A stretch of 63,826 nt of DNA, filler included, from Welwitschia mirabilis (lineage: Eukaryota): assembly GCA_051453625.1 (NCBI GenBank). It is 9 parts of one record of this genome, joined end to end, with 100 filler letters (N's around TTAATTAATTAA, not from the genome) between each part and the next. Parts side by side here need not be neighbours in the genome. Positions count along the whole stretch, not along the records: positions 20,593 to 29,492 come from JBOZIK010000001.1; 8 more parts are not named here. One strand, 5' to 3'. The position numbers and the translations under genes were made by a program. The notes under the pieces are model-generated. The model did no database searches. It saw only the letters and a program-made list of their open reading frames with translations, and had not been told where the DNA came from. The first letter of the stretch is position 1. Each line of letters opens with the position of its first letter. Below are positions 1 through 63,826 of this stretch, piece by piece.

Positions 1-385
1 CTTATAAACTTCCTTCTACATTATCTACTAAAACCTTTACCAAACATAATTTAAAAGAGAATAAGGGAAAAAGACCATCAACTCCTTGGCTTGATAGATT
101 GAATACAAATCCTACATTTGATGAATACTTAAAAAACTTGATTTAATAAGTCAATATCAACCTTTTCTTTTGGAAAATCTTGCAAGAAAATCCCAAATAT
201 TCTAAGTTATCAAAGGACTTAGTGAGAAGAAAATAAAAACATACCATTCCAAGTAAAGTCTTCCTTGTCCAATCTCTCTCCAACTNNNNNNNNNNNNNNN
301 NNNNNNNNNNNNNNNNNNNNNNNNNNNNNNNNNNNNNNNNNNNNNNNNNNNNNNNNNNNNNNNNNNNNNNNNNNNNNNNNNNNNN

Positions 386-1690
386 TTTGGAAAATCTTTC
401 AAGAAAATCCCAAATATTCTAAGTTATCAAAGGACTTAGTGAGAAGAATATAAAAACATACCATTCCAAGTAAAGTCTTCCTTGTCCAATCTCTCTCCAA
501 CTTAGTAATGAAGAAAAGTCCTAAATTCAAAGATCCTAGGGCTGAAACTATTAGTGTTACTTTAGAAGGAAATAAAAGAATTAAAAAGGATTTGATTAAC
601 ATAGGCGCAAGTGTAAACATTATGTCCTTTTGCATATGCAAAAGACTTGGTTTAGANNNNNNNNNNNNNNNNNNNNNNNNNNNNNNNNNNNNNNNNNNNN
701 NNNNNNNNNNNNNNNNNNNNNNNNNNNNNNNNNNNNNNNNNNNNNNNNNNNNNNNNACTTTAGAAGGAAATAAAAGAATTAAAAAGGATGTGATTAACAT
801 AGGCGCAAGTGTAAACATTATGTCCTTTTGCATATGCAAAAGACTTGGTTTAGAAAGCAGAATTAAACCTACACCTATTATTCTAGAGCTAGCTGACATC
901 TCAATTAAGAAACTATTAGGAATCATAAAGGAGCTAGTTATTAAAATTGAGGAAGCTTTTTATCCTACTGATGTGGTTATAATTGAAATAGAACATGATG
1001 GAGGGTATCCACTACTTTTAGGAAGAGCTTTTTATGCTATAACTTATTATATCATTGATATTTGATNNNNNNNNNNNNNNNNNNNNNNNNNNNNNNNNNN
1101 NNNNNNNNNNNNNNNNNNNNNNNNNNNNNNNNNNNNNNNNNNNNNNNNNNNNNNNNNNNNNNNNNNTAAAGTCTTCCTTGCCCAATCTCTCTCCAATTTA
1201 GTAATGAAGAAATGTTCTAAATTCAAGGATCCTTGGTCTGCAACTATTAGTGTTACTTTAGAAGGAAACAAAAGAATTGAAAAAGCTTTGATTGGACATA
1301 GGTGCAAGTGTGAACATTATGCCCTTTTACATATGTAAAAGACTTGGTTTAGAAAGCAGAATTAAACCTATATCTATTATTCTAGAGCTAGCTAACATCT
1401 CAATTAAGAAACCATTAGGAATAATAAAGGACCTATTCATTCAAATTGAGAAAGATTTTTATCCCATTGATATGGTTATAATTAAAATAGAACATGATGG
1501 ATGGTATCCACTACTTTTAGAAAGAGCCTTTTGTGCTATAGCTTATTATATTATTAACGCTCGATCTAGAATGATGAGATACCACTTTGACTATAAAGAA
1601 ATTACCATTAGGGTTTTTGACACTGCTGAAAAGGACACAGGAACTGATTTCAACATTAAAGATGATTTAAGGGCAACTTTATTTTTATAA
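386..1690 (+). pseudogene. Retrotransposon aspartic protease (overlapping repeated pieces across gaps)
   Basis: KFKDP..TISVTLEG..KKAL(I)DIGASVNIMP..LELADISIKKPLGII..PLLLGRAF, an Athila-type protease. Contains stops and frameshifts. Confidence 0.9.
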
Positions 1691-2029
1691 CATCGACCCT
1701 TAGAAGAGAGATTAATTATACTATATGAGCCAACTTTGTATGATAACCCAACTGAATTAGATTGTTTTGAATCTAAGAATGGAGTTCTCGAAGATGAGGA
1801 AGAAATCTAATATCTATATTCGATAGAAAAACTTTTTGAAGAATGTCGTCCTCTACCTATCGTCCTCATGATAGACAGGATGACATCCCAACTTAACACT
1901 TGTAAACTTAAGAAATTACTCAAAGGTCTAAACTATATATTCTTATTTGAAAATTAAATGAAACCTTTAATAATTAGTGATCTTCTCACTCCTCAATAAG
2001 AATTGGATTTGACCTCTCTATTAGAATCA

Positions 2030-3685
2030 AAGAAAAATGCCTTTGCTTGGATACATAAAGGCTTAGATGCCATTCCTCTTTTCATAGTTTAACATAAAAT
2101 CTATCTTGAGGACAATGCTAAACNNNNNNNNNNNNNNNNNNNNNNNNNNNNNNNNNNNNNNNNNNNNNNNNNNNNNNNNNNNNNNNNNNNNNNNNNNNNN
2201 NNNNNNNNNNNNNNNNNNNNNNNNNNNNNNNNNNNNNNNNNNNNNNNNNNNNNNNNNNNNNNNNNNNNNNNNNNNNNNNNNNNNNNNNNNNACTTTAGAA
2301 AACTCAATGAGGTTACAAAAAAAGATCATTTCCCTTCTCCTTTTCTTGATCAAGTTGTTAATAGAATTTAAGGTTACACTTATTATTATTTTCTTGATGG
2401 GTTTAGTGGCTATAATCAAATTTACATAGCTAGTGAAGACCAATCTAAAACGATCTTCACATCTCCCTTTGGAATCTTTGCTTTTAAATGAATGCCCTTT
2501 GGACTTTGCAATGCTCCTGGAACTTTTCGACAAGTGAGGATAAAAATATTTTTGGATATAATAGAAGCCTCTATAGAAAACTTTATGGATGATTTTTCCA
2601 TCTTTAGTGATACTTTTGAATAAACTATGCTAAGATTAGAAAAAGTCCTTAATAAATGTATTAAAAGTGGATTGCATTTAAGTTGGAAAAAGAGTTTCTT
2701 CCTTATTTAACACAGGACTATTTTGGGTTACCACATTTCAAAGGAAGAGATTAGGATGGACTCCATAAAAGTAAATATCATTAAAAATCTTAATCCTCCA
2801 GCAAATATGAAATAAGTTAGGTCTTTCCTTGGATATGCAGGTTTTTACCGATAATTCATCCATGACTATGCCAAAACTTGTAAACCTATTCACTCTTTTC
2901 TTGAAAAAGATGTCAAATTTAAGTCGTCTGAGTTAGGGGGGAGGATTCTCTGTCAAAAATATGAGAATGGATTCAAAGTCATATCTTACCTTAGCAAAAC
3001 TTTGACTAATGCCCAAACCAACTACACTACCACTGAAAGAGAAATGCTTGCTATCATTTTTTGTCTAGATCATCTTTGATACTATCTTCTTGGATTTCAC
3101 ATTAATATCTACACAGAACATGCCACCATCCGTTATCTCATGACTAAAAAAGATTGCAGTTCCAGACTTATTAGATGGATCCTTTTAATGCAAGAATTTA
3201 ATATTACCATCATTGATAAGGCTAAAAAACATAATAGTATGGCAGACCATCTTTCTTGACTTACTTGCTCCATTGATGAAAATCCTATTAATGATTCTAT
3301 TCTTGATGAGCGACTCTTTGTAATTAAACAAATGTATGCTTTTCTTTCTTCTCACCTCACTCCTTGGTATGTTGACATTGTCAATTATCTTATGACTATG
3401 AAAACCCCATAGCATTGGAACCAAAATTAATGAAAAACGTTTATCCATAGGATTGGTGACTATGAGTGGAATGAGCCACATCTTTATATACATTGCAGAG
3501 ATCAAATTATGTGTAAATGTATGTCTGAATGGGAAACTTTAGAAATTTTAATAGTTTATCATGCTGAAGTTTGTAGGAGACAATTTAGTGGCCAAAAGAC
3601 CGCCATGAAAATACTGCACTTGGGATTCTATTGGCCAACTCTTTTTAAGGATTTATTTAACTTTTTTTTGAAGTGTGATGCTTGT
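2030..3685 (+). pseudogene. pol: RT, RNase H, integrase zinc finger
   Basis: FLDGFSGYNQ, MPFGLCNAPGTF, FMDD (2582-2593), NYTTTEREMLAI, RLIRWILLMQEF, GFYWPTLFKD..KCDAC. Many stops. Confidence 0.92.
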
Positions 3686-3729
3686 NNNNNNNNNNNNNNN
3701 NNNNNNNNNNNNNNNNNNNNNNNNNNNNN

Positions 3730-3741
3730 TTAATTAATTAA
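3730..3741. other. Artificial contig linker TTAATTAATTAA (also at 8066, 13221, 20537, 29537, 53182, 59695, 62423)
   Basis: Identical self-complementary 12-mer with stops in all six frames, centred in 100-nt N blocks. Confidence 0.95.
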
Positions 3742-5056
3742 NNNNNNNNNNNNNNNNNNNNNNNNNNNNNNNNNNNNNNNNNNNNCTTTACTTTATGGAT
3801 TTTAGTATTTGTTTTGACATGGTAGCATATAAGTTGTTGTATTTTAAACAATTTTTTATTTTATCATTCATTGTTTGATAACATTAGCATATTTGACATC
3901 ATTATAATCATTTCCCTATTAAGTGGAACTCTACAAATTTATACATTATGTCATGCATCATTATTCAAGTGATTTTATGATTGTTATTATAGGAATTTTT
4001 TAGGGCTGCATTTAGGATAATAACGCAATTTTCTTTATGTTTCTAGTTGTTTATTTTTATTTTGTTTTTTCTTAGTTGTTTTCTTGGAATTTTCAAAGTT
4101 ATTTCCTTATACATTTTCAAGCATTATATCATGGCCCTAAGCATTTTATAGTCTCTTGTGATGTTTTCTAGAGGATGGTTGTTTCTTTCTAATAGGTTCC
4201 TTAATATAATGAGTTCTAGCTTTGTATGCATTTGGGCATATTTGAAGCATATTTAAGTAGTATTATTTTTCCCTTAGTGCATTTTTCCTCTATGATCATT
4301 TTCTATTTCTCCATCATGCATTCACACTTTAGGCTCTTTATTCATTTTATCTCTTAGGCCGTTCTCTCCTTTCCATTGCATTCCTGCATTTTCTAATTTT
4401 CTGAGTATTTCAAGTTTCATCTTCCTCTCCATATCAGCTATTTTGGAGTATGTCATCTTCCTTCATCATCCTCATGACATAGGAGATGACACTCCCTTGT
4501 TTGTTTTAGGTGTAATTTGGGATGTTTTACTTCTCCACTGAGGGGGATAGGATGCCTTTCTGGGCATTAATCTAGTAAAAATTAGCACACAACTTTTAGC
4601 AGTCCTAATCTTTTATGACTAAATTTTAATGAGTTGTTTTTAATGCGTTATTCATAAAATTTAAATAAATTTTTTAATTTGAATAAAATTTTGAGCACAT
4701 TCATGCACTTTATCATGCAGGATCCAGGAGTACCTACACATGTCTGCTATAGCCATGTTTTTCTGATCGCCTGAATCATGCAATATAAAAACTACTTAAG
4801 TTGTCATGATGATCCCGATTATACATACATGGCTTCACTTTTTAAGCCATCAAGTTTTACTTCATGATTTCTATATGTGTATTGCATTCATTCCATAGTG
4901 ACATTCTTAAGTAGAGGGCTTAGGAAAATTTTTAGGTCTTGTATTAATTACCTACTAATAATATCATTTTCTATGGACTTAGTTTATAGGCATTATTTTT
5001 ATCTTAAACAAATTGGTTAGCAATCAAGTTAATTGCTTACTTTGTTAGAGGCTGAC

Positions 5057-5075
5057 AAGGCTAAGTAGGGGGCTA
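5057..5075 (+). promoter_or_regulatory. Polypurine tract
   Basis: AAGGCTAAGTAGGGGGCTA directly before the LTR TG. The same motif precedes the LTRs at 10723(-), 23438(+) and 49984(-). Confidence 0.85.
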
Positions 5076-6462
5076 TGTTATAATGCCAATTTATGGGAAT
5101 TTTGATGGCGTATTTTGAGTACTTTTGTACGACATTCATACAGGTTTTGATGTAATACCAATGATTATGCAGATTTGATATGATGATCAGTAAAACATGT
5201 GATATTTCACATTATTAGCATTTTATAGTCTTATTCTAATGCTGCAAGTTTGGAGAAAAGACTTTATAATAGAAAGACTAAGAAAAGAGTAAAAGAAGTG
5301 CATCGTCCTTTCCATCAACCCCATGATAGCTAGGATGACCATACTAGTGATCTGGTCAAAATCCTGTGGCACTGACAGCAGTACATGGGGCACATGTTGA
5401 TAGGGCATTGACTATATAGTTGTCTAGATAATAGATAGGCTATGGCATCGAAACTATGTACAGACAACCCATGGGGCTAATGGTAGCAAATGGCACACTG
5501 CCCAAGCCATTAAGGCAGCATTATCTCCCTCATCGTGTGGATGACATATGAGATGATAACAGTTTTTAAACTGCAGCAATAAATTCAATTGTAAATGGGG
5601 TTAAACAACCCATGTGGATTATTAGGGTTTTTGTTTCCTGCCTTTAAAATTTACCTCGAGATCCCTCTTTGAAAAATCTATAAATACCCTTCTCCTCCTT
5701 TAATTCCTTTCCATCTTTTATACCTGATACTTGTGATAGAAGCTTGAAGAGCAAGAGGTCCATTTCATGGTACAGAAAGGAGTCTCCTTGGTGTCAGACT
5801 GTGTCTCTCTCATTAAGATGCTATTATTCTGATGTTGCAAGTGGATGTTATTCTGATTTTACTGGATTAATACAAATTATTCTTTCATCTCATTATTGTG
5901 CATCTCTCTTATGATTTAAGTTGATCTTAGCTAGTGACAAGCTTGGATTTATTTAGATCTTAAGGGTAATCTTTGTTAAGTTTAACCTTCTTTAGTAGAA
6001 CAAATTTTCATTGTTTATTTCTTTCTTTCCATATTGCATTTTAAGTCTTACTTGGGTAGATCTCATATTTTATATTGATTAAAAACTAGTGACTACTCTT
6101 CTTCTTTGATATAATTTATAGAGAAGTGGGCTTTATGAAAGAAAGACAAAGATCTAAGTAGAATCTATTCTCATTTCCATTCCTATTCCATTTCCATTGC
6201 ATTACATTTCATTTCCATTCACTTGCATTTCATTTTCATTTAAGCATTACATTTACTTACGTTATTTCCTTTCAATTTTTCTAAGGATAAAAGAACAAAA
6301 ATACATTAAATAAATCAATTCTCTAACTCTAAGCCTAATGCCTTCATTGGATTACGACATTTGGGTGAACTCCTATTTATACTAGTGTGTATTTTTCTGC
6401 AAGTTATTTGATTATAGGTTTACCTAAAGAACTTTGGGATTGCATAAATTCACACCATAACA
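5076..6462 (+). repeat. 3' LTR, family A (complete, 1387 bp)
   Basis: TGTTAT...ATAACA termini, TATAAATA at 5679. Homologous to the other A-type LTRs in the window. Confidence 0.9.
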
Positions 6463-7029
6463 ATAATGTCTAAGATCATTGAGGCAAAATATTATGGCTA
6501 ATATCCCTTTATCTATAGTAGTATAATTCATTTAAGTTTTAGAAAGAGTTTTACTATGATAAGATATAACCTTAAAATAATTCTCATACTTTTGACCAAA
6601 TACCCCATCCTCAGCAAAATCACTAGCATTACACATTAGCTCAAAATCTTTTTTCTAGTTAGTTCTTATTACAATAATAGCATAATATACTTTATGTTTA
6701 AGTGTATTAAAAGCAATCCGACAAGATTCATTCTAGTTAAATTTAGCTTCTTGTTCTAGAAATGAGTTAAGGAGTTTACAAATTTTTACATAATCTTGAA
6801 TAAATTGATGATAAAAATCACAATAACTAAGGAAGGATCTAACTTGTTTTATATTAGTTAGGGGAGTTAGGTTTTAAATGATACCAACCTTTTTAGGATT
6901 CATTTTAATCCCTTTTTCTGAAATATGATAATCTAAATCATTCCACTTTCAACTAAAAATAAACTTTTTTCCTAACTTAAATGAAGGTCATAATCTATCC
7001 ATATATTAAAGACTTTTTCTACTATTTCT
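6463..7029 (-). pseudogene. RT C-term/RNase H of an older Athila element, interrupted by A1
   Basis: Minus strand reads CNASDFA..GVFGQKYENYFKVISYHSKTL..MNYTT..ILAIIFCLNDLRHY. Confidence 0.8.
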
Positions 7030-7326
7030 NNNNNNNNNNNNNNNNNNNNNNNNNNNNNNNNNNNNNNNNNNNNNNNNNNNNNNNNNNNNNNNNNNNNNNN
7101 NNNNNNNNNNNNNNNNNNNNNNNNNNNNNNNNNNNNNNNNNNNNNNNNNNNNNNNNNNNNNNNNNNNNNNNNNNNNNNNNNNNNNNNNNNNNNNNNNNNN
7201 NNNNNNNNNNNNNNNNNNNNNNNNNNNNNNNNNNNNNNNNNNNNNNNNNNNNNNNNNNNNNNNNNNNNNNNNNNNNNNNNNNNNNNNNNNNNNNNNNNNN
7301 NNNNNNNNNNNNNNNNNNNNNNNNNN

Positions 7327-8021
7327 TGTAATCAAATGACTTACAAAAAAACACCTACTAGTATAGACGGGAGTTCATCCAAATGTCATAATCCAATGAA
7401 GGTACTAGGATTAGAGTTAGAGAATTGATTTTGCTAAGGTATTTTTATTCTTTTATCTTTAGAAAAACTAAAAGAAAATAACTTAAGTAAATGTAATGCT
7501 TAAATGGAAATGAAATGTGAGTGAATGGGGATGGAATGCAATGCAATAAAAATGGAATAAAAATGGAAATGAAAATAGATCCTACTTAGATCTTGGTATT
7601 TTTTTTTACAAATACTTCTTCTCTGTAACTTATATCAAAGAAGAAGAGTATTCACTAGTTCTTAATCAATATAAACTATGAGGTCTACCCAAGTAAGACC
7701 TGAAATGCAATGTCGAAAGAAATAAATAAACAATGTAGTTCTATTCTACTAAATAAGATCAACCTTAACAAAGGTTACCCTTAAGATCTAAATAAACCTA
7801 AGCTTGTCACTAGCTAAGATAAACTTAAATCATAAGGAAGATGCATAATAATGACATGAAAGAAGAATTTATATTATTCTAATGAAATTAGAACAATACC
7901 CACTTATAACATTAGAACAATAACACCTCAATGAAAGAGACATAGCCTGACATCAAGAAGACTCCTTTTTGTAGCATGGGATGGATCTTTCACTCTTCAA
8001 GCTTCCATCACAAGTACCAGG
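7327..8021 (-). repeat. Family A LTR, 3' portion
   Basis: Reverse complement of about 5720-6415. Confidence 0.88.
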
Positions 8022-8121
8022 NNNNNNNNNNNNNNNNNNNNNNNNNNNNNNNNNNNNNNNNNNNNTTAATTAATTAANNNNNNNNNNNNNNNNNNNNNNN
8101 NNNNNNNNNNNNNNNNNNNNN

Positions 8122-10231
8122 TGAATGAGATGACAACCCATGTGGCTAATGATAACACATGGGCACATAGTCTAAGGTGTCATCTCCTATGTCATGTGGA
8201 TGACCGACAGGATGACAACCTTGGTGACATGTGCAAAAAACCCACAGAGCTAATGGTATCACATGGGCATACAACCCAAGACAAGAAGGTGGATGGTAAT
8301 GATGGATAGGATGACAATTGTTTTATTACTGCTATAGTAAATTTAATTGTAAAGAGTGTTAAATGGGCCATGTGAGTANNNNNNNNNNNNNNNNNNNNNN
8401 NNNNNNNNNNNNNNNNNNNNNNNNNNNNNNNNNNNNNNNNNNNNNNNNNNNNNNNNNNNNNNNNNNNNNNNNNNNNNNNNNNNNNNNNNNNNNNNNNNNN
8501 NNNNNNNNNNNNNNNNNNNNNNNNNNNNNNNNNNNNNNNNNNNNNNNNNNNNNNNNNNNNNNNNNNNNNNNNNNNNNNNNNNNNNNNNNNNNNNNNNNNT
8601 CTTTTGATTAATACAATTACTATTTTTACTCCGATTCTGTAAATGTCCCTTATGGTTTAAGTTGATCTTAGTTAGTAATAAGCTATAATTTACTTAGATC
8701 ATGAGGAAAACCTTTATTAAGGTTGACCTTGATTAGTAGTAGGTTTACATTACATTTCTATTTTATTCATATTGCATATTGCATATTCTACTTGGTAGAT
8801 CTAATAGTTTATATTGATTAAGAATTAGTAGATACTNNNNNNNNNNNNNNNNNNNNNNNNNNNNNNNNNNNNNNNNNNNNNNNNNNNNNNNNNNNNNNNN
8901 NNNNNNNNNNNNNNNNNNNNNNNNNNNNNNNNNNNNNNNNNNNNNNNNNNNNNNNNNNNNNNNNNNNNNNNNNNNNNNNNNNNNNNNNNNNNNNNNNNNN
9001 NNNNNNNNNNNNNNNNNNNNNNNNNNNNNNNNNNNNNNNNNNNNNNNNNNNNNNNNNNNNNNNNNNNNNNNNNNNNNNNNNNNNNNNNNNNNNNNNNNNN
9101 NNNNNNNNNNNNNNNNNNNNNNNNNNNNNNNNNNNNNNNNNNNNNNNNNNNNNNNNNNNNNNNNNNNNNNNNNNNNNNNNNNNNNNNNNNNNNNNNNNNN
9201 NNNNNNNNNNNNNNNNNNNNNNNNNNNNNNNNNNNNNNNNNNNNNNNNNNNNNNNNNNNNNNNNNNNNNNNNNNNNNNNNNNNNNNNNNNNNNNNNNNNN
9301 NNNNNNNNNNNNNNNNNNNNNNNNNNNNNNNNNNNNNNNNNNNNNNNNNNNNNNNNNNNNNNNNNNNNNNNNNNNNNNNNNNNNNNNNNNNNNNNNNNNN
9401 NNNNNNNNNNNNNNNNNNNNNNNNNNNNNNNNNNNNNNNNNNNNNNNNNNNNNNNNNNNNNNNNNNNNNNNNNNNNNNNNNNNNNNNNNNNNNNNNNNNN
9501 NNNNNNNNNNNNNNNNNNNNNNNNNNNNNNNNNNNNNNNNNNNNNNNNNNNNNNNNNNNNNNNNNNNNNNNNNNNNNNNNNNNNNNNNNNNNNNNNNNNN
9601 NNNNNNNNNNNNNNNNNNNNNNNNNNNNNNNNNNNNNNNNNNNNNNNNNNNNNNNNNNNNNNNNNNNNNNNNNNNNNNNNNNNNNNNNNNNNNNNNNNNN
9701 NNNNNNNNNNNNNNNNNNNNNNNNNNNNNNNNNNNNNNNNNNNNNNNNNNNNNNNNNNNNNNNNNNNNNNNNNNNNNNNNNNNNNNNNNNNNNNNNNNNN
9801 NNNNNNNCATATTGCATATTCTACTTGGTAGATCTAATAGTTTATATTAATTAAGAATTAGTAGATACTCTTTTTGATTGATTTAAATTATAAAAGATAG
9901 TCTTTATGACAGAAAGACTAGAAGCTAGTCCTTGTGACAAAAGAATTAGGAACCAAGTGAATTCATTTTATTTCCATTTTCTTTTGCTTGCATTTCATAT
10001 TCATCCATCTTGGATTCAATTTACTTTACTATTTACTTTCAATTAAGTAAAAGATAAAATACCAAAAACTACCTTTGGAAATCAATTTTCTAACTCTGAG
10101 CCTAGTGCCTTCATTGAGATTACGACATTATAGTAAACTCCCATCTATACTAGCATGTGTCTTTTTGCAAGTTATATGATTTACAGGTTTATCTAAAGAA
10201 CTTTAAGATTGCATAAATTTACACCATAACA
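8122..10231 (+). repeat. Family A-variant LTR inserted into the A2 3' LTR
   Basis: Ends ...GCATAAATTTACACCATAACA at 10231 and abuts minus-strand LTR A sequence. Mostly gaps. Confidence 0.8.
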
Positions 10232-10723
10232 TTTATCATCTTGTATGTCATCCACACGATGGGGAAGACGACATCATCTTAATGGCTTAGGCAGTGTGCC
10301 ATGTGTTGTCATTAGCCCCATGGGTTATCTGCATGTAGTTCCGATGTCGTTGTCCTGTCTATCATCTGAATGACTATATAGTCAATGCTCTATCAACATG
10401 TGCCTCATGTGCTGCTATCGATGCCATATGTTTTTACCAAGTCAGCCATCAGGTTATCCTAGTTATCGTGGGGATGATAGGTAGGATGACTATCTTATTT
10501 TGTTCTTTTCTCCAATGTGAAAGTCTCTGTATTGTACAATTCTTCTTCTAATTCTACAATATTAGAATAAGACTAGAAAACTGCCAATAATATCAAATAT
10601 TACATGTTTTATTGATCATCATATTGAATCCTCATAATTATCAGTGTTGCATCAAAACATATGAATGTCCTACAAAAGTACTCAAAATACACCATCAAAT
10701 TCCCACAAATTGGTAATAAAACA
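10232..10723 (-). repeat. Family A 3' LTR, 5' portion, with PPT at 10724-10742
   Basis: Reverse complement of about 5076-5560, followed by TAGCCCCCTACTTAGCC. Confidence 0.88.
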
Positions 10724-12699
10724 TAGCCCCCTACTTAGCCTTGGCAGTCCTTGATAAAGTAAGTGATTAACTAGATTACGAGCAATTTGTTTAAGATAAA
10801 AATAATGCCTATAAACTGAGTTCATAGAAAATGATAATAATAGCAGGTGATTGATACAAGTACTAAAAATTTTCCTAAGCCCCCTATTTAAACATATCAT
10901 TATGAAATGAATGCAATACACATATAGAAATCATGAAGTAACCTTGATGACTCAAAACTAAAACTATGTATTCATGATCTAGATCATCATGACCAATTAA
11001 ATAGTTTTTATATTGCATGATTTAGGTGATCAGAAAGACATGGATATAGAAAACATGTGCAAGTACTACTAGATCCTACATGATAAAGTATGTGAATGGG
11101 CTAAAAATTTTATTCAATTTATATGAAGAACGTGTTAAAAATAACTCATCCAAAAATTGATCATAAAAGATCAGGGCTAGTAAAAGTTCTGTGCTGATTT
11201 TACTAGATTAACGCCCAGAAAGGCATCTTATCCCCTCCCCCACTCCTAGGAGAAATAAAACTTCCTAGATTGTACCTACAACAAAAAGGGATGTTATTCC
11301 CTATGTCATGTAGATGAGAAAAGAAGATAAAAGACTCCAAAATAGCTGAGATGGAGAGAAAGATGAGACCTAAGAGATAAAATGAAGAAAGAACTACGAA
11401 AGTAAAGGCATGATGGAGAAGTGGAAAATGACTGTAGAGGAAAAATACACCAAAGGAAAAATACTACTCAAAGATGCCTCAAATGTACCTGAACGTATAA
11501 AAATCTAGAACTCATCAGATCAAGGAAACCTGTCAGAAAGGACCAATCATCCTCTATAAAACATCACAAGAGACTAGACAATTCTTAAGCTCATGATATA
11601 AAAAAGTATAAGGAAATAACTTTAAAAATTCCAACAAAATAACTAAAGAAAAACAAAATGAAAAATGGATAAATAGGAACATGAAGAAGATTGCATTACT
11701 ATCCTAAATGCTCTCTTAACAAATTCCTATAGTAATAAGCATAAAATCACTTGATTCATGATGCATGGCATAATGTATAAATTCATAAAGTTTCACTCAA
11801 TAGGACAATGATTATGACGATGTCAAGTATGCTAATGTTATCAAATGATGAATGATAAAATACAAAGTTGTTTAAAATATAAGAACTTATAAGCTACCAT
11901 GTCAAAACAAACACTAAAATCTATAAAGTAGAGTGATCATGTGGAATTACTAGAAATAAAGAAATAAAGAAAAGTGATTTATTGTTTCATGATGAGGGGA
12001 GTGAAACCACTGTCAGAGGAATAAGAACTCACACAACATGGCCAACTGACCCCTCAGTGGAGTTTCCACAACTATCATATCACACTGCCAAAGGCTCATC
12101 TCGGGAAAATTTACCCTGATGCACTTGTGGTAGGACATCTTGATTATCATGTGTGTAAGGATATAACATGAAAGAGCATGAGAGTTAATTTTTTTTTTCC
12201 TTCCTTCTTGTTTTTTTCTTTTTTTTTAGATGAGTATCATTCCACATGATTAAGTACTTGTAAGGATAAAAGTGAAGAAATGAGATGAGTAATAAAATAA
12301 GATCCTGCAAGAACAACTAATTACTTACATTATTGAAAGATAACAAAAGAATCAAAACATCTTCTTATAGACATACGAATGTCTAAAAATTGGATTAAGC
12401 TAATTCTTATCATTGTAAATGCCTAAAGTAAAATATTACTCATCATAGAAACTTTATAAGTAAATACAGATGTTAAGTTAAAGATGTTCAAGTGATAACA
12501 TGATGTTAACCAAAGGAATGAGTTAAGAAAGAATTTAGATAATGGCAAAAGNNNNNNNNNNNNNNNNNNNNNNNNNNNNNNNNNNNNNNNNNNNNNNNNN
12601 NNNNNNNNNNNNNNNNNNNNNNNNNNNNNNNNNNNNNNNNNNNNNNNNNNNAATGATTTACAAAAGAATTAGATAATGGCAAAAGAAAGGTCCTTCTCT

Positions 12700-13615
12700 T
12701 GAATAGGGAATTCCAAAATAGGTGCTTCTATCATGTTCAAGATTTTGTTCGAGAATGACTCATAAAGCTTTAACCTTTTTCCATTGACTTTTTGGATTTG
12801 TTTAGTGTTTAGATCAGAAATTTCAACTAAGCCATTTAAGTGTACTTTTTTGATAAGATAAGGGCCTAATCATTTTGAAGTTAACTTGTTATGTAGAAGG
12901 TGTACTTGGGTGTTATACAACAAGACAAATTGGCCAGGTTTAAACTATTTATGAATAATCTTTTTATCATGTCAAAACTTGGCCTAATTCTTCGGAATAA
13001 GTTGACGATGTAGAACATGAATATGTTTTTCATCTAGATGGTTGAGTTGGGCTAAACAATTTTTGAGATTTTCATTAGGTTAACAAGGTTCAGTTGATGG
13101 GTGGAATGATAAGAATTATATTAAACATCAACTGATAAAATACATACTTTACTGTACATAAGCTCATAAGGTGAGANNNNNNNNNNNNNNNNNNNNNNNN
13201 NNNNNNNNNNNNNNNNNNNNTTAATTAATTAANNNNNNNNNNNNNNNNNNNNNNNNNNNNNNNNNNNNNNNNNNNNGGTTAATGAAATTGGTACCTTGAT
13301 CACTGATGATAATACATGGAAATCTAAATCATTAAAAAATATGAGTTCAAGCAAAGTTATACATAGTTCAGGCATCATGTTTAGTGGTAGAAGTATCTTT
13401 AACCCATTTAGTAACATAATCCATAGATACTAAAATATAATTTTTCTCATTATAAAATGGTAAAATTGGGTCCACAAAGTCAATTACCAATAATCAAAAG
13501 GTTCACATTCAAGTATAGGTTTGAGGAGCATATCATGATAATGAATGAAACTACCATAATGTTGACAAGCATCAAACTTTTGAGAAAAATTAAATGAATT
13601 CTTAAAAAGAGTTCA
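12700..13615 (-). pseudogene. Integrase core and GPY/F region
   Basis: Minus strand reads ILECEPFDYW..DFV, KPGQFVLLYNT, KLTSK*LGPY, KVNGKRLK. Confidence 0.85.
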
Positions 13616-15285
13616 TATTATGCTGCCAACTTATGTGTATTTAATAGGGTATTTTGAGTTATTTTGTAGATGAATTAATAGATAAATGATTAGTTCTTAT
13701 GATAATCAANNNNNNNNNNNNNNNNNNNNNNNNNNNNNNNNNNNNNNNNNNNNNNNNNNNNNNNNNNNNNNNNNNNNNNNNNNNNNNNNNNNNNNNNNNN
13801 NNNNNNNNNNNNNNNNNNNNNNNNNNNNNNNNNNNNNNNNNNNNNNNNNNNNNNNNNNNNNNNNNNNNNNNNNNNNNNNNNNNNNNNNNNNNNNNNNNNN
13901 NNNNNNNNNNNNNNNNNNNNNNNNNNNNNNNNNNNNNNNNNNNNNNNNNNNNNNNNNNNNNNNNNNNNNNNNNNNNNNNNNNNNNNNNNNNNNNNNNNNN
14001 NNNNNNNNNNNNNNNNNNNNNNNNNNNNNNNNNNNNNNNNNNNNNNNNNNNNNNNNNNNNNNNNNNNNNNNNNNNNNNNNNNNNNNNNNNNNNNNNNNNN
14101 NNNNNNNNNNNNNNNNNNNNNNNNNNNNNNNNNNNNNNNNNNNNNNNNNNNNNNNNNNNNNNNNNNNNNNNNNNNNNNNNNNNNNNNNNNNNNNNNNNNN
14201 NNNNNNNNNNNNNNNNNNNNNNNNNNNNNNNNNNNNNNNNNNNNNNNNNNNNNNNNNNNTCATTCAAACGTCACTTGTGGATGACATCTTAAATAGGGTG
14301 ATAACAAGTTCACATGCAGTTCACAAGTAGTTAAATTGGAAGCTAAATAGATATCTCATTATCAATCTTCATCATCTCCTACTTTATCCAAATGAATAAA
14401 AGGATGACACTATTCTCTCTCACTTTTATCAAATGTTTTTCTAAGTTATCATCACTTTTTTGCAACTTTACTTTACATGTTAGCTAGGGTTTCTCCTCTA
14501 CTTCTTTATCAGTTTCCCTTCCTTCTCTGTCTATAAATAAAGGTCTCCCCCTCAATTCCTAATCATCTTTGATAATACTTGACATTCTTGTGATAGAAGA
14601 TATTAGGACTAGAGAACTATCCAGTGATTACAAAGAGATGTTCCCTTCATGTTGGGCAGCATTTCCTTCATTGAAAAATAGCTACTTTGTAATGCATATG
14701 CTTTTATGCTTTTCAATATGAATTNNNNNNNNNNNNNNNNNNNNNNNNNNNNNNNNNNNNNNNNNNNNNNNNNNNNNNNNNNNNNNNNNNNNNNNNNNNN
14801 NNNNNNNNNNNNNNNNNNNNNNNNAGCATTTCCTTCATTGAAAAATAGCTACTTTGTAATGCATATGCTTTTATGCTTTTCAATATGAATTATCCTTTTT
14901 TGTTTAATATATGTAGGAATCTCTCCCTCGTAGTTTATGTTGTTTAAGATTTATGATAGATTTCTTCTATTATATAGATTATGAGAGCAGCCTTTGTTAA
15001 AGTTGAGATTGATTATATTAAATGCATAATTGTTTCTTTTCATAGATTAGTTTTGCATAACTATTTTAATTTCATGCATTGTAATTTATCTTAGTAGATT
15101 AGAGTTATATATTTCTTTCTCGAAATTAACTCTTTATTATCCATACTATTGGCCTTCGATGAATTACAACATTTGGATCACTTTCGACTATACTAGCATG
15201 TTGTTTTTATGTACCTTATTTATAATTAAAAGGATTTAGGATTTAGATCAAGGCATGAAACATTGCATGAATTCGCATCGTAACA
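13616..15285 (+). repeat. 5' LTR, family B
   Basis: TATTATGCTGCC (decayed TGTTACGCTGCC) ... CATCGTAACA. TATAAATA at 14532. Followed by the PBS. Confidence 0.88.
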
Positions 15286-15288
15286 AAT

Positions 15289-15306
15289 TGGTACTGTTGC
15301 TGGGGA
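15289..15306 (+). promoter_or_regulatory. PBS, tRNA-Asp type
   Basis: TGGTACTGTTGCTGGGGA versus the Athila consensus TGGCGCCGTTGCCGGGGA (4 transitions), 3 nt after the LTR CA. Confidence 0.85.
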
Positions 15307-16068
15307 AGGGTGCTTAGAAATCAAGAGTTATCGTTGCTTTAGTGGATGTTCTGAATGTTTGCTGTGGAAGCAGTGTACTAGTACCTTTTGTAAGTTTTAT
15401 TTTAGTTTTATTTTTACTAACCTCTGATGTCCCCTTTGTTGTCTAGATATCATAGTCAAATGACTGTCCCAATTTCTACTTTTTCTCTTTCTGTAGTCAT
15501 CTATGTTTTCTATTTCTGTCATCTAGGTTATCATCCAGATACCATATAGGATGATACCTTGTAAGATTTGAGACTGAATGGTGAAAATAGGAAAAGGCAA
15601 AAAATATTTGAGATACAAACAGTTCATTGTAGAAAATATCAAATAAGGTTTGCTAAATTTTAAATTTAAAAATCAAAATAACATAGGTACACAAGATTTA
15701 AAATTTCCTAAAATTTCTGTTTTTAATTCTANNNNNNNNNNNNNNNNNNNNNNNNNNNNNNNNNNNNNNNNNNNNNNNNNNNNNNNNNNNNNNNNNNNNN
15801 NNNNNNNNNNNNNNNNNNNNNNNNNNNNNNNNNNNNNNNNNNNNNNNNNNNNNNNNNNNNNNNNNNNNNNNNNNNNNNNNNNNNNNNNNNNNNNNNNNNN
15901 NNNNNNNNNNNNNNNNNNNNNNNNNNNNNNNNNNNNNNNNNNNNNNNNNNNNNNNNNNNNNNNNNNNNNNNNNNNNNNNNNNNNNNNNNNNNNNNNNNNN
16001 NNNNNNNNNNNNNNNNNNNNNNNNNNNNNNNNNNNNNNNNNNNNNNNNNNNNNNNNNNNNNNNNNNNN

Positions 16069-19000
16069 AAGGCTAAACTTTGGCTTAGAAAAATTCCTCA
16101 TAAGAGCCTAAAATCTTGAAGTCAAATTTAAGAAGCCTTTATAAAAAGATTTATGAACAAAATCACCATTCAAAAATGTAAGAAAGAAGTTACAAACTTC
16201 CAATAACTGTCTAATGAAGACTATGCCTCTGCCTATGAGAGATTCTTTGTGGCTTTACACTCAAACCCTGTAGACGCTTTTTCTAAGGTAGAATTAATAA
16301 ACTATTTCTATAGTAGGTTAAACAATCATACCAAGTAGCTTGTAGATTTCTCTTGTGGAGGAAACCTCTTGAACCAAACTCTAGAAGATGTTTAGAAGGT
16401 GTTAGAAGACTTAGTGAAAATAAGTCAAACTTGGCCAAAACCCTCATCTCGAGAAAACAGAACAGTAGACCAAATCATCAAAGACCTTAAAGAAGTAAAA
16501 TATAAGAAAACTGAAACCAAAAGAGAAAATGAACCAACTAGCATTATTACGAATTTCATTTCTACCTAATAGAAATATACTTAAATGATTCTTGATGCTA
16601 AAGTGACAACTAAGAAGAGTGAAATTATCATTCCAACATGCGATTTGTGTAAAGATAGCTATCACATTATGAAAGAGTGCCCCTCACTTCCTACTTATAA
16701 AGAGAGAATCTATGAAAAAGTGTGCACTTTCAACCAAATACCTTCTAACTACATGCCGAATCATGATCAAAGACAAGTTCCAAATCACAATTTTCAAAAT
16801 AGGATGAGTGAGAAACCAAATTCTAGAAACTTTCAAACATCTCGTCCTAACTTCTAGCCTTTTAGAAGTCAATTTGAAAATCTAAAATTTTAATCCAACC
16901 ATCCAAATAACTTGGAAAGCCCTTTCAACTCCTAAATCCATAGTGATTATCTTAGGAATTCCATTGAGGAGTTGAAAAAAACTCAAGAAAAGACAAACAC
17001 AAACATAGAAAACCTTGTGAAAATTTTACAACAAATTATGCTTGCTAACCAAAGATCACAAAGTACCCTTGCCACTCAACCCTTATCAAAATCTAATAAA
17101 TTACAAAAAGATTATAAGGTGGTGATAAGAAGTAAAACTATCAGAACTTCTAATCATGAGGCGTCAACTTCCCATAATAACAAAAATGATGAAGAAGAAG
17201 ACATTAAAATTCTAGAAAATCATTTATTCCCTTTTTCACTTAGTAACGAAAAGAAAAATTCTTTACAAAAGAAACCTGCTACCCCATGGCTTAATAGGCT
17301 TAACACAAATTCCATCTTTAATGATCATTTGAAAGCCTTAATGCAAAATGTGAACATCAACTTACCTTTTTGGAAACTTTTACAAGAGAACCCCAAATAC
17401 TCTAAGATATGAAAAGACTTAATAAGAAGAAAACAAAAATGAACTATTCCTAGTAAAGTCTTCCTAGCTAAATCCATTAGCAACTTAGTTTCCAAGAAGT
17501 ATTCAAAATTTAAATATCTGAGGGTAGCAACTGTTAGTATCACATTAGAAGGAAACCAAAGAATTAAAAAAGCTTTAATAGATATAGGAGCCAGTGTCAA
17601 CATCATGCCCTTATATATATGTCAATGTTTTATTTTAAAAGAAAGAGTAGAACCTACATGAGTTATCTTGGAGTTAGCCAAAACATCTANNNNNNNNNNN
17701 NNNNNNNNNNNNNNNNNNNNNNNNNNNNNNNNNNNNNNNNNNNNNNNNNNNNNNNNNNNNNNNNNNNNNNNNNNNNNNNNNNNNNNNNNAATAATGAGGA
17801 AGAGGACATAGAAATCCTAGAAAACCATTCCTTCCCTTCCTCACTTAGCAACAAAAGAAACATCCTTTAAAAAATAAACTCTCTATCCCATGACTTGATA
17901 GGCTAAACATAAATCCCATCTTTAATAATCATTTGAAAGCATTAATGTAAAACATGAGCATCAACTTATCTTTTTGAAATCTTTTACAAGAGAATCCAAA
18001 ATACTCTAAGCTATGGAAAAACCTAATAAAAATGAAACAAAATAAATTATCCCTAGTAAAGTCTTCTTAGCTCAATCCATTAACAATTTCATTTACAAGA
18101 AGTGTTCAAAGTTTAAAGATTCGGGGATGGCAACCATTAGTATCACTTTAGAGGAAAACCATAGAATTAAGAAAGCCTTGATAGATATAGGGGCTAGTGT
18201 CAATATTATGCTCTTACACATCTATCAACGTCTTAGATTATAAGAAAGAGTAGAGCCTACAAATGTTATCTTAGAATTAGCTAATACATCTGTGAAGAAA
18301 TATTTAGATGTAATAAAGGACTTGGTTATTTAACTAGAGAAAGCTTTCTACCTAATTGATGTAGTTATTTTAGAAGTTGAGCATTAAGGTGGATATCTCC
18401 TACTTCTAGGTAGAGCTTTCCATGCAATAGCCCATTGCATCATAGACACTCGAACTAGATTAATAAAGTACCATTTTAGAAATAAACAATTTTCAATAAG
18501 AGTGTTTAATATGGCTGAAAAATATTTATGCAATGATTTAAGTGTGGAGGAAGAAATAAAACCAACCTTATTTTTACAACATCATCCACTTGAGGAGAGA
18601 TAGTCTATGCTTCATGAGCCAACCTTGTTTGATGATTACACAAAAGTAGAATACCTTTATGAGCTTAATGAACAACTTGAGTTTGACTATTCCTCCACTG
18701 AGTTTTCTGATCTGATGAGAAGTAAACTTAAGTCTGTAACCTGTTTTGAAATCTGAGAGAACAAAAACCTTGAGAATTCTTGTTGTGAAACCAGTCGTTC
18801 AATCTTGACGTCCAGATGACAGTCCAAGACAACAATCAACTTTCCTAAAAATTATTTTAGAACCAGAGTTCTAAACCTTAACCTGAATCTAAAACCTCTG
18901 AGCAGTGGACTAAAATATATTTTTATGAACAGAGATTTGAATAAACCCTTAATTATCAATAAAAATCTCTCACCTCAATAAGAATCCAATCTTATCTCTA

Positions 19001-20852
19001 TTTTAGAGTTAAAAGTTCATGCATTTGCTTGGTCTGATAATGATCTATTAACCATTCCCACTTCCATTATGTAATACAAAATCTACCTCAAAGAAAATTT
19101 CAAACCTGTGAGCGAACCCTAATGTAGACTAAATCTAGCCCTAAAGCAAATCATAAAAAATGAAATTATAAAACTTATGGATGCTAGAATCATTTACTCT
19201 ATTGCTGATAGTGAGTGGATTAGCCCCTTGATAGTAGTATCAAAAAAGGGTGGAAAATGGGATATGTGCATAGATTTCCATAAGTTAAACAAAGTCACTG
19301 AAAAAGACCACTGTCCTTTACCTTTTCTTAATCAAATTCTTGATAGGAGTCAGGGACATGCTTTCTATTATTTTCTTGACGGTTATAGCAGTTACAATCA
19401 AATGTTCATTGCCCTTAAGGACCAAAACAAAATCACTTTCACTTCTTCTTGTGGCACCTTTGCCTTTAGATGCATGCCTTTTGGACTTTGTAATGCTCTC
19501 GGTACCTTTCAACATGCTATGATGGGCATTTTTTCTAATATACTTGAGGATTCCATCAAGATTTTTATGGATGACTTCTCTATCTATGCCAAAATCTTTG
19601 AAAAAATCTTAGATCGTTTAGAGAAAGTCTTAAATTGATACATTACTAGTGGCCTCCACTTGAGTTGGGAAAAGANNNNNNNNNNNNNNNNNNNNNNNNN
19701 NNNNNNNNNNNNNNNNNNNNNNNNNNNNNNNNNNNNNNNNNNNNNNNNNNNNNNNNNNNNNNNNNNNNNNNNNNNNNNNNNNNNNNNNNNNNNNNGGTTA
19801 GATCTTTCTTTGGTCATTGTGGTTTTTACTGTTAGTTTATTAGTGATTACGTTTCTATTTAAAAACCTCTTTACTCGTTACATGAAAAAGATGCCAAATT
19901 CAAATGGAATGAATCTTGTTAAACTTCTTTTGATAGGCTTAAACAGAGATTATCTGATGCTCCTATAGTAATGAGACCCAATTGGATACTTGACTTTAAG
20001 CTTATGTGTGATGCTAGTAATTTTGCTGTGGGTGGGGTTCTTTGCCAAAAATATGAGAAAGAGTTTAAAGTTATATCTTACCATACCAAGACATTGTCTA
20101 GAGCTTAAATGAATTATACTACTACTAAAAAATAAATGATTGCTATTATCTTTTACCTTAATTCTCTTCGACATTATCTTTTAGGCTATCACATGAATGT
20201 TTATACCAACCATGCTGCCATTCATTACCTCATGACTAAGAAAGAATCTAGTGCCCATTTGATTAAATGGATCCTCCTTATGCAAGACTTCAATCTGACC
20301 ATCATAGGTAAAACCAGGAAGCATAAGTCTATTGACTACCACTTATCTCAACTTCCTTCTCCTCTAGATGATATTCTAGTTGATGATACATTTCATGATG
20401 AGCATTTCTTCATTGTTTCTTCTTCTCATCCTTCTCCATTATATGCTGTTGCGGTGTGAATTCATGCAATCGTGAAGTCCTTAGGTAAACCTNNNNNNNN
20501 NNNNNNNNNNNNNNNNNNNNNNNNNNNNNNNNNNNNTTAATTAATTAANNNNNNNNNNNNNNNNNNNNNNNNNNNNNNNNNNNNNNNNNNNNTTCTTGAG
20601 TGTGAACCTTTTAATTATTAGGGTATTGATTTTATGAGCCCTTTTCACCCATCTTCTTGTAATAAAAATTACATTTTAGTGGTTATTAATTATGTGACTA
20701 AATGAATTAAAGCCATACCTACTTCTTCGAATGATCCCGAACTATTTGTCATTTTCTTTGATCACATATCTTTCATAGATTTGGCTTTCCTAGAGTTATG
20801 ATTAGCGATTAGGGTACTCATTTCATAAATTCACTTTTCAAGAAACTTCTTT
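16069..20852 (+). pseudogene. gag-pol of B1
   Basis: Gag CDLCKDSYHIMKECP knuckle, ALIDIGASVNIM, SEWISPLIVV, FLDGYSSYNQ, FMDD, CDASNFAVGGVL, integrase GIDFM...RFGFPRVMISD*GTHF. Confidence 0.92.
20447..20492 (-). repeat. Family A LTR terminus inserted between RNase H and integrase of B1
   Basis: TGTTGCGGTGTGAATTCATGCAATC...AGGTAAACCT is the reverse complement of the LTR A 3' end. Cut by a gap. Confidence 0.8.
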
Positions 20853-23437
20853 TNNNNNNNNNNNNNNNNNNNNNNNNNNNNNNNNNNNNNNNNNNNNNNN
20901 NNNNNNNNNNNNNNNNNNNNNNNNNNNNNNNNNNNNNNNNNNNNNNNNNNNNNNNNNNNNNNNNNNNNNNNNNNNNNNNNNNNNNNNNNNNNNNNNNNNN
21001 NNNNNNNNNNNNNNNNNNNNNNNNNNNNNNNNNNNNNNNNNNNNNNNNNNNNNNNNNNNNNNNNNNNNNNNNNNNNNNNNNNNNNNNNNNNNNNNNNNNN
21101 NNNNNNNNNNNNNNNNNNNNNNNNNNNNNNNNNNNNNNNNNNNNNNNNNNNNNNNNNNNNNNNNNNNNNNNNNNNNNNNNNNNNNNNNNNNNNNNNNNNN
21201 NNNNNNNNNNNNNNNNNNNNNNNNNNNNNNNNNNNNNNNNNNNNNNNNNNNNNNNNNNNNNNNNNNNNNNNNNNNNNNNNNNNNNNNNNNNNNNNNNNNN
21301 NNNNNNNNNNNNNNNNNNNNNNNNNNNNNNNNNNNNNNNNNNNNNNNNNNNNNNNNNNNNNNNNNNNNNNNNNNNNNNNNNNNNNNNNNNNNNNNNNNNN
21401 NNNNNNNNNNNNNNNNNNNNNNNNNNNNNNNNNNNNNNNNNNNNNNNNNNNNNNNNNNNNNNNNNNNNNNNNNNNNNNNNNNNNNNNNNNNNNNNNNNNN
21501 NNNNNNNNNNNNNNNNNNNNNNNNNNNNNNNNNNNNNNNNNNNNNNNNNNNNNNNNNNNNNNNNNNNNNNNNNNNNNNNNNNNNNNNNNNNNNNNNNNNN
21601 NNNNNNNNNNNNNGACTTATGTATTACTCTTTGAAATATCATAATTAGTTTTATACTTGGGCATTTACAAGTGGTAAGATTGGATTCACCCAATCTTAAG
21701 ACATTTCCATATCTATGGGCTGTATTTACAGGAAGATGCCTTAGTTTCTTGTGTTCTTTTCAATGATGTTTAAATCTTAAGTTATCTGAGAGTGTTCTTT
21801 TTCTGTCTTTTATCTTACTTATTCGCCTTTATCTTTTTTAAGTGCATGATCATGTGGGAATTATCCTTTTTATTCAAAAAAAAAGAAAAAAAAGAAAAGA
21901 AAAAAAAAAGTAAAAAGCATGATGTCCTAACGCAAGTACACTGGGGTAAATATTTCTGAGAGGAGCCTTTGGTAGTGTATTATGGTAANNNNNNNNNNNN
22001 NNNNNNNNNNNNNNNNNNNNNNNNNNNNNNNNNNNNNNNNNNNNNNNNNNNNNNNNNNNNNNNNNNNNNNNNNNNNNNNNNNNNNNNNGTATTTACAGGA
22101 AGATGCCTTAGTTTCTTGTGTTCTTTTCAATGATGTTTAAATCTTAAGTTATCTGAGAGTGTTCTTTTTCTGTCTTTTATCTTACGTATTCGCCTTTATC
22201 TTTTTTAAGTGCATGATCATGTGGGAATTATCCTTTTTATTCAAAAAAAAGAAAAAAAAGAAAAGAAAAAAAAAGTGAAAAGCATGATGTCCTACCGCAA
22301 GTACACTGGGGTAAATATTTCTGAGAGGAGCCTTTGGTAGTGTATTATGGTAACTATGGGAACTCCACTGGGGGGTCAGCTGGTTATGCTTTATGGGTCC
22401 TTACTCCTCTAATAGTGGGTGCACTCCCCTCATCATGGCATAAGAAATAAAACTTCTTCCTACTTGATCATTTCACTTTTGAAGATTCCGATGAATTTGT
22501 AGGTAGAAATATATGAGTCCATTTCTCAGTAGCTTTTGGTTTTGACTTTCATTATTCTGTTCAATTTACACTATGGATATCACCATAACCATTACCTTTT
22601 TAGTATGAACTTTATGAAGTTAATACATTTTGTCATGCATCTTTACTTAGGTAATGTTATGATGTTTTCCTTTGGAGTTTTCTATGTTAGTACTTAGGAT
22701 AGGTAAACAATCTTCTTCTTATTCATTTTGTTTATTTTCACTCTGGTTTTCTTCTATTTTCGAGTCTATTATTTTAAAGTTATCTCTGCATTTTCTTAAT
22801 TTTTCTTAAGACTTTAATCATTTAGTAGTTTTATTGCTATTCACTCACAAGTTCCCTTATCATTTCTTTAGTTTTTATCTCTAGAATGCTTTCATCTTTT
22901 CTGTTTTAGCACATTTATTCCAATATTTCTTGCAATCTTTCATTTTTGCATTTTTCTTTTTCTTTTTCCTTAGGATTTTCCATTTTTGTTAGTTTAGGAA
23001 ATTTGGGATGCATTGCATATTTTAAGTAGGGGGCAGAACATACATATTATTTCAGTATTTCTGATAAAAAATTTTTTTGATTATAACAAAACATTATTGT
23101 AGGTCCTCCTTTTAAACTAGTTATTTATTAGTATTGTTTTATTAACAAAGTGTTTGATTTTTGTCATAGGTTTCAGATCTTGAAAATCTTTTGAGGAGCT
23201 TATCATTTTCATCCTCGTCCAGATGACATACCAGACGACCAATTTTACTATTACTTTATAGGTATTTTTGAGTTTTTAAATTTTTTAGAAATTTAGTCTA
23301 TTATTGAAATATGTTCCAAATTTTTATTAGATGCTTTATTTAGATATCCTAGCTATTTTTATCGTCTAAAAGTTATCTCATAGATATGGTTTACTTCCTA
23401 GTTTTGTCAGGGACTGATAAGGCTAAGTGAAGGACTA

Positions 23438-24382
23438 TGTTACGCTGCCAACTTATGTGTATTTGGTAGGATATTTTGAGTTGTTTTACAGAAGAATTAA
23501 TAGATAAATTCTTAATTCTTATGATAATAAAGAATCGAGATGAAGAGAATGAAAACATGCAGTTTACAGATAAATTACAAGCATTTCATGCAAATATGGA
23601 TAAATGATATTTTAGATAATGATCCCTACAAATAACAAGTGATTAGGCTAACTAAAGATTGATAAAAGCCTATTATCCACCTCATTGTCTAGATGTCACT
23701 AGTAGAGGACATCTTAAATAGGGTGATACTAAGTTCACATGCAGTTAATGAGTACTTAGACTAAGAGCTGAATAGATATCTCATTGTCAATCTTCATTGT
23801 CTCCTCCTTCATCCAGGCGATAAGAACGATGACACTGTTCTCTCACACTTTTACCAAATGTTCTCCCGAGTTGTCATCACTTCTTTGTGAGTTTACTTTG
23901 CATGTTAGCTAGGGTTTCTCCTTTACTTCTCTGTCAGTCTTCGTTCTTTTTCTATCTATAAATAAAGGTCTTCCCCTTGATTTCTAATCATCTTTGATAG
24001 TACCTGACATTTCCATAATAGAAGANNNNNNNNNNNNNNNNNNNNNNNNNNNNNNNNNNNNNNNNNNNNNNNNNNNNNNNNNNNNNNNNNNNNNNNNNNN
24101 NNNNNNNNNNNNNNNNNNNNNNNNNAGATATCTCATTATCAGTCTTCGTTCTACTTCGTCTGGATGACCAGAAGGATGACACTATTCTCTCTCACTTTTA
24201 CTAAATGTTTTCCTGAGTTATCACCACTTCTTTGCGACTTTATTTTGCATGTTAGCTAGGGTTTCTCCTCTACTTCTCTATCAGTTTTCATTCCTTTTCT
24301 GTCTATAAATAAAGGTCTCCTCCTTGATCCCTAATCATCTTTGATAGTACCTGACATTCTTATGATAGGAGATCTTAAGACC
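23438..24382 (+). repeat. 3' LTR, family B (partial; two paralogous pieces across a gap)
   Basis: TGTTACGCTGCC after the PPT. Homologous to 13616-14600. Confidence 0.88.
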
Positions 24383-24919
24383 NNNNNNNNNNNNNNNNNN
24401 NNNNNNNNNNNNNNNNNNNNNNNNNNNNNNNNNNNNNNNNNNNNNNNNNNNNNNNNNNNNNNNNNNNNNNNNNNNNNNNNNNNNNNNNNNNNNNNNNNNN
24501 NNNNNNNNNNNNNNNNNNNNNNNNNNNNNNNNNNNNNNNNNNNNNNNNNNNNNNNNNNNNNNNNNNNNNNNNNNNNNNNNNNNNNNNNNNNNNNNNNNNN
24601 NNNNNNNNNNNNNNNNNNNNNNNNNNNNNNNNNNNNNNNNNNNNNNNNNNNNNNNNNNNNNNNNNNNNNNNNNNNNNNNNNNNNNNNNNNNNNNNNNNNN
24701 NNNNNNNNNNNNNNNNNNNNNNNNNNNNNNNNNNNNNNNNNNNNNNNNNNNNNNNNNNNNNNNNNNNNNNNNNNNNNNNNNNNNNNNNNNNNNNNNNNNN
24801 NNNNNNNNNNNNNNNNNNNNNNNNNNNNNNNNNNNNNNNNNNNNNNNNNNNNNNNNNNNNNNNNNNNNNNNNNNNNNNNNNNNNNNNNNNNNNNNNNNNN
24901 NNNNNNNNNNNNNNNNNNN

Positions 24920-27900
24920 TTTCATGGTAGTCTTTTTGCCACTAAAGTGTCCCCCACAAACTCCACCATGATTAAGTGTTAAAATTTCTAAAGTTTTCCA
25001 TTTAAGCATACATTTATGTATAATTTGGTCTTTTCAACATCTATAAAGATGTGGCTCATTCCACTCATAGTCACCAATCCTATGGAGAAAAGTTTTTCAT
25101 TGATTTTAGTCCTAATGTTGTGGGTTTTTCATAGTTACAAGATAATTAACAATGTCAGTATACCAAGGAGCAGGGTAAGAAGAAGAGATAGTATACATTT
25201 ATTTAATTGCAAAAAGTTGCTCATCAAGAAAAGAATCATTAATAGGATTTTCATCAGTGGATTAAGTAAGTCAAGGAAGATGTCTACCACACTATTATGT
25301 TTTCTAGCCTTATCAATGATAGTAAGTTTAAATTCTTACATTAAAAGGATCCATCTAATAAGTCTTTCTTGGAATCTTTCTTGGTCATAAGATAATGAAT
25401 AACAACATGGTTTATGTAAATATTTGATGTGGAATCCAAAAAGATAGTGTCAAAGATGATCTAGACAAAAAATGATAGCAAGCATTTCTCTCTCAGTGGT
25501 AGTGTCATTGGTTTTGACACTAGTCAAAGTTTTTCTAAGGCAAGATGTGACTTTGAATCCATTCTTATATCTTTGACCAAGAAGCCTCCCATAGCAATGT
25601 TTCTTGCATCGCATATAAGTTTAAAATCTTTATTCTAATTAGGACCCATGACAATAGGTTCGAAAGAGATTTTATCCTTAAGGGTTCTAAAAGCAATTTG
25701 GCATGATTCAGACCACTCAAATTTGACATCTTTTTCAAGAAGAGAGTGAAGAGGTTTATAAGTTTTGGCATAGTNNNNNNNNNNNNNNNNNNNNNNNNNN
25801 NNNNNNNNNNNNNNNNNNNNNNNNNNNNNNNNNNNNNNNNNNNNNNNNNNNNNNNNNNNNNNNNNNNNNNNNNNNNNNNNNNNNNNNNNNNNNNNNNNNN
25901 NNNNNNNNNNNNNNNNNNNNNNNNNNNNNNNNNNNNNNNNNNNNNNNNNNNNNNNNNNNNNNNNNNNNNNNNNNNNNNNNNNNNNNNNNNNNNNNNNNNN
26001 NNNNNNNNNNNNNNNNNNNNNNNNNNNNNNNNNNNNNNNNNNNNNNNNNNNNNNNNNNNNNNNNNNNNNNNNNNNNNNNNNNNNNNNNNNNNNNNNNNNN
26101 NNNNNNNNNNNNNNNNNNNNNNNNNNNNNNNNNNNNNNNNNNNNNNNNNNNNNNNNNNNNNNNNNNNNNNNNNNNNNNNNNNNNNNNNNNNNNNNNNNNN
26201 NNNNNNNNNNNNNNNNNNNNNNNNNNNNNNNNNNNNNNNNNNNNNNNNNNNNNNNNNNNNNNNNNNNNNNNNNNNNNNNNNNNNNNNNNNNNNNNNNNNN
26301 NNNNNNNNNNNNNNNNNNNNNNNNNNNNNNNNNNNNNNNNNNNNNNNNNNNNNNNNNNNNNNNNNNNNNNNNNNNNNNNNNNNNNNNNNNNNNNNNNNNN
26401 NNNNNNNNNNNNNNNNNNNNNNNNNNNNNNNNNNNNNNNNNNNNNNNNNNNNNACTTAAATGTAACCCACTTTCAATACATTTATCAAGGAATTTTTCTA
26501 ATCTTAGCATAGTTTATTAAAAAGTATTACTAAAGATGGAAAAGTTATTCATAAAGATTTCTATAGAGTCCTCTATCATATCAGAAAAGATTTCCATCAT
26601 GGCTCGTTGGAAAGTTCCAAGGGCATTGAAAAGTCTAAATGGCATTCTTTTAAAAGAAAAAGTTCCAAAGGGAGATGTAAAGGTGGTTTTAGCTTAGTCC
26701 TCACTTACTATACAAATTTGATTATAGCCATTATACCCATCAAGAAAATAATAATAAGTATGACCTTGGATCTNNNNNNNNNNNNNNNNNNNNNNNNNNN
26801 NNNNNNNNNNNNNNNNNNNNNNNNNNNNNNNNNNNNNNNNNNNNNNNNNNNNNNNNNNNNNNNNNNNNNNNNNTGCTATGCAAATTTGGTTATAGCCACT
26901 ATACCCATCAAGAAAACAATAATAAGAATAACCTTGGATCTTATCAAGAACTTGATCAAGAAAAGGTAAAGGATAATGATCCTTTTTGGTAACTTCACTA
27001 AGTTTTCTAAAATCAATTCACATCCTCCATTTTCCTCCCTTTTTTGGTACTACTATTAAAGAACTAGCCCATTCACTATCTGCAATGGCATAAATAATTT
27101 TGACATCTATAAGTTTAATGATTTTGTCTTTAACAATTTATTTAAAGGCAGGTTTTAATCTTCTTTGGAGTTGCCTAACTAGTTTAAAATTATCCTCAAA
27201 ATAGATTTTATGTTGAACTATGGAAATAGGAATGGCATCTTTATCCAAGAAAAGGCATTTTTATTTGATTCTAATAGAGAGGTCAAATTTTATTCTTATT
27301 GAGGAGTGAAAAAGTCATTAATTATCAGAGGTTTCATTTGATTTTCAGATAAGAATATATATTTTAGACTTTTGGGTAACTGCTAGAGCTCATAGTTGTT
27401 AAGTTAGGATGTCATCCCATCTATCGTGGGGACGACAGGGAGAGAACAACATTTTTCAAAAAGTTTTTCTATTGAAAATAGATGTTGGGTTTCTTCCTCA
27501 TCATTAAGAACTTCATTCTTAGATTTAAAACAATCTAGTTTAGTTGGGTTATCATACAAAGTTGGCTCATATAACATAGTTAATCTCTCTTCTAAGGGTT
27601 GATGTTATAAAAATAAAGTTGAACTCAAATAATCTTCAATGTTAAAATTAATTCCTATGTTCTTTTTAATAACGTTAAAAATCCTAATGGTAATTTCTTT
27701 GTTGTTAAAGTAGTATCTCATTATTCTAGATTAACTATCAATGATACAATGATCTGTAGCACAAAAGGATCTTCCTAAAAATAGTGGATACCCTCCATCA
27801 TGATTTATTTCAATTATAACCACATCAATGGGATAAAAATCCTTCTCAATTTAAATGACTAGGTCCTTTATAATTCCTAATGGTTTCTTGATTGAGATGT

Positions 27901-29492
27901 CAGCTAGCTCTAGAATAATAGGTGTAGGTTCAATTCTGCTTTCTAAACCAAGTCTTTTGCATATGTGGAAGGGCATAATATTCACACTTACACCTATGTC
28001 AATCAGAGCCTTTTTAATTCTTTTCTTTCCTTTTAAAGTAACAGTAATAGTTGCAGCCCCCAAATCCTTGAATTTAGGACATTTCTTTATTACTAAATTA
28101 GAGAGAGATTGGACAAGGAAGACCTTACTTGGGATGATATATTTTATTTTATTCTTACTAAGTCCTTTCATAATTTAGAATATTTGGGGTTTTATTTCAA
28201 TAGTTTCCAAAAGGAAATATTGATATTGACTTCTTGCATCAAGGCTTTTAAGTGTTTGTTAAATGTAGGGTTGGTGTTTAATCTATCAAGCCAAGGAGTT
28301 AATGGTCTCTTTCCCTTATTCTCTTTTAAATTGTGTGTGGAAGAGGTTTTAGTAGATGATATGGAAGAAAGGCTATAAAAATCTAGGATTTCTACATCAT
28401 CTTCCCCAATTGCTTCATTTTGTTTAGGAACCTCATGGGTAGGAGGTGTTGTATCTTTTCCACTTCTTGCTACAATTTTTAAGACTCTCTTAACTTCGTT
28501 TGGATTGGGAATTAGTTGAGAAGCAAGAGACCCTTGTGGTCTTTGGTTAGCAAGAATTATTTGTTGAAGCACATTCACTAGGTTTTAAATGTTGCTATTG
28601 GTCTTTTCTTGCACTTTTCTCAATTTCTTAATGGATTCTCTAAGGGGATCATTAAAATTTTGTTGAAAGTGTGATTGAAAATTGGGATTTTTAAATCTAT
28701 TCTCAAATGGTTTCCATTGGGGTTGGCNNNNNNNNNNNNNNNNNNNNNNNNNNNNNNNNNNNNNNNNNNNNNNNNNNNNNNNNNNNNNNNNNNNNNNNNN
28801 NNNNNNNNNNNNNNNNNNNNNNNNNNNTTCAATGGAATTACGACATTCGGATCACTCCGTCTATACTAGCGTGTTGTATTTTGCATCTTAATTAGAATTA
28901 CAAGATTGGAATCGAAACGTGAACTATTGCATAAATACTCACCGCAACAGGAAGGTTAATATTGACTTCTTGCATCAAGGCTTTTAAGTTTTCATCAAAT
29001 GTAGGGTTTGGGTTTGATCTATCAAGTTAAGGAGTTAATGGTCTATTTTCCTTATCCAATTGCTTTATTTTGTTTAGGAACCTTATGGATAGAAGGTGTT
29101 ATATCTTTTTCACTTCTTGTTACAATCTTTAAATCCCTTCTAACTTTGTTTAAGTTGGGCATTGGTTAAGAAGTAAGAAAACCTTATGGCCTTTGGTTAG
29201 TAAGCATTGTTTATTAAAGTACATTTATTAGGTTCTTAATGTTGCTATTGGTCTTTTCTTGCACCTTTCTCATTCCCTCAATGGATTCTCTAAGGGGATC
29301 ATTAAAATTTTGTTGAAAGTTTGATTGAAAATTGGGACTTTTAAATCTATTCTTAAATGGTTTTCATTAGGGTTTCCCACTAGGTCTTTGTTGAAATAGT
29401 GGTTGGCTCTTAAAGTTAGAATTTATTTGGTTGAAAGTACAAACCTCTTCAAACATTTTTTCCTTGCAAGTTGGTAATAAAGGACACTCTTT
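24920..29492 (-). pseudogene. gag-pol of family A (INT N-term, RH, RT, PR, gag)
   Basis: HGGVCGGHFSGKKT, CDARNIAMGG, SEWASSLIVVPKKGGKWRM, ALIDIGVSVNIMP, PWLDRLNTNP. The gag piece is repeated at 28950-29492. Confidence 0.9.
28828..28949 (+). repeat. Family C LTR 3' terminus inserted in family A gag
   Basis: ...CGTGAACTATTGCATAAATACTCACCGCAACA, with gag resuming at 28950. Same type as the termini at 45220 and 62303. Confidence 0.8.
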
Positions 29493-29933
29493 NNNNNNNN
29501 NNNNNNNNNNNNNNNNNNNNNNNNNNNNNNNNNNNNTTAATTAATTAANNNNNNNNNNNNNNNNNNNNNNNNNNNNNNNNNNNNNNNNNNNNTAAAAAAC
29601 ACAAATTTATAGAAACACAAAAAATAGAGAACGGTTGTCCTGAAGTATTGTGGGGACAATAAAAAGGATGATGAAAAAATTATTTTATGAAAAATAAAAA
29701 TGTAAAAATACATAAATGTATTAAATTTTTCAGACTGCCATCCTCTCAATTCATGGGCATGACAGAATGGATGATAGAGAATAAAAAGAAAATGCAAAAA
29801 TTTAAATGGTAGATATAGATCTACTTTAACCTAAAATAGAAAAATACAATACTAATTTGAAATAAATACCTGAATAGAAAAAATTTAAGATACCTACTTG
29901 ATTAGTGATAATCCTCTTAGCTCCTTGTGCCCT

Positions 29934-29951
29934 TCTTCAGCAAGAGCGCTA
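29934..29951 (-). promoter_or_regulatory. PBS, tRNA-Asp type (decayed)
   Basis: TAGCGCTCTTGCTGAAGA, 3 nt inside the LTR end at 29955. Confidence 0.7.
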
Positions 29952-29954
29952 AAA

Positions 29955-31904
29955 TGTTGCAGTGCGAATTTATGCAATATTGAAGTTCTTAGATAAACCT
30001 ATAATCAAATGAATTATAGAAAAAAACACTCTAGTATAGACGGGAGTTCACCCAAATGTTATAAACCAACAAAGGCACTAGGCTTATAGTTAGAGAATTG
30101 ATTTCATCAAGGTATTTTTATTCTTTTAGCGTTAGGAAAACTGAAAGAAAATAACTTAAGTAAATGCAATGCTTAAATGGAAATGAAATGTGAGTGAATG
30201 GGGATGGAATGCAATGTAATGGAAATGGAATAGAAATGGAAATGAAAATAGATCCTACTTAGATCTTAGTCTTTCTTTCATAAAGACCACTTCTCTATAA
30301 CTTATATCANNNNNNNNNNNNNNNNNNNNNNNNNNNNNNNNNNNNNNNNNNNNNNNNNNNNNNNNNNNNNNNNNNNNNNNNNNNNNNNNNNNNNNNNNNN
30401 NNNNNNNNNNNNNNNNNNNNNNNNNNNNNNNNNNNNNNNNNNNNNNNNNNNNNNNNNNNNNNNNNNNNNNNNNNNNNNNNNNNNNNNNNNNNNNNNNNNN
30501 NNNNNNNNNNNNNNNNNNNNNNNNNNNNNNNNNNNNNNNNNNNNNNNNNNNNNNNNNNNNNNNNNNNNNNNNNNNNNNNNNNNNNNNNNNNNNNNNNNNN
30601 NNNNNNNNNNNNNNNNNNNNNNNNNNNNNNNNNNNNNNNNNNNNNNNNNNNNNNNNNNNNNNNNNNNNNNNNNNNNNNNNNNNNNNNNNNNNNCTATGAG
30701 ATCTATCTAAGACAGACTTGAAATGCAATATGGAAAGAAAGAAATAAATAATGCAGATCTATTCTACTAAGCAAGGTCAACCTTAAAAAAGGTTTCTATT
30801 AAGATATAAATAAACCCAAGCTTGTCACTAGCTAAGATCAACCTAAATCATAAGGGAGATGAATAATAATGAGATGCATAATAATGAGATGAAAGAAGAA
30901 TTTGTATTAATCTAGTGAAATCAGAATAACATCTACTTACAACATCAGAACAATAGCACCTCAATGAAAGAGACACAGCCTAACATTAAGGAGACTCCTT
31001 TTTGTAGCATGGGATGGACCTTTCACTCTTTCAGCTTCCATCACAAGTATTGGGTATTAAAGATGGGGGGAAATAAAGGAGGAGAAGGGTATTTATAGAT
31101 TTTCTAAGAAGGGATTTGGAGAAAAACACTAAAGGTGGGAAAACAAAAACCCTAATGACCAACATGAGTCATTTGACCCCATTTACAATAGAATTTATTG
31201 TTATAGTATAAAAACAGTTATTGTCTCGTATGTCGTCCACACGACGAGGGAGACGATGCTACCTTAATGGCTTGGGTGGTGTGCCATGTACTATCATTAG
31301 GCTCATGGGTTGTCTATGCATAGTTCTGATGCTATCGTCCTGTCTATCATTTGGACAACTATATGATCGATGCTTTGTCAACATATGACACATGTGCTAC
31401 TATTGGCACTATAGGTTTCTGACTAAATCAGCTATCAGGCCATCCTAGTTATCATAGGGATGATAGACAGGATGACTGTCTTCTTTTATTCTTTTCTCCA
31501 AGGTGAATCAACCTCTATATTGTATAGTTCTTCTTCCAATTCTACAGTATTAGAATAAGACTAGAAAACTACCAATAATACCAAATATAACATGTTTTAT
31601 TGATCATCATATTGAATCCTCATAATCATCAGTATTACACCAAAACCTATATGAATGTCCTACAAAAGTACTCAAAATACACCATCAAATTCCCACAAAT
31701 TGGCATCACAACATAGCCNNNNNNNNNNNNNNNNNNNNNNNNNNNNNNNNNNNNNNNNNNNNNNNNNNNNNNNNNNNNNNNNNNNNNNNNNNNNNNNNNN
31801 NNNNNNNNNNNNNNNNNNATCAGTATTGCATCAAAACCTATATGAATGTCTTGCAAAAGTACTTAAAATACACCATCAAATTCCCATAAATTGGTATCGC
31901 AACA
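29955..31904 (-). repeat. Family A 5' LTR (composite of gap-separated pieces)
   Basis: TGTTGC at 29955. One terminus at 31713 is followed by PPT-like TAGCC, and a second at 31904 is followed by unrelated flank. Confidence 0.85.
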
Positions 31905-32200
31905 ACATTGTATATAAATATTTATCTATGGGTTCCTTCCTCAAAATGGAACTCACAACTTTTAATCATTTTGAAACACTATTAGGCACTAAATTTCCAT
32001 CAAACACAATTTACTTACTATAAAAAAGGAATTCACTATTTGCAAGATAGAGCACATATGCTTCAAGATGATTATTAAAAACATAATAGTTATAAAAGCT
32101 TTAAAGTTTTGATGGGGACATAGGAAATCATGAACTTTCTGGGCTGACATTTCTAGACGTAGTATAAAATCTAAGGATGATAAATACCATATGATTTTTT
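31905..32200 (+). pseudogene. Possible receptor-like protein kinase fragment (subdomains V-VIa)
   Basis: IVYKYLSMGSF, then after a frameshift ALNFHQ...KGIHYLQD about 40 codons later. Spacing fits VYEY..GSL...LDW...KGLEYLH. Confidence 0.4.
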
Positions 32201-32910
32201 AAATAAAAGGAAAAGCACAAGGTTAATGATTTAATCACCATACTTTCTAAATGAACATCCTTTAGTTAAGCATGCACATCCTCCTGTTGGTTGATAAAGT
32301 ACATTTTGATAACTTCCATAGATAATGACTCTCTGTGAATGACTAAAAACCATTATGATATTAAAGCATTCATTTAACATCCATGAAAAATAAATTAGAA
32401 GATTTCATAAGATGATTTAATTTATACTTGCACTTTTCTAACTCTACTGGTAGATGAAGCAAACCGATATTGTTTGATGGAATCATTTTGATCATTGATA
32501 AAATTGGCTAAATCTGAATTTGAATAAAATTCTAAGATTGTAGATTTCATGCAGTCCATCACTCTTTTCAGCCAAGTCAAAAAAAAATAAAATAAAATAA
32601 GCTTTGTAAATTTAGCTTGGAATAGCAGGTCAAGCTCATTCTTCTTTGGCTTTCTATTTTTAAAACATGTGCCTAACGAAGATATGATTAATTCATAGAA
32701 TCTCTTCTATTACTAAGCAAGCTCAAAACATTTAGTTAAGAAATATGAAATAAGCCACGTCATTTTACAAAACTTAGTAATCCATACCAGATGCCTACTT
32801 AAGCAAATAAGAAGCACCTTCTTCCACATGTCTGTTAGATAAACCCTTAATTTATGCGCTAATCTATCATATCCAGTAGTACATCTAGTCTTGCCAAAAT
32901 TCTTTCACAG

Positions 32911-33210
32911 ATTTCCATGTTTGCTTCAGGAAGCAGCTATGTATTTTCTACAATTTAACATAACTATGATGGTGAAGCATGGCTTTAAGCCTAATAATAC
33001 ATCCACAGTGAATGTTATCAAAGATTTTATTCAAGACTATCTTAATATCATCTCAAGAAATCATCCATTATTCAATCATAGTAAAGGATTTGATCATTTC
33101 ATTATCTCTTGTCATGCCTAGGCTCTTTATTCCTTGAGATGAAATGACTTTCTCTTAACGAATTCAATCAAAGTACTATGTAATGCAAATAATGATGAAA
33201 TTTATAATAG
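32911..33210 (+). pseudogene. Exostosin-family (GT47) glycosyltransferase fragment
   Basis: EAAMYFLQFNITMMV...QDYLNIISRNHPLFNHSKGFDHFIISCHA*AL...NSIKVLCNAN matches the plant GT47 pattern DYVNVIS..YPFWNRS.GADHFM.SCHDW...NSIRVLCNAN. Preceded by the acceptor-like TTCTTTCACAG. Confidence 0.82.
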
Positions 33211-33986
33211 AATATCTTATCAATTAATATAAGTTACACAAATCTAGGGAGTTGAGTTTCTTTCACAGCTAGATATATTTTTAACACCATGTGATTCTAA
33301 CATTTGTATTTAATACATAGCAATATCATTTATCGTTAAAAACATTTGTGCTAAAGCCCTATCATTTTTATTCACTATTTTTTATTCATCATCCAGTGCC
33401 ATTTTATTTTTGGAACTGTATTATTATGATTTTGACTTGTAAGGGCTATCGATAGCTACTAAAACTACATGAAGATACTAAAAACCAATATCTTCATAAA
33501 GATGTATAAAAATGAGAAGTTTAAGATCTTCATCACTAGTGAAATCACCAAGTAGCCCCTTTCTTCCTGTAAGTACAATAAGATCATTGACCTTCCTATA
33601 AATATCAAAATTAGTGTGTGAATCTTTGATAACTATAATACCTCTATAGCCACAATCAACTACAATATCTTTTTCTCCCTATATAATTACTTTCTAATCT
33701 AGTATTTACCACTGACAATTCTCATACATGTGCCCTTCACTCAACACATAGGCATTTCCCTCCATCACTCCTACATTTACACCCTTGACTCCTCATTGAA
33801 ATGTCTATGTAAGCACATACTATGGAGAGGAGGTATTTACCTACTAGTGATAAGGTAATGAAGGTAAGATAATACATAGTCTTCTTCTCCTCACATGCAG
33901 GAATACACAGTCGTGCAATGCTTGTGACAGGAATGTGACGTCGATAGCAAGATTTTCATCACTAATATCTTATACATTATTTGTAA

Positions 33987-35726
33987 TATTACTGCTCTAT
34001 TCTCAAAGATTTTCATATTTATGTGGATGTTAAGGAAGCAAGTATTTAGTGTATCTTGAAGCCTTAAAGTCTACCAAATAACACACAAGAAGATAGTACA
34101 AGAAGACTAGTGAGCAAAAGTAACAATGCCATAAATATTTTAAATAAGCAATATTGATCGGAGTCTAAGTGACCAATTCATAAATAGTTAGTAATGAAAA
34201 TAAAGCACAGATTTGATTTATTAGCTTCTCAAATTTTCTTTTGAAACAGCCTCTTCTTAATTTGATTCGATTTGAAAAAGAGCTAATTGTTTAGGGGCAT
34301 TTAAAAGAAAAATTAAAGAGTGAAGGAAAACACTAGGGATAAATAGGAGGAGGGAGGCATCATCACAGAATACTAGCGAGGATCAGAATTTCAAAAATGA
34401 AAGGGGAGGAAGAAGGCAATAACAGACTAAACATAGCTATAAAGGAGATAAAAGGGAGAGAGTAGCTTTTCAAGAGGTTAGAAAATCATGATGTTAATGC
34501 ATTAGAGCATAAGAAAAGATACTAGATCAAGAGAATACCCGTGAGAAAGCAAATGAAGATGATTATAGAAACACAGTCATAGCACATTAAAAAAATAAAA
34601 AAACATAGGGGGAGGAGGGAATATAGTGGATCAGAGGAACAGATGTAAAGGACCAGCAAGAAGCATCAGAGAAGACCAATAGCAATCGAACATAACACAT
34701 AGTAGAAGAGGTTAAAACAGAGGTAGTGGTAGCAACTACAAACATCAAAATGCCATCAAAGGAATAACATAGAAGGAATAGCAATAGGAAAGGAATGGCT
34801 GTGAAACAAAAGAAGTGGAATATGCTAGACTAATAAAGGTAGGATTAACAAAATAAGCATAAACACAGTACAATACCATAACCATACGATAGACAGCAAG
34901 AAAAGCATTCAATAGTTGTTAGAATTCAAATTTGAAAGATACTTGTTTATTGTAGGCTTTATTCTTCCTTTTCTATCTTGAAATTATATGGTACATTCCA
35001 TATAGTTGAACAATAATTCATGGATTTTAATTCTAAATAATTATTGAATAGTTAAAGTTTAAATCTTAGAATCTTTGATTATTTTTCTTTCTATTTGTGA
35101 AAAAATCCCTACTCAAAAAAAAAAAAAATGATTGGTTTGAAAACCAAACATGTCTAGAGTCTTTGTCTAGAACTCCATCTGTTATTACATTTTTTTAGAA
35201 TAGCAATCTTTTAATATAATGATCCATTCTTAAATATAGTCGCATCAAATATTCATTTTTTTTAATTTTATAAGGTTGAATTTCATAATGAATTTTAGAG
35301 AGAATCTCACTATCTAAACTTTTTCATTTCTTCTGGATTTACTTGATCAATATCATATTCTTTATGACATTACTTATCCTTTTGAGACAAATAATAATAA
35401 CAATGAAAATAAAAATCAGTATTATTATTTTCTCAATATTTCAATAGTTGCTAATAAATTGCTATCTTACTTTTCATTTTGTTTGATTCTTTTCCTTTTT
35501 TTTTAATTGCATTAGGAATGTCATGGCCTATTATAAATGCATAAAGCTTTAATATTTGAAATTCATATCTCTTTTTCTTTAATTTTTATTAGCATCATTA
35601 CAAAGAAAATAAAATTAAAATAAATTAATGTCACAAAAATTTAAAAGGAAGGGCTATAGACATAATTCGAACATTATTTAATTGCTTAAAATCATAAATA
35701 TCATGTTGTAAAAAATTGTTGTAATA
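33987..35726 (+). repeat. Putative 5' LTR of the Tat element
   Basis: Inverted termini TATTAC...GTAATA (decayed TGTTAC...GTAACA), a PBS-like motif 4 nt downstream, and GATAAATAG near 34340. There is no second LTR to confirm it. Confidence 0.5.
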
Positions 35727-35730
35727 GTTT

Positions 35731-35743
35731 TGGTAGTAGAGGA
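35731..35743 (+). promoter_or_regulatory. Putative PBS (initiator-Met-like)
   Basis: TGGTAGTAGAGGA just after the putative LTR end and about 300 bp before gag. Confidence 0.5.
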
Positions 35744-36012
35744 AGTCCCCCTTGTGTAGGCCTTTTATCATTTTCTTAATTATTTTTAAATTGCATTCAT
35801 TTTATGCTTTAGCTTTGCCTACCACCTTGTCATACACAACAACCATAATGCCAATGTCAACTTGTAGGAAAAAAGGCTATATTTTTAAAGATGTGTATAA
35901 GGTACTTATCTAACAACACCCTTTAACCTTTAGCTCTAATGAACTTTATGTCATGAATGATTATAGGAGTTATTGAGAAGGCTACCTGACCCATCCCACT
36001 CAAAGAATATGA

Positions 36013-38800
36013 TTGTTAGTGACTAGGAAACTAGTGCTTCCAAATGATGAGAATAACGTTCTTCCTAAAGACCTCTTTTCCCAAAAAGATAATGAAAACC
36101 AAGAGTTTGTAAACACATGGGATCATAACAAAAAAACTAAAACATCATGGAAATCTGGATCACAAATCCCAAAGAAAGATTATGATGATGATAGCTTGTT
36201 TAAATATGAAACAAATGACAAAGAACCACTAAAAATTCAACAACATAAAGATGAAAAACTGCCAATTCAATCGACTGAATTTAACATGCTTTGGGAGGCC
36301 ATTAATAACATTAAATAAGGCCTCTAAACCAATAAAAACTACCTAGACACAGAATTTAATGATATACTAATTCATTCTTCTGTTCATCACAAAATCATTT
36401 TGCCTAGTGAAATGCCCAATTTTGAAAAATTTACAGGAGTCAAAGACCCTATCATCCATGTTAGAAATTTTAAACACTCCTACTACATGTATAACATAGA
36501 ACAAAACACTACATGTCATTCATTTTATTAATCTCTTAAATGATAAGTTCTTGAATGGTACCATCCTTTGCTAACTCACTCTATCACAAGTCTAAAACAA
36601 CTATTTGAGATGTTTATATAACATTAGTCAATTAACATCATGAAGCAAATGACATTACATTCTTTAATGATAATGAAACAATAGTTCATTGAAACCATTC
36701 AACATTATGCTCAATGATGTAGAAACCCTCATTGCAAAGTTTGATATGGCATATATCTTTGATAAATCATGCATCCTATACATCTCTGAACATCTTAGAA
36801 TGTAAGCATTTAAAACATTTGAATAAGCTATGATGTTAGCAAGAAGAATTAAAGTTATAGGTAGAGAAAATGGTGCTATAAAATATGGTAGCACTTCACA
36901 AAGTGAATTGACAAGAAAAGACAATAATAATAAAAACAAAGAAAACAATTCAAATAATGTAGTTGTAGTTGATCAAACTTCTTAAATAGCTTAACCTTCC
37001 CAATTAAGCTATCTACTTCAACGAATCACTATTGAACCATAATCTCCTATTCTTCCACATGATTTTTTTCTTTTAACTAGCTGTAGGAAAACCTTATTAT
37101 CCACCTCCTCAACAACTACAAAGCTTTTAACAAATACAACTACCTCAACAACAAAAACTTCAACCATCTCAACAACAGTTCCAAAATTAATAATGAACAT
37201 ACCCAATTCAAAATCAAGATCAAAATTGGGCTCAAAATGAAAACACAATTTAGAGATCTAGGAGAAACTTCACTAGGTTAGAGATACCATTAACAAATAT
37301 TCTTATGATTTTACTACAAAAGGGAGAAATTCAACTACTTCAATTAGAGAGAAATATCCAAATGCATCAAAATGTAAGAGCTATGATAAGTCAAAGTACT
37401 ATGAATATTATAAGATCAAAGGACACCACACCAAAAACTATTTTAACTTAAAACACATTATCCAAGATATTATTAAAAATAAAAAGAACATTANNNNNNN
37501 NNNNNNNNNNNNNNNNNNNNNNNNNNNNNNNNNNNNNNNNNNNNNNNNNNNNNNNNNNNNNNNNNNNNNNNNNNNNNNNNNNNNNNNNNNNNNNNNNNNN
37601 NNNNNNNNNNNNNNNNNNNNNNNNNNNNNNNNNNNNNNNNNNNNNNNNNNNNNNNNNNNNNNNNNNNNNNNNNNNNNNNNNNNNNNNNNNNNNNNNNNNN
37701 NNNNNNNNNNNNNNNNNNNNNNNNNNNNNNNNNNNNNNNNNNNNNNNNNNNNNNNNNNNNNNNNNNNNNNNNNNNNNNNNNNNNNNNNNNNNNNNNNNNN
37801 NNNNNNNNNNNNNNNNNNNNNNNNNNNNNNNNNNNNNNNNNNNNNNNNNNNNNNNNNNNNNNNNNNNNNNNNNNNNNNNNNNNNNNNNNNNNNNNNNNNN
37901 NNNNNNNNNNNNNNNNNNNNNNNNNNNNNNNNNNNNNNNNNNNNNNNNNNNNNNNNNNNNNNNNNNNNNNNNNNNNNNNNNNNNNNNNNNNNNNNNNNNN
38001 NNNNNNNNNNNNNNNNNNNNNNNNACAACATAATGTGATAATTCAAGATGACAATGCTCCGTATGCAATTTAGATGATCCAAGATCAACCATCAAAATCA
38101 TTAAAATGAATAATATAAGAAAATAGATAAAAGATACAACGATTAGTCTAGATAGAAGATGCTTGAAGTTGATCCATCCCTCGACCAAATATTCAATCAC
38201 AATTGCATGCCTCTACAATAGAGAAAACATATAACTATCTCTCTTCATTAATCAAAAACTCTAAACCTCATAGATAAGCCTTTGAAAGATTATGTGAAGA
38301 ATGCTTAACATCGAAAATACCCCTAAAATAAGAACCTACTTCAAACCAAGTAGATGTTCAGAAAAATAATGAGGATCATGAAGTGATTCAATTTCAACTT
38401 GAAAGAAACTCATCCACTTATAGGAAAACAATAATCACTAAACCACCCTACATTTTAGTGAATATTGAATCTACTAAAGCAGCTATAATCTTTGTTGATT
38501 ATGGGGCTAAATTAAATGTCATTGGATCATCCTATCTAGATAAACTCAACTTGCAATATCTACTAAATTCAAAGAAAAGTATGATAATTAAATATTTCAA
38601 TGACTGTAAAGATAAATCCAAGATAATAGTCACTTTACTAGTAGATATGATTCAAAAGATTAAGGACATCGAATTCCATATGATTGATAATGCTACTACG
38701 TTTAATTTACTTTTAGGTCATCCTTGAATTATGGATACAGGGGCAATCATATTGTTATCTCACTAAAAGATCAAATTCATAAGATCAAAGATTAATACCA
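36013..38800 (+). pseudogene. Tat-type gag and protease
   Basis: MPNFEKFTGVKDPIIHVRNF, LEWYHPLLTHSITS, YYEYYKIKGHHTKNYF*LKHIIQDII, IFVDYGAKLNVI, FNLLLGHP*I. Confidence 0.85.
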
Positions 38801-40459
38801 CTAGAAAGAAATAATACAGTGGAAAATATCAAGGCATGATCTAAAGCATCTTCCTCATCATTATCTCGAATCCTAGAAAAGTGAATCATTTCATTTTTAC
38901 ACTTTGAACATAACCTTGTAAATCCTCATAAACTCAAGGTTTCACAAATTCTTAATACATAACTCTTGGATTTAGGATGGATTCCATTTCCATTTTATGA
39001 TTTTTCTATAAGTTCATAATCATTTTCTTCCACATAAATCTTCATAAAAAATAATTAAAAAAAATAAGAACATGTTTTTAACATTTCACCTTTTTTTAAC
39101 TTTGTAATCTTGAGTAGTCTATTCATGCTTCTTTTCTTAATTATAACTTTAATCACTACTTCTCATTTTAATCTTTATCTTTATAGGATGCTAAAATAGA
39201 AATACAATTAAAGTCACCATTACACGTTACTCTAGCTAGTAAACTTATCAAAAGTTACATCGATTTCAATTTTATCAATTTTAACTATAGTATATCTTTG
39301 AAAAAATCATCTATCTATCTAAATTAAGAATAAACAACTAAAAACAATAAAGCTTATGAAACAACGAAATCTCAAAATATGAAATCATTCTTAGAAAAAT
39401 AACAAGACATCAAAACATATGATTTTTAAGTAGAACCTAATGATCAAAAAATGTCACTCAAAATCAACCAATATTTATCATAGGTATTTAAATCAAAACT
39501 TGAAACTATGTTGTTATTCTAATAAAGACATATTCACTCAGCATTATAAGGATATGCTAGACATTGATAAGTTAATCATCACACATAACATTATTTTCAA
39601 AACGAATTTAACCCTAGTCAAATAATAGGTTAGAAAAANNNNNNNNNNNNNNNNNNNNNNNNNNNNNNNNNNNNNNNNNNNNNNNNNNNNNNNNNNNNNN
39701 NNNNNNNNNNNNNNNNNNNNNNNNNNNNNNNNNNNNNNATGGATATAGGGGCAATTATATCATTATCCCAACAAAAGTTCAAATTCATTAGATCGAAGGT
39801 CTCAGTGCCACTAAAAAGAAATCATTCAGTGGTAAATGTTAAGGCACAATTTCAAGCATCTTTTCCATCATTGCCTTAAATTCTAGAAAAGTAAATCATC
39901 CCATTCTTGTACTTTGAACACAATCTTAAAGATCCTCATAGACTCAAGGTTACACAAATTCCTAATGCACAACTCTTGGATTCNNNNNNNNNNAAAAAAT
40001 TAATAGGATCATGTTTTCTACATTTCATCTTTTTCAATTATATAGTCTTAAGTAGTCTATTCATGCTTTCTTTCTTGCTCAAAAATTTAATTACTAGTTT
40101 TCATTTTGATCTTTATCTTTATAGGGTGCCAAAATGAAAAACAAATTGAAGTCATCCTTACATGTTACTAGTTGATCAACTTATTGAAAGGTATGTTGAT
40201 TTTAATTTTATCAATTTTAACTACAATAGATCTTTGAAAGAACCATCTATCTATTTGAATGAAGAATAAGTGGCTAAAAAAACTAAAGCTTATGAAATAA
40301 TAAAATCTTAAAATATGAAATCGTCGTTAGGAAAATAACAAGACATCAAAACTTATGATTTTTAAGTAAATCCTAATGATCAAGAAAAGTTTCTCAAAAT
40401 CAACCAACATTTATTATAAGAAGTTAAATCAGAACTCGAATTGTGTATTATCTAACAAA

Positions 40460-43400
40460 AACACATTCACTTGGCATTACAAGGATATGCTAGGTATTGA
40501 CAAGTTAATTATCATGCATAACATTATTTTAAAACTGAATTCAACCCCCTTAAAATAGAAGATTAGAAAACTTAATCCTCACCTTACATTGGTGGTAAAA
40601 GAAGACTTAGAACATCTTCTAACTATAGGATTCATTAGATCAGTTGACTACTCAGACTGATTATCAAACATGGTAGTTGTTTTAAAGAGGAATGCTCAAA
40701 TTAGAATTTTTATCGATTATCAAGACTTGAATAAGGTAACTCTAAAAGATGATTACCTTTTACTGAACATTCAAATTCTAGTAGGTAATATAGCTGGATA
40801 TGACCTTCTATCCTTTATAGATGTTTATTCAGATTATAACTAGATATTTATCAATCTTAAAGATCATTACAAAACTACCTTTATAACACCTTGGGTACTT
40901 TTTTATTATGTTATAATTCCTTTTGGACTAAAGAATGCTAGTGTAACATACCAACGAGTGATGATATACATATTTTACAACTTGATACATTACAATGTAA
41001 AAGATTATGTTGACGACATTGTAGTAAAATCAAAGATAGTAGATAATCATCCAACCAATTTGAGGCAATTATTCAAGTAATCAAGATGATTCGATTTATG
41101 ATTCAACCCAAAAAAATGTGTTTTAAGCCTATCATCAAGAAAACTTTTATATTTTATGGTTTCAAAAAAGATTAAAGAAATAACTAATATATCACAACCC
41201 TAAAACTTGAAACAATTACATAGTATTAAAGGTAGACTACAAGTTAGACATTGATTCATCTCAACTTTAATGGATTGATGTAAACCTTTTATGCATCTAC
41301 TCAAGAAAGACAACCAATTGAAATGGGATGAAATTTATCAAAAGGCTTTCGATAAGATCAAGGAATACTTAACATCCACCACTGTCTTAAGTTCGCCTAG
41401 GCCTAATTAACCCTTTTACCTTTACCTTGTGTATACACCATTATTACTTAATGTAATGATTTTTCAATGATATGAATTATACTGAAATCACTTGATTTAC
41501 TACATTAGTAGAATACTTCATTAGTATGAGAAAAATTACACTAAATTAGAATACTTCATTAGTATGAGAAAAATTACACTAAATCAGAAAAAACATGTTT
41601 GAGTTTAGTCTTCACTTCATAGAGATTTTGCCATTATATGGTGACAAATAAAATAATGATGATCAATAATCAGAATCTACTCAAACATTTATTTGAATAG
41701 TTTATTAAAAGTACTCATCTAATCAATTCTCACTGAGTTTGATTTGGAGTTTCAATCCCAAAAATCTATCAAGGGTAAATGCATAGTTGAACATATAGCA
41801 GACCTACCTATAGAAATTGAAGGTGAAATATTAGATGAATTTGAATAATTTTCAGATGAAGAGATTCACTTTGTCAAAATTAAAAAGAAATGTAATGTGT
41901 TAATGTTCTTTAATGGTGCATCAAATAGAAAACAGTGATTTTATAAGAGTATTTTTTTTTAAATAAAAAAATGAATTTACCATTCCCCTTTAAGTTGAAT
42001 TTCCCTTGCACAAATAACATTGCTAAATATGAAGCTTTATCAAGAGGAATAATCCTTTCTATTTAAGTTGGTTTCAAGAGCTTACGTATTTTTAGTGATT
42101 CATAGTTAGTGGTTAACTAAGTGTTAGGTAAATATGAAGCGAGATCAAAAGTTTTAGACCTTTACCTTAAAAAGTTAAAAAGGTTGCTTTCTACATTTAA
42201 CCATTGTGAAATCCTAGCCATACTAATAAGTGAAAATCAATTGTTAATTACTTTGCAATCTTTGCTCAAACTTATTTTAAAAATCTGTCATTCAAAGAAT
42301 TTATCACATGTGTATATGTAAATCGAATGTTTTAGATGAATGACCAATGGTAGCTTATTTGGAATTATCACAAGATGAGGTAAACCAAATAATAAAGGAT
42401 TCTAAAATAATCGATGAATGGTATGACACACTTGTAAATTACCTCACTAATCAAAATCTACTAGAAAATTTTACCTCTATATAAAGACAAAATTTTCATG
42501 ATTAGGCTACATAGTTTACCATGATTCAAAGCCAACTGTACAAGAAGTCAAATGATGGCATCTTACTTAGATTCTTAAAGTTAGGTGAAGAAGCCTATAC
42601 TTTAAAAGAAACATATGCTAGTTTGTGTGATCCCCATTAGGGAGCAAAATCATTACTAATTCATGTTTTAAGATCTAGTTACTTCTGGAAAACCATGAGT
42701 CATGATTGTTTCAGCATGATAATAACCTATCACACTTATAAAATTTTTCCACTTAGGATACATCAACTACCTACTAAATGTTTTCTATCTGATCAGATTT
42801 AAATATTTAGAAAATGGGGTATGGATCTAATTGGTCCAATTACACTGACTTCATCTAAACGACATGCTTACATTATTACTGTAACTAAATATTTTTTAAA
42901 ATGAGTAGAAGTAGTATCTTTACATTAAATAACTACAAAAAAATTCAAAAATTCATCATGGATCACATTATTGCTAGATTAAGTACTCCTTACATTAGTG
43001 TTAGCAATAATAGTCCACAATTCAAATCTATTGAGTTGAAAAATTTCTTGATTAAGTTTGGAATAAAGCATTCCTTTTTCACCCCATGTTATCCTCAAGC
43101 GAATGGTTAAGATAAAGCCAGAATAAAGTAATCATAAACTACCTCAAGAAGTTATTACAGGAAAATTCCAAATCATGACATGAAAAATTACCTTTTGCAT
43201 TATGGGTTTATCATATCTCAGTAAAATGTGCCACAGGAATAACCCATTCTAGTTAATTTATAGTGTTGAGGTAATTTTGCTAAACCAAATCCAAATTCCT
43301 ACACTAAGGACCTTAGTCAAAGATCTCAAATTGTTTAACATTTAAAGGGAAGCATGACTCACCTAGTTAGAAACTCTAGACGAATAAAGGATAAAAGCAC

Positions 43401-43655
43401 TATAACATATGCAACTTTATCAAAAATGAGTGAGTGATGCTTACATCAAATATGTTAACCCATAATCTTACAATATAAGTGAACCTGTCTTAAAAGTAAA
43501 CTTAACTAATAAAATTCAAAATTTTTACCAAATTGATTAGAGCCCTTTATCATATCATAAAAATTTGATAAATGAAGATACAAACTCAAATGTTTGAATA
43601 ACATCAAAGATAAAGAGCCAATAAACTTATTTTACCTTTAACCATACTATCAGTA
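40460..43655 (+). pseudogene. Tat-type RT, RNase H, archaeal-type RNase H, integrase
   Basis: FTWHYKDMLGID, PFGLKNA, YVDD (41006-41017), aRH MFFNGASN/CTNNIAKYEAL/FSDS*LVVN, WGMDLIGPI, TPCYPQANG. Confidence 0.92.
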
Positions 43656-45219
43656 AAACTCATAATTCACATCCCTTTTACTGTATTTTCACTACTGGTT
43701 TTATGCATTTGTTGTTACCATTTCGTCCATGATAAAATGAGATGCATCCATATGACTAATGGTTATCTAGAATAGCATTTTCTTATATATTATACAGGTT
43801 TCACATTTTTCTTGTTTATTTGAGTTTTATAGATCATAACCGATCATATACTTTAACTTTTAATATAGTTACACGTTGATAATTTTCTTACACCACCTGC
43901 ACCTGGTAGATGTCACCTCATTCCTTATCAAGCTTCTCTGATTGACATATCATTCCACAAGGCTCCCCCTATAGAAGATGACAAATATGACAATGATATA
44001 TACCATATCGACCCTCGCTATGACAGCACCTATTTGCCACTTTCTATAACTCATGCCTTTGCACAAATCATTTTATACTACCTTGTTATGAAAAAAATCT
44101 ATTATTCCACCTAAGAATAGCATGTTTTACCTACTTATTCCCTTTCCTTAATAATTTTTCATGTAATTCTTAATTTCTACTTTGCATTCAATCCTTCTTG
44201 AACTTATCAATGATATTTTTCTTAAGTTAATACATCTCATTTCATTGCATTATATCTGGGTATATTTTTATAATAAGTTAATTGTTAAGTGATCAAGGTT
44301 TTATTTTACAAAGAAATGTATTTTGAATGATTTCTTTAAGTTCTTAATTCAGATGCTAAAAAATAACTTAGTGTTAGTGGATAATAGCTGAGATTACATT
44401 AATGATCATCGTAATACTCTTGACATGATAGAAGCAATTGAGTAGGAAGACTCTTTTAATTGAGAGTTGATTCTTCCTTTCATCTTTACCTAAATGACTC
44501 CTTAGCAGAGTTTCTTCATTAAAGTCATTTCTTTGTTTGATCATCGATTTTGTTTNNNNNNNNNNNNNNNNNNNNNNNNNNNNNNNNNNNNNNNNNNNNN
44601 NNNNNNNNNNNNNNNNNNNNNNNNNNNNNNNNNNNNNNNNNNNNNNNNNNNNNNNATCTTGAATTATCTAATATTGAAAGAAAAGCATGACTTACCCAGT
44701 TAGAAACTCTAGACGAATAAAGAATAAAAGTGCTACAACATACACAACTTTATCAAAAATGAATGAGTGATGCATACAACAAGCATATCAATCCATGATC
44801 TTACAACATAGATGAACCTGTCTTAAAAGCAAACTTAATCAAGAAAACTTCAAAATTTTTACCAAATTAGTTAGGACTGTTTATCATGTCACAAAAATTT
44901 AACAAAGGATCATACAAACTCAAAGGTCTGAATGACATCAAAGATAAAGAACTAATAAATTCATTTTACCTTTACCCATACTATTGGTAAAACTCATAAT
45001 TCACATCTCTTTACTACATTTTCACTATTGGTTTCATACATTTATTGTTATCATTTCATTCATGATAAAATGTAATGCATCTATATAACTATTAGTTATC
45101 CAGAATAATATTTTTTTATATATTATACAGGTTTTACATTTTCCTTATTTATTTGAGTTTTACAGATCATGACCGATCATATACTTTAACTTTTGGCATG
45201 GTTACATGTTGATAATCCT

Positions 45220-46602
45220 TATTGCAGTGTGTATTTGTGCCATAGTTCACGTTTCAATCTCAATCCTATTAATTATCAATAAGATGCAAAATACAACACA
45301 CTAGTATAGACGGAGTGATCCAAATGTCATAATTGCGTCGAAGGCCAAGGGTATGGACAATAAAGAGTTGATTTCAAAATGAAATGAGTAACTTTAATCT
45401 ATTAATTTAAATTGCAATGCATGAAATAGAATAACGATGTAAGACTAATTTATGAAAGTAAATAGCAAGGCACCTAATTTTATTTAGCTNNNNNNNNNNN
45501 NNNNNNNNNNNNNNNNNNNNNNNNNNNNNNNNNNNNNNNNNNNNNNNNNNNNNNNNNNNNNNNNNNNNNNNNNNNNNNNNNNNNNNNNNNNNNNNNNNNN
45601 NNNNNNNNNNNNNNNNNNNNNNNNNNNNNNNNNNNNNNNNNNNNNNNNNNNNNNNNNNNNNNNNNNNNNNNNNNNNNNNNNNNNNNNNNNNNNNNNNNNN
45701 NNNNNNNNNNNNNNNNNNNNNNNNNNNNNNNNNNNNNNNNNNNNNNNNNNNNNNNNNNNNNNNNNNNNNNNNNNNNNNNNNNNNNNNNNNNNNNNNNNNN
45801 NNNNNNNNNNNNNNNNNNNNNNNNNNNNNNNNNNNNNNNNNNNNNNNNNNNNNNNNNNNNNNNNNNNNNNNNNNNNNNNNNNNNNNNNNNNNNNNNNNNN
45901 NNNNNNNNNNNNNNNNNNNNNNNNNNNNNNNNNNNNNNNNNNNNNNNNNNNNNNNNNNNNNNNNNNNNNNNNNNNNNNNNNNNNNNNNNNNNNNNNNNNN
46001 NNNNNNNNNNNNNNNNNNNNNNNNNNNNNNNNNNNNNNNNNNNNNNNNNNNNNNNNNNNNNNNNNNNNNNNNNNNNNNNNNNNNNNNNNNNNNNNNNNNN
46101 NNNNGGTGAAAAGGGAAAAGAGACTAGCAGAAAAGCATAACATAAACTATAGCTAACAGGAAAGGGAAAGTCATAAATAACAAGCGATAACTTGGGAATA
46201 CAATCTGTGAAAGTGTAAGAGGGGAGTGTCGTCCATGTGGTCATCTGGACGATGAAGGAAATGATAAGATTTTACAATGAGATATCTTAGTTTACTTCCA
46301 CTTCATCTATTTGTGATCTTCATGCAAACTGTTGTTGACTGGTTCTAAAGATGTCATTCACTAGTGTCATTTGGATGATGAAGTGGACAATGGACTCTGA
46401 TAGAAAGATGTTCACTTCAACTGCAATTCATCTGAAAATAAGTGTGTCTTCTATCGAATTAAGGTTATTATCCTGAATGTTGTTTGGATGACGTAGGGGA
46501 TGACAGTCTTCTACTCATCCTTTGTGAGTGTGATATTTGATTGTTTGCAGGAATAATCATCTGAAAATACAATTTATCTATATCTATATGAAATCTTCAT
46601 GA
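45220..46602 (-). repeat. Family C LTR (probable solo LTR) nested in the Tat 3' region
   Basis: Starts TATTGCAGTGTGTATTTG. Tat sequence resumes at 47398, matching about 43985. The other end is in a gap. Confidence 0.78.
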
Positions 46603-48774
46603 ANNNNNNNNNNNNNNNNNNNNNNNNNNNNNNNNNNNNNNNNNNNNNNNNNNNNNNNNNNNNNNNNNNNNNNNNNNNNNNNNNNNNNNNNNNNNNNNNN
46701 NNNNNNNNNNNNNNNNNNNNNNNNNNNNNNNNNNNNNNNNNNNNNNNNNNNNNNNNNNNNNNNNNNNNNNNNNNNNNNNNNNNNNNNNNNNNNNNNNNNN
46801 NNNNNNNNNNNNNNNNNNNNNNNNNNNNNNNNNNNNNNNNNNNNNNNNNNNNNNNNNNNNNNNNNNNNNNNNNNNNNNNNNNNNNNNNNNNNNNNNNNNN
46901 NNNNNNNNNNNNNNNNNNNNNNNNNNNNNNNNNNNNNNNNNNNNNNNNNNNNNNNNNNNNNNNNNNNNNNNNNNNNNNNNNNNNNNNNNNNNNNNNNNNN
47001 NNNNNNNNNNNNNNNNNNNNNNNNNNNNNNNNNNNNNNNNNNNNNNNNNNNNNNNNNNNNNNNNNNNNNNNNNNNNNNNNNNNNNNNNNNNNNNNNNNNN
47101 NNNNNNNNNNNNNNNNNNNNNNNNNNNNNNNNNNNNNNNNNNNNNNNNNNNNNNNNNNNNNNNNNNNNNNNNNNNNNNNNNNNNNNNNNNNNNNNNNNNN
47201 NNNNNNNNNNNNNNNNNNNNNNNNNNNNNNNNNNNNNNNNNNNNNNNNNNNNNNNNNNNNNNNNNNNNNNNNNNNNNNNNNNNNNNNNNNNNNNNNNNNN
47301 NNNNNNNNNNNNNNNNNNNNNNNNNNNNNNNNNNNNNNNNNNNNNNNNNNNNNNNNNNNNNNNNNNNNNNNNNNNNNNNNNNNNNNNNNNNNNNNNNATG
47401 ATCATGATATATATCATACTTACCCTCACTATGATACCAGCTATTCGTCCCTTTCTATAACTCATGCCTTTGCACAAATCATTTTATGCTACCTTATTAT
47501 GTAAAATATCCATTCTTCCACCTCATAATAGCATGGTTTACATGCTCATTTCCTTTTCTTCAATAATTTATCATATAGTTGTTAATTTCTACTTTGCATT
47601 CAATCCTTCTTGAACTTGTCAATGATACTTATTCTTGAATTAATTCATCTTATTTCATTGCATTATGTCTAGGTACATTTTTATAATAACTTAACTGTTA
47701 AGTGGTCAAAGTTTTATCTTATAGAGGAATGCAATTTAAATGACTTTGTTGAGATTTCTAATTTAAATGCTAAAAAAGAACTTAATGTTAATGAACAATA
47801 AATAAGGTTTTTTTAATGATTATCATAATACTCTTAACATGATAGAAGTGATTAAATAGGAAGACCCTTTTGATCAAGAGGTAACTCTTTCCTTCATCTT
47901 CACCCAAATGACTGCCTACCAACATTTCTCGATTAACGTCATTTCTTTATTTTATTGTCGACTTCATTTGGTCCTATGATAAATTTCATTTGAGTTTTCA
48001 TGAAAGTAGTTTTTCTACTTTAGGATATTTATAGTGATAAGATTGGATTTCACCCACTCTTAATACATTTGTACATCTATGACATTCGGTGCCTTATATT
48101 CTTTTGTCCTAGTATCAATTTTTGTTAAATCTGATACTTATTTTTAGTAGTAAATATTATGATTTACCATATTATTAATCAATCAATGTTTAAAAATAAG
48201 GAATTTAAGTTAATTGATAAAATACCAATATCATGCACAAAAAAAAATTGTGAGGTCCTATCGCAAGTGCACCAGGGCAAATATTCCCAAGAGGGGCCTC
48301 TGGTAGTATGATATGATAGCTATGGAAACTCCACCATGGCATCAGTTAATCATGATCTAGCTTTAGCTTGTAGATCCTTATTCTCTTGGTAGTGGTTATG
48401 CTTCCCTCATCATGGTAGATGATGCTTCTAAAAATTCCATTAACTTGATTTTCCATGACTATGAAGCTATGACTTTATGAACATGTAGAACATATTGATC
48501 ATTGATTAGTAAGTTGTCTAAATCTTATTTACTATTACAGCTGATGATTCAATTGAGTAATAATCCTTCCATCATATTGATACTTCATAGAATGACTATA
48601 GACATCATCATAATTATTGTCCTAGTCACGTAATACTCTGTGTTGTATATCATTGAACCATTGTTAATTACATCAAATAATTTCATGATTCATACCAATA
48701 GACATTGCTATGGTAATATTTAAAGATCTTTAACCAATCTTCTTTAGGTCTCTATTTGTCCATTTCCACCCAGT

Positions 48775-49984
48775 TGTTTTGGTGAAAATTTATACAATGT
48801 TTCACACCTTGATTTAAATCCTATTAATATAAATAAGATACACAAATATAGCATGCTAGTATAGTTGAAGTGATCCGAATGTCATAATTCTATCAAAGGC
48901 TAATAGTATGGATAGTAAAGAGTTGATTTCAAAAAAGAAATATGTAACTCTAATCTATTGAAATAAATTACAGTGCATGAAATTAAAATAATGATGCAAA
49001 ACTAATCTATACAAAGAAACAATGATTCACCTAATCTAATTAAGCTTAACCTTGACAAAGAATGCCCTCATAATATATATAATCAAAGAAACCTATCATG
49101 AATCTTAAACAATATAAACAATGAGGGATAAGTTCCTGCAATTATTAACAAAAAGGACAATTCATATTAAAAGTATAAAAGACATCTATATTACAAAGTA
49201 GTCATTCCTTAATGTAGGATACACTGTCCAACACCAAAGTAACGTCTCTCTGGATTATAAGATGGTTTTTCGATCCCAAGATCTCTTGTCACGAGAATGT
49301 CAGGTACTGTCGAAGATGATTAGGGATCAAGGAGAAGACCTTTATTTATAGACAGAAAGGGAAAGGCAAATGAAAAAAAGTAAAGGAGAAACCCTAGATG
49401 ATATGTAAAATAAAGTCACAATAAAGAGGCAACAACTCGAAAAAACATTCTGTAAAACTATGGAAGAACAGTGTCCTCTTGATGGTTGTCTGGACGAAGG
49501 AGGAGAGGATGAGGATTCATAATTGGAACTCTAGTTCTGCTTCAATTTATCTGCCTGTCGGGCTACATGTGAAGTGCTGTTGACTAGTTTTGGATATGTC
49601 GTCCACTAGTGACATCTGGATGATCATGTGAACGATGATGTTTGATAGAAAGATCTTCAGTTTAACTGGGAGTTATCTCAAAAGAACTCTATTTATTTCT
49701 CAATTGGAGTTATTGTCCTGACTATCATGTGGAGGATGTGGTGGGCGACAGTTATTTCATGATCTTTAGTCAATGTAATTGATTTGTTATATGCAAGAAT
49801 CATTATCCAAAATGATACTTGTCTATATCTACATGAAATGCCTGTGAATTATTTGATAATTACATGTTTTCGTCTTGTGCTCCTTGATTTTTGATTGTCA
49901 TAAGAACTAAGCAATTATCTATTAATTCATCTGCAAAACAACTCAAAATATCCTATCAAATACACATAAGTTAGTGTCGTAACA
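48775..49984 (-). repeat. 3' LTR, family B (complete, 1210 bp), with PPT at 49985-50003
   Basis: TGTT...GTAACA followed by TAGCCCCCCACTTAGCC. Confidence 0.9.
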
Positions 49985-52900
49985 TAGCCCCCCACTTAGC
50001 CTTGTTAGTCCCTGACAAAACTAGGGGGTAAACCATATTTACGAGCCAACTTTTCATACAATAAAAACTAGGTTATCTAAAGGAAGCATCTGAAAAGAGA
50101 ATTGCAAAATATTTCAAAGATAAATTGAATTGCTAGAAATTTCAAAAATTGAACAAAAATACCTATAAAATATTAGAAGTAGATCATCTGGTTATGTCGT
50201 CTAAATGATAGTGGGGATGATAGGCTCCTCAAAAGATTTTTAGGGTTTGAAACCTGTGACAAAAGTCAGATTTCGCATTAATATTGATAATTAGATCCTC
50301 ATTGTGATAAAATGTCAAATAAAAAGATGAGCATCATGTAAAAATCAAAGAATCCTGTTTCAATAGTTAGCTCAAAATAAGGATCTGCAATTATGTATTC
50401 TCATAATCGAAAAAATTTATATTAGAAATATGTGATACTGAAATTATATGTATATCCTACCCCCCACTTAAAATGTGCAATGCATCCTGAAGTACCTAAA
50501 CTAACAAAAATGAAAAATGAAAAAATGATTGGAATGAAAACTACTAAACGTGTAAAGTCCTTAGAAAAGAAGAAAATGTAAAAATGACTAGAAAATAGTT
50601 AGACATGAAAACAGAAGAAAAGAAAAGAAGAAATAGATACAAGGAACAAGAATAAGAGTGTTTACCTATTCTAAGTACTAACATAGAAAACTCCAAAGGA
50701 AAACATCATAACAGTACCTAACAAAAGATGCATGACAAAATGTATTAACTCAATAAAGTTCATTCAAAAAAGGTAGTTGTTATGGCGATATCCATAGTTT
50801 CAAGTGTGTAGAACAATGAAGGTCAAAATCAAAAGGTACTTGGAAATGGACTCATCTATTTCTACCTACAAATTCACTGAGACCTCCAAAAGTGAAATGA
50901 TCAAGTGGGGATACTAAAAAGTTATATTTCTTTTGCCATGATGAAGGGAGTGCAACCACTGTCAGAGGAGTAAGGACCTGTGAATCATGTGCAACTGACC
51001 CCCCAGTGGAGTTCCCACAGCCATCATATTACACTGCCAAAGACTCCTCTCAGAAATATTTGCCCCGGTGTACTTGCGGTAGGACATCATGCTTTTTACT
51101 TTTCTTTCTTTTTTCTTTTTTGATAAAAAGGTAATTACCATAGGATCACATACTTAAGGAAGACTAAGATGAATAAGTAGAGTAAAAAATATAAAAGAAC
51201 ACTCCTTGATAACTTAGGATTTAACCACCATTGAAAAAAACAACACAAGAAATAAGGTATCTTCTTATAAATATAGTCCATAGATATGGGAATGTTTCAA
51301 AATTGGGTGAATCCAATCTTACCACTCATAAATGCCCAAGTATAAAACTAATTATGATACTTTATGAAGTAATACACAAGTTAAAATATGATCAAGTAAA
51401 GTTACAATATTTAACTAAGGAGTAGGCTAAGGGAAAACTTAGGTAGAATACAAATGCTTCTATTATGTTCACTATTGTGTCTAAAATTCCTCATGTTATT
51501 TCAATCATTTTCTATGTGTGCATACCATTTTTCATCCATTATTTTTATGATTTATTCTTTTATAATTTGTGTTAGGTTTAGATGGTTTTATAAAGACAAG
51601 CTAGATTTTTATTCTTTTTCAGCTACATCAAAGTCTCATATTAAAAATTGTTTATTTCCAAAGTGACATTACATTAATATAGTTCTAGTNNNNNNNNNNN
51701 NNNNNNNNNNNNNNNNNNNNNNNNNNNNNNNNNNNNNNNNNNNNNNNNNNNNNNNNNNNNNNNNNNNNNNNNNNNNNNNNNNNNNNNNNGTACTCTCATA
51801 ATTGAAAAACTTTATATCAGAAATATGCAATACTAAAATTATATGTGTATCCTACCCCCGACTTAAAATATGTAATGCATCCTAAATTGCCTAAACTAAT
51901 GAAAATGAAAAATGCAACAATAACTGGAATGAAAAACTACTAAACAAGTAAAGTCCTAATAAAAGAAGAAAATGCAAAAATGACTAGAAAATAGTAGACA
52001 TGAAAATAAAAGAAAAGAAGAGGAGAAATAGACACAACAAACAAAAAGAAGANNNNNNNNNNNNNNNNNNNNNNNNNNNNNNNNNNNNNNNNNNNNNNNN
52101 NNNNNNNNNNNNNNNNNNNNNNNNNNNNNNNNNNNNNNNNNNNNNNNNNNNNNNNNNNNNNNNNNNNNNNNNNNNNNNNNNNNNNNNNNNNNNNNNNNNN
52201 NNNNNNNNNNNNNNNNNNNNNNNNNNNNNNNNNNNNNNNNNNNNNNNNNNNNNNNNNNNNNNNNNNNNNNNNNNNNNNNNNNNNNNNNNNNNNNNNNNNN
52301 NNNNNNNNNNNNNNNNNNNNNNNNNNNNNNNNNNNNNNNNNNNNNNNNNNNNNNNNNNNNNNNNNNNNNNNNNNNNNNNNNNNNNNNNNNNNNNNNNNNN
52401 NNNNNNNNNNNNNNNNNNNNNNNNNNNNNNNNNNNNNNNNNNNNNNNNNNNNNNNNNNNNNNNNNNNNNNNNNNNNNNNNNNNNNNNNNNNNNNNNNNNN
52501 NNNNNNNNNNNNNNNNNNNNNNNNNNNNNNNNNNNNNNNNNNNNNNNNNNNNNNNNNNNNNNNNNNNNNNNNNNNNNNNNNNNNNNNNNNNNNNNNNNNN
52601 NNNNNNNNNNNNNNNNNNNNGGAAAACATCATAACAGTACCTAAGGAAAGATGCATGACAAAATGTATTAACTCGATAAAGTTTATTCAAAGGGGCAGTG
52701 GTTATGATGATATCCAAGGTTTCAAGTGTGTAGAACAATAAAGATTAAAACCAGAAGTTAGTTATAAATGGACTCATTTATTTCTACCTACAAATTCACC
52801 GAGATCTTCAAAATTGAAATGATCAAGTGGAAATACTAAAAAGTTGTATTCATTTTGCCATGATGAGGGGAGTGCAACCACTATCAGAGGAGTAAGGACC

Positions 52901-53237
52901 TGTGAAGCATAGTTAACTGGCCCTCCAGTGGAGTTCTCACAGCTACTATATTACACTGCCAAAGGCTTCTCTCAAAAATATTTGCCCCGGTGTACTTATA
53001 GTAGGACATCATGTTTTGTACTTTTCTTGCGGTAGGATATCACACACTTAAGAAAGACTAAGGTGAATAAGTAAAGTAAAAGATAGAAAAGAATAATCCT
53101 TGATAACTTAATATTTAGCCATCATTGTAAAAAAAAANNNNNNNNNNNNNNNNNNNNNNNNNNNNNNNNNNNNNNNNNNNNTTAATTAATTAANNNNNNN
53201 NNNNNNNNNNNNNNNNNNNNNNNNNNNNNNNNNNNNN

Positions 53238-55011
53238 GGCAAGCATGGTTTGTTGTAACAAGATTTTTTATGTTTACATTTGTCTTCTCTTGGATTTTTC
53301 TCAACTCCTTAATAGAATTCCTAATAGGATCACTATGGTTTTGGAAGTTGAAAGGCTTTGCCATGTTATTTTGATAGTTGGGTTGAACATTTTGATGTTC
53401 TAATCTATTTGGATAAGGTTGGAAGTTGGGATGATGTATTTAAAAATTATTAGGTTGTTCATTCATCTTATGTTGAAAATTATGATTGGGGACTTATCTT
53501 TGGTTATAATTTTGAGTGTAGCTGGAGGGTTATTAGTTCCAAGCATTAACTTCTTCATAAATTATTTCTTTATATGTAAGAAGTGAAGGATACTTTTTTG
53601 GTGATATGATAACTATCCTTGCATAAATCACAAGTTGGAATGACAATTTAACTTTTNNNNNNNNNNNNNNNNNNNNNNNNNNNNNNNNNNNNNNNNNNNN
53701 NNNNNNNNNNNNNNNNNNNNNNNNNNNNNNNNNNNNNNNNNNNNNNNNNNNNNNNNNNNNNNNNNNNNNNNNNNNNNNNNNNNNNNNNNNNNNNNNNNNN
53801 NNNNNNNNNNNNNNNNNNNNNNNNNNNNNNNNNNNNNNNNNNNNNNNNNNNNNNNNNNNNNNNNNNNNNNNNNNNNNNNNNNNNNNNNNNNNNNNNNNNN
53901 NNNNNNNNNNNNNNNNNNNNNNNNNNNNNNNNNNNNNNNNNNNNNNNNNNNNNNNNNNNNNNNNNNNNNNNNNNNNNNNNNNNNNNNNNNNNNNNNNNNN
54001 NNNNNNNNNNNNNNNNNNNNNNNNNNNNNNNNNNNNNNNNNNNNNNNNNNNNNNNNNNNNNNNNNNNNNNNNNNNNNNNNNNNNNNNNNNNNNNNNNNNN
54101 NNNNNNNNNNNNNNNNNNNNNNNNNNNNNNNNNNNNNNNNNNNNNNNNNNNNNNNNNNNNNNNNNNNNNNNNNNNNNNNNNNNNNNNNNNNNNNNNNNNN
54201 NNNNNNNNNNNNNNNNNNNNNNNNNNNNNNNNNNNNNNNNNNNNNNNNNNNNNNNNNNNNNNNNNNNNNNNNNNNNNNNNNNNNNNNNNNNNNNNNNNNN
54301 NNNNNNNNNNNNNNNNNNNNNNNNNNNNNNNNNNNNNNNNNNNNNNNNNNNNNNNNNNNNNNNNNNNNNNNNNNNNNNNNNNNNNNNNNNNNNNNNNNNN
54401 NNNNNNNNNNNNNNNNNNNNNNNNNNNNNNNNNNNNNNNNNNNNNNNNNNNNNNNNNNNNNNNNNNNNNNNNNNNNNNNNNNNNNNNNNNNNNNNNNNNN
54501 NNNNNNNNNNNNNNNNNNNNNNNNNNNNNNNNNNNNNNNNNNNNNNNNNNNNNNNNNNNNNNNNNNNNNNNNNNNNNNNNNNNTTCCAGATGGTGGTTTC
54601 ATTCATAAATCTTTTGATAAAGTTTTATTGAACTTTGCTCCAAGATTTTAGAATCTTACAAGGGATTGTTCTAAACCAAAGTTTAGCCTTATCTTATAAT
54701 GTGATGGGAAAAATGACCATATAGGTTCTATTAGTTATGTGCTTTTTACCATTTCCAGAAGTAAGAATGAGTTGTTTAATTTCAGTAATGTGTTATAGAG
54801 GGATTTCATTAGGTTCTCCTCAAAAATTAGGGTAAGCATTTAAGTTTTTATGTTCCACATCTTCGCTAGGAGGTAAGTTGAAAGGGTTTTGAATTTTAAG
54901 TAATTTATTTGCTATGAGATATCTCAGAGTCACACGAGGAGTAGGAGTAATAGTTCCAATGTCAAGTGATGGATTTGGCGAGATAGGTTGTTTTTGGTAA
55001 GAGATCAACAT
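53238..55011 (-). pseudogene. Athila gag
   Basis: YPNF*GEPNEIPL*HI..IFPITL*DKAKLWF. Homologous to 16069-17050. Confidence 0.8.
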
Positions 55012-55457
55012 AGTATTAGATTTCTCAAAATTAAAATCAAACTCTTTTGTGGAATTAAAATCAGAAATTTCATGAAATTTTAAAGTTTAAGTACCTGGGC
55101 TATTTTGATTTTTAAATCCAAATTTTAGCAAACCTTCTCTGATATTTTTTGCAATGAACTGCTTCTTTCTCTATTTTTACCATTTAGTTTTGGTTCTCAA
55201 AAGGTATCATCCTATACGTTATCTGGATGATAACCTAAACGATAGAGATAAAAAAACACAGAAAGCCATAGAATGAGGGAAAGTAGGAAAGGGAATAGTC
55301 ATCCGACTGTGACATCTGGATGACGAAAGGGACATCAGTGGTTAGTAAAAAGTTAAAACTAAAATAAAATACTTATAAAGTACTAGTACATTGCTAATAT
55401 AGCAAATATTTAGAATATCCATCGAAATAACAACAACTCTCGATTTCCAAGCAGCCT

Positions 55458-55475
55458 TTTCTAGCAACGGTGCTA
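55458..55475 (-). promoter_or_regulatory. PBS, tRNA-Asp type (decayed)
   Basis: TAGCACCGTTGCTAGAAA next to the LTR end at 55479. Confidence 0.75.
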
Positions 55476-55478
55476 ATT

Positions 55479-56582
55479 TATTATGATGAGAATTTATGCA
55501 ATGTTTCATGCCTTAATTTAAATCCTATTAATTACAAATAAGATGCACAAATATAGCATGCTAATATAGTCAGAGTAATCCAAATGTCGTAATTCCTTCG
55601 AAGGCCAATAGTATGGATAATAAAGAGTTGATTTCAAGAAATAAATATATAACTATAATCTATTGAAATAAATTGTAGTGCATGAAATTGAAATAANNNN
55701 NNNNNNTGCAAAACTAATCTATAAAAAGAAACAGTGATACAACTAATCTAATTAAGCTAAACCTTGACAAAGGATGCCTTCATAATCTATATAATTAAAG
55801 AAACCTATCACGAATCTTAAACAACATAAACTATGAGGGATAAGTTCTTGTAATTATTGATAAAAAGAATAATTCATATTAAAAGTATAAAAGATATATG
55901 TATCACAGAGTAGTCATTCCTCAATGGAGAATATGCCACCCAACACCAAGGTAGCGTCTCTTTGGATTACAAGATGGTTCTCCGGTCCCAAGATCTCCTA
56001 TAATAAGAATGTTAAGTACCGTCGAAGATGATTAGGAATTGAGGAGGAGACCTTTATNNNNNNNNNNNNNNNNNNNNNNNNNNNNNNNNNNNNNNNNNNN
56101 NNNNNNNNNNNNNNNNNNNNNNNNNNNNNNNNNNNNNNNNNNNNNNNNNNNNNNNNNNNNNNNNNNNNNNNNNNNNNNNNNNNNNNNNNNNNNNNNNNNN
56201 NNNNNNNNNNNNNNNNNNNNNNNNNNNNNNNNNNNNNNNNNCTATGGTTCTGCTTTAGTTTATCGTCCTGTCAGATTGCATGTGAAGTGCTGTCGACTAG
56301 TTTTGGATATGTCGTTCACTAGTGACATCTGGATGATCATGTGGATGATGATGTTTGGTAGAAAGATCTTTAGTTTAACTAGGAGTTATCTTAAAATAAC
56401 TCTATTTATTGCTCAATTAGAGTTATTGTCCTGACTGTCGTGTGAATGATGTGATGAATGACAATTGTTTCTTAATCTTTAGTCAATGTAATTAATTTGT
56501 TGTATGAAATAATTGTTATCCGAAATGATACTTTTCTATATCTGCATGAAATTCTTATGAATTATCTAATAATTAAATGTTT
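55479..56582 (-). repeat. 5' LTR, family B
   Basis: Collinear with 48775-49870. The outer end is in a gap. Confidence 0.88.
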
Positions 56583-56683
56583 TNNNNNNNNNNNNNNNNN
56601 NNNNNNNNNNNNNNNNNNNNNNNNNNNNNNNNNNNNNNNNNNNNNNNNNNNNNNNNNNNNNNNNNNNNNNNNNNNNNNNNNNN

Positions 56684-59290
56684 ACATTATGTATGCATCC
56701 TTAGTTGTTACTAGTTTTGATTCTAATTTTGGTTTTAGTTCTAGAAGTTTGAAAATTTTTAATTGAAAGTATAAATTTCTTCATATATTTTCTCCTTGTA
56801 GGTTAGTAATAGTAGATAATCCTTGATTATGTAATAGTTATTTTTACATAAGTCATATGTTGGCACAACACTCTTTTCAATTGTTAATTTTACATCTAGG
56901 AAGATTTTAGTATATCTATCTAGAATTACTATGAAATCTTTAATTAAATATAGGTTCAGTTTTTATTTTATCTACCTTCTTTTCTTGTTTTAGTTCTTTC
57001 AAATCTTTGATGATTTATCCTATATTGTAATTATCTCTAGATGTTGGTTTGGTAAAGTTTGGCTTACCTCAACAAGTTCTTCTAGTGTTTTCCAAGCATT
57101 TTCTAACATATGGTTCATTATATTTCCACCATAAGAGAAATCTATGTGTTATTTTATTTGATTATTTAATCTACTATAAAAGTAATCTATTAATATTTTT
57201 ATGTGAAAGTGACTATTGGATTAGAATGAATTACTATAAAGGGAAGTTCATATGTAGAAGAATAATTCTTATTTGGTTATTTTTGGAAATTAATCACTTC
57301 TTTTTTCTCTTCTTAATGATCACTTCACTTATAAATCTCTTAATGAATACTTCTTGGACTTGATTCCAAGTTTTTAGACTCTTGTAGGGTATAGTTCTTA
57401 CCCAAAGTTTTTCCTTTTCTTTTAACATAATTGGAAAAATAACCGTATATGTACGATTACTAATTCTTTTCTTTCTATTTTCAAAGGTAAGAACTAACTG
57501 TTCAATATCTAAAATGTGTTGGAGGGGATCCTCATGAGATTCGAAATCATCTTCTAATGGTAAATCAAAAGTAGTTTGTATTTTGTGCTTTTTATTAGGT
57601 ATTAATTTAGTAAGGCTAAGANNNNNNNNNNNNNNNNNNNNNNNNNNNNNNNNNNNNNNNNNNNNNNNNNNNNNNNNNNNNNNNNNNNNNNNNNNNNNNN
57701 NNNNNNNNNNNNNNNNNNNNNNNNNNNNNNNNNNNNNNNNNNNNNNNNNNNNNNNNNNNNNNNNNNNNNNNNNNNNNNNNNNNNNNNNNNNNNNNNNNNN
57801 NNNNNNNNNNNNNNNNNNNNNNNNNNNNNNNNNNNNNNNNNNNNNNNNNNNNNNNNNNNNNNNNNNNNNNNNNNNNNNNNNNNNNNNNNNNNNNNNNNNN
57901 NNNNNNNNNNNNNNNNNNNNNNNNNNNNNNNNNNNNNNNNNNNNNNNNNNNNNNNNNNNNNNNNNNNNNNNNNNNAAGTAGTTTGTATTTTGTGCTTTTT
58001 ATTAGGTATTAATTTATTAAGGCTAAGAATTGCATTAGGATAAAAGATCAAAGACCCTATGACTTATTTTTGTTTTTGTAAAGTGTTTGACATCTTAAAA
58101 CTATTTTATTTTAAATTATCTTCTAAAATTTTTTTTAATAAAATTAAATTCAAAAAAGATAAACTCAAAAGGGATATTGTATGCACCTTGGGATTGTGTA
58201 CTTAATTCTAATTCAAAGTTAACTAATCCTTCTTTGATATTTTCTTCTATTAGTATCCTTTATCTTTGATATTTCTTTTCCGAATTGATCATATCATAGA
58301 ATATTTTAGATAAAAAATAACAAAAAATAAAATAAAAAATAATTAATAGTCATCTGTATGGCCATGGAAATGACATAAGAGTCAATGATATAAAAAACAA
58401 ACTAAGTATTACTAAACTAAAAGAAATTAAAAGAAAATTACCATAAGCAAAAATAAGACTATCATCCACCTTGACATGGGGACTATAGTGAAGATGATGG
58501 TTATTTTACTACTACTTTAGATACCAAAAGAAAAAAACATTGATAGAAAATAAACTAGGAAATCTGTGATTTTTATTTGTAATGTCGTTTAGCTAATAGA
58601 GAGGATGATAGACTATTATTATAGACTAAGAAAAATTAAAAATTACTAACAGAAAACCTATGATTCTTAAATAGAAATAAAACTTTATTAAAAATAAATA
58701 TTTGAATTGAAAGTTGATATACTCACTTGAGCTATGACAATCCTCATGCTCCTCAATAGCCTTCCCTAGCAACAATGCCAAGATGTTGTGATGAATAATT
58801 TTACAACCCTTTATGTCATAATCACAAATAGATATATTACAAAATATGGTACACTAGTATAAATGGGAGTGACTCAAATGTTATAAACTTATTAAAGGTG
58901 TGCAAGAGAAGAAGGAGAATTGATTTTGGAGAAAATATTATATACAACACTTAAGAATAATGTAGGAAAATAAATATGCAATGCAATGAAAATTCAACTT
59001 AATCTAGATGAACATCTATCTAATTACTAGATTGACTCATTAGGAAGATTAGCCCTATATAATCTAAATCAATTAAAAAAATTGTTACTAACTAATACTA
59101 ACTTAGGTTATCAAGTAAGTCAAATAAAGTGTAATACAAAATGCTTATAATCTACTATCGTTAACCTTAACAAAGGTCTCCTTTAAGACCTATATCATTA
59201 AATGGCTGTCACTAAATCAAGAATAGCATAAATCATAAGGAATATTAAAGAGTATTAATGAATAAGAAAAAAAAGTTTGTATTATGAATC
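56684..59290 (-). mobile_element. Athila family D 5' part: gag remnant, leader, PBS (58763-58780), LTR (58784-59290)
   Basis: Gag HEDPLQHILDIEQLVLT..KLWVRTIP..TWNQVQEVF, PBS TGGCATTGTTGCTAGGGA, LTR terminus TGTTGTGATG at 58784. Confidence 0.8.
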
Positions 59291-59650
59291 TATTGTAGTG
59301 TAAATTTATGTAATCTTGAAGTACTTTTGATAAATCTATATATCAAATAACTTATAGAAAAACACATGCTAATATAAATAGTAGTTCACTTAAATGTTAT
59401 AATCCCAATGAAGGCACTAGTCTAAGAGTTAGAGATTTGATTTCCAAAATATTTTTGCCTTTTATCATATAATAACTAAAAGAAAATAAACAAGTAAATG
59501 CAATGCAAGTGAAAGGAAATGAAATGCAAATGGAAATGGAATGAACTCTATAGGTTCCTAATCCTTTAATCATAAGAACTAGATGATCTATAATTTAGAT
59601 CAATTAAAAAGAGTACTCAACTTATTCTTAATCAATATGAACTATGAGAT
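59291..59650 (-). repeat. Family A-variant LTR inserted in the family D LTR
   Basis: TATTGTAGTGTAAATTTATG start, collinear with the reverse complement of 9830-10231. Confidence 0.78.
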
Positions 59651-59999
59651 NNNNNNNNNNNNNNNNNNNNNNNNNNNNNNNNNNNNNNNNNNNNTTAATT
59701 AATTAANNNNNNNNNNNNNNNNNNNNNNNNNNNNNNNNNNNNNNNNNNNNACCATCTACCAACTAATGCTTTGCACATGTCGAAAAAGCTGACTATCATC
59801 TTAATTATCATTCTCATGACATAGAGGATGACCATACTTTTTTGACTGTTGTCTTCTATGTCATCCCCATAATAGTGAGGACAACCAATATATCTTCATC
59901 ATTTTGCTTTAATCATTCTTTATCCAAAAATGGCTTCTTATTTTGAGTATTATTACATATTTTAGCCTACATAGAAGCTTTGTATAATTTTCATAAATC

Positions 60000-61150
60000 C
60001 CTAGAAAAACCTATAAATAGTACCTAAAAATATACTTCACAAGTGCATTAAATAGGTTAAGTTGACATCTCAAAAATAGTGCATGCCATTTCATCTTTTT
60101 GTACTCTATTTCTAGAAGATCAACCATCACACGATGCTTAATATGTAAGATGCACTATCATACATCAAATAGCTACTCTTTGATGTGATGTTCTCTTCTT
60201 TCAACCATGAATATCCTTTGCTTAAGCGTGTAGATGCCTTGTTTTATCATCTCTTAAATGGTCTATGTCATCTCTGCCAGGAGAACCTAAATATGCTTAA
60301 AGATAATGCCAACTATTAGATTTCTATACCTGATGTTTCTCTACCTCTTCTCATATCTAGATGTCCATGTCCTATAGGTAATAAATTAAAGTCTAAACAT
60401 GTGTAAGTATTTTCTCATCCATTGGCTCAAGTATATCAAAGCATCTGAGCATAACTATGAGAAGGCACATATATCCTAGAGTATGAAGTAATCATACCTT
60501 GATTATACTCCTAAGTCTCCTCCAAATGAAGATCTGTAAGTCCATCTACTTTCCTTGTCTAAATACTACTAATATTTAAAGATGTACAACCATAACATGA
60601 CTATTATGGAATTATGGACTGATATTAAGAATCCATCTTCTATATAGAATTTAATATGAAAGTGATAACTATGTAACCAAGACTTCTCATTTATGAATAA
60701 TCAAATCAACTAAAGTATCTAGTATTGCACCATAAGCATTGTAATCCTATATCACACTAGTTAAATGAATATGTGTATTCTTGATACATCTATAACAATG
60801 CCTATAGTAATATGATTTGAGAGAATCATGATCTCATGGCTGCATATGACAGCTACAATCATGTCAATGAGTTAGTCACAAGCATCGAGGCATTACTCTA
60901 TATGAATAGTATCATAAAATTCTCTAGTATTTGACATGTAATATGCCCCATGTGCATCTATCATCTACCAAAGCTATAGATCTATAAGCCTTTGATCCAA
61001 CTTAGGCTCTAAATGGCTCATAAAATCTCCAAAATTTCTCTCTACATAAATAGTAGCTATTTGAATCGTCAGAGACCTGGTGTAACGCAATGAAGGGTGA
61101 ACTAGTTCTAGTCACTTAACCTCTAGTGGTGCTAATGGGACTTCCTCTTA
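60000..61150 (-). pseudogene. Decayed ATHILA-ORF/env-like 'plant transposon protein' frame
   Basis: VERNFGDF...L*LW*MIDAHGAYYMSNTREFYDTI...IVAVI(CS)HEIMILSNHI resembles ER.F..GW..Y..LVREFYAN..VRG..I. TGC AGC is a plausible decay of CGC GGC (RG). The lower boundary is a guess. Confidence 0.55.
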
Positions 61151-61849
61151 CTCTATTGCCTAGGCTTCTATCTCAACCTATCTCACTCTACATGTATGTG
61201 GCCTAATTAGTCATAAATACAAAGTGCATCATGTATGATCAAGTGGAGATAACTAAAATGTATTACATGAAAGCTTAAAATGACCCTATAAATTGGCTTT
61301 GAATGTGCAAAAATCATAAAAATATGTTCTATCATTTTCCCCAAAGAGCATTAATACTCTGATGTTATCTAATCATGCAAAGAAAAATGCAAAACATGTG
61401 AAAAAAGTCAAAAGATGTAAAATAGATGTACCCCATAAAAGGTAAAAAATAAAAGTGCTCAAATGAAAAAAATCTAATTTAGTAGAATTGTAATGCATAT
61501 TATACTAATTAATTTTTTCTAAAGGACCACTATGTTTTAACTTATAGTTTTTGGAAAAAAGATCTTGAAAGTTAAAAACCTAATTCTACCTAATAAAGTT
61601 TACAAGTCAAGATATCTTATAAAATAGATAGTAAAAATCAAATTTATAAGTTCCAAATTAAAGAGTAATTATTTTGGAGGTTTCCCTTAATGGGAAAACT
61701 TCCTCCCTATTATTGTCTAAATTCTTGCTTATCTTATTCCTTTGGTAGATGTTATAATGTCACTTGATCATATTTAACTTGACTTAGATTTTTAATTTTT
61801 CTCAAGAACTAGAATTTTCATATTATCTCCTTTGTGATCTAGAAAACTT

Positions 61850-62302
61850 AGTGGATGATCCTCTATTTTCATTTTATATTCTTTTATTATTATGTTTTTT
61901 CTTATGTTTTTTGTATCTACTATTATTCAGGTACATCGTCTGGATGACCACTGAGACGATGCTTATAGAAACATAACTAATCATGCTAGGACATGGTAAA
62001 TTTTGGTGAAAAGGTGAAATATCAAATAGAGCAGCTATTAATTAAAGAAAATATCTAAGAAGGTTTGGTTGACTATGAACATAACCTAGGTATGCACACT
62101 CTAGGTACACAAAATATTTCAAGAATTAAACGAGAAGAATTTATACATTTATTATTTTTGAATTTGATTTTTCAAAATAAAATTTTTCAAAAGATAGTTT
62201 AGAAGAAAATCATTTTATTATAATGTCAAATTCATCACAAGAACAAAAATAGATTTCTTTACCTAATTCTCCTATTATGATCAAAAGCTCTACTATCCTA
62301 GT
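61850..62302 (+). mobile_element. Athila-type 5' leader / gag start
   Basis: Similar to 15480-15730 (GGTGAAAA...AAAATATC.AA.AAGGTTTG...AGGTACACAA). Confidence 0.6.
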
Positions 62303-62378
62303 TGTTGCAGTGTGTATTTGTGCAATAGTTCACGTTTCAATTTCAATCCTGTTAATTATAAATAAGATGCAAAATACA
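62303..62378 (-). repeat. Family C LTR terminus
   Basis: TGTTGCAGTGTGTATTTGTGCAATAGTTCACG, as at 45220. Confidence 0.82.
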
Positions 62379-62478
62379 NNNNNNNNNNNNNNNNNNNNNN
62401 NNNNNNNNNNNNNNNNNNNNNNTTAATTAATTAANNNNNNNNNNNNNNNNNNNNNNNNNNNNNNNNNNNNNNNNNNNN

Positions 62479-62990
62479 ACTTGTGCATTATTATTCTCTT
62501 GGCTGTGGTTGTAATTTCCTTATTATGATGAACAATGTTATTCAATACCCCATTTAACTTAAAAACGTCCATCACTTTTAAGGTAAGACTTTATGACAAT
62601 ATGAGTATGTTAATCATTGGATGATATCTTATTAATGGTTGTCACAATTGAAGAGGGATTTAATTATAGTCGAAACATAACTTGATACTTTGATAAAAAT
62701 AATAATTAGACATTATCATATTCACTATTCTTTTGAATGATATCCGATAGTGTTTTACATTAAATCATGCATTTCTATATTAAGTAGCTTTATACTCTTT
62801 ATTACAAAGTTTTTCTAGGTTGGAATTTAGGGCAAAATGTTAATCTTCTTCATGTCCTATGTTGTCCATTTTTTTATTTGTCTTATCTTAGTTTGTTTAT
62901 TTGTCTTCTCAAAGTTATTTTTCTTACTTTTTCCAAAATAATGCTTAGGACTTCATCATTATCTAGTTTACTTATTACATTTTCATCACT
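62479..62990 (+). mobile_element. Athila-type 3' non-coding fragment
   Basis: Tail of the conserved 3' module, then weak collinearity with 22400-22850. Confidence 0.55.
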
Positions 62991-62999
62991 TAACTATTA

Positions 63000-63826
63000 T
63001 GCATAAAATCAAATTGACCTCTACCCTGATCATCTTTTAGCATAATAAATTGATGCTCTTATTTTCTTAACAATCTTTCTTTTTTATGACCTCTCCTATC
63101 ACTTAACCTTATACTTATGAGCTAACACTCTAGTTTACCATCTTTTTTATGCTTTTAAAACATGATTTTATAGGATCTAGTCTATGGCTACATTAAATTC
63201 CCATACAAGGTCACATAGCTTTTAAAAGATTCATAAAAAATGAACACTGCATTTCTCCTCAAATTGATTTGGGACATTGCTCTGTAGGGTGACAATGCCT
63301 GGATAAAATGGGTTCATGAATACTACATCAAGGGGAATTCTTTTTGGCATTTGAAGATAAAAGTAAGTTACTCTTGGCCTTTCAAAAAACTTCTCTCTCT
63401 TAGGTAAGATGTTATTCGATGTGTTGATATAATGAATGATGTTTTATCATGGATTACACCTAGTAAACCTTTTTCTATGGATGCATCCTATGAGGCTTTT
63501 TCACAATAGCATGTTTATTTTTTACAATTCAAATTATGTAAGGGAAAATTCATAACCCAAAATATGGTTTCATCACTTAGCTCTCTATGCTACAAATATT
63601 TAATACAAGAAGCAGGATTATTAAATATGATCCAAGTATCTCTATATTATGTCCTTTATGTCAAATGGAGGAGGAAACCATTAATCATTTATTTTTTTAA
63701 TGTCTAATTTCATTTTATGTTCTTTCCAAGTCCCTGGACCTGTTACACCTGATCACTCCTTCATATAGATGGAGTGAAATACAAAAATGGCTCCTTCGCT
63801 CTCATGGAAGAAGCACTACTAAGAAT
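63000..63826 (+). mobile_element. L1-type LINE, ORF2 C-terminal region (5'-truncated, decayed)
   Basis: NTAFLLKLIWDIAL*GDNAWIKWVHEYYIKGNSFW...SWPFKKLLSLR, PKYGFIT*L, and the zf-RVT motif CPLCQMEEETINHLFF*C (63650-63703). Confidence 0.88.

Follow-up and report, generated by a model that had tools for sequence, protein, structure and literature searches.

Athila, Tat and Ogre elements, which are non-chromovirus gypsy retrotransposons, make up large parts of many plant genomes, and to our knowledge almost nothing is known of cis signals on their RNA beyond the primer-binding site (PBS) and the polypurine tract (PPT). These two signals are 12 to 20 nt long and have known partners, and their primary sequence is kept across diverged lineages by a fixed partner, not by a fold. 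In retrovirus-like elements, CTE/RTE elements of about 150 to 400 nt are found downstream of the last gene and ahead of the 3' LTR. The RNA transport elements of mouse IAP (RTE), MusD (MTE) and Mason-Pfizer monkey virus (CTE) are cis-acting, non-coding stretches of retrovirus-like elements that engage host export factors on unspliced RNA, and in mammals those of IAP and MusD allow full-length transcripts to be exported independently of splicing (available sections of PMC12786077). According to the same sections of this 2025 review, the RNA export of plant LTR retrotransposons has never been studied directly. Among plant LTR elements, Sireviruses (Ty1/copia) carry non-coding motifs that are highly conserved amid diverged elements, with a GC/CpG island at pol/env and a proposed regulatory role (accessible text of PMC2829016). 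Splice acceptors for an env-like mRNA have been predicted for Athila and BAGY2 (PMC2829016, in the same text), and these lie just after pol in the sense orientation (PMC2829016 and PMC7264820, as excerpted). In the Tat lineage, the sequence after pol is commonly described as hypervariable (PMC7004042, in its accessible parts).

Here we analyze a non-coding block of about 160 nt in a 63,826-nt stretch of DNA from Welwitschia mirabilis (assembly GCA_051453625.1), the whole of which is referred to below as the window. Like the PBS and PPT, the block appears to be kept in its primary sequence and not by a fold, but it is 160 nt long and its partner is putative. CTE/RTE elements have defined folds (available sections of PMC12786077), whereas the block has no supported fold, no sequence likeness to them and no Rfam match. 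The Sirevirus motifs belong to another superfamily and are short repeated boxes with a CGG-CCG core over about 400 bp (PMC2829016, in the accessible text), in contrast to a single non-repetitive 160-nt unit with fixed edges. The Athila and BAGY2 acceptors resemble the block in position, and the block also holds a pyrimidine run and an invariant AG; however, no RNA joint is seen at this AG, and the conserved span is several times what an acceptor needs, in a comparison of position and general sequence form. Literature searches with three 11- to 13-nt block motifs as text returned unrelated papers only, as judged from titles and the starts of abstracts. No description of the block was found in the passages of the literature that were covered; one may exist in the original work on Athila4/Calypso or in that of Macas et al. 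(2009) on Tat 3' UTRs.

Five full and two cut copies of the block are present in the window, which consists of small contigs chained by N44-TTAATTAATTAA-N44 linkers at eight places and holds many N gaps, so that the adjacency of pol and block is real only within contigs. An nhmmer profile built from the five full copies and run against the window returned them at E 1e-47 to 1e-58, confirming the recurrence that a preceding sequence-only reading had noticed at these sites. With the 5' 21 nt of the block, four matches at three or fewer mismatches were obtained, versus none in each of 100 shuffles. Family B contributes copy B1 at 22276-22448 (+; E 3.6e-57, and by alignment), copy B2 at 50926-51098 (-; E 9e-59), to which the reads were aligned, and copy B3 at 52848-53019 (-; E 4e-55), which lies 1,922 nt from B2, where the post-pol segment is duplicated in tandem (repeat families D6 and D8). 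The full copy of family A, at 11977-12149 (-; E 2.5e-54), is 78% identical to B1, with alignable flanks at 69-71%, and that of a third family, which had been named Tat, is at 48242-48424 (+; E 1.6e-47, and by alignment). A cut copy at 21911-21988 (+; E 3e-21), absent from the list of the sequence-only reading, holds the first 77 nt and stops at a 100-N gap; because it sits in a 98%-identical repeat on either side of this gap (22089-22353 versus 21722-21988), it is probably an assembly duplicate of B1. The other cut copy, a 3' part at 62479-62538 (+) found by blastn, is cut by a contig joint, with a linker at 62379-62478 directly before it. A partial copy had been suspected near 62489; the profile alone scores 62485-62531 (+) at only E 0.54, and blastn of 48367-48504 against 62480-62619 (69%, E 1e-6) confirms its presence and its third-family identity.

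The exact ends of the block are a 7-nt inverted pair, CATGATG at 22283-22289 (+) and its partner CATCATG at 22431-22437 (+) in B1. Conservation starts at the former, and the island edges coincide in all families. Between these ends, a conserved 5' arm of about 97 nt and a conserved 3' arm of about 41 nt (22283-22379 and 22397-22437 in B1) enclose a spacer (22380-22396) that varies in sequence and length and is 11 nt longer in the third-family copy. Two features are given as leads only. The conserved A/T motif TAAATATTT at 22312-22320 (+), with columns 38-44 invariant or nearly so in five of five copies, may be TATA-like inside the GC-rich block, and a pyrimidine-rich run ending in AG and then an invariant TGG at 22398-22415 (+; AGTGG is invariant in all five full copies) has the sequence form of a 3' splice site in five of five full copies.

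The carriers are best read as at least three diverged plant gypsy-type families, presumably related non-chromovirus Ty3/gypsy retrotransposons with the block between pol and the 3' LTR. A Pfam scan of 305 ORF pieces gave pol fragments only, namely, PR (757-1062), RH (2855-3256), IN zinc (3434-3685), RT (19123-19635), RH (19923-20456) and RH on the minus strand (25453-25620), and, on the third-family contig, RT (40844-41077) and a weak rve match (43000-43107). The third-family block is on the same strand and contig as this RT and this weak integrase-core end, which upholds the placement of the block as sense to the element and after integrase; for the A and B copies, the position downstream of integrase comes from contig order and homology, not from continuous sequence. 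In family B, the block lies about 1 kb before the start of the 3' LTR, and the B-type LTR starts at 13615/23437. At 15289-15306, 2 nt past the B-type LTR end, a TGG-starting 18-mer looks like a transition-decayed tRNA-Asp PBS and is a candidate for this site. A 9-nt PBS motif gave five matches versus eight expected, a chance level, and a tRNA gene search of the window found none. The Calypso group of the Athila clade has a PBS complementary to tRNA-Asp (PMC1142308, as excerpted). By the candidate PBS, at least one family looks Athila-like. The Tat clade is marked by an additional RNase H (aRH) domain (PMC6317226, as excerpted), and no second RNase H was seen in the Pfam scans of ORF pieces, in which N runs and decay interrupt pol. 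At the protein level, the RT fragment of the B-type contig agrees with that of the third-family contig at 26 of 67 residues (39%), and this fits a third family that belongs to a different clade from the B-type elements, clade name aside.

Relative to its flanks, the block is a sharp island of conservation. In an alignment limited to the five full copies, all from one window, identity between B2 and A is 0.80 in the block versus 0.45 and 0.55 in the 480-column flanks, that between B2 and the third family is 0.68 versus 0.42 and 0.42, and that between A and the third family is 0.68 versus 0.40 and 0.44. Conservation is thus above that of the flanking UTR (0.68-0.80 versus 0.40-0.55), and the alignment and identity profile bear out a discrete module common to diverged elements, in the same orientation relative to homologous flanks. 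Two parts of the sequence-only description need qualification. The GC content of the block is high only by comparison with the sequence around it (0.42-0.49 versus 0.22-0.34), and the flanks do diverge (0.40-0.55 identity), but they contain two weaker homologous islands of 68-78% identity, about 250 nt upstream and about 150-350 nt downstream of the block. Searches of public collections with a two-motif pattern gave no match in viral contigs and none in metagenome contigs. A three-motif pattern gave 30 loci in public metagenome contigs, with no true relative among them (best nhmmer E 0.19); 27 of the 30 had no nhmmer match even at E 10.

The differences between families in the block are almost all transitions, which fits, for the most part, decay of inserted copies. 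Transversions are rare, at 8/155 between A and B2 and 5/154 between B2 and the third family (2.0-5.3% overall), compared with 55/430, 141/951 and 52/303 in pol (13-17%) and 39/316 to 44/204 in the flanks (12-22%). The contrast between the block and pol or flanks is significant (Fisher p 0.014 to 1e-7), and in their transitions the two regions hardly differ for block versus pol (p 0.6 and 0.09), pol and block having been compared on different contigs that may represent different copies of one family. By transversions, the 160-nt unit has been kept 3 to 6 times better than reverse transcriptase. At the level of sequence comparison, these counts show that constraint on the primary sequence of the block far exceeds that on the enzymes of the element.

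Transcription of the block is indicated by RNA reads, whose depth there is 11 to 35 times higher than over the flanks, with block bins of 17.5, 54.8 and 73.6 in RNA run X14 (five bins below at 2.9-4.6, four above at 0-9.9) and of 9.0, 21.6 and 28.6 in run X17 (0-1.25 in the flanks); these are low depths, summed over both mate directions, from 145 and 49 reads, respectively. Both mate directions are equally frequent in the RNA libraries, so that the depths would fit transcription of either strand. DNA depth over the block is about 2 to 2.7 times the flank average, with two flank bins close to the block level. Most RNA reads are less than 90% alike (123/145 and 42/49), and most lie only partly on the stretch (133 and 45). 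This low likeness and partial overlap indicate that the transcribed copies belong to other families, which share the block alone. At the 3' edge of B2 (50936/50937), 100-104 DNA contigs per run and 11 + 11 RNA reads enter unlike and mutually discordant sequence (agreement of about 0.5), and in thousands of genomic contigs the likeness to B2 breaks off immediately past CATCATG. At the 5' edge of B2, reads seem to be cut just outside, at 51094-51125. The longer spacer form is also present in RNA (loose end 50992, 16 reads), which, as judged by eye, agrees with the third-family copy at 24 of 30 letters. Neither a splice joint nor an accumulation of read starts or ends appeared among the 145 + 49 RNA reads, and the invariant AG, at a depth of about 17 reads, showed no RNA joint and no loose end to match.

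The reading that we prefer, to which we give somewhat less than an even chance, is that the block is a non-coding, cis-acting post-pol module that acts by its sequence and is read by a conserved host factor. The module would be carried on the sense transcript of the element. Its putative reader would most probably be a conserved factor of the host and not the Gag that the element encodes, because the constraint spans families with deeply diverged proteins. The most likely role would be in the nuclear fate of the full-length RNA, that is, in the choice between splicing and export or in expression of the unspliced genome. The location of the module would be that in which retrovirus-like elements put such signals, and no stable RNA fold would be needed. 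A bolder form, which we regard as doubtful, is that a host RNA-handling factor, active in the export, the splicing control or the translation of unspliced genomes, docks on the block, which would then be an ultraconserved signal common to Athila- and Tat-type elements and either predating their split or passed between them as a cassette.

Constraint on primary sequence with no sign of a fold would also be expected of a DNA-level regulatory island after pol, an internal promoter or enhancer at which host transcription factors drive either an antisense transcript or a sub-genomic sense one that serves an extra ORF further downstream. The GC-rich island itself (0.49 versus 0.22-0.34), the conserved TATA-like A/T motif and the CpGs that a transcribed variant keeps where the window copies have TpG/CpA (loose end 50992, by eye) are in line with such a role. 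So are precedents in the accessible parts of the literature: in env-containing Sireviruses, CpG-island motif clusters just upstream of env have been read as support for an internal promoter (PMC2829016), and Grande, RIRE2 and Retand are reported to carry antisense promoters and ORFs downstream of pol and ahead of the 3' LTR (PMC7264820, PMC11963269). However, RNA reads span the whole block, including its 5' end, and some continue upstream into unlike sequence (loose end 51070, four reads), so that transcripts appear to pass through the block and not to start there. Moreover, no molecule-start site is reported in the read data, and no long ORF follows the block in the window copies. We consider such an island unlikely.

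The near-identity of the block could instead reflect young common ancestry, if the block had been exchanged recently between families by template switching of co-packaged RNAs or by gene conversion. Transversions between families (2.0-5.3%) are hardly above those within family B (1.3-3.2%), recombination among distant Athila lineages has been reported (PMC2410132, as excerpted), and abnormal strand transfers between co-packaged copies have been proposed for Tat-lineage 3' UTRs (PMC7004042, in its accessible parts). Against this, three families and the genome-wide contigs have their edges at exactly the same base, and random tracts would need selection on the unit to arrive at them. There are also several states common to the three B copies and unlike A and the third family (38 family-diagnostic columns), as is expected of vertical descent, and the flanks give the same order of relatedness. 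Recent exchange is accordingly rated as improbable. Mobility as a MITE was also considered: the 7-nt inverted ends are present, no common duplication was seen by eye beside the five copies, and the five window copies lie in homologous context, whereas genome-wide flanks are discordant and could be those of other element families.

About as improbable is a folded sense-strand RNA serving packaging, dimerisation, export or self-cleavage, which had been the original proposal. A consensus fold can be drawn in which 91.2% of cells pair; the terminal 7-mers can pair, as can the arms that flank the central variable spacer (CCACT/AGTGG, and the G-run with CTCCTC), and eight pairs are changed on both sides, versus 3.9 +/- 1.4 in shuffles (4/500 reach it) and 1-3 in slid controls. 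However, this fold was derived from the same five sequences on which it was tested, and all of the both-side changes are G-C to A-U, the invariable product of two neutral transitions. In the third-family copy, the most decayed row, four both-side-changed pairs stand against six broken ones, and one-sided changes over all pairs keep a wobble in 24 cases and break the pair in 22, the neutral half-and-half. Among these five sequences, covariation in the block is no more than neutral transitions would give. The description of the block as structured likewise finds no backing in folding energy, with sense-strand MFE z values near zero in the five copies (+0.56, +0.61, +0.59, -0.67 and -0.26 versus dinucleotide shuffles) and a consensus-fold z of -0.63, for which 79/300 column shuffles are as good and the antisense strand scores the same. 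The particular helices named in the sequence-only reading are complementary in 92-96% of cells, yet they show 0-1 both-side changes, the same as shuffles, and the supposedly compensatory Tat helix is by alignment one register off the B helix and is therefore not covariation. Rfam (release 15) gave no match in the whole window at gathering score, in agreement with the initial impression of an unfamiliar sequence, and at E <=10 on 22200-22520 only three chance rows (snoZ165, JPX_2 and TUSC7; 13.8-14.5 bits versus cut-offs of 48-90). A ribozyme had been among the suggested functions, and no self-cleaving Rfam family appears even at E 10. The block as a folded RNA is not supported by energy or covariation. 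Long-range pairing with the 5' leader was rejected as well, since the duplex (z -1.7 to -2.0 versus mononucleotide shuffles) extends over the whole length and means little.

A coding remnant, either a short ORF in sense or antisense or the end of a longer one, is very improbable. Copy B2 has an antisense frame without a stop across the entire block (77 codons, 50901-51131), with few stops in other copies, A/B differences of 10, 8 and 18 by codon position and a pN/pS of 0.44-0.60. However, this frame has an ATG in no copy, its pN/pS has P 0.04 for the frame alone and 0.39 with six frames allowed (the best-frame value of 0.45 is reached by 39% of random placements), and a search of 1.84 billion representative proteins gave it a single match, P0001, which is a tandem repeat in translation. 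In the sense direction all frames contain stops, the ATG-started one has a pN/pS of about 0.9-1.8, and an 11-nt indel between families breaks any frame. With no protein relatives and no Pfam match for the block, it is unlikely, judged by its sequence, to be coding. Two further candidates were dismissed, a second PPT with a mini-LTR (a purine run and then TG...CA), since neither the actual B-type LTR start (13615/23437) nor the purine stretch before it resembles the block, and a tRNA or host-RNA origin, as there is no tRNA in the window and no Rfam match.

The strong constraint on a post-pol module that may act by its sequence marks where a conserved partner would act, and it gives a handle for binding and reporter work. 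In practice, the module can also serve as a marker with which decayed elements are annotated and exchange among families is traced. If the doubtful reading as a docking signal for a host RNA-handling factor is true, no cis-acting post-transcriptional element would have been defined in plant LTR retrotransposons before the block, which would be a plant counterpart of the CTE/RTE elements.

Our results show that the ~160-nt block downstream of pol is a discrete, transcribed, non-coding unit under strong primary-sequence constraint across diverged Ty3/gypsy families. Alignment of the places proposed by the sequence-only reading gave five full copies: B1 (22276-22448, +), B2 (50926-51098, -) and B3 (52848-53019, -) in family B, one in family A (11977-12149, -) and one in a third family, there labelled Tat/Ogre (48242-48424, +). 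A profile built on these recovered them and two cut copies, and no others in the whole window, so the proposed recurrence in all three families stands. One cut copy (62479-62538, +) is truncated by a contig joint; the other (21911-21988, +) is probably an assembly duplicate, since it lies inside a 98%-identical repeat of the region upstream of B1 and is broken by a 100-N gap. The first 21 nt of the block gave four matches at ≤3 mismatches versus none in each of 100 shuffles, and the block edges coincide with the inverted pair CATGATG and CATCATG.

In MAFFT alignments of ~1.3-kb contexts, with flanks of 480 columns on each side, identity within the block, the upstream flank and the downstream flank was 0.80, 0.45 and 0.55 for B2 and A, 0.68, 0.42 and 0.42 for B2 and the third family, and 0.68, 0.40 and 0.44 for A and the third family. 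GC content was 0.42 to 0.49 in the block versus 0.22 to 0.34 around it. The block is thus better conserved than the flanking UTR; the flanks do diverge, as had been claimed, except at two weaker AT-rich islands (68 to 78% identity) common to the same families, one ~250 nt upstream (21630-21717, 51279-51347(-), 12367-12453(-) and 47989-48081) and the other 150 to 350 nt downstream (22576-22753, 11646-11824(-), 3874-4104, 48601-48765 and 62689-62932).

Between families, the block differs by 13 to 23% transitions and 2.0 to 5.3% transversions, the flanks by 9 to 16% and 12 to 22%, and pol by 15.5 to 16.3% and 12.8 to 17.2%. Transversions were fewer in the block than in pol for B2 and the third family (5/154 versus 52/303 in RT; Fisher p 8e-6) and for A and B2 (8/155 versus 141/951 in PR-RT, p 5e-4, and versus 55/430 in RH-IN, p 0.0095); block and pol showed no difference in transitions (p 0.6 and 0.09). 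The transitions probably reflect largely C-to-T and G-to-A decay of inserted copies. This suggests that the active lineages carried a nearly identical block despite deeply diverged enzymes, the pol and block stretches compared coming from different contigs.

The window is discontinuous, with separate contigs joined by eight N44-TTAATTAATTAA-N44 linkers (3686-3785, 8022-8121, 13177-13276, 20493-20592, 29493-29592, 53138-53237, 59651-59750 and 62379-62478) and 35 further N runs inside; it is a chain of small contigs whose order and orientation across linkers need not be real. A Pfam search of ORF pieces located, all on the plus strand, A-type pol (PR 757-1062, RH 2855-3256, IN zinc domain 3434-3685), B-type pol (RT 19123-19635, RH 19923-20456) and third-family pol (RT 40844-41077, plus the end of an integrase core, matched weakly at 43000-43107, E 0.012). 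The claim that the block lies downstream of integrase and sense to the element holds for the third family, where RT, integrase end and block are on the same contig and strand. In the A type, the order pol, block, post-block segment is likely, across a contig joint, because the contig following the IN-zinc contig opens with the post-block segment of the other A copy (3786-4073 versus 11646-11933, 85%). B-type LTRs start at 13615 and 23437, and the second of these, the 3' LTR, follows B1 at ~1 kb. The TGG-starting 18-mer TGGTACTGTTGCTGGGGA at 15289-15306 (+), 2 nt past the B-type LTR end (near 15286), is likely a decayed primer-binding site, which we take to resemble a tRNA-Asp site of the Athila/Calypso type. 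Priming by tRNA-Asp is described for the Calypso/Athila group in PMC1142308. As judged from their fragments, B-type and third-family RTs are deeply diverged, sharing 26 of 67 residues, an identity that names no clade.

Several rearrangements accompany these elements. A pre-block segment is duplicated between third-family pol and block (43987-44550 versus 47398-47964, 81%). This and two further tandem duplications of post-pol segments, one in family B (50767-51066 versus 52689-52988; period 1,922 nt, 86% alike, carrying the block twice) and one in the third family (43323-43883 versus 44656-45216; period 1,333 nt), could reflect either assembly collapse or the proneness to tandem repeats that has been described for the 3' region of the Tat lineage. 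At ~48768-48777, ~350 nt past the block, the third-family post-block region meets the end of a B-type LTR on the minus strand, which indicates a nested insertion. A fragment of a host gene or retrocopy sits amid the repeats at 32234-32404 (-), where a 57-aa ORF piece matches ribosomal protein S27e (Pfam E 1e-9).

Reads were mapped on 50000-51689, around B2, at 80% likeness. In two RNA runs the three block bins were covered far more than their neighbors: 17.5, 54.8 and 73.6 in X14 (five bins below, 2.9 to 4.6; four above, 0 to 9.9) and 9.0, 21.6 and 28.6 in X17 (0 to 0.9 and 0 to 1.25). Most reads were less than 90% alike to the B2 stretch (123/145 in X14, 42/49 in X17) and lay only partly on it (133/145 and 45/49), so the transcribed copies belong to other families with only the block in common. 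Sixteen RNA reads at 50992 have the third family's longer form of the central spacer, matching by eye at 24 of 30 letters; at each of the 6 mismatches the reads have G/C and the window copy A/T. Two loose ends (51070 and 50992) reveal at least two further variants with unlike flanks, one with a 1-nt length difference in its 5' arm (by eye), and more families than the window's three therefore carry the block. Mate directions were equal in both RNA runs, so the transcribed strand is not readable from them; no RNA joints or pile-ups of read starts or ends were listed for either on this stretch. The DNA contigs cover two organism labels, X1 and X2. X1 depth was 363,000 to 641,000 over the block versus a nearby-bin average of ~180,000 to 240,000, with two flank bins at 346,000 to 376,000. 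Likeness of DNA contigs to B2 stops exactly past CATCATG, where 100 to 104 contigs per run have loose ends (50936/50937) whose agreement of ~0.5 points to many different flanks.

What the block does admits rival readings. It may act at the DNA level as an internal promoter island, for which Sireviruses offer a precedent, or have passed between families by recent cassette exchange. A folded RNA, as the sequence-only reading proposed, is another rival. None of the five copies was stabler than dinucleotide shuffles (sense z +0.56, +0.61, +0.59, -0.67 and -0.26), the RNAalifold consensus (-28.2 kcal/mol, SCI 0.64) was no better than column-shuffled alignments (z -0.63; 79/300 as good), and the antisense strand scored like the sense. 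The proposed helices are paired in 92 to 96% of cells, yet show 0 or 1 two-sided changes, as in shuffles. The alifold structure has 8 pairs altered on both sides versus 3.9 ± 1.4 in shuffles (4/500); all are G-C to A-U, a change that two transitions invariably yield, and concentrate in the most decayed row, the third-family copy, with 4 such pairs and 6 broken ones. One-sided changes keep pairing in 24 cases and break it in 22. On this evidence from five decayed copies, which give little power, a fold is neither supported nor excluded; Rfam gave no match for the block, in keeping with the view that it belongs to no known RNA family, and no tRNA was found.

The inverted ends would suit a MITE, but every copy in the window occupies the same position within homologous surroundings, and no duplicated target site is apparent. 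With a purine run before it, TG at its start and CA at its end, the block resembles a miniature LTR behind a PPT; this idea was rejected because it is unlike the start of the real LTR and the PPT region there. A coding remnant is unlikely: all sense frames contain stops, the antisense frame open in B2 (50901-51131) and nearly so elsewhere has no ATG in any copy, its pN/pS of 0.45 is matched in 4% of random placements when that frame is taken alone and in 39% when the best of six is taken, an 11-nt length difference between families, also seen in transcribed form, breaks any frame, Pfam gave nothing for the block, and the single phmmer match among 1.84 billion representatives was a translated tandem repeat.

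No description of the block was found in the literature searched, which falls short of establishing that none is in print. On the full-length RNA, the block's position immediately past pol is one where splice-acceptor and export signals are found in retrovirus-like elements. Signals of these kinds are the RTE and MTE of mouse elements (PMC12786077) and the env acceptors predicted in Athila and BAGY2 (PMC2829016). A host factor is the likeliest candidate for a partner that stays constant despite divergence of Gag and Pol. Position and constancy together lead us to favor, at somewhat under an even chance, a host-read signal: the block would be read by a host factor and would govern the fate of the unspliced RNA.
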